64,000 bases of DNA, from positions 29,698,001-29,762,000 of the forward strand of contig NW_024704746.1 in NCBI RefSeq assembly GCF_018977255.1, in the 5' to 3' direction. The DNA is from Callorhinchus milii. Its lineage: Eukaryota. The notes below the pieces were generated by a model that saw nothing but the letters and a program-made list of their open reading frames with translations, was not told the DNA's origin and ran no database searches. This document shows positions 1-64,000 of the stretch, in pieces. A program made the position numbers and the translations under genes. Each line of letters opens with the position of its first letter. Position 1 is the first letter of the stretch.

Positions 1-2299
1 GAACATCCCAAGGTGCTGGACAGTCATCGATTTGGACCCGAGCAACAGTTGGGATCAGGAGGGGTAGAGGACAGGGAGGGTACGCACTGTCGAAGAGGAG
101 GTCTTGTTATTACAACCTCATTAGAGTCAACCAAAAATATCACAGGCATAACAGAACTGAAATCTTTGTTCAGATAAATGTACGAACCCAAAAATGCAGA
201 TTAAACCAATTAAATTCTGATTTCTGAAAGAAATTGGCAGCTACACATACTGTCAAGCTGTCCCTGCACATATAGAATATAAGAACACAGGAAAAACAGA
301 CCATCCAGCCCACTAAGCCTGTCCCACTAGTTAATTTGATTTTAATTGGTCTATATGCCCAGTTTGATGATGATATAGCGCTGTATCACGTCACTGAGAC
401 GTCTCAAAGCGCTTCACAGAAAATACAGTAAAATGACTGTGCGTTTTGTGGGTGAAACCCGGCAGCCAATTCCACACAGCAGTGTCCCACAAACAGTCGG
501 GGATTGAGTGACCAAATTATTATTAGCAGTAATATTTAAATTATTTCCAGCGATGATTGGCGGTCAACTTCACCAAATACAATATTCTGTGTCCCCGATA
601 ATTGCAACCACATCAGTATCTGTGTCTCAACAGAAGGATTCAGCAGATTAAACAACATACTGTTAAGGAGAGATATGCAGATTCTTCAAGAGATGACAAG
701 AGGCCAATGGCCAGAGCCAAACCTGCGTCACTTCAAGGAAATTGTGGACTCCAGGAATTACAGAGACAAGCTGCTGGCGATCAAGGATCTAACTTGAAAA
801 GCAGGAGAATTAGTCAGTTGTAAGCTAATTTTCCACAGAGGAAAAGCCTTCGAAAATTCATGTGGTGCAACTTGGTACTGAGAAACACAAATGAAGAGCA
901 CAGAAATGACCAACACTAAACCAGCAATTTAGTGAAAGATTATGCTGCATATGTCACTTATCAGTATTAATAATAATAGTAATAATAGTTGCATTTGATA
1001 GTGTTTGCACATGATGGGTATCCCAATGAATTATTATGTCAATGAAGCTCAAAAATATACTGTAAATATTTTCCGTAAATAGTTTGCAGGCGAATAAGTA
1101 CTGTACAAGCAGCAGCCACAGAACATGCATTCAATTACCACAAAAGCATGGCAGAAAGCATTTTTCAGAACAGACAATAATCAATGAAATCATCTGTTGA
1201 TGAGTAAACAGATTGATGGATTATCTTCATTATTAATTCAAGTCAGAGAGCATTTGCTAGACGGGGTATGATCTGCTTCATTAAACCAACAGCTTGCACC
1301 TGAGTTATGCAACAATGTCTAAATTTAGACAGGGAATTGAAACCTACTTGTTGATTTTTATATCAAATGCCTCATGCTCTAAACCTGAAAGTAATGACCT
1401 ATATTATGCAGTAGTTTATGACAAAGAAATCGTAAGAAAATTAATTCAGAAAATTAAAAAAAAATTCAGAAGAAATGGCGATTAAACTCTTGCAGAGGTT
1501 GTCCTTGGTGGACAGTTTGTTTCTTTAGTGAAGATTCATCCAAAGTTAATCATCTGTGAAGCTTCCTATGCTATGTTTGTATCAGCTATAACTTCATGTT
1601 TCTTGCTCAAACGGCAAGTAATCTGTTTCCTTGATGTACTGAATCACAATTTTTTTTTTATTGAGGTGTCAAGCAAACCACTTTTTTTTAAATTGTGCAA
1701 CATGCATTCCTTCTTGTGGGCTCACTTGCAGCTGATAAGTTTGTGAAAGTGTTACCAAATATAAAAACGTGAAGCAGTAATATCAAATATGGTTTATGCT
1801 GCAACCACTGAAGATTGAAATGAAACTTACAAAAATCCTCGCTAACAAAGAGCAATTTACAAAGAAAGTTAAATTTGGCTTATACCCATGATAACTATGA
1901 ACATTTTCAAACTAGAAATGATTTCCCCCCCACCGCACCCATGATCCCAAGCTAAAAAAAATTCACAAAATGCAAAGAAATATTTAGTTCAAATATCTAA
2001 TGTTTGTTTCCAGGAAGTCCCATCATTGTGCAGCAGAGATATCTGATATTCACTAATCTGCTGCCCTCGTGTGCAATTCTATAGAATTGCATGATCATCT
2101 TACAGCTTTTGCTGCCCACCTGCAAAAATATTACTGCACTCACACAAGTCAAAGCAAACTAATCACTTCAATCTAGCACAGTTACATTCGTATCATCTCC
2201 ACATATATTCCATTTGTCCAGCTATCTGGTGTGTTACATCGTCAGAGGCGCTGTCCTTCGGATGAAATGGGCGCTGTCTGTATCAGCCTCCACGGCTGC

Positions 2300-2985
2300 A
2301 CGCTCCACCACACTAAGCCAGTCAGGAACCTCGGTGTCTTGTTTGACCCTGAACTGTCCCTTCTCCCCCACATCCGCGCCATGACCGGCACTGCCTACCA
2401 CCACCTCCGCAACATTGCCAGACTCTGCCACTGCCTCACCCCTCAGGCTGCCCAAACCCTCACCCACGCATTCATCACATCAAGGCTTGATTATGGAAAT
2501 TCCCTCCCATCGGCCTTCCCAACTCTTCCCTTCGCGAGCTGCAGATCATCCAAAACTCTGCAGCTCGTGTACTCTCACGCACCAGGCTCCATGACCCCAT
2601 CACTCCCACCCTCGCCCGACTCCACTGGCTCCCCATACCCCAGAGGATCGAGTTCAAAATCCTTGTCCTCACTTTCAAGATTCAGCGGGCTCCGGCTGCT
2701 CCATGTCTCACGCCCGACCCGCCCTACCATCGGTGTCCGGGCTTTCAGCCTCTCTGCCCCCACACTCTGGAACTCCATCCCTTCGCCTCGCTTCCTCCCT
2801 CACCTCCCTCAAGGCCAATCTCAAGACCCTTCTTTTCAATCAAGCCTTCAGTCACCCTCCCACCACTCTGTCTTCCTTCACCCCTACCCCACACCCATGC
2901 TCGGGTCCTGATCCCTGACTGTCCAGTGCCTTGGGACGTTCTCCCGACGTGAAAGGCGCTCTATAAATTTAATTTTGTTGTTGTT
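2300..2985 (+). mobile_element. L2-clade LINE 3' fragment (frameshifted RT C-terminus)
   Basis: VRNLGVLFDPELS...HLRNIARL...HAFITSRLDYGNS; HWLP...RIEFKIL in another frame; tail ggcgctctataaat...(gtt)n. Confidence 0.9.
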
Positions 2986-2989
2986 TGTT

Positions 2990-3270
2990 ATTAAACCAAG
3001 GTCCCAGCTGCCTGATCTGGTGGACATTAAAGATCACATAGCACTATTCGAAAGAGAAGGGAGCTTCTCTTTACCGGAGTCCTGGCCAACAATTCTCTCA
3101 AATAATACTGGTCACTCACTTCATGGCTGTTTGTGGGACACTGCTGTGTGCAACTGGCTGATGGGTTTTGCCCACAAAATACAGTCAATCCACTTTACAG
3201 AATATCCAGTGACGCGCTTTGAGACGTCTCAATGAGGTGATAAGGTGCTGTATCAAGTGCAATTATTAAT
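2990..3270 (+). mobile_element. 5'-truncated DeuSINE abutting an L2 tail (representative of >20 SINE 3' fragments in the window)
   Basis: taaaccaaggtccc...gtttgtgggacactgctgtgtgcaactggctg. Similar fragments near 370, 9200, 11880, 14550, 18640, 27220, 33510, 37950, 43190, 44720, 46790, 49240, 49930, 59710, 60420. Confidence 0.8.
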
Positions 3271-5335
3271 ATCTGTACTACAATAATCAACTTTTTACAC
3301 AGTACAAACACAGCTACGTTACAGACATATTACATCAGCCACCTTCAATTGAGATTGGAAGCCAATAGACGGTGCACTTAGTGCTCGGATGTTCCAATTG
3401 CATGCAGACGGAAGGCAAGTTGGCTTTTCCGCTGCAGCCACATTGCCCAACCACCAATTATTCACCAACTCTGAGAGCAACATCAGGAATCATAGACCAT
3501 AGTGACATGTGGCCAGAGGCAGTATCTAGAATTAAGAGGTTGCAATATTTAAAAAGTCTACGTTAAATGCACAGAAAAAAATTGCATGGGGAAAATGTTC
3601 TGTAGTTGTGGGTTTGTAGAATAGATCCCACATTAAGTATCTGACACTGTGCCAGTTAACTCCTTCAACAAAATAACTGAACTGGGCTGGTTGACCTTTT
3701 CTGATTCCATGCCTCGCTCTCAAGTTAAATATGAATAATAATAATCCTTGCATTTGGTATAGTGCATTTCACAACAGGAGGATGCCACAATGCACTTCAC
3801 AGGATATTTTCCTCAGTGAAGCGACTGTGGGTTTTGTGCACATAGAAATATTTCAAAATAAGACTCCAAAAAGGCTTTATCCTAAAATATTCCACATAAA
3901 AGACTCACTGGCCTACCGTGGCTAACTATGGTTGGTATCAACTAGGTTCTATTTTGCAACAGTTATATTTAGTGAGGTGGGGAATCCTAAAGCCAGATGA
4001 TCCAAGGCAAATTTTCAAAACCCCTCTGCACTTAAGTAGATTCAGCGACACATTTCCCAGCCATTGGTCACCATTAATCCTGACCTGATGAACAGAGCAA
4101 TTTGTTATTGCTCCATGATAAGGAATCCTTCCAGTAGTTCTGCTTAATTATCTTGTCATTGGGACCACTGGACACCATAATGTTAACCAATATTTTACAT
4201 TGGTGACCCCCCCCACCCAAAAAAAAACGGGAAAGGTACAAATGGTAGATTTACCTTAAGATCTTTTAGGTCAAATATTTATTTGTTTAAAAAAATGAGG
4301 CTCTGTTTTACAAGTCTAAAGACACACACACACACTACGGCAGAGTCCTCCTCCAAATTTAAATACATCCCAAATGTGCTGCCTTTTTCGTATTTCCTCA
4401 CGGTGTGCTGTTCACTTTGTACGATGGGAGATTTCATCTGCAGAGTTTAATTTTGTGGCAAACATTGCCTAGAACCACATCTGACCTTTTGAAAACACAC
4501 AATGTGGAATCATGTTATTGAAGTAGGTTTTGGAAGCACTGAAGACAGATGCTGTATCCTAGGAGGGAAATGGCCACACTGCAACAAGTAATTGTATCCA
4601 AAGCACCTCCTTCTGGCAAAATAACAGCTGTGAAGTGGAAATCTATACCAGTACTCAAGCAGTACCATTCCATTTGCTTTGTGTACTATAATGTTGATAC
4701 TTCAGCCTGATGGACTTGTTAATCCTTTGGATGTAAAGAAGCTGTAGCGCTTTAACAGTTTTAAGGTAGTCATTCAATACTAATAGTATAGCCCAGTTAA
4801 GAAAGGATGTATTCTGTACAACTACTCAGCCCAAGACAACTTATCCTTCACCAAAATATTTTTCGGAAATTCTTTTCTGTTATGAGTTTGTTTTCAGATT
4901 GATCCGAGACACATCAACATTCATAATAAAGCTGAAAAAGGTACAGCAAGTAGTATTAGAAAATAAATAGGGTAAATAAAAGGGGAATTACATTGAGGAG
5001 GTATGTTATGTTCAAAGAATCCCATTACCTCTGAAGGAAAACAATAAATACATGCATTACCTTCGTTGAAATTCAATTGATTTTACAGGAATGTGAGGTG
5101 CACCATTTCAGGTCCCTTTTTCCCTCCTTTATCATTTTGGTGACATTGTTTGTTCTTCTCCATAATAGGGTTCTAGAGCAGCTCTGTTCATTTCAATAGA
5201 GCTTAGAATTGGCTTGAGAGACATCCAAAGCCACCCAACACAGGAAGCCCTTCACCAGATAATACAGTACACACTGTGTTTTTCCTGGATTTGTGCATCT
5301 CCATATCAGTTCCCAGGTCAGTCCTAAGTCTAATT

Positions 5336-5835
5336 TCCATGGTCACAGAACTACTCACTGTAAAATATGTACTAGGATTCCCGGCTGTTGACAGGAACAG
5401 GATATTTAGACTCACCTGCAATGTTACATGACACATTAAAAATTGGGCTAAATATAAATTTGGAGACGAAATCCATTGCACACTATTCCTAACAATCTAA
5501 GACAATATGCACCACTGTTACATTGTTTGACTCTGCTTTTATGATTTATTAAACTGTATATAATTATATGTATTCATATATGTATTTTTGCAATATTATA
5601 TTATATACCTCCTATAATATAGAATACATATGATTATATCAAGTTATAATATGAAAGGTATGATGTAAACAGTGTGGGACACTGCTGTGCGCAATTGGCT
5701 GCCGTGTTTCACCCATAAAATACAGTCAGTTCACTTGAGAGTATATTATGTGAAGCGCTTTGAAACGTGTCAACGATGTGATAAAGCACTATATCAAATG
5801 CAAGTATTATAATAGATCATTGATGTCAAATAATC
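5336..5835. repeat. Local duplication, copy 1
   Basis: ~500 bp direct repeat of 6151-6678, including the same SINE 3' fragment. Confidence 0.95.
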
Positions 5836-6150
5836 TACCATTGAAAGTAATATAATTCTCTGAGACTCACAATGTTCTTCCCTTGACATTGTAATTGACA
5901 CCATTAAAGCAGCCAAGGATGGAATTAAACCCAAAATAGAGGATGTCCATAAGCCTGGAATTCAATGAAATGTCAATAAGACATCGCCCATGCTCCCCAC
6001 CACACACGCACACGCGTTCATTAATTTATGCAGTATCCTAAAAGGGAGCTCCATTGGTTCCATTCCCTCCACTCTCACTTTGAATCCATAATCATGGCCA
6101 TTCATAGTTGAAAATCCCCAATTCAGTTACTGTTGGTAGAGCAGGTAACG

Positions 6151-6678
6151 TCCATGGTCACAGAGCTACTCACTATACAATGTGTACTAGGATTCCCGTC
6201 CTTTGACAGGAACAGGATATTTAGACTCACCTGCAATGTTACATGACACATTAAAAACTGGGCTAAATATAAATTTGGAGATGAAATCCACTGCACACTA
6301 TTCCTCACAATCTAAGACAATATGCACCACTGTTACATTGTTTGAATGCTGCTTTTATGATCTATTAAACTGTATATAATTATATGCATTCATATTATAG
6401 TAGATATGTAATAAGCACTATTATATTACATACCTCCTATAATATAGAATACATACGATTATATACAGTTATAATATAAAAGGTATGCATGTAAAGAATC
6501 CACGATTATTTGTGGGACACTGCTGTGCGCAATTGGCTGCCGCATTTCGCTCATAAAATACATAGTCAATTCACTTGACAGTATATTATGTGAAGCGCTT
6601 TGAGACGTGTCAATGATGTGATAATGCGCTATATCAAATGCAAGTATTATTATTATAGATCATTGATGTCAAATAATC
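6151..6678. repeat. Local duplication, copy 2
   Basis: Direct repeat of 5336-5835, offset 815 bp at the left end. Confidence 0.95.
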
Positions 6679-9600
6679 AGTCTTTTTCCCAATGGTTGGG
6701 AGAACTTTGTCAGGCTTCTGTTTGGGCAACTGTTGTAAATACAGTGGTTTAATGACATGCTAATATTTTAAAAGATGGAAGAAACAATCAAACATAATCA
6801 AATCTCAGTTCCAAATGATTAATCAAAGAATTGATTTATATAATCGTTACATTTCATAAAGCTGCTTTCATGTTGGCACTTCTCAAAGCGCTTCACAGGA
6901 TAGACTGCAAATTTGAGTGACTATTTTGAGGCAGATATCGAATAACATTAATACTAAAAACAATATTTAATAATGTGTCTTATCTGCAGGGGCTTCTTGG
7001 GATTAAACTATATTAATGGGAAAGGAAGAGAACAAATTTAAGAGTATTAATGTAAGCATTAATAATGCCAGATGGGCCTGATAACTAGATATGTTAATAA
7101 AGTAGATTTAGTAATAATAGAACGGAAAATCATTGAGCAAACTTACTTTCTCTCTCCTACCTTTGCTTTTGTAAACCTTGAGATTCCCCTCCCCCGAGAA
7201 AGAAAAAAATCATCCATTTAGATTTCCAATGGATATTTCATGACGTGAGAACAATTTATTAATCCACTAAAGAAACTGGTTTCTTATTTTCAATGCACCA
7301 GTACTACAGACAGAAATTATATAATTTCTAAATGAAATTACTTCTTCCTCATATTGTATTACCACCCACCTCAAAACACGGCAAGACATCTGGGTTACAA
7401 ACACTGGAACACATGGCATAATAAGAAAAGGATTCCTCCAAACACTGAAATGAGAACAAGACGTGTATTTATTTCATGCTTTAGTACAAAAGCCCGACAC
7501 TTGCTAAAACTGTTCTAACCTGCGATGAATGCAAGCTTCTGGGCTGTCATCCAAAACCATTTTCATCTAAATTGGCCACAGAACTGAAGTCTGTATTCTC
7601 CACCAACAAACAGAAGACCACCAAACTGGCTGCTGACATTCAAACACACATTTTAATTGGTTTAACTAGACATTGCTCATAAAATGGTCCAAGCTAAAAT
7701 TTGTTTAAACTGTGATCTTCTTTGTAAAACGTTCTACTTGTTTTAAACAATATTATTTTTAAAATATGGTTTTGTGTGATATTTTTGCAAGTTAACTTAA
7801 AATGTTAGAGAACTTGCAATTGGTGTGTGGATGCATTGTGTCTTCGAGTGTGGCAAATACTGGACACGTGCTCCCTTCGAAACCACCATGAATTATTGAT
7901 ACCTCTATATTATCATCAACATGCTTCATTAGGATAGGACAAATACTCCAGTGAAGTGCTGAATAGCTGCAAGTACGACATAACAGCAGATGCAAACGGA
8001 ATTTCTAAAAACAGTGAAAGGCCTGAGACAAAACCACATTGTGTATGGATCTAAACGCTCTGACTGGTACTGTGAAAAATGCTTCTGCAACCTATCGAGT
8101 CTCCCTGCCAAAGATTATAAGGAGTGGGCAGTACATCATTGTGGTAGAATACTATTAAGTTAGAATGCAAAGTAAACAGTGATTTTATCTGTGGAGGAAA
8201 GAAAATAAAAATGTTAAAAAAAACTTCTAAACATAGTGGTTGCGCACATGATTTAATCCATTGAAATTTCAGCCAGGAACGCATACAAAGTTTAGGTATT
8301 GTATATAATGTAGCATGGATTGCTGATATTTGACAATTCTGTCATTTTAGGCGTGACAGAATTGTACTACTATAATGTGAAAGAACTTTACAAAACTGAA
8401 ATTATCAAGAGGATGATGGTTATGTAATACAAATCTTCTTAACACAGAACATGTTTTCAGTTGCAAGATAAACAGAAAACAATGCCTTGATCTGTGAAAG
8501 AATTTCTAGTAAAATAGGTTGAAAAGGCTGAGAACTTTTATTTACCTTGCATTACACATACTTTTTCCATTCTGTCAGCAAACCACATACAGCTCCTTCT
8601 ACAGTTCATTTCCAAACTCTAAGCTTGACTTCAAAAATGACTTAAGACTGCTGGCAACAGCAGTCAGCAAGTCTGCAAATACACTGTGTGCATCTAGAGA
8701 CAAAGAGACTATTTGTTTCCATGCAGAAATGTAGTCCCAAAAACTATGATTCATCGATACACAACACATAAATACTCTATTCCTTAAGGGCTTTTACTTT
8801 ACAAAGGAAAGGTAAGGTTATTTGCAGTGTTCTATAATCAAACAATTAACAAAGAGCAGCGTATGTTACTTTCAAACCACTAAAAAAATCCCCCACAGGA
8901 CAATTGTCTATCCTCTGCCTCTACATATGTATTACATGCAAAATAAAATGTATACTTGGAAGTGATTAAAATGGATTACTTGATGGGTTGAGACAGCATT
9001 GTAAACTGGACTTTACAAATGTCACGTCATCCTCTGAGATTATTAAGTCATACCTTTAACTAATTCTTAAGGACTTTTAGAACGTATGCTGTAAATATAA
9101 CCTTAAGGTTAAAACCATTCAATTGTTGTAATTCTGCATTTGAGCGAGTTTTGATGAAATATCTCATGACAAGCAGCAATCAACATTCGCAAACATCCTT
9201 GCATTTGATATGTCGCCTTATCAAGTATTCGAGACGTCTCGAAGTGTTTCACAGAATATACTGCAAAGTGCAGTGACTGTATATTTTGTGGGCGAAATGC
9301 AGCAGCCAGTTGCGCAAAGCAGTGCCCCACAATCAAGGTAAGCGCCAAGCCCTGAATACGCGTGTGTATGTTCACAAATCTGGATTCTAGGCAATGCCTT
9401 CCAAGCCTCAGAGTTTCCTCATCAGCAATTTGACAGACCTGTGCTTTCACCACTTGTGATTGAGCTCTATATGTGCAGTGAAGTCTGGGTGTACCAAGCC
9501 AACTTTCCCGCAGCAAACTGCAAACAGGAGAGCTTGAAGATGCTGCTGTCACCATTCTTGCAGGAAGTACCAATGCTTATTATTTATTATTGTCATTGTA

Positions 9601-12600
9601 ATAATCTTTAACTGGTATAATTCGAAAGCAAATCTTTTTTGAGGAGTAAAATGAGACACCAAGCATGTCTCAAGACACGTTTAAGACCAGATGCAAAATA
9701 TTGGGAAAAAAATGAGGAATATAGTTAAGAATCCTTTCATTTAATATAGTACCTTATGACATTGTCACAATATCTCAAAATCATTTCACATGATTTACTA
9801 TTAAGTGTAGTTAACGTGCATTTGTAGGTGAATGTAGCAACTAAATTGCAAACTGCAATATCCCACAAACAGCCATGAACTGATTGACCAATTCTATCTG
9901 GGGGATTATTTGGCTGGACAATGCGAGAAACTGAGGGACAAGTGGAGGGAGGGGTTTGAATTTGAAATTTAACTTAAAATACTCTCCAAGTATTAACAAA
10001 ATTGACTGTTGCGTTAGCCTACAAATACAGTCACTAAATTTCAGTTTTTAAAAAAAATCCTGTGAAGCACTTTCAGATGACTCAACATGATAAGGTGGTA
10101 TATCAAATGCAAGTATTATCATAAATGAAATAAAATGAAGCACTATAATGTTACTGGGGATTGAGATGGAAGTGAGTAAGTATCATGTTTCAGTGCCTTG
10201 GAAATACGGCAAAGATACCAGCTTCAGTAGAGAGGACAAGAAGCATGCAATTAGCTACTGCACAAAACATATTTTAGAAATAATTATGGAAAAGGTCATC
10301 TAGGAACCATATCCCAGAATATTCTTTTGATTCTAAAAATGAGGAACCTAAATATTATATTTATTCTTCATTCTTCACTGGCCTATCACGGGTCATTGCT
10401 TATAATGATTGCGAATCATATGAAGTTGTCATTAGTTCTACCAAAGTGATTTATCCCCCAGTAGCTAACAACACTGTAGAATACAATCTGTTTGCCAATG
10501 AGCAATCCTTTGTTGACATATTTACTTTTGGTTCTGTGTACATAGTAACAGAGGTTTCTCTCTAAATCCAAATGATAGAGCTTGTGATAGATGCCAGTTT
10601 TACATTGAGGCGCAACTGCAGATGGCTTTTCAAGAAACATTTCTTCAGCGAGATGAAATTCGGAGCGTAGGAATTTTGTTTGAGATCTGAAAACTGCTTT
10701 GTCTGCATACAAAATGTGGACGAGAGAAATCAATGCCCAGGAAATGTAAGACGCTCAATAATATTAGAGCCGCTAGCTTTCTGGAATAATCCCATTATTA
10801 AGCGTTTTACTAGAGATTGAGACTTTTAAGTGTTTTAAGTCTATTCAATGTATATTATTTGTATAGCCAGTATCTTAACATACTAGTGAGTTTGGGAAGA
10901 GCATTATGTCCTTTGGGCAGAGTGCCCAATCCTTGGAAAGAGGACCATCATACCTCCTTGCTTCTTCGTACATTTCACCATTGTCATGGTGTCTACACAG
11001 CTGACAGATCAAAGATCTCATGTACAAAGGCCTAGAAAGTTAGACAGTCTTCTCTTAAAAATAGTCCACAGGACTCATTAAGACATTAGTCGTATGATTA
11101 ATGTAGTCAATTACCCATCAAAAACAATGCACGACTTTCCATTACCCTGAAGCTCGATATAAGTTCACCCCAATGTATTGATTCAGAACAGTCGGGAAAC
11201 CATTCCTTAATAAAGTTGTTCTGAAAAGTTTATCGTTTGTAAATACAAAAATGGCCGCTCCCATAGGTTCTATTCTATGAGGTAGTCTTTGGCTGCAATG
11301 CTGCGGCCTGGACTGACCTTAAAAATAACAGCTGTTTCTGTATGTCCAGGAAGTGTTCCTCTGGCAAGGATATTAGACCTGGGGCAATGTGGAACCTGGC
11401 TCACATAAAGATGTCCTGGGAGAGTTCCAGTTGGGATTTATCCAACTTCACTACAAGGCTTAGCTGAGCTGAGTGAAAACTGCTACTGACTGGAGGACAG
11501 CCTCTGAGTCCAGGCTCCTTCCTAGAAATGTGCTCTGAAAATAAGTTAGATAATAATCGTGATGGATCCTTGTTTGGCACAGAATGATTATTACCGGACA
11601 GAGACAGGCTGAAGGACAATGCGCAAAAATAGACGATAAACTGTGAACATTGGAAATTGGAAATAATACAAGGTTAATGTGAGACCTTTCATCAACGTCT
11701 AGCTTTCTCTTTCAGTTGCTGAGTAAACAGCTGTGGATTTCCAATATTTGTTTTTAATCATTAATGATGTTAGAGAAGTTGCCTTGGACCTCCTTCATCT
11801 ATTGAAACTGCTTGACAACAAAGTGTCCAACAATGACAGAGGTGTGTCTGTCTTGCACTGTGCTGATAATCTTTCCATTTGATGTAATGCCTTATCACAT
11901 CTTCGAGATGTCTTAAAGCGCTTCACAGAATACACTGCTAAGTGAATTGACTGTGTATATTGTGGGCCAAACGCGGCAACCGATTGCGCACAGCAGTGTC
12001 CCACAAACAGGCGAGGGTTGAGTGACCAAATGCCCTTGATTGCTAATGGTCATTATCGCAGAGCAGCAAATTAGACAGACTCCAATTTATTCAGTCCATA
12101 TTCACCAGTTTTCCCTACCTTGACACTTCCTAATCTATCGTATCATAAACAAGTATTAGAAATAAAATGACTCATGGACTGACAACATTGTTCTTGTGTT
12201 AGCAGAGAGGGCTATAGCAAAGAGATCATGGCTAAATTAATAATAGCTCGAGAACAGCAGCTATCTTTTCTTCTGCTTGAAACATTTATCAAATGCAAAA
12301 CTGGAGTTAATTCTTGTGGTTACAAGAGGATACATTCGATCAATTTGCAGTAGTCACGCCGAAATTATTTAATTCTTCACTGAGAAGACAACAATTGAAC
12401 ATCATGACCATAACACCTAATACCAACACAAATAAATGAAAGGGGGAACCCCGCCCCCAATTATACAATATTTTCTTTTAGTAAATATTAGATTGCTGGA
12501 CAGTGATTTCAAGTCAGGTATGCCATCTTGGGGCTCAGATAATGGTTGAACTTTGTTATGGTTTATGAGAATCCCTGGACAAGATAAATGTGCCGTGTGA

Positions 12601-14964
12601 TCACTCCAAGGTATCCAATATCTCTATAGGATATTTTGTTCCTTTCAAGTCTAATAGCATTTCTGTTAATAGACTGGAGTTACACACAGACACGCACCAG
12701 CAACCTGACATGAAACCCGATAGGCTCACTTATCACTGCCACATCTGTTATCCCAGCTGATCTGCCTGTACATAGGGTCAGCTGCATTAAGGGTGCACTA
12801 AATAATAAAAACTATTAAACACCATTTAAATATAGAAAAGGGCGACCCTTTAAACCGATAATTTAAATGTTAATATTTTCTATTTCTATTGAACGTTCAT
12901 TTTTACTTCTTTTTTCTGAAGACAATAAATCAATCATCTCAGTGTAGTTTCACAAGTGGCTTCAATTCTCCAGAAGTCTGTCTAATGACAACTGTTGTCT
13001 TAAACTTATGTTGCCCAATCTGAAGTTTGCTGACTACCTGACTGCAGTGTGGCACCATTGTTGAGCAAAAGTTTTGCTCACGCAATTGACTGCACACACG
13101 CACTTCAAAGAACTCTGGTCATCTTTTCCCCTCTTTAGTATGGGAGCTACAAAGAAAACTACTCTACTGACATCCTCATTCGAGTTGAGATCAGCTAACC
13201 ATTCAGTTAACCCTAAATCTTTCTAGGCTGTATAGGTCAGAGTCACTACCACATGCTGCATTATCCATTGTGGCATCAATCTCTACTTAAGTTCACTTCA
13301 AACAGTGTGTAGTATGTTATACACCACTAGGTTGGTTGCATATCTTATATAGGAATGTGTAATGCACTCTCTCAACCCAATAGGATAGAATTCTCAATAA
13401 TTTGACTGTAATTATAGACCAAAACAGAAAACGCTGGTTTCCACACTTAGGTTTGTAGACAAGACTAAACGAAGCGTTGTGCAAATTTGAAAGTTTCATA
13501 TTGGATGTGAAAAATTTTGTTTTAAAAATAATCGGGACAAAATTTCCCGGAACTTAGTTACATGAAATCAACATTATGGAATCAGATCCACATATCTTAA
13601 GCACAGTGCAACTTCTCACGTTTCTCACAATTCAATGTGGGCGGCAAATGGGCATTAGTCAATGGGTAAGGATGTCATTTTCCGTGATACAAGACTTCTG
13701 GTAAGCGTGGGAGTAATGGAGGGTAGGGGAGCAGCGTTATGAATTAGGAGGCGATTAATACAAGTTGTGTAAAGAAATCCAAGTGGTTTTGATAGGAAAC
13801 GGAATGGGACTCGGGTGAATCTACGACTTAACTGTTTATACGATTTATAAAGATAAAACTTTTACTGTATTTCAATTAAAAGTGAGGCTGGTCTTGTAAC
13901 CTTTCTAATATTAGAACAGTAAAGTGCAGATGATAACATTACACTTTGTGCACAACATCTGTGGTCTGAAAACTGATCACACACATGACAAAAAAAAAAG
14001 TTTGGTGAGCCTTTTTGAAGAGAGGTATTCTCTATCAGCCTTACATTTAGGCTCCTACAAATTAAGCCATATGCTCCAGCTCTACCCTCATTTGAGTGCT
14101 TTGGGCCACAGGAAACAAGATAAGATCTTTGGCATTAAGCAGACCAGTTGGCCCCATACAGGTAGAGCAACACTCTGGCTTTCTGATACTCTTCCTGCAT
14201 TTAACAGCTTACAATCCTTACAGTTCTATTTAGATCCTTAATATATATCAAAAAGTGAAGCAACTTTTTTTTATCATTTTACCTTATTTCACAGAAAAGA
14301 TTCAATAATTCCACTGCTTCCCGAAATATTGTTTAGGTCATGAACACCGCTCACCGTGCTTACACAGTACGAATAAAATCTTGGCAGCAATTAATTTTTT
14401 TAAAAACAGGCTGAATCCCCTCCATATTTTAGGATACTAATGAGGGTAGATGTCCCGTATATAAAGCATCCGTGATGCTCATTGTTGTTAATCAAAGAAA
14501 CAACTGTATTGCAAATATTTTCAAAGAAGCTAGAAAGAGAAAAATAATAAGAATTCTTGCATTTGATTATAGCGCCTCATAACGTCATTGAGATGTCTCA
14601 AAGCGCTTCACACGATATACTGTAAAGTGCATTTAGTGGGTAAACGTGGCAGCCATTGTCAGACCAGCATTTCCCTGGACCAATTCACAGTACTATATCA
14701 GAATAAGTACCATGTTCTTGAAAATTATTTTCAGGTGAAAAGTTTAAAGATATAGCAAATAGTCAATAAGGTGGTGGGTATCTTTTGAGCAAATATAGCA
14801 ATAACAATAAATATGCATATGGTAATTGATGCCAATGGTGTGACTTGTGACATTTTGCCGACAAAATATACAGTGAATTCCCTTTACAGTTTATTCTGTG
14901 AAGCGCCTTGAGATGTCTTGAAGTGGTGATAAGGCCTTATATTAAATGCAAGGATTATTATCAT

Positions 14965-15260
14965 TATCACCACCTTTGGCAGACTCCACTGGTTAGGTTT
15001 TGCAGCGCTGTGACTTCAAGCTCTTCACCCTTACCTACAAACCCCTTCATGTCATCACACCTCCCTACTACTATAATGTTCTCCAGCTTCAATCTTCTGC
15101 TTGTCCCATCCATACAGTAAATTTGCTGCAGCACAACCCCCACCTCCTCATTGGCAGTCAAGGCTTACAGCCACAATGCACCCATGCTCTGGGGAACTCC
15201 ATCCCTCAAGCCCTCTCTATCAGTCTTCAAATACCACCTTAAAAAAAACCTCATTGGCTG
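14965..15260 (+). mobile_element. Old L2 LINE fragment
   Basis: RLHWL..QRCDFKLFTLTYKPLH...GNSIPQAL remnants. Confidence 0.65.
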
Positions 15261-15966
15261 CGCCTATGGTCAAATTTTGCCCACATTCATCGCTTAAACA
15301 TTTCAGCAGGTCATTCACAAAATACACAAGGCTAGGTCCAGAATAAATAATATCCATCATCCTAATTCATTCAATATTAGAAAAGATTAGAATATAGAAG
15401 TGCAGCAGAGAATAAATTGGGGCTTTTAAAAAATAAATTGAAACTTGATATTGGCAAAACGGCAGGTTACAGTATCAATAGTGTCAAACGTTTGTCCTTT
15501 CATCCTCTTGCATACAGGACCTCTGTGGCATGTCGCACGCAAGATCACATTTTCATTTCTAGCATCCTGCTTTGTATCCTGCTCATTTTAATGGGAAATA
15601 CAAGCTCCTTACTTTCAAGACATCTGCTTCAGCTATCACTAATTTTGCTTGAGCCTCGTTTACACGACAACTATAAATTTCTATTTGCGCCAAATGAACA
15701 GCTGTTCTAAATTAAATACACTATCAAGCCACTGACATCAGATGATAACTGAGCTGTGGATCTCTTGAGAAATACTTTGCTTCTGCAGCTGGTACACCAA
15801 CTATACATTTCATTCCTACTTCTGCATCAGCCCAGAAAATGGCCCAAAAAAGAACATCCCAGCACCATTGAACTCGAAAGCTTAAAAGGGAAACAAATGG
15901 CAAGATTTCATGCTCAATTAGTGATGAAACTTTTTAAAACGATATAGCGATAAGAACTAAATGCAA

Positions 15967-16490
15967 AGAGCCCGGCTCAATTGATACCACTCTTGCCTCG
16001 GAGGGAGAAGGTTGTGGGTTCAAGCCCATGTCAGGACTTAGAATCACATAGTCTAAGCTGACGCACAATTGCTGTGCTGGTGGGGGGGGGTGGGGTTATA
16101 TTGTCGGAAGTGCTGTCCTTCGGATGAGACATTAAACCAAGGTCTCGTCTGCCCGTTCAGGTGGATGTTAACTATTCAAAAAGGGCAGGGCTATGGGGTG
16201 AGAGTGGGGGAGTCAGCTGATAGCTCTTTCAGAGAGCCAGCGCAGGCATGATGGGCCGAATGGCCTGCCCCCTTCAGTGCTTTAAGATTCTATGAATCTA
16301 TTCTGGCCAGCAATCCCCCAAATAAAATTGGTCACTACATTGCTGTTTGAGGGACACTGCTGTGCATAAATGAATACTGCATTTCACCCACAAAATATAG
16401 AGTCAATCCACTTTACAGTGTATCTTGTGAAGCAATTTGAGACGTCTCAACGACATGATCAGACTATGTTAAATGCATGATTATTATTAC
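15967..16490 (+). mobile_element. DeuSINE (SacSINE1-like) with a nested CR1-type 3' tail at ~16180-16305
   Basis: ggttgtgggttcaagccc head; Deu domain tgtcggaagtgctgtccttcggatgagacattaaaccaaggtctcgtctgcc; insert ends gatgggccgaatggcct...gattctatgaatctattct. Confidence 0.8.
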
Positions 16491-17957
16491 AAAATACTCA
16501 TACAAAACTATGTATCTGAACCAGCTGAAGGAAAAACAGACTCCTCAAGTTTCAAATGTTAATTAATTTATTGATTATCACACCTAAGAAAGCTTGCTTT
16601 AGCTCCCACATTCGTATATTCAAAAAAAAGTCAAACTAGATTGTAAAGCATTGGCTCCAGCAGCAATACCAAGTATTGTAAAGCCAAACTTCTGCCTAAC
16701 TCCACCAAGGGACCACAATTTAAAAATCTAATCACTTCTGTGTAAATATGTCTTTGTGGAATGTTTTGTTTTATTTGAATTGCTGAATGATTGATCAAAC
16801 AGGCGATGGTACAAAGATTTGCCAATTAGCTATTTTTATCTGCAGTTTAAATAGAGTTCCTGACCCGAGAATAATCCCGAATCCAAGAGCATTTCTCTCT
16901 TGGCAACTTATTTATGTATTTATCAAGATTAAACTGTGTTGTGAAAAATTCTGTGACTTCCTGCTGCCTGTTTAAAATCAGTAACAAAGAGGTTAAAATA
17001 TAGAGGCACGTTTGATCAATATACTCTCGTCATGTGCAGCATTTTTTTTTCCTCCCAATAATAACAGCACAAAATAATTTAAGCTGACATCCATCAAACT
17101 GATTTGAATTAGGCTGATGTAAACGTTTGGTTCTAGTTATTCAAGAGTAAACCAGCTGAGGTTCAAAAGTCATTCAGTGCAAGTGAAACCGGATTCAATC
17201 CAATCAAACACTTGTAACTAGGAACACATGTGGACAGGAATCGGATTTTTTGGCCTGCCAAACAGGTTCCAGCAATTATGTCTATGGAAGCTTTCGTTAA
17301 TACTCAATCTGTCTCCTCATAATTTGTTGGGAACACAACCCCTTCATATAGTAACCCACGCTTTGTTCTCCAAGTTGGAGCGATGAAATAGATTTGATAA
17401 AAGAACGCACCATCAGATGAAATGCAACCACGTTTCTGTGAAATAGCTAAAAAAAAGTGTGATGAATCATCAAATGCACACACGTGGCTTTATTGTCCAT
17501 TGTGATCTAAAGGCACACCTAAACAAAAAGGATTTTACATTAATAAGTGTACAATTGTTATGCGATAAAATTTATTTTACATTAACTGCAGTTACCCCGA
17601 TTCAAACTTCAGCTGGTGTTCGTTATGCAATGCAGCAGATTGGGACACGCGTTGAGTGTTGCTCCATGACTTGAGACACAACTATTGCCATGCCCTCAAG
17701 AGATATATGTCTCAATATCTCCCCGAGCAATATTGGGACATCAATTGAGACATCTGTTGGAAATGGATTCGCCGGTGTACCAAATCACTTAGTATTGTAT
17801 ATTTTTGGACATAGAATCACAGCTCACTTATTCCTTTCCACAATTAATTACCCAAAGCTTCCAGTTTAGGAACAGGAACTAGCAGTTTTATGGGCTTATT
17901 AATTTCCTGACTAGAGTTTGTTCATTTAGTGTTTTGCTCAGACAACTATGTTTCTAC

Positions 17958-18062
17958 TCGAGTTCTGACAAAACTTCATCGACCTGAAACGTTAACTTAC
18001 TTTCCTCTCTCCATAGATGTTGTCTGACTTGCTGAGTGTTTCCAGCGACTTTGGTTTTTACG
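17958..18062 (+). mobile_element. Single arm of the same Penelope-like repeat
   Basis: gacctgaaacgttaacttactttcctctctccatagatgttgtctgacttgctg matches 22420-22497. Confidence 0.7.
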
Positions 18063-21000
18063 TTATGTTTCCACTGAGCTTTGAAAAGGACTGATAACCA
18101 TTGAAATATAACAGTACCACTACTCCACCCTCCACACACCTATATTGATCACACAGTGTCCTCAAGAAAGCTCTGCGTCCTCCACAGGTCTGCAGAGGAG
18201 GTTCTGTTTTCCTGGAAGATGCCATTACAAGGGAAAAACTATTTCCTGTACCTCCAGTTGTGCGGCACAGTCTAACTGTTGTTTGACTGACTCAGTGCTT
18301 GACCCAATTCTACCTCTTGGTCTTATTTAACCTTTTTTGAGCTGGTACTTGCATCGACCAATGCAATAGATGCTAGTGTTTTTTATTTGGGACATATTCT
18401 GTATTTATTTTAGCGATAACTGCCAGTGTTGTACTTGGCACATTTATTTACTGGCAGTGCTGCTTTTGTAAAATATATTGACCAAGTTAAAAAGTGAATG
18501 AGGCAATTAACTGTTTTCATCAACAAAAACAGAGATTAACATTTATTTTATTCAACACCACAGCAATTTATTCTCCAAACCTAAAACCCAAATAAGGTAC
18601 AATTAAATAAATTATATAAATACATACAAATAATATTTTGGTCACTCAATCCACGACATGACTGTTTGTGAAACACTGCTGTGCGCAATTGGCTGCCGCA
18701 TTTCAACTACAAAATATAGTCAATTCACTTTACAGTATATTCTGCGAAGTGCTTTGAAACGTCTTGAAGATGTGATAAGGCACTATATCAAATGCAAGGA
18801 TTATTATGATTATTATTACAATGTTTTACTGTAATATTTCCTTTAAGTGTGTATTCTCCCTGCAGCAGTTCTCAGTATTTAGAGGAGGTGTCTTTATTGA
18901 AAGAATACTGAACTAGAGAGATAAGGGAATAGAGATAACTGCTGCATGCCTCCTTCCTATCAAGCTATAATTGAGAAAGCATTTCTAATAAAAGACCCCA
19001 GCAACAATCACACTATATTATTTAAACAAATAAGAATTTAATGGTAAGTATCTCGAGAGAGAGAGAGAGAGAGAGAGAGAGCTGTTGAAATGTAAACAAT
19101 AATCAGAGGAAAATGCAGCTCTATTTCCCGTATACCTGAACTAAATAATGCATTGCCCTTTTGAGATTAGGTTCAGTTACAGGGAGAACATTTATACATT
19201 GTCTCCCTCTTCTGACCATCTGTGGGATTTAGTCCCGTCACTGAAATGTGACTTTGCACTCATTGTAATTTCATTGCAGCTATTTTTTAAACTTAAAAGT
19301 ATTGAGTTTGAAAACTCCACTGCATTAGCCTTCAGGTTTTTAATATTCATGTTCTACAGGATTCCAGGTGATGCTCTAAATTAATTTGCCACTGAATTAA
19401 GCAAAAGAGTGATGGTGAAAGCCATATAACCAGTCTATCCACTTATATCACTTTATTACTGATATCATGACAAACTGAAGCCTGTAATTCTGAAATTAAT
19501 GGGTTATTTTCTATATCCCACTGTTCCCAAATCAGTTGTTACATATGGCAGTGAGCCTTGGGACAATAAAAATGCACACTGCATTACCACGAGCACAAAA
19601 CACTAAATAGAATTTTGTCCATCGTTTTAAAAAAGAACACGGACTGAATTAAAAAAGGTAAGTAATGAAACATGCCTTGTAAAAAGAATACATTTCCAGG
19701 GTCAACACAGAAAAATATTCTGGCATTTCTCTTATCTTTTCTCCGACTTTACCCCTTTCCAGCATTTGTACTACCCTGGCAGGGTCATGATTTAAAGTAA
19801 GGCTTGTAAGGCAGTCTATAACTTGCAGGTTCTCAATCACCTTCTTGCCTCCCAAACACAGAGATAACAACTGTGAAAATAGTTAACAGTACTGCCCTAT
19901 ACTGGCAATAAAAAGTCCTGTTGGTGCACATGTCCGAGGTTGCCCACAAGGTGGCTAGAATTGGATGTCTGACACGTGCTAAAACCATGCTTAAGAATAT
20001 CCAACTCAGACACAGTTCCACATGTGCATGCCCCCTACATATGGAAATGTTCCCGTGGAGGTACCCTTCTTACCTGATTCCCAAGAATATCAGGCACACA
20101 TTAGCAAGAGCCAAGGCTTGGGGACCTCAGATTATTCATCTGTGCCACATCTGTGGCAACACTAAGTAAACTGGTCCCTTTAACACGTATTCAAAATCTT
20201 CCCGTCAAAACTTCATATCTAGAATCAGAAATGGTTTCAGAAAAAAAGAGTAGAAATAAAAATGCCATAGAAACACAGTGTTTAGTCCACTTTACATTTG
20301 TACCAGTCTTATTCTGAGATACATGTTAAAATCTAGTTTAAAACAGTTTTAATAATAATACTTGTATTTGATATAGCAGCTCATCACTTCGTTGAGACAT
20401 GTCAAAGTGCTGCACAGAAGATATTGTTTATTGTAAACAATAAATCAACACTATTTTTTTCAAATGGCACTTTTCTTAAATTATATAACATTTCTAATTT
20501 GACAGCACTTTTAAATAAAATGTCCATTTTGAGCTTCCATTATGCTAACAACAGGATTCGTATTATAGCTCGTGATCAGCACTCGGAACAGTGACTGGTT
20601 TTCATTAAACTGAGGAAGAAATGTTGAAATGTCTGATTATTATTAGCAATTTAGGGTGATTCATTGCAGATGGTTGTTTAAGTTGTATTCATATTTAAAA
20701 GTAATGGGGATGTACATATTTTAAGGCAAAGGTCTGAATATCTTGACTTTGTGCTTGAAACATCTGCTGTGGACCATGTGGAATTAAGAGTCAGCATATA
20801 ACAAATGACTGGTTCATTGTCAAACTCCTTTCAGCAACAAAGTTTGAAAAGATATTTAGAAACAGGCGGTAACAATCTTCACTGTACAACATTTGTGAAA
20901 GCTCAAGTTCTTCTTGATGTTGGAAATGATAATACGGATTTAGAAATCAGTTTCTTTAAGCTTCTATTCAAGATGTCCCAAATCTATGATTCTGTTGTCT

Positions 21001-21434
21001 TGAGAGAACAACTTGGACTTATTTAGTGTCCTTCACACAGGAGAGCCCCTTGGAGCCCTGCAAAACTGCAGGACATATTATTATCACTTTAATTATTATC
21101 AAAATCCGTGAACACTCAAAGATTATAGCAAAGATGAATATAACTAGCTAAGCAAAGACACAGCGACTTATCTGACAAACATTCTTCCAAGGTGTAGAAG
21201 GAGTCGATAAGGGCAAACTTGTGACAAGAGCACTACCTAATATGCAAAACATTGGTGGGGAAAAGACAGCACAGCATGTCGACACTGTGCCATGCTGACC
21301 AAAACGTTGCATATTCAAATCTCCATCTATACCAGGTTAACTGGCCCCACCTGGAACACCAGTTAGGAAGTAGAATTAATCTAAGCACTCCTTTAGCTAA
21401 GGAAGAGAAACTCTCGCCATGCTAAATCCAGGAT

Positions 21435-21845
21435 ATAATAATCCTTACATGTGATATCGCACCTTAGCAAATCACTGAGATTCACTGGAATTTACTGTAA
21501 AACTGCAACAGCTGCATAATTTGTGGTCAACCACAACAGCTAATATGTGCATAATAATATCATACAAACAGCCATGAAGTGAAAGACCAATTTTATTTGG
21601 AGGACCGTTGGCCAGGATGCAAGGACAAACTGCCTTCTCTTTTTGGATAGTGCCACGGGATCTTTGACATCCACGGTAGATGAGGCCTCAGTTTAATGTC
21701 TCATCCGAAGGACAGTAGGCCTGACAATACGGCACTCCCACAACACTGCACTGGAGTATCGGCTAAGAATAAGAGCTCAAAGTCATAGAGCTTGAATCCA
21801 TGAACCTTTGGGATAGAAGCAAGAGCTACCAATTGGGCCAGGCTG
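21435..21845 (-). mobile_element. DeuSINE (SacSINE1-like)
   Basis: Reverse complement of the Deu domain (ggcctcagtttaatgtctcatccgaaggacag). Confidence 0.8.
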
Positions 21846-22049
21846 ATACCTTAGGAACAGTACGTTCAAGAGAGAAAAGATGGAAATGAACAATAGAACA
21901 TTTTTAAACGGCAGTCTATGTGTAGATGTTATACTGGCCACTGCGTACTCTTCATAAGGTGGTAGCGATTGACACATCAGAGTTGTTTTGACAAAGCCTC
22001 TCATCAGTCAAAATGCCATTGGAAAATTGGCTGCTGAATACAAGGCATC

Positions 22050-22075
22050 CTGCAATATGTCCACTAGGTGGTACC
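22050..22075 (+). promoter_or_regulatory. CTCF-like site with upstream module
   Basis: ctgcaatatgt-ccactaggtggtac resembles TGCA upstream motif + CCACYAGRKGGC core. Confidence 0.45.
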
Positions 22076-22324
22076 AATTGCTACCAATCAGCTGTGACAA
22101 GGATTATTATTATTATTATCATCTGCCTGAGAGCAACAATCTATTCTGAGCAAAAGCTTACTGAAACCCGAGTTGCACACAGCAGCTCTGGAAATACCCT
22201 TAGCGTGAATTTTCGATTGTCGTTCACACTCTGTGGACAGAATTATTCTTTCCCAGAACGGCTTACCCGCCTTCCAGCCAGATAAAAGTCCACGTAGCTG
22301 CAGAACATACGAAAGTACGATGTG

Positions 22325-22536
22325 AACACAGAAGTCGCCGGCAACACGCAACAGGTCAGGCAGCATCCATGGAGAGAGGAAAATGAGTTAACGTTTCAGG
22401 TCAATGACCTTTCTTTACAGACCTGAAACGTTAGCTAATTTTCCTCTCTCTATGGATGCTGCCTGACCTGCTGCCTGTTCCCAGCGACTTCTGTGTTTAT
22501 ACCAAGATTTCCAGCACCTGCAGTACTTTGCCGTTT
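22325..22536. mobile_element. Palindromic Penelope-like element remnant (~78-bp imperfect arms, 17-nt loop)
   Basis: 22325-22402 is the near reverse complement of 22420-22497 (seen directly); the Penelope assignment is from recall. Confidence 0.7.
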
Positions 22537-22721
22537 GCATCGTGTAAGGACGAGTTAGGTTCAAAATATGTTCCAGTAGCTTTGATCACAGTGTGCACAG
22601 ATGCAGTGTGGGGTGATTTAACTTACAGCTGGGTCAATAGAAAAGTGCGGGTGTTCTCCCCCCACTTTCCCTCCGCCGGCTGCATTTCCCACTACAAACA
22701 GCACCCTGTGGACTAACCTTT

Positions 22722-23038
22722 ATAATAATAATAATATTCCTTGCATTTGATATAGTGCTTTTTCACGTCTTCCAGACGTCTCAAAGCGCTTCACAGAATA
22801 GACTGTAAAGTGAATTGCCTGTATATTATGTGGGCGAAACACAGCAGCCAATTGCGCACAGCAGCGTCCCACAAACAGTCTTGGATTGAAATGACCAATT
22901 TATTATCTTTTTTTTTGAGGGATTATCATCAGGCGTGTGGAGTAAGGAAACTTGCCCAAGGTTTCACTCTGCCGGGAATCGAACCCGGGTCTCTCGCTTG
23001 CAAAGCGAGTGCTCTTAACCACTGAGCTACAGGACTCC
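22722..23038 (-). mobile_element. Full-length tRNA(Ala)-headed SINE, short variant
   Basis: Head GGAGTCCTGTAGCTCAGTGGTTAAGAGCACTCGCTTTGCAAGCGAGAGACCCGGGTTCGATTCCCGG with intact A/B boxes; (TTA)n tail; many related copies in the window. Confidence 0.92.
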
Positions 23039-23539
23039 ACGCGCTGTTTGCTCGAGGCCGCTACGGTGGCCGGAGCAGCTCCGATCGCCCATGTTTTCCC
23101 TGCCCGGGAAAACCGACTTCGCTGGTGGGCGAGTAAACCTCGAGAGGAAAAGCAGCTGCGCCACACTGCTGCACTGCGAAGAATTCTGGGCCAGTGCTGC
23201 ACTAGTCAAATGCAAATATTTTGTATTTTGAACAGAACTACATTTTCCGGAAATATTTTCTGTTTTTTTCTATTAAAAAAAAAGAAGTTGAACAATGCAA
23301 AAATGTCCACGAGTTTTGTGTAAATACCGTGAGGAAGCGAAGGGGCAGCAAGTCTCATTTTCAGTCTGTCCCTCAGATAGAATTGTACTCAAAAATGTAT
23401 CCAGATAACCTTTATGAAGGGAGGTAGTTGTTTTGCCGTGATATTATATATTTATATATGTATAAAATATTAAATAAAAAATGTTTCATTATTTGCTTTC
23501 ACGTTAATTTTGAAAGAAAATCTTAATTTGTATGATTAC

Positions 23540-24235
23540 GCAACCTTAGGCGTCAGGTTCGACCCCCAATTTTCCTTCCTCCCTCACATCCGGTCCCTCA
23601 CCAGCATCGCACTTCTTCCACCTCCGATGCATCGCCCGTTTCCGCCAATACCTCTCTCCGAAAGCCGCTGAAACCCTGGTCCATGCCTTTGTCACCTCTC
23701 AGCTGGACTATTCTAACGCCCTCCACTGCCATCCACAAAATCCAGATTATTCAAAACTCTGCTGCCCGCATTCTCACCCGCACCAAACTCCTCTCCCCGA
23801 TTACCCCAGTCCTTGCCAGACGGCACTGGCTGCCTGTCCCAGAGAGGATCGACTTCAAGATCCTCACCCTTGTCTTCAAATCCCTCCACTTCCCTGCAAC
23901 CCCCTACTTCCCTGACCTCCTCTCTCCTCACAACAGCGCCCGTTGCCTTCGATCCTCTGGATCCTGGATCCTCCTCATCCCCCGAGTCCTCCGTTTCACC
24001 CTCGGCAGCCGTGCCTTCAGCCACTACGCCCCGAAGCTCTGGAACTCCCTTCCTTACTCCCTTCGCTTCCTCTCTTCCTATTTTCAGGTCTTTGCTGAAG
24101 ACCTTTCTCTTCGACCGCGCCTTTGGTCACCTTCCTCCCCCTTCTCCTGGCTCGGCCCCGGGATTCATTACTGTGAAGCGCTCTGAGACGTCATCCGGAG
24201 TGGAGGACGCTATATAAATCCAAGTTGTTGTTGAT
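23540..24235 (+). mobile_element. L2-clade LINE 3' fragment
   Basis: IQNSAARILTRTK...HWLPVPERIDFKILTLVFKSLH...RAFSHYAPKLWNSLP; tail cgctatataaatccaa(gtt)n. Confidence 0.92.
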
Positions 24236-24583
24236 TACAAAAGTGAATCTCCCTCCTTTTTGATTAAATTTTAAAAGCACATAAAACAACCACAGCAAAT
24301 AAAAACAAAATAGACAGAACATTTCTAATGACAAAAGCATCATGCAGATCAATGTTTTCTTTTTTTTTCTGTCTAGGTGGATCTGGACCTCAAAGACAAC
24401 TTGCTTCTCTAGAGCCACTGCATCATCTATGGAGAGGAAAGAATTCATATTGGACTTTGTGAGGTGTTTGACTAGAACAGACACACCTCTTGAAAAAGTT
24501 CCTGCCTTCCAAAATTTCTATGCAAGTATACAAAATAGGGAGAGACTATTCCATCACCATCACAGCTTCGTAATACATACTTG

Positions 24584-24907
24584 AATAAATAATAATCCTG
24601 GCATTTGATATAGCGCTTTTCACATCTTCTAGACTTCCCAAAGCGCTTCACAGAATATACTGTAAAGTGAATTGACTGTATATTTGTGGGCGAACGCGGC
24701 AGCCAATTGCGCACAGCAATGTCCCACAAACAGTCATGGATTGAAAATGACCAATTTATTATTGTTTTTTTTGGTTTTTTGGAGGGATTATTATTAGGCT
24801 CTGTGTGGAGTAAGGAAACTTGCCCAAGGTTTGGCCCTCTGCCTGGAATTGAACTCAGGTCTCTCACTTGCAAAGCGAGTGCTCTAACCACTGTGCTACA
24901 GGACTCC
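24584..24907 (-). mobile_element. Full-length tRNA-headed SINE
   Basis: Colinear with 22722-23038. Confidence 0.92.
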
Positions 24908-26494
24908 ATGAAGGAGCTTATTCTTGAGTATGAAGGGAGTGGGCACCTGAAGATGGGGAAGGATGTTTCAAGGCGGAGGGGGGAAATAAATACTTAAATT
25001 GAATGATATGTAAATTTTAATTCTTCATGCTAGTATCAATCCTATAGCACATCTGCGAAATTTAAAACTTCCATCTGGGTAAATACGCACGTTCTTTTGA
25101 ACCACATCCTGCTCGTAGCGTTAAACTACTTGTACACAGCTGCTGCATTTGTTTTTCTACTTGTCACACAAACCATAATTGAGGTTGAAAACTAAAGGTC
25201 ATTTGTGATGTACTGTGATGTCGCAGAAACCGTACAAAAATGAGATTCACCCAGATAAAGAGAACTAGCTAATTTTCATCAAATTTTGCATTAAAGCGGC
25301 AGACTTCGCATTAGAATGCAAGCATAGTTTTATAATAAAGCATTAATACAGTGCAATACTCCGTTCAAACCAATTTATGCAAAGGAGGACCGGAAATTCC
25401 AGCCCTTGGAGGAGCCTGAAGATTTTAACACTGCCGTATTTCACATTCCTGTGTTTTTTAAAAAAAATGTAAACCAGGAATTTAAAGAGTCAATTGAAAA
25501 GTTAATGTTTTTAAAATATATATTATATATATATTGATATTGGAAGCAAAACGTTTGGGTCAGTTTTGTAATTCTAGTTTAAAAGTACAGTACTTTAACT
25601 GAAACTGCACTCCCAACTTGAAAAGTGAGTCAATCAAAACAGAGGAAAACATCTCCACAAATCCTATGCAAGTAGTATGTGATTCAACTCCTCATTAGTT
25701 TGACACACAAAACAGAAGGATACCTTTCCCATAACTGAACACGAAGGGGGTTGGAATGGATCGAAGGGTTGGAATGGAATGCAAACTCTCTCCCTGGAGG
25801 AACGTATTCTACGTACCCAATTCCAGAAAGTACCAGGAGCCAAGGCTTGGTGACCCAGAGTGTGCTTTGAGGGTACTGCTGGAGTCTGACCAGCTAAAGC
25901 TGCACATACAAAGTACTGAAATAATACTGTATTGTAGGTCTGTTGGCATTGACTGGGGCATGCTGAGTTGTTGCTGATGAAGAAAGGTAAAATGATTTCT
26001 TGGACTTTCATCTTAAATAGAGAAAATCTGAAGTGAGGCAAACTTTGTGCTCAAGGTGCTTTGAATGTTAAGTGCTTATACCAGGCTGGCTCCTGTGCGT
26101 TTAGTTAAAACAAATAAAAAGGAAAATATATTCCAATGGAATTACTTTTGGATGCTCTTTTCAAATGCATCAAGGTGGTATAAGCCAAGCAGCCTATACC
26201 CAATAGTGTCTGTGCCATCAGTCCATTTTCAGACTAAACGACAGCATTCCCCACTTGCACTCTGCAAACATTGTGAGAGAATGAAGGAACCACAAAAATC
26301 AGCGATGCTTACAGACCTAACACACTGACGACAATGACAAGAAGCAGATATTTTCCAGAATACTCTTAGCTAACCAAGCACATTATCTATTCACTGTCCG
26401 CCTTCAACATCCATTATTTGATTCATTGACGCTTGTCTTCGAGGTATGCCATTCCCTGAAAAAGTTGTGTGCCTCTCTCCATAATGGGGTCACA

Positions 26495-26880
26495 GAATGT
26501 TTATAGCACAGTTGGAGGCCATTCAGCCTTTCATCTCTGTGCTGGTGTTTGTTCTCTCCCTCCCTCCCCCCACAGCTATCCACCAAACTGATTCATTTCC
26601 CAATATTGCTCTTGAAGTACTTATCCAATTTCCTCTTAAATGCTGTTCGTGGACTCAGCTTCAACGGCCACACTCTTAATATCTTTCTGTGTTTAAAAAA
26701 TTCTAATCTCTCTTTTTTCTGCTAAGAGTACCCTCTTGTCACTGATCCATCGCTAATTGGAAATGCATCCACTGCACCAAAATCTTTCAGAATTTTGATA
26801 ACTTTTATTAGATATACTCCCACTTCCTCTGTTTCAGCAAATAATCTCAGCTTTTCAAGACTCTCCACATACCTGTCTCC
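26495..26880 (-). mobile_element. Decayed CR1-like LINE 3' fragment
   Basis: tatagcacagttggaggccattcagcc...ttatccaatttcctcttaaa pattern of CR1-type tails. Confidence 0.55.
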
Positions 26881-27587
26881 TTGAATTTTATGATCTTTTT
26901 GTTCATCTCTCTCCTGTTCATCAGCTACTACATTATCCTTTTTAAAGTTCTGGTGAAGAGGCAGCTTTTTGCAATGTTAACCTATTTTAAGAGCTCAGAA
27001 ACCCGCTTGTCTTCTTTCTATTTCAAAAAGAAGGAAACATTAAACGGAAAAGGCGAGTTCCAACCGAATGGAATTTATATTTCCGGGAGACACAAAAGTG
27101 TGAGTAAGAAAAATACTGTTGCTGTCATATTAAGGGTGAAGAAGCAGCAGTTTTACTTACATTGTATAGTTCCCTTCAGAAAAAAACATCATGTATTTTC
27201 TAAACATTAGGACCATAAGAAATAATAATCATTGCATTCGATATAACGCTTTATCACGTCTTCGAGATGTCTCAAAGCGCTTCACAGAATATACCGTAAA
27301 GCGAATTGACTGTATATTTCGTGGGCCGAACAATGTATTTTGAGTATCGACTAACTGCCAGAAATCACATCAAACTGAAGATCTGTATTCCAACTCGTTT
27401 TCATTTCTGGTTACGAATGATTAAATGCGTTTTTTTCAAAAAAAAATCACTCGCTCATTCATTCGTTTGTATCACGTTCAAACATGACAATGTTAAGCGC
27501 TCCGAGACACTGCCCTACATGAAGCGCACCGCATAAAAATAATAATAATCCTCGCATTTGATATAGCGCTTTTCACGTTGGGAGGAC

Positions 27588-28591
27588 GGGTGGGGGGGAG
27601 TGTGGGGGGGAGTGGGGGGGGAGTGTGGGGGGGTGGGGGGGGAGTGTGGGGAGTGGGGGGGGGGAGTGTGGGGGTGTGTGGGGGAGTGTGGGGGGGGGGG
27701 TGGGAGGGAGTGTGGGGGGAGTGGGGGGGTGGGAGGGAGTGGGGGGGGTGGGGGGTGAGTGTGGGGGGGGGTGGGAGGCAGTGGGGGGGAAGAAACTCTG
27801 TCGGAGTCAATAACTTCCATACAACAGAGAATGCAACTTCTATGAAGATTGTTTCTGAACTGATTTTTTTTAAAGAACCCTNNNNNNNNNNNNNNNNNNN
27901 NNNNNNNNNNNNNNNNNNNNNNNNNNNNNNNNNNNNNNNNNNNNNNNNNNNNNNNNNNNNNNNNNNNNNNNNNNNNNNNNNNNNNNNNNNNNNNNNNNNN
28001 NNNNNNNNNNNNNNNNNNNNNNNNNNNNNNNNNNNNNNNNNNNNNNNNNNNNNNNNNNNNNNNNNNNNNNNNNNNNNNNNCACCCCCCCACACCCCCACA
28101 AATTTGCAAACGAAACTCAGGGGCCATCCAATAACACGAGGGGTCGCGGGAGAAAAGCACTGGAGGTGAAGTACCCCTCTTTTTTTTTNNNNNNNNNNNN
28201 NNNNNNNNNNNNNNNNNNNNNNNNNNNNNNNNNNNNNNNNNNNNNNNNNNNNNNNNNNNNNNNNNNNNNNNNNNNNNNNNNNNNNNNNNNNNNNNNNNNN
28301 NNNNNNNNNNNNNNNNNNNNNNNNNNNNNNNNNNNNNNNNNNNNNNNNNNNNNNNNNNNNNNNNNNNNNNNNNNNNNNNNNNNNNNNNNNNNNNNNNNNN
28401 NNNNNNNNNNNNNNNNNNNNNNNNNNNNNNNNNNNNNNNNNNNNNNNNNNNNNNNNNNNNNNNNNNNNNNNNNNNNNNNNNNNNNNNNNNNNNNNNNNNN
28501 NNNNNNNNNNNNNGTGGGTGTGTGTGTGGGGAGGGGTGTGGGGTGTGTGTGTGGGGGGGGTGTGTGTGGGGGGATGTGGGGGGGGGTGTGG
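27588..28591. repeat. G-rich low-complexity arrays (GGGGGGAGTGT / GT) interrupted by N gaps
   Basis: Directly visible. Confidence 0.9.
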
Positions 28592-29139
28592 NNNNNNNNN
28601 NNNNNNNNNNNNNNNNNNNNNNNNNNNNNNNNNNNNNNNNNNNNNNNNNNNNNNNNNNNNNNNNNNNNNNNNNNNNNNNNNNNNNNNNNNNNNNNNNNNN
28701 NNNNNNNNNNNNNNNNNNNNNNNNNNNNNNNNNNNNNNNNNNNNNNNNNNNNNNNNNNNNNNNNNNNNNNNNNNNNNNNNNNNNNNNNNNNNNNNNNNNN
28801 NNNNNNNNNNNNNNNNNNNNNNNNNNNNNNNNNNNNNNNNNNNNNNNNNNNNNNNNNNNNNNNNNNTGTGACCCCCTGCAGATAGATAGCACTGCTTCCA
28901 CACCCCAAGTGAAACATCATTGGCAACACAGTATGNNNNNNNNNNNNNNNNNNNNNNNNNNNNNNNNNNNNNNNNNNNNNNNNNNNNNNNNNNNNNNNNN
29001 NNNNNNNNNNNNNNNNNNNNNNNNNNNNNNNNNNNNNNNNNNNNNNNNNNNNNNNNNNNNNNNNNNNNNNNNNNNNNNNNNNNNNNNNNNNNNNNNNNNN
29101 NNNNNNNNNNNNNNNNNNNNNNNNNNNNNNNNNNNNGTT

Positions 29140-29400
29140 TCAGGTTCAAGTCACAACAAAGTAAATGGTTTCATTTTCGTTTGGGGGATAAGAGAGAGAG
29201 AGAGAGAGAGGGGGTGAGTCCCGGCGATGCGATGCAGTGCGATCCACTCACCTGTTTCTGGTCACTTTGGTCGCAACAACGTCTCTTCTCTGTGCATTTG
29301 TTTCACCTCCAACAGCTTCACCTCCAACAGCTTCACCTCCAACAGCTGAGCGCACGCCCTGCGCCACGAAAACACCAACTGCACGCAGGCGCACACACAC
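29140..29400. promoter_or_regulatory. Candidate (bidirectional) promoter / first-exon region of PARP11
   Basis: Local CpG enrichment; ISRE-like GGTTTCATTTTC at 29167; NRF1-like CGCAGGCGCA near 29384; GTGAGT donors on both strands (+ 29214, - 29251); ~3 kb upstream of the first coding exon. Confidence 0.55.
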
Positions 29401-30593
29401 ACACATACACACACACCCCCCAAACCCCCATCACCACCATCACCCCCAACCCCCCCCCAACCCCCCATCACCATCAACCCCCAACCCCCCCCATCATAAC
29501 CCCCCACCCCCCCCACCATCACCCCCAACCCCCCCACCATCATAACCCCCAACCCCCCCCCATCACCCCAACCCCCCCCATCACCATCACCCCCCAACCC
29601 CCCCCATCACCCCCCAACCCCCCACCATCATAACCCCCAACCCCCCCCCACCATCACCCCCCAACCCCCCCCCATCACCCCCAAACCCCCCATCACCACC
29701 ATCACCCCCCAACCCCCCAACCCCCCCACCATCACCCCAACCCCCCCACACCATCACCCCCAACCCCCCACACACATCACACCCCCACACCCCTCCCCAC
29801 ACAACCACACCCCCACCCCCCCATCACCACACCACCCCCCCCACACACCACACCCCACCACCCTCCCCACACATCATAACCCCCAACCCCCCCCACCATC
29901 ACCCCCAACCCCCCACCATCACCCCCAACCCCCCACCATCACCCCCCAACCCCCCCCACCACCCCCCAACCCCCATCACCATCACACCCAACCCCCACCA
30001 TCATAACCCCCCACCCCCCCCCATCACCCCCAACCCCCCCCACCATCACCCCCCAACCCCCCCACACCCCCCAACCCCCCCCACCATCACCCCCAACCCC
30101 CCACACCATCACCCCCCAACCCCCCCCACCATCACCCCCAACCCCCCCACCATCACCCCCCAACCCCCCCACCATCACCCCCCAACCCCCCACCATCACC
30201 CCCCAACCCCCCACCATCACCCCAACCCCCCACACCATCACCCCAACCCCCCCATCACCCCCAACTCCTCCCACCATCACCCCCAACCCCCCACCATCAC
30301 CCCACAACTCCTCCCACCATCACCCCCAACCCCCCCACCATCACCCCCAACCCCCCCATCACCATCACCCCCCAACCCCCCATCACCATCATAACCCCCA
30401 CCATCACCATCACCCCCAACCCCCCCACCATCACCCCCCAACCCCCCCCCACCATCACCACCCATCACCATCACCCCCCAACCCCCCCACCATCACCCCC
30501 CACCATCACCCCCACCATCACACCCCACCATCACCCCAACACCCCCCACCATCACCCCCCAACACCCCCACAACCCCCACCATCACCACCCCC
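29395..30593. repeat. C-rich minisatellite (~CCCCCAACCCCCCACCATCA)n
   Basis: Directly visible, ~1.2 kb. Confidence 0.95.
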
Positions 30594-30629
30594 AGGCCCT
30601 GGTCAGTCTGTGTGTAAGGCCCACTCACT

Positions 30630-31021
30630 GTGTATTAGTGTGTGTGTCTGTGAGTGTGTGTATTAGTGTGTGTGTGAGTGTGTGTGTGTGAGTCTGAGAG
30701 TGTTTGTGTGTGTGTCTGTGAGTATGTATTAGTGTGTGTCTGAGAGTGTGTGTCTGAGAGTGTGTATTAGTGTGTGTGTCTGAGAGTGTGTGTCTGAGAG
30801 TGTGTATTAGTGTGTGTGTCTGAGTGTGTGTGTCTGAGAGTGTGTATTAGTGTGTGTGTCTGAGAGTGTGTATTAGTGTGTGTGTCTGAGTGTGTGTGTC
30901 TGAGAGTGTGTATTAGTGTGTGTGTCTGAGAGTGTGTGTCTGAGAGTGTATTAGTCTGTGTGTCTGTGAGTGTGTGTCAGTGTGTGTGTCTGAGAGTGTG
31001 TATGAGTGTGTGTGTGTGTGT
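30630..31021. repeat. GT-rich compound microsatellite (TGTGTGTCTGAGAG / TATTAGTG units)
   Basis: Directly visible. Confidence 0.95.
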
Positions 31022-31754
31022 AAATCACAGGCTTTGCTTTGTTGCTTCATGTAACATTTGACTTCAAAGCAGTGCTGATCATATGTTTTAAGTGTATTTG
31101 GCTGATCATAATTATGAAGAAAGTTCTGTTTTTGTCCCCAAGTTCAACACCAGAGATAAGAATCAAAACAGATTGAAGCTACACATACTCTGGAAGTTGA
31201 ATTGGACCAACTGCTGAGGCTTTATCTCACCCCAAATCCACAAAGAGTACCAGGTTAGAGCTAAACTTAATCTATATATACTATTTATATTAATTCTGCC
31301 TGATCCTTACTCCCCCTCCTATTCGGCTACGTGCAGAGCTTCATTAATCTGGTTTCCTTGATGGTTTTATTAGGACTCGTTGATTTTAAATCCAAACAAT
31401 CAAAGTTAATCAGAGGTGTAAGAAACTTTAAAAGAAAAACGCTAAACTTGACCAAATGCTTTTGCAACCTAAGTTTGTATGAAGGAATTAGATGGTGAGA
31501 TTCTTCAATGGTGTGGCTTCTTTGTGCCCTCTTCTGACTACAGATATCCATTGCAGCAAAATGTTTGTCGATTAAATGAGATAAACCAATTTCTTAAATT
31601 CAAAAGATCACAAAGAAAGACAAACTGAACAAGGCCTTTTGGTCCATTTGATCTCATTCTTCCACACGCCACAGTCCTCCCATCACAGCTTCTTCAGCTT
31701 ATTGTTTTTTAAATGAGTTCAACATCCTGATATCAAATATTCTTTCAGTCATTA

Positions 31755-32075
31755 ACAATAGCAAATTGCATTTATACAGCGCCGTTCACATTGGGATGAT
31801 CTCCCAAGGCACTAGGCAAAGAGTGGTTTGCACCCGAGCTTTGGGTTGGGATCAGAGAGGGATGGAGGGGATGTAAGAGGGTAGATTACATAGAATTACA
31901 TAGAAAATACAGCACAGAAACAGGCCGTTTGGCCCAACTGGTCCTGCCCTTCCTCAACTAAGCCTATCAGCATAACCTTCTATTCCTTTCTCCCTCATGT
32001 ACTTATCTAGCTTCCCCTTAAATACATCTATACTATAAGATGACCGAAGGCACGGTTGAAAAGAAAGGTTAATTC
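31755..32075 (-). mobile_element. L2 3' end interrupted by a CR1-like 3' tail (~31887-32035)
   Basis: caaattgcatttatacagcgcc L2 tail; acatagaattacatagaa...caggccgtttggccca CR1-type tail. Confidence 0.6.
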
Positions 32076-32556
32076 CTTTATGAGTAAAGAAATGCTTCCT
32101 TGTGTCTGTCCCAAAATTGAGTTTTGTGTCTCTAAACCTGTGTCCACTGATTCTATTGACTCGGTGGAAATATTATTTGGGAAATGATGATAAAGCATTT
32201 ACAAAATAAATGAAACATAATTTATAATATAGATTTTGACAAGTTGCATTCAAACTCCTTATTGACAGTGTAAACAGAACACACACTTTCATGTTCCTTC
32301 ACCATCAATCAAACATAATTTCCCATTTTAAATTTGATTTAAATAATTATCTATTAGTTTATTTAAGTGGTTAAGGGGGGGAGCTAAAAGTTGCTTATCC
32401 TTGTAAGAACAAGACACCATACTTTGTTACTAGAGCCTTTATTAATATTCAGATAAGGTTAATTATACATTTAATTGGCTGAATGATTCAATAAATGTTT
32501 TGAACTGCTTCAACAGATCTGGAGAAGTTGGTAACTGCCATATAGTGATCGAAAGG

Positions 32557-32676
32557 ATGGCTGGAGAAGAATCTGCTTCAGTGATGGAAGAGAGCAAGGT
32601 TGAAGATATGGATACGTCTGATACACAATGGAACTGGTTCTATTTGGGTGAATGCGGAAAATGGCACATATTTGAG
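32557..32676 (+). CDS. PARP11: PARP11 coding exon 1 (MAGEES...DMDTSDTQWNWFYLGECGKWHIFE), start of WWE domain
   Basis: Matches recalled human PARP11 DMDTSDTQWGWFYLAECGKWHMF. Acceptor caacag ends 32516, ATG at 32557, donor gag|gtgtgc, phase 0. The start codon is inferred. Confidence 0.92.
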
Positions 32677-32952
32677 GTGTGCTTTTTGAAAATTTTTATT
32701 CTTAGCTACCAGCCTGCTGATGTTCCAGTGAAAATTAGGCCACCGTAAGACTTATTTTGAGAAAAAATATACAGTGGCTGTGATCTAATCAACAGTTGCT
32801 ATGATCTGAGACTGTTCTTTGGAAAGATTTAACTACGTGAGTTAAATTCTAAATGGACATGGACGAGTCTGATTAAATTACAGGTGGTATTTCACATTGC
32901 CAGCGATTATATTTAACTGAGTTCTTTTAACACGTACAATTTGAAATGAAAG

Positions 32953-33320
32953 TAATAATAATAATCCTTGCATTTGATATCGCGCCTTATCACGTCTTCG
33001 AGACGTCTCAAAGCACTTCACAGAATATACTGTAAAGTGAATTGACTGTATTTTGTGAGTGGGAATGCGGAAGCCAATTGTGCACAGCAGTGACCCACAA
33101 ACAGTCGTGGATTGAATGACCAAATTACTGTTATTTTTTTGAAGGGATTATTACCCCCGGAAAGCAATCCACCAATCGACTTAACAACCGGGTTCCTACT
33201 TACTGCTGGGTTAAATAGAGGCGTGTGGAGTAAGGGAACTTGCCAAAGGTTTTGTCCTGCCTGGGAATCGAACCTGGGTCCTCGTTTGCGAGTGCTCTAA
33301 CCAATACCCTACAAGACTCC
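32953..33320 (-). mobile_element. Full-length tRNA-headed SINE, long variant, in a PARP11 intron
   Basis: Same head and tail plus an extra ~65-nt central segment (cccagcagtaagtaggaacccggttg). Confidence 0.9.
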
Positions 33321-33931
33321 GAATTGTTTTTTTTAAAAAAAATAAAGCAACTAAAAATGAATGTCAAATTAGTTTATGATCTATTCACCTGTCACTGCCA
33401 TTCTCCATGACGTATGATACATCAGGAGTTGTCACTTCGATACTGCATTATGCGCTAGCATTTAGAGTAATATGGATTAGTACACTGGTACTTCATTGAG
33501 CAATTATAATAATCCTTATATTTGATACAGCGCCTTATCACACCTTCTGCAGGTCTCAAAACACTTCACAGAATATACTGTAAAGTGAATTGACTGTGTT
33601 TTGTGGGCGAAAGGATTTTGTATCGATTGTATGATTTTATATCGAAATTTTCCATTGAATCTTCAATAAGAATACTTACTCTGTTTAACACTGGATCAGC
33701 AAGTGCAGTTGCACTTCATCTAAGTGAAAATAGTCATTTTTTGTCATCAGCCCATTCGTGCTCTTGTTGGATTATTTAACTACAGAGTCTTGTCAATCTC
33801 CAGTCTGCTTATGACAGCCAGGCCAGTGATCCTGGGTAGTTGGTGCACTGGTTGCACATGTGCAATATTGACAAACATCAAGCAAATGCTTGCATGATGT
33901 TTTGTTTTTCTTATATATTTTTTTATTTCAG

Positions 33932-34052
33932 AAAGATTCAAATATTCCTTGTTCTGCAAGTAGTGAAGACATTGAAAGAAGTTTCAGCATGAATCCACAT
34001 GGCAAAATTTCATTTTCTACCTCAAAATTCAACTATGTATTAGATTTTAGAG
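33932..34052 (+). CDS. PARP11: PARP11 coding exon 2 (KDSNIPCSASSEDIERSFSMNPHGKISFSTSKFNYVLDFR)
   Basis: Polypyrimidine tract + tttcag acceptor, donor g|gtaata, 121 nt phase 0->1; similar to human CSVSSEDIEKSFKTNPCGSISFTTSKFSYKIDF. Confidence 0.93.
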
Positions 34053-34154
34053 GTAATAAACATGTCTAATAATTGCCTTTCTCTTTCTGCGGTTCTACTT
34101 ATTTGTTACAGTTAGATGGAATGGATTTCAATGGAAATGTTACCTTTTATTTCC

Positions 34155-34512
34155 TGCCTTAGTCAGAAGGTGGTTTGTTCAAGCATCATGTCAATATTTT
34201 GACCTCAAGTCTATACTGAAACTCCAGTACTGGATTGTCAGAGGTGCTGTACTTCAGCTGAAATGTTACACTGAGGCCCCATCTGTCTGTTCAGGTGAAT
34301 GTAAAAATCCCCTGATACTGTTCAAAAGAGAAGTGAGTTTATCCAGGTGTCCTGGCCAACAATCTTCCACATAAATTGGCTATTCACTTCACAGCTGTTT
34401 GTGGAACATTGCTGTGTACAAATTGTCTAGAAATAATTATGACAGCAATCGCCTATGCAGAGTTTTGAGATGTTTTGACGTTATAAGTGCTTTATCAAAT
34501 GAAAGTATTATT
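34155..34512 (+). mobile_element. DeuSINE in a PARP11 intron
   Basis: tgtcagaggtgctgtacttcagctgaaatgttacactgaggccccatctgtctgttcaggtgaatgtaaaa. Confidence 0.75.
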
Positions 34513-34851
34513 ACTGTAACAAACAATCTCTGAGTATGCTTTCAACCAACACCCTCCTACCCTCCTCCTTGCCTCCCCAATCATTGATCCACATCAACTC
34601 TGTGAAGCTCTTTAAGACATTATTGTACATGAGCGGTGATATGTAAGTACAACTTGCTTGCAATTCAACCTGCTTGTCCCCGTTTCCAGAGTTCAATATA
34701 GGTGATTCTCCCTTATTGTCCTAATTCCTAATCTAAATCAAAAGTTTTCAAGGGAATGTTCCATCATACAGCAGTGAAACATTGATGTGGTTATCGTGTT
34801 CTAACCAACAGATTGGAAACGGCAAAAATGGAAAATTGTTTTCTGTTCTAG

Positions 34852-34927
34852 AAATGAAACAAACCAACACAAACACGGGGAAACAGCGTGCAGTGAAGCG
34901 AGCTCCCTTCTGTATCAATGCTTTTAG
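34852..34927 (+). CDS. PARP11: PARP11 coding exon 3 (EMKQTNTNTGKQRAVKRAPFCINAF)
   Basis: ttctag acceptor, ag|gtagga donor, 76 nt phase 1->2; WWE C-terminal motif as in human EMKQMNLTTGKQRLIKRAPF. Confidence 0.93.
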
Positions 34928-35871
34928 GTAGGAATTGTCTGATATCAACTGTTAAGCTAAAATACAGAGTATTATCAACATACAGTTGATAATATGATCA
35001 CAGAACTTTTCCTAGAAATCAGATGCAAATTATTTCTGGATAATTTTGTAACCATGATCTCACATGCATGAATCTTCTCATATGAATTTTGATACCCAGA
35101 ATTGACATGATTCTAAACTATATGAGAAGGAAACCTATTGTCCTACAATTTCTTGGCAATAAATGTGCATTTATCATCAAACCATAAGATTGCCGGCTTG
35201 CACAATCACATGGGGTGATCTGCCAATGATATCTTAAACCATCTAATCAGGACATTGTTTCAATTAAGGGTAAGAATAAACCAGAAATGTGACATTTGAT
35301 TCCCTCTGTAATTTGATAAATTATGGTATCTGTGAGGTTACGGAGAATGTCTCGATTCCAAAAAGAATGGGGATGGAATTGATGTTGATTGAAGTTCTAA
35401 ATAAATGCCTTACACTGCAGCACATTTCACATCAAAATCTAATCCTTGCAGAAAGAAAGCCAATGCAGTCTTCACTATAAGCGGAATAATGCTTGTGAGA
35501 TCATGACTAAAGAATTATCCAGAAATAATTTCCATCTAGAAAAGGCTCTATGATCATCTTTCCTGTATTTTCTTGTCTCTCTTGGCAATCTTTCAGTGAA
35601 GTATCGAAATGAGTGCAATAGAATAAAGCGTTGTATTAAAATAAATAAAATCGTTTTTTGGACGCATAAAACGAATTTCCAAATCATGTCTAAATACCCA
35701 AAATGCACAGTGCAATGTGTAATGGGGAGTGTTTGGATGGATGATGGGTCTGTATATTTTTGACTCGGGATTTGTAGGAAAAGTTCTATGATCAGATTAT
35801 CAACAATTTATTATGCATGTTGAATGATAACTTTCATGTGTTTGTATTTATTTTGCCTTTTGATTTCATAG

Positions 35872-35944
35872 TTTTATATGTGGAAACGAGCAAATCCCCA
35901 TACCTCCACATTGGGAGAATATAGACAAAGATATACCCTATCAG
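35872..35944 (+). CDS. PARP11: PARP11 coding exon 4 (SFICGNEQIPIPPHWENIDKDIPYQ)
   Basis: tcatag acceptor, cag|gtctgt donor, 73 nt phase 2->0; human SYICENEAIPMPPHWENV. Confidence 0.92.
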
Positions 35945-36026
35945 GTCTGTATGTTTATGCAGTTTAACTTAACAAACCATGAATTATTCAGCAATATATT
36001 AAATGAAATTACAAACTCCTTTGCAG

Positions 36027-36157
36027 CTCAGTACATTGCTTAAGTCATCGAACGAACATCAAGAAGTAGCAAAACTCTTTGGGCAAACAATGGATCAAAG
36101 TCGAATCAAACAAGTTCACAGGATTCAAAACTTAGATCTGTGGGAATTCTATTGCAG
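36027..36157 (+). CDS. PARP11: PARP11 coding exon 5 (LSTLLKSSNEHQEVAKLFGQTMDQSRIKQVHRIQNLDLWEFYC)
   Basis: ttgcag acceptor after an 82-nt intron, ag|gtaaga donor, 131 nt phase 0->2; RIQNLDLWEF motif. Confidence 0.94.
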
Positions 36158-36633
36158 GTAAGACTCTGTGCAGATGACTTATGAGACCTCAATTGGAATA
36201 CTGTAGACAATTTTGTCCACCCGACCTCAGAAAGTGCAAGAGACAGTTCAGAAAAGAATAACAAAAAATAATTATAGATTTGAAGCCTTGACGTCAGCTT
36301 CATTCAATTACCCAAACCGCTTGCTTACCTTTGCGTGAGAAGGTTGTGGTTTTAAACCCCATATTGGGAGTTGAGCTTATAAATGGCCTTGACTATCTGT
36401 AGCGTATGACTTTTGTACTGTGCTTATTTTGCTATATATGCGATTTGACCTATGTACTGCATTGTGGAATACATTTTTTTCTAGTATTCATGGTTCAAAC
36501 CAATCTGCCTTGATGCCTACCATCCTTTTCAGGGTATGAATTAAATAGATATTGAAAATACTGAAGTAGCAATGCATATCTGTGTGGATTTTGACCAGTT
36601 AATATTTAGACTGTTTTTTTTGGGGCCTTGCAG

Positions 36634-36785
36634 GAAAAAAATACATTTGAAAAAGATAAGACATGCAATAGACCTGAACGAAAGAATGCTATTTCATGGC
36701 ACGAGTAGTGAATTTGTAGAAGCGATATGTTTGCAAAATTTTGACTGGAGAATAAATGGTGTACATGCCACAGTATATGGAAAAG
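36634..36785 (+). CDS. PARP11: PARP11 coding exon 6 (RKKIHLKK...NERMLFHGTSSEFVEAICLQNFDWRINGVHATVYGK), catalytic His
   Basis: ttgcag acceptor, g|gtaaga donor, 152 nt phase 2->1; LFHGT PARP signature. Confidence 0.96.
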
Positions 36786-37777
36786 GTAAGAAGAAAAATT
36801 GCTTGAACGTAATTAAAATTAATAATTAGATTTTATTCAGTAAAATATACAGTGCNNNNNNNNNNNNNNNNNNNNNNNNNNNNNNNNNNNNNNNNNNNNN
36901 NNNNNNNNNNNNNNNNNNNNNNNNNNNNNNNNNNNNNNNNNNNNNNNNNNNNNNNNNNNNNNNNNNNNNNNNNNNNNNNNNNNNNNNNNNNNNNNNNNNN
37001 NNNNNNNNNNNNNNNNNNNNNNNNNNNNNNNNNNNNNNNNNNNNNNNNNNNNNNNNNNNNNNNNNNNNNNNNNNNNNNNNNNNNNNNNNNNNNNNNNNNN
37101 NNNNNNNNNNNNNNNNNNNNACACCACATACAACNNNNNNNNNNNNNNNNNNNNNNNNNNNNNNNNNNNNNNNNNNNNNNNNNNNNNNNNNNNNNNNNNN
37201 NNNNNNNNNNNNNNNNNNNNNNNNNNNNNNNNNNNNNNNNNNNNNNNNNNNNNNNNNNNNNNNNNNNNNNNNNNNNNNNNNNNNNNNNNNNNNNNNNNNN
37301 NNNNNNNNNNNNNNNNNNNNNNNNNNNNNNNNNNNNNNNNNNNNNNNNNNNNNNNNNNNNNNNNNNNNNNNNNNNNNNNNNNNNNNNNNNNNNNNCACAC
37401 ATCTACAACACACATCCACAACACCACGCATGCCTGTGTACAGACATACATTCCATACCACACACATGTGTACACACTCACTCACTCACTCACTCGCGCT
37501 CACCAAAATGGCCAAAGCTGTGGGAGAGCATCAGACCAGCCATTGAGTCTGTTCTTCCTTCTCCTTCTCCTCCCGCCCTCTCCTCAAGGTCTGACTCCCT
37601 CCCTCTCTGTGACTGACTCTCGCTGACCCGCTGCAAAGCTCTTTAAACTGCACAACGTGCTGCTGTTTACACCGACAGCCCCGACCTCTCATTGGCCACT
37701 GTGTGTTATGCTCCAACCCACCGCCTCAATCAACCGCACACCGCCCTTTCCCCTGAAGCGCTGTATCAAATGCAAGG

Positions 37778-37809
<32 letters not shown>

Positions 37810-38124
37810 GCCCGACCCTCCCAGAGCCACAGGGACCCCACATAGCAAAGAGAAGCCTTTTTCTGATCTCAGCCACTCTTGTGCAGACTGTTATTATTCT
37901 CTCATCGATTATTCAATCAATAATCGTTGGGGTCCGGGCAGAAAGAATAATAATTTGGCCACTCATTCCATGGACTTGTCTCTGGGACACTGCCGCGCGC
38001 AATTGGCTGCCGCGTTTCGCCCACAGAATACACGTTGAATTCAGTTTATTGTATATTTTGTGATAATATGGTAATGATTATTATCATTTGATAACTGATC
38101 CGATAGCAACTTTTAAGAGAGATG

Positions 38125-38470
38125 TACAACAACAACAAGATTTCATTTATAGAGCGCCTTTCACGTCGGGAGGACGTCCCAAGGCGCTGTACAGTTGGGT
38201 TGGGACCCGAGCAGTGGGGGGGGAAATGGTCAGGTAGGGAGGGAAGGGAGGAAGGGGGGGGGTAGAGAGTCGAGAGGGGAGCTGAAGGCAAGGCAAGAGA
38301 AAGGTTTTGAGACCGGCCTTGAAGGAGGAAAGGGAGGAGGCGGCGAAGGCACTGGGGATGGAGTTCCAGAGCCTCGGGGCTGAGAGGCTGAAGGCCACCG
38401 ATGGTCGGGCGTTGGGCGGGGGATGTGGAGCAGACCGGAGCCAGAGGAACGGAGGGTAGGGCATTGTACT
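38125..38470 (-). mobile_element. L2 LINE 3' end in the last PARP11 intron
   Basis: AFSLSAPRLWNSIP...SFKAGLKTFL on the - strand; (caa)n tail at 38127. Confidence 0.88.
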
Positions 38471-38520
38471 TCAGGTTCTGAAGATTATAATTTAACATGA
38501 GGTGTATTTGCCTTTAATAG

Positions 38521-38846
38521 GGACCTATTTTGCACGAGACGCCTTCTACTCCAGTCGATACTGTCGGTTAGATGAAAAACATGGATCAGCCTTTCAGAGT
38601 CTTGGTGTAATGCTCTCCCCATCGGCACCATTTCTGTGCAAGCCTCCACTTAAATCAATGTTTCTCGCTCGCGTTCTGGTGGGTGACTATGTAACCGGGG
38701 ACCACAATTATATTCGGCCTCCTTCAAAGGACGGAACATTTGTGAACCTCTACGACAGCTGTGTGGACAATACCTGGAATCCAAAGATTTTTGTAATATT
38801 CGATGCCAACCAGATTTACCCGGAATACCTCATCGAATTCAGTTAA
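38521..38846 (+). CDS. PARP11: PARP11 last coding exon (GTYFARDA...SMFLARVLVGDY...YDSCVDNTWNPKIFVIFDANQIYPEYLIEFS*)
   Basis: taatag acceptor, phase 1, TAA stop. Joined CDS is 999 nt = 332 aa with no internal stop; H-Y-I triad typical of mono-ART PARPs. Confidence 0.96.
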
Positions 38847-38952
38847 TCACAAATGAAGCCAGGAATTCTTTTAAAAAAGAACAGAACATAAAAAGGTAAT
38901 AACAACAACAACAACATCCGTTACCCGTCACGCCAGAGTGCTTTAATCACAC

Positions 38953-38974
38953 AATAAATAAATTACACAATAAA
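38953..38974 (+). terminator. Candidate proximal polyadenylation signals of PARP11
   Basis: AATAAA at 38953 and 38969, ~110 nt after the stop; usage not shown by sequence. Confidence 0.4.
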
Positions 38975-39557
38975 ATGGCAATAATAATGTAAAATTTGGG
39001 ATCTAAGGGTTATGTTGAGGAATGTTACCTAATCACATAACAGCTGAGAAAAAAGTTAATCTTATTTTAAAGACTATTTTATGCAAAAAATGTCTGCACT
39101 TTCTTTGCTTTTTACCACTATCAGTTGTGAGTGTTGTCCTTTATAAAGCCAGAGTGACTTCTGATGCAACAGGATGTGTATGTATGGCCATCTCTGACTA
39201 TTAATAGTCTCAGCATTGATATTAGAATGACAGCAAGTGCAGATCGACAAGACACCTGCACAAACCAGGGGGAAAATACACTAATAATCTAGAGTTAACA
39301 ACAGTGATAAATGAGGTAGAAAACATTAATACCTTGAAAACGTTCTAACACGTGAACTTCACTATTCAAATTTTGGAGCCTGACTTTTCTTTCTGTTCAT
39401 TGACATGTACGCCATCCCAAATTAACATTAACACAATAAGCATGGACCTGCCTGTTAAAAACACTGTTATCTTCTGGTTATATTTTCCATGCTATGTTTC
39501 CATCATGTTAATATCTGTTTAAAGACTTTCTAAGCATTTGGTTCCATCACTTTGTCC

Positions 39558-39820
39558 CTTATTCCAGGCAGAGGGTGAAACCTTGGGCAAGTTTCCTTAC
39601 TCCACACAGAGCCTAATAATAATCCCTCCAAAACCCAAAACAATAATAAATTGGTCATTTTCAATCTACGACTGTTTGTGGGACATTGCTGTGCGCAATT
39701 GGCTGCTGCATTTGCCCACAAATATACAGTCAATTCACTTTACAGTGTGTTCTGTGAAGCGCTTTGGGACGTCCTCCTGACGTGAAAAGCGCTATATCAA
39801 ATGCAAGGATTATTATTATT
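39558..39820 (+). mobile_element. 5'-truncated SINE of the same family downstream of PARP11
   Basis: ccttgggcaagtttccttactccac...gcgctatatcaaatgcaaggattattatt. Confidence 0.9.
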
Positions 39821-40515
39821 TCAGTATGAAGTTTCTGATCTGATAATGGGTTTCAAAAATAGATCCACATCACTCAGATTGTACTCACGATTCATAGCGA
39901 GTTATTTCAGAGTACAGTACTTGTTCCATGACACAAAGATCTGTTGAATCTGATCTTCCTGTTTTCCATTTTTTCGATCAAGTGATTGATAGTTACTTTT
40001 CACCAACCCGAAGAGAGAGGTTAAAACATTTATGAATCCCAAAGTACTTACAATGTTTTCCACAGGAAATATTTGCTCTCAATTAAGACCTTAAAACATC
40101 TTCCTAATATTATTAGCCATGATCTTACCGATTTGCAAAATAAATTGATGCGTCTTTGTTTGCAGATTATGTTACTACCATGCAGTGAAAAGATTCTCAG
40201 CAGAATGAAGATAGCATCCCAAGAGCGACTATGTTCACTACAGTGCTGAAGGCAGGACACGGTGCTGCTGTCTATTGCTCACAAAGATCTTTCAAGCAAA
40301 TGGATCTCCTCTTTTGACAACTGGACTTACAACACTCCTTCAGCAAGTGGTCATGACTTTAAAAAAGGAAGCAAGACCAAACTGACAGTTGCTTGCATCC
40401 CACCTACTCATATGAATTCCTGTGATAAATTAGTAGAGGGGCAACTTGAGAGACTTAAGTTATTACAAAATTAAAAAAGCTGATTAGAAAACTTTCCATG
40501 ACGTTGCTGGCCAGT

Positions 40516-40706
40516 ATTTTTTTGTTAGCCGGGTGTTTGACACGTGAAGAAACCCATCACCGTGCTTAGAAGTACCCAAACCAGACCGAGGGAATCGTGC
40601 TGTTTATCTAATTCCCGACAGTATTAGGCGCAGGTCGGCAGAGCCAAGGGTTGGAGACAGAGTGTGTGTTGGAGTATTGCTGGAGTCTAACCAGCTAAAA
40701 CTGCAG
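40516..40706 (+). repeat. Unclassified interspersed repeat (other copies ~19960-20125, 25800-25906, 55127-55197, 58355-58430)
   Basis: Shared agctgggtgtctgacac...catcaccatgcttaagaatacccaaaccagac and gagccaaggcttgg...tgctggagtctgaccagctaaa blocks. Confidence 0.75.
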
Positions 40707-42234
40707 AGCTCGCCATTAATACCATTATGCACCTTAACTGAATGTATTGAATTTTCTGTGTCCAGATTTATTTTTAATTGATTTGGGTTTGGTTCACAGT
40801 TAAATATTGGTTTAATCTGACAATTGAGAGCACTGCTTGGGCAGCAGAAAATAACAAATTACAGCATTTGTGCAGCATTTTGGACAAAGGAAATTGGTGA
40901 AGTCCCAAAACAGGTGGGATTAGGTGGGTACGAATCTATTTATAAATTTTGCACTATTTATTACCTGCACTAAATTCCAAAAATTCAATGAGTAATGTTT
41001 CTTTCCTTGTGTTTTTGTTCTTTTGTGTCTGTCTTGCCGTTTGAGCAATTTAATGTACGAATGATGTTTATTTTCGGATTGTCCTGGTATACAGTGAGTC
41101 TAACCAGGGCTCAGCGTCTCATTTGAAAATATGAAAAGCCTATTCAGATTCCAAGATTGAGACAGCTGTTTTTTTTACACACAATGCAAGGATTGTTAAC
41201 TTTAAATTGATATAAATGATCAGGAAATGGCTGTAACAGCCCACTTGATTAAATAAAGGGTATCATACGTTTTGCCTTCAGTTCTGCTCATTGTCGAAAA
41301 GGAACTCTAGAGGGCAGTCAAATACTTGAATTTCCACAACTGTTTTTCTTTGAAGCAAACGCCTTTAACAGATTGCTTTTGTATCAAGTATTTTGTCAGG
41401 TTACAAGCGCAAAAAAAACTTTCTTAAGTATTTGTTCAGCTATTAGTATGCTGTGTGTATGATTAGAATCTGAGTTCCATAACTAGTATAATCAAAGTTC
41501 ACTGAAATGCAAGTTTTGAAACCTCAGGGCATAAAAGGAATGTTCATACAAACGCCATGGGGACGGTAGATGTGTAGGGATATTTAAATTCAGTTATGAC
41601 CAATTTTCACACTTGCCTGACTTGATTGGATTCTTTTAAGTTTGTAAGAGCTGTGTGGACTGTAGTCCCGCCAGCTAATGTGCTAAATCGCAGGCTCACA
41701 CACAACTTCTAAACTGCAATTGTGCACAGATAATATAAACGTACTGTGTATTTAGGTAATGGGCTTCAGGATACATTCTTTCCATCCAAGCATTTTACTT
41801 GGTGTCAGAATTGCTTCCATTTGTTGCTCGTGATCTGAGCGTGAAGGAGTTATTTGCAGTTGTCCTGTCAAACAAGCGTGATGCTTTCTGATTACACTTA
41901 ATATGGACAGAAAATGCAAATTAATAGCAGATTTTCATTGATTTTTCTCCCCCTAGATTTTCTCTCTTTTTTAACATGAAAAATAGTTCCCCAAATATCG
42001 TGTTTTTATTTAATTAATAGGAAGTAGCTTTAATGGTCCAAATAGATATAAACACTATTTTACTGATCAGAAAAGCTCATTTTGTCATCTGTGAATGATG
42101 CGATTCTTTTCATACATCAGATATTTACAGTTCCCTCTGTTTACTCATCATTTAAAGTAAATAAAAGTTTTCAATGATAATTAGTAGTTCTGTGGCTAAA
42201 TCGTTGGATATGTTTGGAGAGAACCGAATAAGAG

Positions 42235-42440
42235 TAAAGATGATCAAAAAAAGACCTGATAGGCGTGTTTATGATTATGAAAGGATTTGATAAGATGAAT
42301 GTTAATAGACTTTGCATTGGGTGATTCCAAACCTAGAGGGCATAAATATAAGATAGCTGGTAGTGGATCTAATAGGGAATTTTAGGTGGAACTTTCTTTA
42401 CGCAGATGGTGAAGAAATGGGACAAATAGCCTTTTTCCAG
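42235..42440 (+). mobile_element. Decayed CR1-like RT C-terminal fragment
   Basis: gacctgatag..gtgtttatgattatgaaaggatttgataag...acctagagggcataaatataag (DLI.VF.IMKGFD...RGH). Confidence 0.6.
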
Positions 42441-45248
42441 GCTGAATCAACAACAACAACTTTCATTTATACTTTACCCTGCATGTCTGCTTCCCTCCAC
42501 AGCCATGCGAAACTGATCATTTTGTGAACTTCACTGCATTCCACCTATCTTGTGGGAATACTCTCAACAGGAGAGTAACACGGATCAAACCCAACATTGT
42601 TCTGCCAACTCTGTTGCCACCGTAATCAAATGTGATTTGTTGTACATTTATTAACCAACACATTTAAACAGCAGTACAAATAATTTAATCGAGGCATGTT
42701 ACAAACAACCGGAAAGAAAAAAAAGATAAAAAAAGTTTACTTAAAATGTAGAAATAAAGTGCTTCCAACATAAATACGATGCACTAAAATAGCATTTATT
42801 GACATATTTTAAAATCTCTTCACATGTACTGATTAGCTCTGAAGAACTCAGTACAAAATCTCACATATCATGTCATAGATAGAAGTCACCATGTTCAATG
42901 AACGCCACAATAGCTGTGGTTTGTGGTCAGCAGCAGCACCTACCCATTCTTTTGCAGTCATAACAAAAACATGTTTAATCCCGGATCTGATGAGAAAAAA
43001 AAATGACAAGTCAAAACCAAAATGAGTAATTGGAGGCAGAGCGCACCTAAATCTGCCTTGCGGTTTAGCATCGAGAATAATTTCATTTCCATTGGGGCCA
43101 AACTGATGTGCATCTGCTCAGAAAACGCACGAGTCATCAGCCATCTCAGTATCTCTCAGACTTCCAGTGAATTCATAAGAGTCCGGCCTGACATGTCAGT
43201 GCAGTGCTGGGGGTGTGCTACATTGGTTCAGGTGGGTTAAAGATCCCCTGGCACTATTTGAAAAGAGGAGGGAGTTTCTCCAGGTCAAAAATCACCCCCC
43301 ACTCCCATTAAACAAAAAGATAATTCGTTTTGTGACTGTTTTGGGGACATTGCAGTGCACAAATTAGCTGTCCTGTTCACCTACAAATTACACAGTCTCT
43401 ACACTTTATACTATACCCTGTGAAATGCTTTGAAATGTTATCCTGAAGTGAAAGGCAGTGTACCAAATGCAAGTATTATTATTATTGTTAAATCTCTGCC
43501 TTTGGTAAATGATAGCTTCCTATTGACTGAATGCTCAGTGTAAATTGGAGATTGTTGCTGAGCCTTTGGCTATTTTGTTCTTTCAGTCAGGAGAACATAT
43601 AGATGCAAACTACAGTCCTACTTTGGTTAAACTCTTTCGGTTTCGATTGCACCTATTATTTGGTAAGTCTGACACAGTGCAGAGGTTGCATTCAAGCAAC
43701 AGTATGACTGAGAGAAAGGGTGAGTTTATTCTTGACATTAATTAACGACATTAATTGATCAGGCTGCAAAATTCAGCAGCAGCAGCAGCAGAGAGAGGTA
43801 TTGAAAGGCAGAGTATTTTCCCACAGGTTACCTTGGAAATGTTGACTGAGCATTGCTCAAAGGCACTTAGAAAAAAAGGGGTTGATCTGATCTGATCTGC
43901 ACTGCACACACACACACACAGACATTGCATTGGTCCCCAGTCCCAACTCCCAGCCATTCATTGCTGAACACTGAGCTGAGCCCAGGAGCAAACCTTGAGC
44001 AAATAAACTGCTCCTTATTGAGGAACAACTGTGGGAAGTGGAGACAACTGTGGGCAAATCCAGAGATCCATCCTCAAAGCACATCTCACAGGCACAGTGA
44101 AGCCAGACAGCCATTTGGAAACACTGGAAAATAAGAGGTGAGAGTTCTTTCACATGGAGTATGATTGCCACGACTTAACTTTTTGTCTAAACAACCCACC
44201 TCTTGTGGTTTTGAGAGATCTGGGCTGTTTTTATGTGCAGTAGCAGGAAGTGTGCAATTCAGACTATGTTTTTTTTAAAAAAAGTCCACCTTGTCCCTAA
44301 AGTTTCAGAAGAAGTTAAGTGTTTGTTCAACTGCATTTGAATAACTTCTGCAATGGAAAATGTTTGGACATCAATTTCTATTTTGTATTAATGTGTATTA
44401 TTGCACTGTTATTGTAGTTCAGCGTTGATTCCTTTTTGCAGCAGCAGTGTGGATTACAAATTAGAGTAGCACTTATCACCCAAATTGAAGGGTTAATTTC
44501 TGCACACCTGCAACATGGTAATTTTATACAACGTCTTTCACATACACTGAACGTGTCAAAGCACCTTGCAGGAGGAGAATGATTGAAAAATAAATGAAGT
44601 GGGACATTGTTTATGTGAGTAATTAAGGCAACTTAATTTGGAACTTCTAAACAGCGTTCGATAAGAGGCCGAAATTTGGGGTGAAATTCTATGAGGGGGG
44701 AACAGAAACCAGGAAAATAATAATAATTAATAACCTTGCATTTGTTATAGCGGCTTATCACGTTGTTGAGACATTTCAAAGCGCTTCACAGAATATACTG
44801 CAAAGTGCACTGACTGTATATTTGGGGGTGAAAAGGATCAGCCACTTACTCATGGCAGTGTCCCACAAACAGTCGTGGATTGCGTGACCAAATTATTACT
44901 ATATTTACATAGTATATAGTGCCTTCCATATTGGGAGGATGCCTTAAAGTGCTTAAAGAGACCTGTATTCATGACTCAAGGGAAACAAAATATGATTTGC
45001 ACATAAATAAAGAGATCATAAACATTTAACATCGAATATTGTTTGAATGGGTAACGTGGCAATCAATCTGAGACAACAATATCCAAAAAAAACAAGATGA
45101 ATAATGACATTAGAATGAATTTTTACAGTGAATTTGAAGTTGGAACTAAAATCAAAACACATTTCACTTACATTGCAATATACAGGGAAGTATAATGAAA
45201 TTTCAGAAATTGAAGAGAAATTAAAAAGAAGTAGGCAATGGGAGCACT

Positions 45249-45375
45249 GAGTCCTGTAGCTCAGTGGTTAGAGCACTTGCCTTGGAAGCGAGAGACCTGG
45301 GTTGGATTCCCGGCAGGTCAGGGCGAAACCTTGGGCAAGTTTCCTTACTCCACACGCCTGATAATAATCCCTCAA
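45249..45375 (+). mobile_element. SINE 5' half (tRNA head + core)
   Basis: gagtcctgtagctcagtggttagagcac...ccttgggcaagtttccttactccacacgcc. Confidence 0.88.
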
Positions 45376-47974
45376 GAAAAAAAAACAATAATAATTTGAG
45401 CAAAGAAAGCAAGTGTGTGGGTGGGGGGAAACTGAAAGGGGTGTCCTGAAAGGCAGCCATTATTGTAGGTGGAGAGATATTAGCTCTACAGTATTAATAC
45501 AATATTAAGTGCTCTGGGATGCTACCCTGCGTGAGGGATGCTATATAAATGCAGGTTGTTGTTGTTACAATCCTGTCATACCTTTAGTTTTCTTGTTGAC
45601 TTCTTGGCTGTTAATATGGATTGAATACTGTGGGTTGAATGTGGCTGTACTCTCTCTAATCTTCACTGTCTAATCATTCATGGCTTGAGCCAAGACGGTT
45701 TGTACACAATTTTCCAATTTATGAAACAAATCTTAACATTTAATCTGGGGGTACAATACACCAAGAAATATGTTATACTATGTTTTGCATCTTATTCATT
45801 TTCCTAAATAATTTATTTCACTGTTGCAGTGACCAGAGCTACATGTCCTACTCTAGACAACAACAACAAATTACGCTTGTATAGGGCCCTTCTCGTCGGA
45901 AAGACATCCAAGGGCGCTAGACTAGGTGAAGCCTGATCAGACTAGGGATCTGAATTCAACTGATTTTGTAGGAGCCCAGCGTCCTGCTTGGTTTGTTTAT
46001 GCTGCCTCATACATTTTGATATGCTAAGCAATTGATTCAGCTAATTCCCTTAGGTGTCCTTCAAGTTCCCCCCCTTGGCAATTTCTATCCCATCCATGGG
46101 AGTGTTGGAGGAAAAAGTTATAAGCAATGATTAGACACACGAGGGCTCTTCAGTCTTGAAAGGAAACATCTCATAGGGACCTTGTGGAGGTACACAAGAT
46201 TTCAAATGGTACTGAGAAAGCAAACTCAGAACAATACTATGGGTTCACAGAGGCAGCAGAACAAGATGATACAGGTTTAGGGTTGCAAAAATAATCTGAA
46301 CCATTATTGCTATGTTTAAAAAGTGCAAAACGTGTGAATATATGAGACAATTTTCAACTGAGAAGCTTCTTGTATTTTACAGTATGATATTCCAACGGTT
46401 CACTATACCTGCTGCTTTATGTATAATGTTAAAATATATGAATTAGTGCTGAAATGAGGAATTAATGGACGCAATATAGAAACACTAAACATCACCTTAA
46501 TCCTTGCATTCAACACGTAAATGATCAGAATAGGTAAAATAGCACCATGCTATTTAAATGGAAATAACTGCAAGTAGTAGTCTGCTTAATCATTGAAGAC
46601 TTTTAGCAGCAGCCACTAAACTTCAAAGTGAAATAAGTGAAACATTGGGGGGGCTAAATCCATAACAGTGGGAGATGTGGGTTTGATGTTGCTCATAATG
46701 ACAGTTGCTGATCTCAAATAGACTGCTGTGAAGAGCCATTAAGCAGAGGTTAGGAATTGAGAATTGTTACAAACATAGTGGGTGGTTTCATGATAATAAT
46801 TCTTGAATTTGATATAGCACACAGCGTTTTTGAGATGTCTCAAAACACTTCACATTGTAAAGTAAATTAGCTGTATATTTTGTGGGTGAAACACGACAGC
46901 CAATTGCGCACTGCAGTGTCCCACAAACTTGAAGGCGTTTTCACTGGTGGGAAGACTGAACTTTTATCCCACATCAAGAAATGTTGAAAACAGATTTCCC
47001 ATGAATTTATTTTAAACCTGTGATGATTAAAATAACATGAAAACCGGAATCTAAAAAGTAATAATCATACACTGACTCTAATTATCAAATAATATTTTGT
47101 AAAATAAAATTCTGTAAAACCTGCCTCAGCGGTGACCGCTGGATAACTGCCAACAAAATTGCTATTTATTATTGTTATGCAAGTGGAATTTACTGGTGGG
47201 GAATTCTGAAATTACTGTTGGGGGAGTTCCTAAGAGCTGGTGGGGATGTAACAGGTAAAGGGAATTTTGAGCAATGCTGTTGTGTTGGTGGTGGTTCAGC
47301 CAATCCTAGAGTTTGTTTGACTTCCCTCGGGAATCGGGAAGAAATTTTGAGAAGATGGATAAATGGTACTTCCAGATAAATAGACAGGGAATAGTTAACT
47401 CACCCCTTGAATTTCAATCACATGATTTCTGTGAGCCAACTGTTTTCTTCTCTGCTCCAGGATGTTTGCAATTGTCTTTCACAGTCCATAACAGGTGTTA
47501 GTTACTGTCTTGTAAAATATTCTACTATATTTTGCTCAACGTCTTTCCAATCACAAGGTAGTTATTCCTTTCATTTGTGTTTTTGTAATTAATGTAAAGT
47601 AAAGCCACTCTACAGACTTTGAATGCAACAGAGTGTTTATTAGTGAAACAACAGCAAATTACATTTGTATAGCGCCTTTCACATCAGGAGGATGTCCCGA
47701 GGCGCTGAACAAATTGTCATAATGTTTCAAATGGGACTTTTGATAAATATTGTGCCCTCAGATAGAGAACATCAATATTCCAGGTATTTATCTGTTAGGC
47801 ATGGCAAACCTCTTACTGTGAGGAATATTTTCCCCCAGATATTTTTTTGCACACTACACTGTTTGAATTTTTCCCCCGTTATCTTGTCAACCATCAAAGT
47901 TGGAGGCATTTTGTAATCCTCTTGCAAATCATTCTGTGGTCTGGGTTTGTTTCGTGTCTTAAGTAATCTTTTGC

Positions 47975-48014
47975 ATCACTTCTCGGCCTTTTAGCGAGGG
48001 TCAAGTGTGGTTTC
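47975..48014 (+). pseudogene. U2 snRNA 5' fragment (first 40 nt, degenerate)
   Basis: atcacttctcggccttttagcgagggtcaagtgtggtttc is 33/40 identical, ungapped, to recalled U2 5' end ATCGCTTCTCGGCCTTTTGGCTAAGATCAAGTGTAGTATC. Confidence 0.75.
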
Positions 48015-51000
48015 AAGTTGTTTTTAACAAGCCTGACCTTCTTTTCTATAACGGAAAGCAGCCGTGCAATTATATAATTCTTCCCAATTTTAGGCAACCA
48101 AGGAGAAGAATTCTCCCAGATGCTAAGTCAATGGGAGAATATACTTCCCCCTGACTCCCCCCACCAAAATTTTCTTGGGATACAGCACCAGATGAGATCT
48201 GGCAAGTATCTCATATTAGAATAATACTGGCTAATTTGTACAATTCACAGAAGGATTTGTAACGAGTGAGTCCTATAGACAGTGTTCCCCAATTGTCGCT
48301 CTCCATCTTGTTTTGGCACCTTCAGCAAATTTGAAGAGCTCGGTCATCTTAACTTTCAGGGTAAAATTCCACCTTGTTCTAGATTGATGTATGAATGTAG
48401 TGTTTCAGAGTGTTGAAAATATGTTAAATTCTTAAATATTACTAATTTTCAAGCTATTTTATGCAAGTACCTTTAAGAACTACATAACTTGGGCTGCAAA
48501 GTTAAAACTAAATTCAGCAATTTGCCAGTTTCTGCGTAATCTGAAATGCTATGCTAATAATAGAGTAAATCTAGACCCTCGTGGAATTCTACCCCCTCGT
48601 CCAAGTCCTTTACAGCCATTGTGTGTGACAATGCCTCTGTTTCTGTCAGAGGCAGTAATTAACTATTGAAGGTGTATTGTTTCCTTCTTATGGAGTCTTA
48701 CTTTCCTGGACTATTGTGTTTCAGGTTCAGTGCAATGTTAACCACAGCAATTGTTTTGCAACGTAGATTACATCTGCAAAAAAAGTGAACCCTCATGATG
48801 GTATCTCGATCATCAACAAAGCTAAAATAAATGTTGTTGCCCCTGCTGAGTTGGATGAACCACTGTGCCTTTCCACCCTGATTTGTTTACAGCAGCTTTT
48901 TGTCCTTTTCATGATGTTCACAACTGAAACCTATTCATTGCTGTGCTTTGTCACAATGTGCAACCAAATCCTCTACTGTACCTTGAGCAGGTTAGTTAGA
49001 TTCTGTATCAAAGAGATCCACAAGCAAACCAATTAGCATGACTCACTCCCATTCACAGAGCACAAACAGCCGTGGATTCACACGGTTCTTACCTGATAGG
49101 CAAGCAAATATCGCAGCATTCCCCATTCATAATGTAGACAGAAAGAAATCTCAAAGCCCTCCACACCATTGATTATAACGAGGCTGCACTTTTATGTTGC
49201 GCAGGGCCCCTGAAAATAGATTCGGTTGAGATTATAATACAATAATCCTTGCATTTGATATAGCACTTTATTGCATCTTTGAGACGTCTCAAAGTGCTTC
49301 ACAGAATATACTGTAAAGTAAATTAACTGTATATTTTGTGGGCGAAACCTGGCAGCCAATTGCACACAACAGTGTCCCACAAACAGTCGTTTATAAGTAG
49401 AAACGAAGCACTTGGGCCTTTTATTCTCCCAAATAAATCTGTTTTCATACAATGAATAATTCAACCTTTTAAGTGACGAAACCGCCTACTGAAAGTTAGG
49501 GCGTTAGACTTTAGTTCAATGACACTGATGTAAATTTGCATTAGTGGGTATGTTACTTCTAGTTGTGGCAGAATGGTGGAGCAGTTCAAGAACAAACAGG
49601 TGAAGCATGTTTTCTACGGCATTTACCATATGGCTGTCAAGATACAAAATGGCAAAGAAAGTCAAGATTTTGAATTACAAAAGACGAAGGGTAAATTGAC
49701 TTCAATTGAAATTGAAAACTGATAGCATTTGTCACCTGCGTTGCCACATTTGTATGCACTGTCTTTGAAGGAGCACTGTCGATTCAAAGTATTTTTTTTC
49801 TTTGACACCTTGTGTCGTGTCACAAACTATATACTGTATCCCGAGATATTATTGTCAAGCAGAAACCTATCTAATTTGTTCTCTCACAAACAACAACAAA
49901 TTGAACATTGGGAACGGATTCAGGAGTATAGTCAATTCACTTTACAGTGTGTTCTGTGAAGCGCTTTGGGACGTCCTCCCGACGTGAAAAGCGCTATATC
50001 AAATGCAAGGATTATTATTATTATTATAGAAAAAGTGTGACATTGTCTCCAAATGCAAAGATAAGAGTAGCTTAAACTGGTAGATTTCTCCACATTGCTT
50101 CTGGAAAAAGAGGACTGAAAATAAAGTGGGTTTGGTAGTGGGTACAGGTTCCATAGAGGATGCGTCAGTTTATGCTCATTGATGTTCTGCAAAGAGATAG
50201 TCATGTAAAATAGATTTTAATCAAGTCAAAATCCTTGATGTAGATCAAAGGGTTTGAACTGGGAGCAATTGGAGCCAGTGTAATAATCGAGGGAGAATAT
50301 TTTTAATTAAAATGACTCATCAAGGTTATGCTAAAGATGGGAATGAGTTCCGTTGTTTCAGATTCTCTCCATGTATATGTAACGGGGGAAATTGACCATA
50401 TTTAAGGAGTCAAAGTCCCGATGATGTGAATGTCTGGGAACAAAGACCTGTAATTGTTTTTTTTGCTTTGTCAGTTGTTTACCTTTAACTATCTCTCTTC
50501 CCATTCTTCTCCTCTGAAACTACACTGAGTACATTGCATTTCAACCCATGCACATTCCAGATGGGTCCCTGGTTGATTTTCTCCTCCTGAACCTGGGTGC
50601 TGAAGACAATTGAGGCACCCTAACTGCTGTCCTAATAATCCTATAATAATCCTTGCATTATTCTATCAAATATGTATTCTATCCTTCAAGATGTCTCAAA
50701 GCTCTGCACAGGATATTCTGTAACGTGGCAACTAATTGCGCACATATTGTCTTGGTTGATATGAGCTAATTCAGCACAGATTTGAACCTGTAACCTTGGC
50801 CTTGTACGGTAAGAATGTCCGCAATGCTATCATGGAGCCATACAAAACCCTATTTTTTATCCCTTTGAATTGGAAAGAATCAATGCGTTGCAAAGGGAGA
50901 GCCCAGCTCAATTCCGTCATCTCAAATTGCGATGTGCATATTTGTTCTTGAAAAAGGCATGAAGGAAGTGCAATTTGTCAGATCCAATAAAGAAACAAAT

Positions 51001-51659
51001 GGATAATCACAATTTAACAACGCAGAGTGAGATCTATAGATTGGTAAAAATAAATCAGGTCATCCCTCGTATGTTGCAACTTTTTATGCTCCATTTCCGC
51101 TGATATTTTGAGACTGCATTGTGATCCATTTCCAAAAGTTCAGAATTTCAATGCCATTCGTAAGTGCTATGTAAATTTTCTTTTATACATTTTGTTTTCT
51201 CCTTCAGTACCTCATCAAATTGGCCTGGGATTTGGTCCATTAGTGCTGTTAGGGTTGTCTTGGAGACAGTTACATCTCCATTATTAGTCAGTTTTGTAAA
51301 TGGACAAAAGAAAGAGGGCAACATAAGGGCTAGTGTCTCTTTTAAGAATGAACATCCTATTTTTGTCGTTGTTCAAATTTTAGCAAGTTCTTCTTTTTCA
51401 TTTGGTCACGTGTATGGCCAATTATCTTGCACGCTCCTGTGATGGAAGTATATTTTCGCCAAATAATGTTCATATTTGAAATTGCATATGATCAGCACAT
51501 GAAATCGCTGACTAAATAATGTGGGTAGAAATCAATGAGTAATAATAATCGTTTCATTTGGATGTCAAGACATCTCAAAACGCTTCATTGTATTTATTGT
51601 AAAGCTACGATAAAACTGAAGGATAAGATTATTGTCACATTGGGATAATGACTGTGTCT

Positions 51660-52437
51660 TCATTCAGAACTCTGCCGCCCACATACTGACCCGGACCAAA
51701 TTCCATACACACATCTGACCAGTTCTGGCCCAGGCTACATTGGCTTCCCATCACCGAATCGATCGACTTCAAGATCCTCACACTTGTGTTTAAATCCCTT
51801 CGCTCTTTGTCATCTCCCCACCTCTCTGACCTCCTCACTCTCCAATTCAACACCTGGAGCCTCCGCTCGACTGGCACCGGCCTCCTGCTCGTTCCTCGCA
51901 GCCTCCTCCCCACCATCGAAGGTCATGCATTCAGTCACTATGCCCCGAAATCTTGGAACAATCTCCCTCAATCTCTCCGCCTTGCCCCCTTTCTCCCCTT
52001 TTTTCAACTCCCCACCTGAAATTTCAAGATCCTCACCCTCGTATTCAAGGCTCTGCACCCCCCTACCTCTCTGATCTCCTCTCCTTTCAGCACAGTACCC
52101 GTTGCCTTCGTTCCTCCGGGTCTGGCCTCCTCCTTGTCCCCCGAGTCCTCTGCTCCACCCTCGGCGGCCGTGCCTTCAGCCACTACTCCCCGAGGCTCTG
52201 GAACTCCCTTCATCACTCCCTTCATCTCGCTCCCTCCCTTTCCATTTTCGGGTCTCTGCTGAAGACCTTTCTTTTCGACCGCGCCTTTAGTCACCTTCCC
52301 CCCCTCCCCCTCCCCCTGGCTCGGTCCTGGGATTGGTTACTGCGAAGCACTCTGAGACGCCGTCCGGCGTGGAGGGTGCTATATAAATCCAAGCTGTCGT
52401 TGTTGAAAGGCTTCCTCTTCGACCGTGCTTTGACCAT
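51660..52437 (+). mobile_element. L2 LINE 3' fragments with an internally repeated segment
   Basis: ttcaagatcctcac segment at ~51768 and again at ~52023; RAFSHY.P..WN twice; (gtt)n tail at ~52400. Confidence 0.88.
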
Positions 52438-52752
52438 GTTTTGGGTCAGGAAAACGTCTCAAAGTGCTTCTCGCAATTTACGGTAAAGTGTGGTGACTGT
52501 GTATTTTGTCCACCTGAACAAGCAGACAGGACTTCTGTTTAACATTCATTTGAGGGATGGTACCTTCAACTATGCAGTGGCCCTCACCACTGCACGAGAA
52601 TGTCAACCTACACTATGATTTCAAAGTTTTAACCTACAATCTCTGATTCAGAGCCCAAAACACTGACAATTGAACCAGGCTGACATCATTATGGGACTTA
52701 TTTGAAAAGTTCTGTAGTTTAATAACACAAATTCTGTAGCTTAGTGGTAGCT

Positions 52753-53100
52753 GGAGTCCTGTAGTTTAGTGGTTAGAGCACTCGCCTCGCAAGTGAGAGA
52801 CCTGGGTTTGATTCCTGCAGGGCCAAACTTTGGGCAAGTTTCCTTACTCCATACGCCTCTGTTTACCCATCAGTAAGTAGGAAATCGGTTGTTAGTCGAT
52901 TGGCTGATTGCTTTTCCGGGATTAATAATTCCTTCAAAAAAATTTTTTGTCACTTAATGTGTGTGGGACGCTGCTGTGTGTAAGTGGCTGCTGCGTTTTG
53001 CCCACAAAATATACAATCAAATCACTTGACTGTATATTCTGTGAAGCGCTTTGAGATGTCTCGAAGACGTGATAAGGTCACGTCAAATCAAATGCAAAAA
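52753..53100 (+). mobile_element. Full-length tRNA-headed SINE, long variant
   Basis: ggagtcctgtagtttagtggttagagcac head, gggcaagtttccttactcc core, shared 3' tail. Confidence 0.9.
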
Positions 53101-53114
53101 TTTTAAAAATTTAT

Positions 53115-53420
53115 TTCTATAGTAACGTTTCATATTCTATGTGTTATTCTCATAACATATTTCTATGTTATGATAACTTCGTTATTCTAACATAGTTCAT
53201 GGTAACTTTTCATATTCTATTTGTTAATCTTATAACACATATTGTTAATAATACATATTTTTATGATAACCTTCATATTATACTTGTTACTCAATAACAT
53301 ATTTCTATGGTAAGATTTCATATCATATTTGTTAGTATAATAACACACATAAGGTAACTTTTCACATTAAGCTCATTAGTCAAATAGCACACCCAGTATT
53401 TCTATGGTAACTTTTTCATG
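53115..53420. repeat. Diverged AT-rich minisatellite, unit roughly 45 bp
   Basis: Recurrent catatttctatggtaac(t)ttcatattctat..gtta..cataa motif. Confidence 0.75.
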
Positions 53421-53719
53421 CTCTACTTGAGTTTGATATTTCTGATCATTTGGCACTGTAATTCCCGTAGCTTTACTAACCAGTTTGAGTTTTAATGTTA
53501 CTGTGTTTAGAACATAAAATTATATCCCAGCTAACTGAAGAGCCCAGCTTATTAAAAAAACACAAAGCCAGGATTATAAAAAGGTTTTGCTTTTTCCAGC
53601 AACGCAAGCTAATTGAAGAGGCTGTTGCTAAGAGATGGTGCAGAAAGAACATCACTGAAAGACTCTGATCCGATGCTCAATGTAGCCTTCAATGCTCAGG
53701 TTATTAGGGAGGGATTGTT

Positions 53720-53941
53720 ATGGCAGCTTTGGAAAAGCGAACAGCAGCCAGCGAAAGCAGGACAGCTGGAATTAAAGAAGCCAACTTCAGCCCATCAACA
53801 CTGCGAGATGGGGTAGCTGTAGACTCTGAGAGCACAGAGTTCCAGGGTTTAGGACGTGCCACCCTGATGCAGAAAGCACACGAGTTCTTCCGGATCTGCG
53901 ACCAGGAAGATAAGGGATTTATTGCCAGAAAAGACATGCGG
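53720..53941 (+). CDS. CRACR2A: CRACR2A (EFCAB4B/Rab46) coding exon 1 with EF-hand 1 (MAALEK...[26 protein letters not shown])
   Basis: Matches recalled human [26 protein letters not shown]; donor cgg|gtgagt, 222 nt phase 0; position next to PARP11 as in human. Confidence 0.9.
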
Positions 53942-56900
53942 GTGAGTGAAGATGCTCTTACACTTATGAAGTTCACTTACTGTCTTGTTTCTGGGAGTTG
54001 TTAATCAATTGTATTTTAAAAGATAGAGTTGATTTTTTTTATTGCTTCAATACTCCAAACTGCCTCTTTATAAATTGATGAAAAGGAGCATTAATTGTTT
54101 TGGTTAAAAGATCTTTTAATCCCATTTTCTCTGACTTTCTTCCTAAGTATCTATTCATCTCCTTTTTAAATATCATCATTGATTCTCTACGTACGGCCTT
54201 TTGGAACAATGCTCTGACAAACTTCAATCATAAAATGTAGCATTTATGTATTGTAAATTCAGTTTTTGTTTTGATATTTGTGCAGATGGCCCCAAAAATC
54301 AAAGTTCTCTTAAAATTAAGTGGGACTGGCATCTTTGCATTAATCGTATTTTTTGCATGGCTCACTCTGTGAACTTGGGAACGTGAATGGCAGTATATGA
54401 AAGCTTGTTACTTATTTACATTTAACATTTTTGAGCACCGCAATATATATCGTTTTCAACCGACAATGCAAAATATACCTGAATAATGTGAATTAAAATG
54501 TATAGTGTATGTATGAGATTGTTAATTTCCCAAGTTTGTTTTACAGTATTCAACCCTGAAAATTTTATAGCAAAATTAGAGTTCAGCAAGTTCATTAAAT
54601 ATGTCTGAAACAAATCCAGAGGAGAATTGGTACGAAAAGCTGAATAAAGGAAAACTCATCAGAATAGTATGTTGCTCGTGAGAGCTAGGATGGTGATGAA
54701 CAGTAATTAGCCCTTTTGATGCCACTTTGAATGATTTATGAATATCAGCACTTTATAAAAAGCTGCTTGAAAAGATTTAACATCAAAATCATAAACAGAC
54801 GAAGCTTAATGAAGCCTCTTCTATTACTAATAAGACCTTGGCATTTTTTTCTGTTTTTGCTCTTACGAGCGCTAAAGTTGAATAAATCTGGAACCTTTTG
54901 CTTCCCTTTTACGTTTGTCACAGTTTCTCTGTGTTCACTGTTTGCGAACTATTAATCATTTTAGTTGTGTGAAAACAATCAGTCTGCTTTTCAGTTCCAT
55001 CCATTATCCACTTTAGGACGCCGCAGTGTGGCCTTAAGCCATTTTTAAAGATGTATGTTGTGGTTAGACAGAAAAATAACTAAGAAAATCTAGTTTGAAT
55101 GAAATATAGGATTATAAGATTTGTTTTTGATCAGCTGGGTGTCTGACACATGTGGAACCCCATCACCATGCTTAAGAATACCCAAACCAGACTGAGAATA
55201 TAAGAAACTCTTAATGAACAATGTTTATTGACCTAATTGTGGGCACGATCAATACGCACATTTTGAATCGCGGTAAACCTTTGCTTCTGTCAGGAATAAC
55301 CAGTCTTGTAACTTAACAGAAAAATTAAAGTGAAGTTTTTTTTTTTCTTGCTCTAGTTTAAAAAAAAGTGCAGTGCAATGATGACGAAAGAAAAACTTTT
55401 TCAATAGAAAAAAATCACCATTACCATTATTCATATTCTTCTTATTATTATGGAAGGACAATTTCCTGGTGGGAAATTTTGAAAATATTGCTGGCGAATC
55501 CCTGGGGGCTGGTAGAGATTTTCCCCAGAACTTTATATGTTAAAGATTGCCCTGATTCAGGTCATATCTCAGGCTGGCTTGAAACTCCAACGCCCACTAA
55601 ACACAATGGAGCTTTGCACTGAGTTGATCGCAGCTCCACCTTGGACTATACGTTACAGTGCAGCCTGGTCCAGGAACGGCCAGGTATCTGGGAGTGTGTT
55701 TGTGGTCAAATATTATCTGATAAGGATGTTTGACAAGACAAAGTGAAATGCCAGGCCTTGTGCTGGTATTACATGAAGAACTTCAGACTATTTTCAATTT
55801 ATTGTTGAATTTGGCAAGGTTCCATGAGTAATCAGTCAGGTGTTCAATCCCACCCATAGAAAACACATTAGTTCTTAGCATGTTATCTATGTAACTATTT
55901 ATTTTATAACAGCTGCTGTATATACTTTTATGCTACGCTGTATATTGGTATTTTTCCCCTGAGGACCTGCCATGAAGTTGTCATCTGCAGTCAGTAAAAT
56001 AACCTAAAAAGGAACATAAAAACACCAGTCCACAATATTGCTAGATGAAAGAAGACCAAGGTCTATCCAGTTTGCCTTCCACCATCCTGGCAGTTGCATA
56101 CACATGTTGTGTCCCTAACTATATACTATATCCCGAGATATTATTTCCTAAAATAATTCTAATTTTCTTTTGAAAGAATCAACCCTTTCTGATTGCACCA
56201 GCTTCCTAGGGAACCTGTTGCATACATTTACTACTTCATCATTGAAATAGTGAGAAAGGATTTTTTTCTAAACTAACTTAAAAATTTGCTCAGCCCATTT
56301 TTAATACATGTTCTTCTTTGTACTTTTTAAAAAATGTATTTGGTACTGTTTTGACCTGTTCCTAAGCAATGTTCTAAGTATTTTAAAGGGATGCAGGGTT
56401 GTTTTACTAAGACAGAAATATATTTGGCACAACAAGCAGGTATAGCCAGTAAAGTAATAACTTGGACAGATAATTCATGTAATTCACCCCAAGCGATTGC
56501 TTGAAGCACGGAAATACATGAAGAACATGTAATAGGAGACAAAACTCATAGATTTTCAACAGCTCAATCCGTGCTTTAGCAACTCTGGATTCACAACTGA
56601 TGCTCACGCTAGCTTTATATTCAGGCATGAATTGGCATTTTATTCAGAGATTGCATAAATATATATTAGCTTAGATTAGTGAAAAGGTCAAGCCAGAAAA
56701 GAGGTTTAATTCTTAATAATATTAATTCCATTGTGTAACACAGTCACTTGTCCTCACCTTTAAAGCCTTCCATGGTCTTGCTTGCCTGTGTTTTACTCAA
56801 GTTATTTATAACTTTGAAATTCAACATAAAATAAGTGTTATCTATTCTTACTAGTTGAGCAAAGGTTTGTTTAGAAATTAGCAGTGAAATGAAGTGTTGG

Positions 56901-58091
56901 ATACAGGAAACATCTGTAAAGCACATAAATGATTCTTATGATATTTATCTTGAGTATGAACTCTTACAATAACAATTATAGCATTATACCTCACCCAAAA
57001 AGCTTACTCTATATAAAACAGGAGTGACGGGAATTTTGCACTTTAACCTTTTAATCTATATTAACATCAAAGTTCTGGATATTTTGTTTGCTCACGCAGA
57101 ATACATCATATGCTTAAAAATACAGCAATGTTTGTTAGTGTGACTCATGATGTAAATGAAAATAACAAAAATTGGCAGTACCTGAAAACAAATTAAGTAG
57201 CTTTCAATCGAGAGGACATGTTAAATACAAGGAGAACACACTGAATAGGCTTTCATTATAGTGTTGCCAGCAAATAATAATAAATTTAGTTTAGAAATAG
57301 TACCACTTGACAACAAATAGTTCCTGAAACCTATTTAAATACAATTCTGTTGTTATTGAAATTTGAATTTCAATAACAATAATTACGAAGTATATTTTTA
57401 AATTGTCAATGCACTTTCCCTGAATCGCTCTTCTACTTATGTTATTCCACAACATGAGGCGTTAAGGTAGGATAGCATAGGAATAGGAGCAATTTAGAGG
57501 AAATGCACTGATAATTAAAACATATATATATGGCATCTATGCTATTTGAAAATAAATGGAATTGTAATTTTATACAATTGTACTTTGGGGCATTTGGCAA
57601 AATCACATTGTGTTTTATATTCAAGGTTTGAAAATGACACCTAGTTTCAGATTGCACAGAAACAAGACTTAACTCTGACACCTAAATAGTCTGAATACTG
57701 TAATTGATTACAGAAGCAGTGGAATGAGAGTCAGGGAATGTACAATTGCCACACAGAACATTTCTTTCAAATGTGAGAATGTCAGATAAACAAAGAAACA
57801 AAATCTTGTCTGCACCTTAAATTATACAGTTGTTGACTAACTCCTTTTCGGGTATTGTTCTGTCAATCACTTAGAAAAAACATAAACAGTACGTATCAGA
57901 AAACAGTTATCTGTAGAGGATATGTGGGCCTACATTGCATCCTAACTTGCATTAATTGTGGAAGGATGCTGTCGATCAAATCATAACCGTTATTATCTCT
58001 GGAGTAAATTGTATTCGCACTGGGAACTCAATACAATTTAACACAAAAAAATGCCATATGTGTTTGTGAATGAACTTGTTTTTTTTCTTAG

Positions 58092-58203
58092 CGGCTTGAC
58101 AGTGAGTTGCCTCTAGGGTCTGATGAGCTGGAGAATGTCTTTGATATGCTGGATGCAGATGGTAATGGTTATCTTACCCTGAAGGAATTTACGACAGGAT
58201 TTG
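58092..58203 (+). CDS. CRACR2A: CRACR2A exon 2, EF-hand 2 ([37 protein letters not shown])
   Basis: Canonical EF loop [12 protein letters not shown]; tcttag acceptor, g|gtaagt donor, phase 0->1. Confidence 0.95.
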
Positions 58204-58552
58204 GTAAGTTCACGAGAAAATATCTCAATTCATGGTACTTGCAAATATTTAGATGTACGATTGATTACAAAGTGGAAAAAACGTGTTTATGCAATGCTTT
58301 GGGCCAGAATAAATATAACTTTAAATATAACATAAAAGCACAAGACAAAATAATTTTTTTTAGTCAGCTGGGTGTCCGACACATATGGAAACTCGTCATC
58401 ACCATACTTAAGGGTATCCAAACCAGGCGCAAAATAACACATGCAGCTACTCTAGCAACAAATATTCACATGTCTGACCAATAAATTGGTATTTTATGCC
58501 GTTTAGCATGGAGGCACCACTTTCGATTTGACGAGTTTGTTTTGGTGTTTAG

Positions 58553-58727
58553 GTGAGTTCCTATTTGGTGAAACGATTACTGTTCACGAGACAAAGGAAG
58601 AAGAGCATCAGGATGAATCTCTGTACCAGTCGCAGTGTGAAGAGCAATTGTCGCCAGTTGAAGATGATGAAGAAAGTCATTTCTATAGGCTTATGGAAAC
58701 CCTGGGAGCAAAGAACCTCTTTGAAAA
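58553..58727 (+). CDS. CRACR2A: CRACR2A exon 3 (GEFLFGE...DDEESHFYRLMETLGAKNLFE)
   Basis: gtttag acceptor, aa|gtatgt donor, 175 nt phase 1->2; human EDEEAQFRMLMDRLGAQKVLE. Confidence 0.9.
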
Positions 58728-58926
58728 GTATGTCTAGAATTCGCATTAAAATAAAACGTGAAAACTTTTATCTACTGATCAAAACCCAGGTGCAGTGTTA
58801 GAATGCTAAATAGAAGTGGCTTTGTTTCTGTATCCTTTAAAGTAGAAACACAGCTTTGCAGATTTAGATGCTTTACATGTCTTGATCATTCCTTTTTTTT
58901 AATGATAACGTTTGCGCCTTTTTCAG

Positions 58927-59073
58927 CCAAAATGAAATAAGAAACCTTTGGGCACAACTTAGAAAAGATGAACCACAACTACTTACTAACTTTGAAGAAT
59001 TCCTAAGAAGGGTTTCAATTCTGATCCGACAAGCCAATGAGGAAAAGGAGAATATAGAATTTGTTCTGAAAAG
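58927..59073 (+). CDS. CRACR2A: CRACR2A exon 4 (NQNEIRNLWAQLRKDEPQLLTNFEEFLRRVS...IEFVLK)
   Basis: tttcag acceptor, ag|gtttgt donor, 147 nt phase 2->2; human LWLQLKKEEPHLLSNFEDFL. Confidence 0.92.
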
Positions 59074-59378
59074 GTTTGTGCAAAGTTGCAACAAAACACA
59101 ATCTCAGTGGGTAGCTACTCTGCTCAGCATCCAAGCCTGTAACTGTGAAGCACTCAGAGACTTTATCCTACGTGAAGAGTGCTATAAGTTGTTGTTCTTT
59201 CTCTACGTCATTAATGTCTTATATGCTTCCCCTTAAGTTCTTCCCCTTAAGCTCTTCTGCTTGAAGAAATTCCCCTTAAGCTCTCCTTTTTGTGCAGTAT
59301 GTTTAACAAAAACGCAAATGCAGTACATAGAAAATCAATCAAAAAGATGATCAGTAAATAAATATCCTTTGTTTTCAG

Positions 59379-59469
59379 AAAGACAACTGAACACGGTGAA
59401 GAAATAGAATATCTCTACGAGGAAATGGAACAGCAGATTAAAAGTGAGCAAGACAAACTGTCTAATAAG
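59379..59469 (+). CDS. CRACR2A: CRACR2A exon 5 (RKTTEHGEEIEYLYEEMEQQIKSEQDKLSNK)
   Basis: LYEEMEQQIKSE motif; tttcag acceptor, aag|gtaaaa donor, phase 2->0. Confidence 0.94.
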
Positions 59470-59597
59470 GTAAAAGCTATTAAATAAGGATGCTTAATAT
59501 CTGATGAAATAAATGAAGTTACTATTCAAAAGTCATTGTTCAATTACCAATTGAATTTTTTTTCTCTCTGTGCTCCTATCTGAATGCTTCTGGCCAG

Positions 59598-59693
59598 GAC
59601 ACAGAGATGTTTAATATTCAAAGCCAAAAGCTGGAATCTGAGCTAAAAGCTAAAGAACGAGAATTGGAACATCTCATTCAGAAGCAGAAACAG
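59598..59693 (+). CDS. CRACR2A: CRACR2A exon 6, coiled coil (DTEMFNIQSQKLESELKAKERELEHLIQKQKQ)
   Basis: ggccag acceptor, cag|gtagtg donor, 96 nt phase 0->0; human DTERFQARSQELEQKLLCKEQELEQLTQKQK. Confidence 0.9.
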
Positions 59694-60020
59694 GTAGTGG
59701 AATCATAATAATAACAATAATAATAGTCCTTGTATTTGATATAGCAAGTCATTGAGTCGTCTCAAAGCACTTTACAGGATATACTGTAAAGTGAATTGAC
59801 TGTGTATTTTGTGGGCGAAACTTGGCAGACAATTGCACACAACAGTAATAATAATCTTTGCATTTGATAAATGGGAACCCAGTGTATATGTAGGTATACA
59901 CGGTATAGTATGCAGGTGTTCTGAAAAGATGAGACCAAATGAACTGAAGGGCTTTTTTTTAACCGAATCTCTCATGATCTTGTTTTCATTGTTGTTTAAT
60001 TTGCTTAACCTCCACGTCAG

Positions 60021-60208
60021 CTAGAGAAACAGTGCAAGAAACTGTCCAGTGAAAAGCAAGAGATAAGGGTGGAGAATAAAAAACTGAAGGAAACTAACGA
60101 CGAGTTGGGGAACGAGTTGGACCAAACTGGCCACGAGCTACTGTATGCCCAGCATCAACTGCAGTTACTGCACAAAGAAGCTTCCCATCTTCAAGATGAA
60201 AGAGAAAT
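60021..60208 (+). CDS. CRACR2A: CRACR2A exon 7, coiled coil (LEKQCKKLSSEKQEIRVENKKLKETNDEL...LQDERE)
   Basis: cgtcag acceptor, at|gtgagt donor, 188 nt phase 0->2. Confidence 0.92.
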
Positions 60209-60724
60209 GTGAGTGCTGCCACCGCAAAATACACAATGCCTGTCTGCAAAATAAATAAATAAATAATTTTTGCTTTGAACCTAAGACTATTCTAGGAAAT
60301 ACATGAACAAGCTATTTATATAGCGTACAATTTGCATTTCTAATGTTAAGGTCACACGCCATGCAATCATGTTTATAACTTGAAGGATACAGAAGCAAAG
60401 CCACTTCTGTCCTGAAAGTAGATGCTGTGTGTAATTGGCTGCCGGGTTTCACCCACAAAATATACAGTCAATTCACTTCAAAGTATATTCAGCTTTTGGC
60501 TGTGAAGTGCTTTGAGACATCTCGAAGACGTGATAAGCCGCTATATCAAATACAAGGATTATTATTGATCTGGAGCTCGAAGCTGATCAATTTATTTCCT
60601 GTTCTTCATTGTTTTGACTCATGCAGAGAGTTGCTGAAAATCTCTTACTGTGTTAGTGTGAGAGAAAAACTCCTTTATGAGATTGATCAGCACATTAACT
60701 TGTATTTTAATTGTATTTCTTCAG

Positions 60725-60796
60725 GGAGCTCTATAGAGTTACTGAAGGTCTGGAAAGGGAGAAGACAGGTCTTCTGAAACAGTTAGATCTCCTCAG
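60725..60796 (+). CDS. CRACR2A: CRACR2A exon 8 (MELYRVTEGLEREKTGLLKQLDLL)
   Basis: cttcag acceptor, ag|gtaaga donor, phase 2->2; human [25 protein letters not shown]. Confidence 0.93.
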
Positions 60797-61295
60797 GTAA
60801 GAGATTGCAATCTGCAATGAACTATAGCTGGGCTTGGACTCTCTTCTCAGTTGTATTACCTTGTTGTGCAAACCTGTTCTCCACTACATGAAGACATTTT
60901 GAAATGTGAAAGCATATAACAAGTGGCAATGCCTTATCACATAGTGCAGGCAGGGGATACACAAAATATAAGCAGTCAGTCAATTTTAAGGTATATCATG
61001 TGAAGAGCTTTGAGACGTCCTGACAATGTGACAAAGCACTATATCAAATTAGGCATTATATCTGTTGAAGAGCAATCCTTTCATTCCCATTTATCTGCCT
61101 TTCCCACACGCCTAATAATAATAATAATAAATTGGTCATTTTCAATAATATACAGTCAATTCACTTTACCGCTATAGTTTACTCAATGATTAATCAAGGA
61201 TTAACTAAGAATTATGCAGTAAAGAATGTGCAAAGTTTCTTGCAAAACAAGTTCAAGACATTTATTTATTGCAATTTTTTTCAAATGTTCTGCAG

Positions 61296-61350
61296 AGAAA
61301 TGAACAAGGTTCTTCGAGATGAACGGGATATGTGTTTGACTAATATAAAG
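61296..61350 (+). CDS. CRACR2A: CRACR2A exon 9 (REMNKVLRDERDMCLTNIK)
   Basis: ctgcag acceptor, aag|gtagga donor, phase 2->0; human RERNKHLRDERDICFQKNK. Confidence 0.9.
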
Positions 61351-61576
61351 GTAGGAATCGGTTTCCTTGCAGGGGCAATTTCTGAAATCAGAGGTGCTCA
61401 AATTAGCTTCCATATCTATGTATAGAAATTATTTCAGCTCTTGAGCTGTAACAACATTGTATTTGCCTCGAAAATAAATGAATTATTACAAAGCTTTATG
61501 AGGGAGTTCCTCCTGTGCCCCTTTGATAATGCAAGGACTATTATTATTAATAATCAACCTTCTGTTCATTTCGCAG

Positions 61577-61653
61577 CCACCTGCCATCTCCAGGAATCAA
61601 AAAGTTCCCTTAGTTGTTGACCATCATATCAACATCAATCCTCCTGTCAACAG
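61577..61653 (+). CDS. CRACR2A: CRACR2A exon 10, divergent linker (PPAISRNQKVPLVVDHHININPPVN)
   Basis: tcgcag acceptor, ag|gtgaat donor, open frame. Phase 0->2 exactly bridges exons 9 and 11; little recognisable similarity. Confidence 0.65.
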
Positions 61654-62208
61654 GTGAATTCCTGCTCATATTATTTTGTTATTGTTGACATTATTTTCTG
61701 TTCAATACTGATGTTTTCTGTTCAATGCCGCCTTTCCCCCTCCTTCCCCTCTTTCAGATCAAGACTGAAGAGGAATAAAATTGGTCATTCTCTTAATGGC
61801 TGTTTATGGGACGTCACCCGTTTCACCCACAAAATATACAGTCAATTCACTTTGACCGTGCTTACGATCACTTCCTCCCTCCCCCCCCGGCTTGGCGCAG
61901 TGCTCCGCCACTGTTAGGCGCTCTGAGACACTGCCCCCAACCCATGAAGGGCACTATATAAATGCAAGTTGTTGTTGATGTGCACACTCAGAGTGCCTGC
62001 AGTTCTCATGTCCTGACATTGCACAACCATAGCCTGCAAACGCCAAAGCCCAAATCCTCTCACCCGTGTCAATCGCTGCCATCACATCCCCTGCTGTCCT
62101 GAGCCATAAGAGAGTTCAGAGTTTGCCGAGTATTTTCAAACAAATTCCAAAGGAAAACATATTTCGAATAATAGTTATTTACCTATAAATGCCCTGTGCT
62201 CACTGTAG

Positions 62209-62377
62209 ACATGATATCCACAAGGAAACAACCGATAATAAAGAGTCCCGAAGACGAGGCTTGCAGAGAATCATTTCGATCGAAGAAGATCATCTTCCAG
62301 ATCTACTGGAACCCCATCTCCCAACACAATTAAATGATTGGATTGAGGAGGAGGGCGAGATGGAAAACGAAGGCCAG
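62209..62377 (+). CDS. CRACR2A: CRACR2A exon 11 (RHDIHKE...GLQRIISIEEDHLPDLLE...EEEGEMENEGQ)
   Basis: Matches human LRRIISVEEDPLPQLL; ctgtag acceptor, cag|gtaata donor, phase 2->0. Confidence 0.88.
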
Positions 62378-62465
62378 GTAATAATAATTCTTGCGTTTGG
62401 TATAGGACATGGCAGGATATACTGTAAATTAGAGCAACTGTGTTTTTGTGGACATTGCACACAGT

Positions 62466-62985
62466 GATAATAATAATCCTTGCATTTCATATAGTGCCTT
62501 ATCACATCTTCGGATGATCTCAAAGCGCTTCACAGAATATACTGTAAAGTGAATTGACTGTGTATTTTGTGGGCGAAACGGGTGATGTCCCACAAATAGC
62601 CATTAAGAGAATGACCAATTTTATTTTATTTGGGGGATTATCGTCCAGGACACTGGCAGAAACTTCCTTCTCTTTTTGATTAGTACCATGGGATCTTTAA
62701 CATTCACCTGACCAGGTAGACGGGACCTTGGTTTAACGTCTCATCTGAAGGACAGCATTTCTAACATTGCAGCACACCCGCAAAACTGTATTGGAGTGAG
62801 ATCTTCGATGGGCCCTCAGTTTAATGCCATCATTTGAAGGATGACACCTCTTAACAATGCAGCACACTTCCCGCGCTGCAATGGAGCGTCAGCTTAGACT
62901 TTGAGTTCGAAGTCCTGACATGAGGCTTGAATTCAAAATTTTCTGAGTCAGAGGCAAGCGGGCTACCAACTGAATCAGGCTGATG
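62466..62985 (-). mobile_element. DeuSINE in a CRACR2A intron, with part of the Deu domain repeated
   Basis: ggtttaacgtctcatctgaaggacagc (~62730) and cagtttaatgccatcatttgaaggatgac (~62818); shared 3' tail. Confidence 0.8.
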
Positions 62986-63006
62986 TAATTAAATGTTTGC
63001 ATGTAG

Positions 63007-63108
63007 GTGGAGACGAAGGAGAAAGAAAAAGAAGCTGAAAAGATTTCTGATGATGAAATTCCATCATCCCCAAGGAAACAACCAATCGGCAAAGAATCAT
63101 TGGCACCA
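63007..63108 (+). CDS. CRACR2A: CRACR2A exon 12 (VETKEKE...IPSSPRKQPIGKESLAP); gene continues past the window toward the Rab domain
   Basis: Matches human TPTSPRGQPVGKEAL; atgtag acceptor, cca|gtaagt donor, 102 nt phase 0->0. Confidence 0.85.
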
Positions 63109-64000
63109 GTAAGTTAATTTTTCTCTCTCGCTCTGCACTTACCAGTTATGATGAGTAGTTATGAATATGTTATGCCAGTAGTCAGTTACTATCCTGCAAG
63201 AAGGACGTTATATAAATGCAAGTTGTTGTTGTCATTATAGTCGTACATGATTTAACAAATAGAAAGATAATTGGAATTATAGATGACCAAAACCTACAAC
63301 AATAATTAGTATTGCATAAGAAAATGGGAATTAGTGAGACAGATATTCTTGGGGTGGATTTTCAGATTTTTCCCCAGACTAGAATATGGTTATATGCCAT
63401 TTCTTATTGTAATTTGTATGTATAAAGCATTGGAGGGCAAGTAAGCTTAAACACCGGGGTCACTTATGTTTTGAGACAAGATTAATTTCCCCAATGTATG
63501 ATTGTATAGGACCTCTGATGGCTTATCAGGTAAAAGGAGCTTGGTGTGTGACAGAGTGTTGTAAATTTAATATGAGCAGCACCTGGGAACGTCTGGGGCA
63601 GGAAGGGAAAACTCAGCCAGGATATCTGCCCTTGGTGTATGGACATCAGGTGAGGACAGGATTGGATTCAACTGAAGTCCATGGAGTCAAATAGCTTTTC
63701 AACCCTCACTGTTAACGCTCAAATAATGGTCAGCGGTATTGGAACCTTAACCCTTGTAAAAGGAATAAAGGAATCAAGTACCTTCGGGAGATAAGGTGAG
63801 GAGGGAAGAAAATTGGAGGAAAATCATCAGGCAAAATGAAATATGGGATATAATCTTACATTAGTACAATAACAACTTGCATTTATGGGTACGTAGGAAT
63901 GGACAGGAACAGAAACCACTGTCCATCTGGCTGTTCGTGTTACAAAATAATTAAATTGTAGTTTTAATTGATGTGTGAATAACACACAGTTCTACTTCTT

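What the first reader, a model, noticed from the sequence alone, without database searches (positions are those of the whole stretch)
5416..6311. Duplicated 81-nt minus-strand exon-like unit with only synonymous differences
Inside the local duplication, 5416-5496 and 6231-6311 each read on the - strand as tcttag|ATT...CAG|gtgagt, a phase 0-0 unit with a perfect donor. Both encode the same 27 aa (IVRNSVQWISSPNLYLAQFLMCHVTLQ). All 4 differences are synonymous third positions (GTT/GTG, CAA/CAG, TCG/TCA, CAA/CAG). The adjacent 80 nt past the donor has 7 differences, mostly amino-acid-changing in the same frame. This is what tandem (possibly mutually exclusive) coding exons of an unannotated gene or micropeptide would look like. 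I do not recognise the peptide, the acceptor pyrimidine tract is modest, and four sites is a small sample.
Basis: partly seen in the sequence, partly recalled or inferred. Interest (0 to 1): 0.7.

Follow-up and report, generated by a model that had tools for sequence, protein, structure and literature searches.

The report
Duplicated pseudo-exon in chimaera gene desert
Two old copies of a 500-base stretch between the CCND2 and PARP11 genes of the elephant shark carry an exon-like piece that differs only by silent changes, but no protein, gene family or normal codon make-up backs it, so it is likely non-coding DNA with a lucky pattern (about a 1-in-5 chance of a real hidden gene).

Summary
5416-5496 and 6231-6311 read AG|81 nt|GTGAGT on the minus strand, encode the same 27 residues and differ at 4 synonymous third positions. 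They lie in a real local duplication (5336-5835 / 6151-6678, 88%) in the CCND2-PARP11 gene desert of Callorhinchus milii. The pattern is locally unusual: P about 0.005 in this frame, and 1-6 in 10,000 neutrally simulated duplicates. The coding reading has no outside support, however. No protein was found, though a matched control retrieved this species' PARP11. There is no paralogue, Pfam or PDB match. Codon make-up scores below all 33 real coding blocks nearby. The acceptor is weak, and a better one shared by both copies gives an exon with stops in every frame. The unit is not less diverged than the rest of the duplicate (4/81 vs 28/419). The same four changes are also silent in a plus-strand frame. 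A 55-kb base skew and a promoter-side donor at 29252 hint at a minus-strand transcript, but a replication origin fits too. Expression could not be tested. Verdict: likely a non-coding duplicate; coding exon pair about 20%.

The parts
5336..5835 (.). Copy 1 of the local duplication
   Evidence: blastn 87.9% to 6151-6678; 32 substitutions and 12 indel events over 500 nt; the 5331-5540 part has only these two places in the genome
6151..6678 (.). Copy 2 of the local duplication
5836..6150 (.). Single-copy spacer between the copies
   Evidence: 1 match in the genome; no significant likeness to either flank (26 and 20 of 300 shuffles reach the score)
5416..5496 (-). Exon-like unit 1 (81 nt, phase 0-0, strong donor, weak acceptor)
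   Evidence: donor score 12.9, acceptor 3.1
6231..6311 (-). Exon-like unit 2, 4 synonymous differences from unit 1
5388..5530 (.). Slow-diverging block (4 substitutions, no indels in 143 nt; partner 6203-6345)
   Evidence: Fisher p 0.04 post hoc, scan p 0.34 on substitutions alone and 0.03 with indels
5416..5611 (-). Alternative unit from a better acceptor shared by both copies (partner 6231-6436); stops in all three frames
   Evidence: acceptor score 5.5 vs 3.1; 4-8 stops per frame
5547..5651 (.). AT-rich palindrome, copy 1 (more decayed)
   Evidence: fold z -3.3; arm alignment
6363..6476 (.). AT-rich palindrome, copy 2 (long hairpin)
   Evidence: fold z -7.0, 0 of 200 shuffles as stable; no Rfam family near its gathering score
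5673..5813 (+). Dispersed repeat fragment (SINE or LINE-tail type; label inferred, not from a library), duplicated with the unit (partner about 6497-6656)
   Evidence: many copies at about 75-85% in the window; 10 substitutions in 141 nt between the two local copies
29252..29358 (-). Possible first exon of a minus-strand transcript on the far side of the PARP11 promoter region (context; link to the unit not shown)
   Evidence: the only other CAGGTGAGT in 264 kb; its exon part is single-copy; minus-strand-type skew to its left

Best explanation
This is a real, old local duplication of likely non-coding DNA in the CCND2-PARP11 gene desert, in which a strong 5' splice-site motif and a weak AG happen to frame 81 bases, and the all-silent pattern of its four differences is probably luck. 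Shown: the duplication carried along a dispersed repeat and an AT-rich palindrome, both of which have since decayed in each copy, and the copies are about 6-7% diverged. Inferred: the palindrome, a cruciform-prone sequence, may have helped trigger the duplication (general knowledge, untested). The 143-nt block around the unit diverged more slowly, by chance or partial gene conversion, leaving only four changes, three of them transitions, which fell in one codon-position class. The unit would then be a pseudo-exon, at most recognised occasionally if the region is transcribed from the PARP11 promoter side.
For: No protein of 22-2000 aa shares three 5-mers with the peptide, whereas a matched 40-aa control retrieved this species' annotated PARP11. 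HMMER finds 0 among 1.84 billion representatives; there is no Pfam or PDB match and no paralogue below E 6. Codon score is -8.6/-7.7: below 33 of 33 real coding blocks of the region and below 94-97% of stop-free non-coding windows, likelihood ratio 0.12-0.15. The acceptor scores 3.1, which 17% of 1,726 random AGs reach; 6 of 7 PARP11 acceptors score >=6.1. A better shared acceptor gives stops in all frames. Divergence of the unit (4/81) does not differ from the rest (28/419; p 0.80), and 4 synonymous changes exceed the 1.4 expected. The changes are also silent on the plus strand. Exon-like units are no denser on this strand here (4.0 per 10 kb) than in the desert (4.6). With an estimated 100-20,000 local duplicates genome-wide, up to a few chance cases are expected in a whole-genome scan.
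Against: 0 amino-acid changes where 4.0 were expected (P 0.019), and 4 of 4 silent (P 0.005). Neutral simulations gave such a unit in only 10 of 80,504 and 42 of 72,305 duplicates, and never with donor >=12. Likelihood ratio for coding is 28-63 before codon make-up. The donor is perfect and kept in both copies, with 62 identical flanking bases in the assembly. The region has a minus-strand-type skew (-0.086 vs -0.011, p 3e-5) as large as in the cyclin gene. Neighbouring candidate units 9439-9517, 7370-7444 and 4486-4558 can be chained in frame with it. The protein control found only the same-species protein, so the search was blind to shark orthologues. The codon model comes from 911 codons of mostly soluble proteins and may penalise a hydrophobic peptide.
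Confidence: 0.6

Rival explanations
1. The two units are real tandem coding exons of an unannotated, lineage-restricted (perhaps germline-expressed) minus-strand gene starting near 29.4 kb. Purifying selection kept the 27 residues after duplication, and the exons are used alternatively or one after the other.
For: 4 of 4 silent changes, phase 0-0, perfect donor and invariant near flanks. Rare under neutral simulation. Minus-strand-type skew over about 55 kb and a candidate first exon. In-frame neighbours at 7370-7444 and 4486-4558.
Against: No annotated or homologous protein (control). Codon score below all 33 real blocks. Weak acceptor. No excess of exon-like units. Neighbours have no Pfam match; 7370-7444 has no paralogue. 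The candidate at 26873-26949 lies in an ORF with 1,838 look-alikes, i.e. a repeat.
Confidence: 0.2
2. The donors are used, but in a spliced non-coding RNA transcribed away from the PARP11 promoter (working like human PARP11-AS1). Splice signals are mildly constrained, the exon may run from the 5611/6436 acceptor, and the silent pattern is incidental.
For: All 3 CAGGTGAGT sites in 264 kb lie on the minus strand between 5.4 and 29.3 kb (two of them are the duplicate pair). Skew. A shared better acceptor with stops in all frames. A human PARP11-AS1 ncRNA exists (10.64898/2026.08.09.743753, passages; its divergent orientation is recalled).
Against: Skew changes sign near 32 kb, as at a replication origin (PMC3320577, passages). 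PARP11 itself shows no transcription skew (-0.01). No clear strand bias of U1 or polyA motifs (12 vs 8 and 27 vs 32).
Confidence: 0.17
3. The constrained thing is something else in the duplicate: the AT-rich hairpin as a small-RNA precursor, or a plus-strand frame from the ATG at 5339/6154 read through its TGA.
For: Hairpin z -7.0. The duplication begins 3 nt before an ATG whose frame also keeps the four changes silent.
Against: The two hairpins broke pairs at different places with no compensation seen. No Rfam microRNA near its gathering score and no SECIS family among the 7 matches at E<=5. The plus frame has 5 amino-acid changes in its first 17 codons and a TGA at codon 31.
Confidence: 0.03

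Closest known systems
Pseudo-exons (AG...GT units with good splice motifs that are normally not spliced in)
   Same: Strong donor, marginal acceptor, exon-like length, found in non-coding DNA at about 4-5 candidates per 10 kb per strand in this desert.
   Different: Here it is duplicated and its four differences are all silent, which is uncommon. The general notion is recalled; PMC8819188 was seen only as a listing and start of abstract.
Mutually exclusive homologous exons from tandem exon duplication (PMC5740500, passages read)
   Same: Two neighbouring units of equal length, same phase, homologous, without stops.
   Different: No host gene is known. The two peptides are identical, so alternation would change nothing in a protein. 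There is no frameshift or short-intron mechanism (734-nt intron, lengths divisible by 3), and the junction-read criteria could not be tested.
Human PARP11-AS1 non-coding RNA
   Same: Same gene neighbourhood; here a candidate minus-strand start lies beside the PARP11 promoter region.
   Different: No sequence homology was tested and no transcript is shown here. The paper seen (10.64898/2026.08.09.743753, 3 passages) gives only expression associations.

Membership tests
Mutually exclusive exons (criteria of PMC5740500) | Neighbouring exons of similar length and sequence, same reading frame, no in-frame stop | tested here: met
   81 nt each, 95% identical, phase 0-0
Mutually exclusive exons (criteria of PMC5740500) | Internal exons of a protein-coding gene | tested here: inconclusive
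   No host protein found; a frame-compatible chain of candidates exists, but candidates are at background density
Mutually exclusive exons (criteria of PMC5740500) | Junction reads from each exon bridging the other, none joining the two | not testable with these tools
   No run on record as RNA was offered as a holder
Mutually exclusive exons (criteria of PMC5740500) | A mechanism: frameshift/NMD, branch point close to the donor, or U2/U12 incompatibility | tested here: not met
   Both lengths divisible by 3; intron 5497-6230 is 734 nt; both donors are GT U2-type. RNA-structure or factor-based exclusion was not tested.
Protein-coding exon | Deficit of amino-acid changes | tested here: met
   0 observed vs 4.0 expected, P 0.019, on four sites only
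Protein-coding exon | Codon and amino-acid make-up like coding DNA of this genome | tested here: not met
   Below 33 of 33 local coding blocks (small training set of 911 codons)
Protein-coding exon | Conserved frame and splice sites in related species | not testable with these tools
   No relatives' genomes are held; the protein search control did not reach shark orthologues
Known structured RNA (Rfam) | Match at the gathering score | tested here: not met
   7 matches at E<=5 in 4000-8000, all far below their gathering scores

The most novel reading that the evidence does not exclude
A hidden, chimaera-restricted protein-coding gene occupies about 55 kb of the CCND2-PARP11 gene desert, head to head with PARP11. 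It has a tandem pair of 27-codon exons whose protein sequence has been held identical since an old duplication, and it has no relative in any protein collection searched.
Probability: 0.2. Interest if true: 0.55.

Novelty: new member of a known kind. Interest (0 to 1): 0.22.

Why it matters
If non-coding, it is an ordinary local duplicate and a useful warning: four silent changes beside a perfect donor can be produced by a genome-wide hunt, and they read as silent on both strands. If coding, it would be an orphan gene missed by annotation in a conserved vertebrate gene desert, with an exon duplication caught before the peptides diverged. That would be worth a short follow-up in chimaera RNA data but is not a new kind of system.

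Tried and rejected
Expression: no RNA holder listed (12 runs listed, 6 hold the stretch, none on record as RNA; my 3.6-kb query was long enough to hide a run holding only an 81-nt exon). I laid 6 of the 12 runs. X1 and X2 (RNA only by guess) give evenly spread, unspliced contigs like DNA, with no joint and no loose end at 5416 or 5496. X7 and X8 laid nothing. None of this is evidence for or against expression; one search's joint and loose-end tables were swamped by repeats. One X1 contig over 5391-5569 without branches could suggest identical copies in that animal, but its depth fits a collapsed bubble, so I drew nothing from it. An exact 30-nt scan of metagenome contigs gave 0. An older third paralogue at 1831-1911 (81 nt, a 9-base match in register) was rejected: 27 of 81 identical, acceptor -3.0, no BLASTP alignment. 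The ORF 10419-10754 as a terminal exon: single copy, no Pfam, PDB best E 0.2, codon score -6.3. The ORF 26725-26976 is a repeat fragment. Folding the 143-nt block gave z -0.8 to -1.8, no clear structure. The spacer is not a diverged third part of the duplicate. Literature: 'parp11 + elephant shark + synteny' gave 0 papers; searches listed nothing on this locus in cartilaginous fish (listings only). Subscription journals and genome-browser annotations (for example lncRNA models) were not searchable, and no supplements were read.

Full report
Observation. The two 81-nt units are exactly as described: AG before, GTGAGT after, the same 27 residues, and four synonymous third-position differences at window 5443, 5467, 5476 and 5491. 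They lie in a local duplication, 5336-5835 and 6151-6678, 87.9% identical, separated by a single-copy 315-nt spacer. The non-repeat part has only these two places in the genome. Contigs of other runs carry both left flanks and the spacer, so the duplication is real.

Place. The window holds PARP11 at about 32.5-38.8 kb (Pfam PARP; named by the database) and an EF-hand gene from about 53.7 kb (CRACR2A by recall). A cyclin gene lies about 146 kb to the left on the minus strand. Translations further left read as TIGAR, FGF23 and FGF6 (names recalled). This is the vertebrate CCND2-PARP11 gene desert (synteny recalled) in Callorhinchus milii (label). The finding is about 150 kb upstream of the cyclin gene and 26 kb upstream of PARP11's first coding exon.

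Anatomy of the duplicate. Substitutions by segment: 7 of 52 (5336-5387), 0 of 28 (donor flank), 4 of 81 (unit), 0 of 34 (acceptor flank), 11 of 142 with 9 indel events (AT-rich palindrome), 10 of 141 with 3 indel events (dispersed repeat), and 0 of 22 (tail). The palindrome folds strongly (z -7.0 in copy 2, -3.3 in copy 1). The copies broke different pairs without compensation, which reads as neutral decay. Position 6205, 26 nt past the copy-2 donor, shows another base in 3 of the 4 runs laid, so that flank is not invariant among animals.

Is it more than chance? Locally yes. A random substitution here is silent with probability 0.27, so 4 of 4 is 0.005 in this frame and 0.023 in any of six; 4.0 amino-acid changes were expected and none seen (P 0.019). 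I simulated neutral duplicates from desert sequence and asked for any AG...GT unit with at least 4 differences, all silent. This gave 10 of 80,504 (with indels) and 42 of 72,305 (without) at donor >=6, 0 and 6 at donor >=10, and none at >=12 (splice matrices are recalled approximations). Genome-wide it is borderline. One other low-copy local duplicate was found in 264 kb, which extrapolates to about 3,800 (95% range 100-21,000), so up to a few weak-donor chance cases, and well under one strong-donor case, are expected. The likelihood ratio for coding against a mix of even and slow-block neutral models is 28-63.

Evidence against coding. (a) No protein of 71-2000 aa or 22-70 aa shares three 5-mers with the peptide. 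A control of the same size retrieved this species' PARP11, but no shark orthologue. So the peptide is not in the annotated proteins of this species held there, while distant relatives could be missed. HMMER over 1.84 billion representatives gave 0; Pfam, PDB and the own genome gave nothing beyond the two copies. (b) A codon model from 911 local codons scores the units below all 33 held-out coding blocks and below 94-97% of 5,000 stop-free non-coding windows (ratio 0.12-0.15). (c) The acceptor scores 3.1, which 17% of random AGs reach; 6 of 7 PARP11 acceptors score 6.1 or more. The best acceptor within 250 nt is at 5611/6436, shared by both copies, and gives stops in all frames. (d) The unit's divergence equals that of the rest (p 0.80), and its silent changes are nearly three times the neutral expectation. 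That is what well-placed neutral changes look like, though a coding exon can do it too (P 0.06). (e) The four changes are equally silent in the plus-strand frame sharing third positions. With priors of 0.5-5% for an unannotated coding exon (my estimate), the posterior spans 3-42% when codon make-up is counted and 19-71% when it is not; I settle on about 20%.

Is the region transcribed on the minus strand? From about -28 kb to +32 kb the plus strand has a steady deficit of T and G (-0.086 over 26 blocks against -0.011 over 39 mid-desert blocks, p 3e-5, boundaries chosen after looking). It is as large as in the two minus-strand genes to the left. The only other CAGGTGAGT in 264 kb closes a candidate first exon at 29252. 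But the skew changes sign near 32 kb, as at replication origins (PMC3320577, passages), and PARP11 itself shows no skew. Exon-like units are no denser on this strand than in the desert. A divergent non-coding transcript is plausible, not shown. A human PARP11-AS1 exists (passages).

How it most likely works. Shown: an old local duplication that copied a repeat fragment, a palindrome and a strong donor motif. Inferred: most of it decays neutrally, the 143-nt block diverged slowly by chance or conversion, and the unit is a pseudo-exon (0.60). Rivals: tandem coding exons of an orphan gene (0.20), a used exon of a divergent lncRNA (0.17), and a hairpin RNA or plus-strand frame (0.03).

Comparison with known systems. 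It has the layout of mutually exclusive homologous exons (equal length, phase and homology; PMC5740500, passages). It cannot be filed as such: there is no host gene, no frameshift, short-intron or U12 mechanism, the peptides are identical, and the junction criteria could not be tested. Earlier notes of this scan describe similar orphan or lucky all-silent cases in this genome (unchecked AI notes, used only as a sign that such patterns recur). No note overlaps this place, and no paper on this locus in cartilaginous fish was listed.

Verdict. Observation confirmed; interpretation unproven and less likely than not; interest 0.22.

Noticed in passing
window 29252-29420, minus strand: Candidate first exon with a perfect donor and a short upstream ORF, facing away from PARP11, between N stretches and a low-complexity tract. 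Either a divergent transcript or PARP11's own 5' exon in a locally inverted piece of assembly.
   Followed up: partly
window about -28000 (G000:C5:29,670,000) to +32000: Steady T<A and G<C skew on the plus strand over about 55-60 kb, changing sign near 32 kb: minus-strand germline transcription or a replication origin near PARP11.
   Followed up: partly
window 6363-6476 and 5547-5651: Long AT-rich palindrome (hairpin z -7.0) found only in these two copies in the genome search.
   Followed up: partly
window 33932-34052 and about 34809-34852: The stored PARP11 isoform X2 (P0002) skips the 121-nt exon of the WWE region and includes 13 residues that read through from upstream of the acceptor at 34852; it looks like an odd isoform or annotation artefact.
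   Followed up: no
window 22325-22497: A second long palindrome (85%, 176 nt) formed by two inverted repeat fragments.
   Followed up: no
window 10284-10754: Overlapping ORFs of 93 aa (+) and 112 aa (-) in single-copy DNA; the minus one has a fair acceptor near 10705 but no family match and a low codon score.
   Followed up: partly
window 26725-26976, minus strand: Decayed fragment of a very common repeat (1,838 candidates; CR1/LINE-like by recall) that contains a good-looking AG...GT unit at 26873-26949.
   Followed up: partly
L022-L023 (about 133 kb left of the window): A 1.4-kb low-complexity tract giving a 479-aa Pro/Cys/Ala-rich open frame, 11 kb upstream of the cyclin gene.
   Followed up: no
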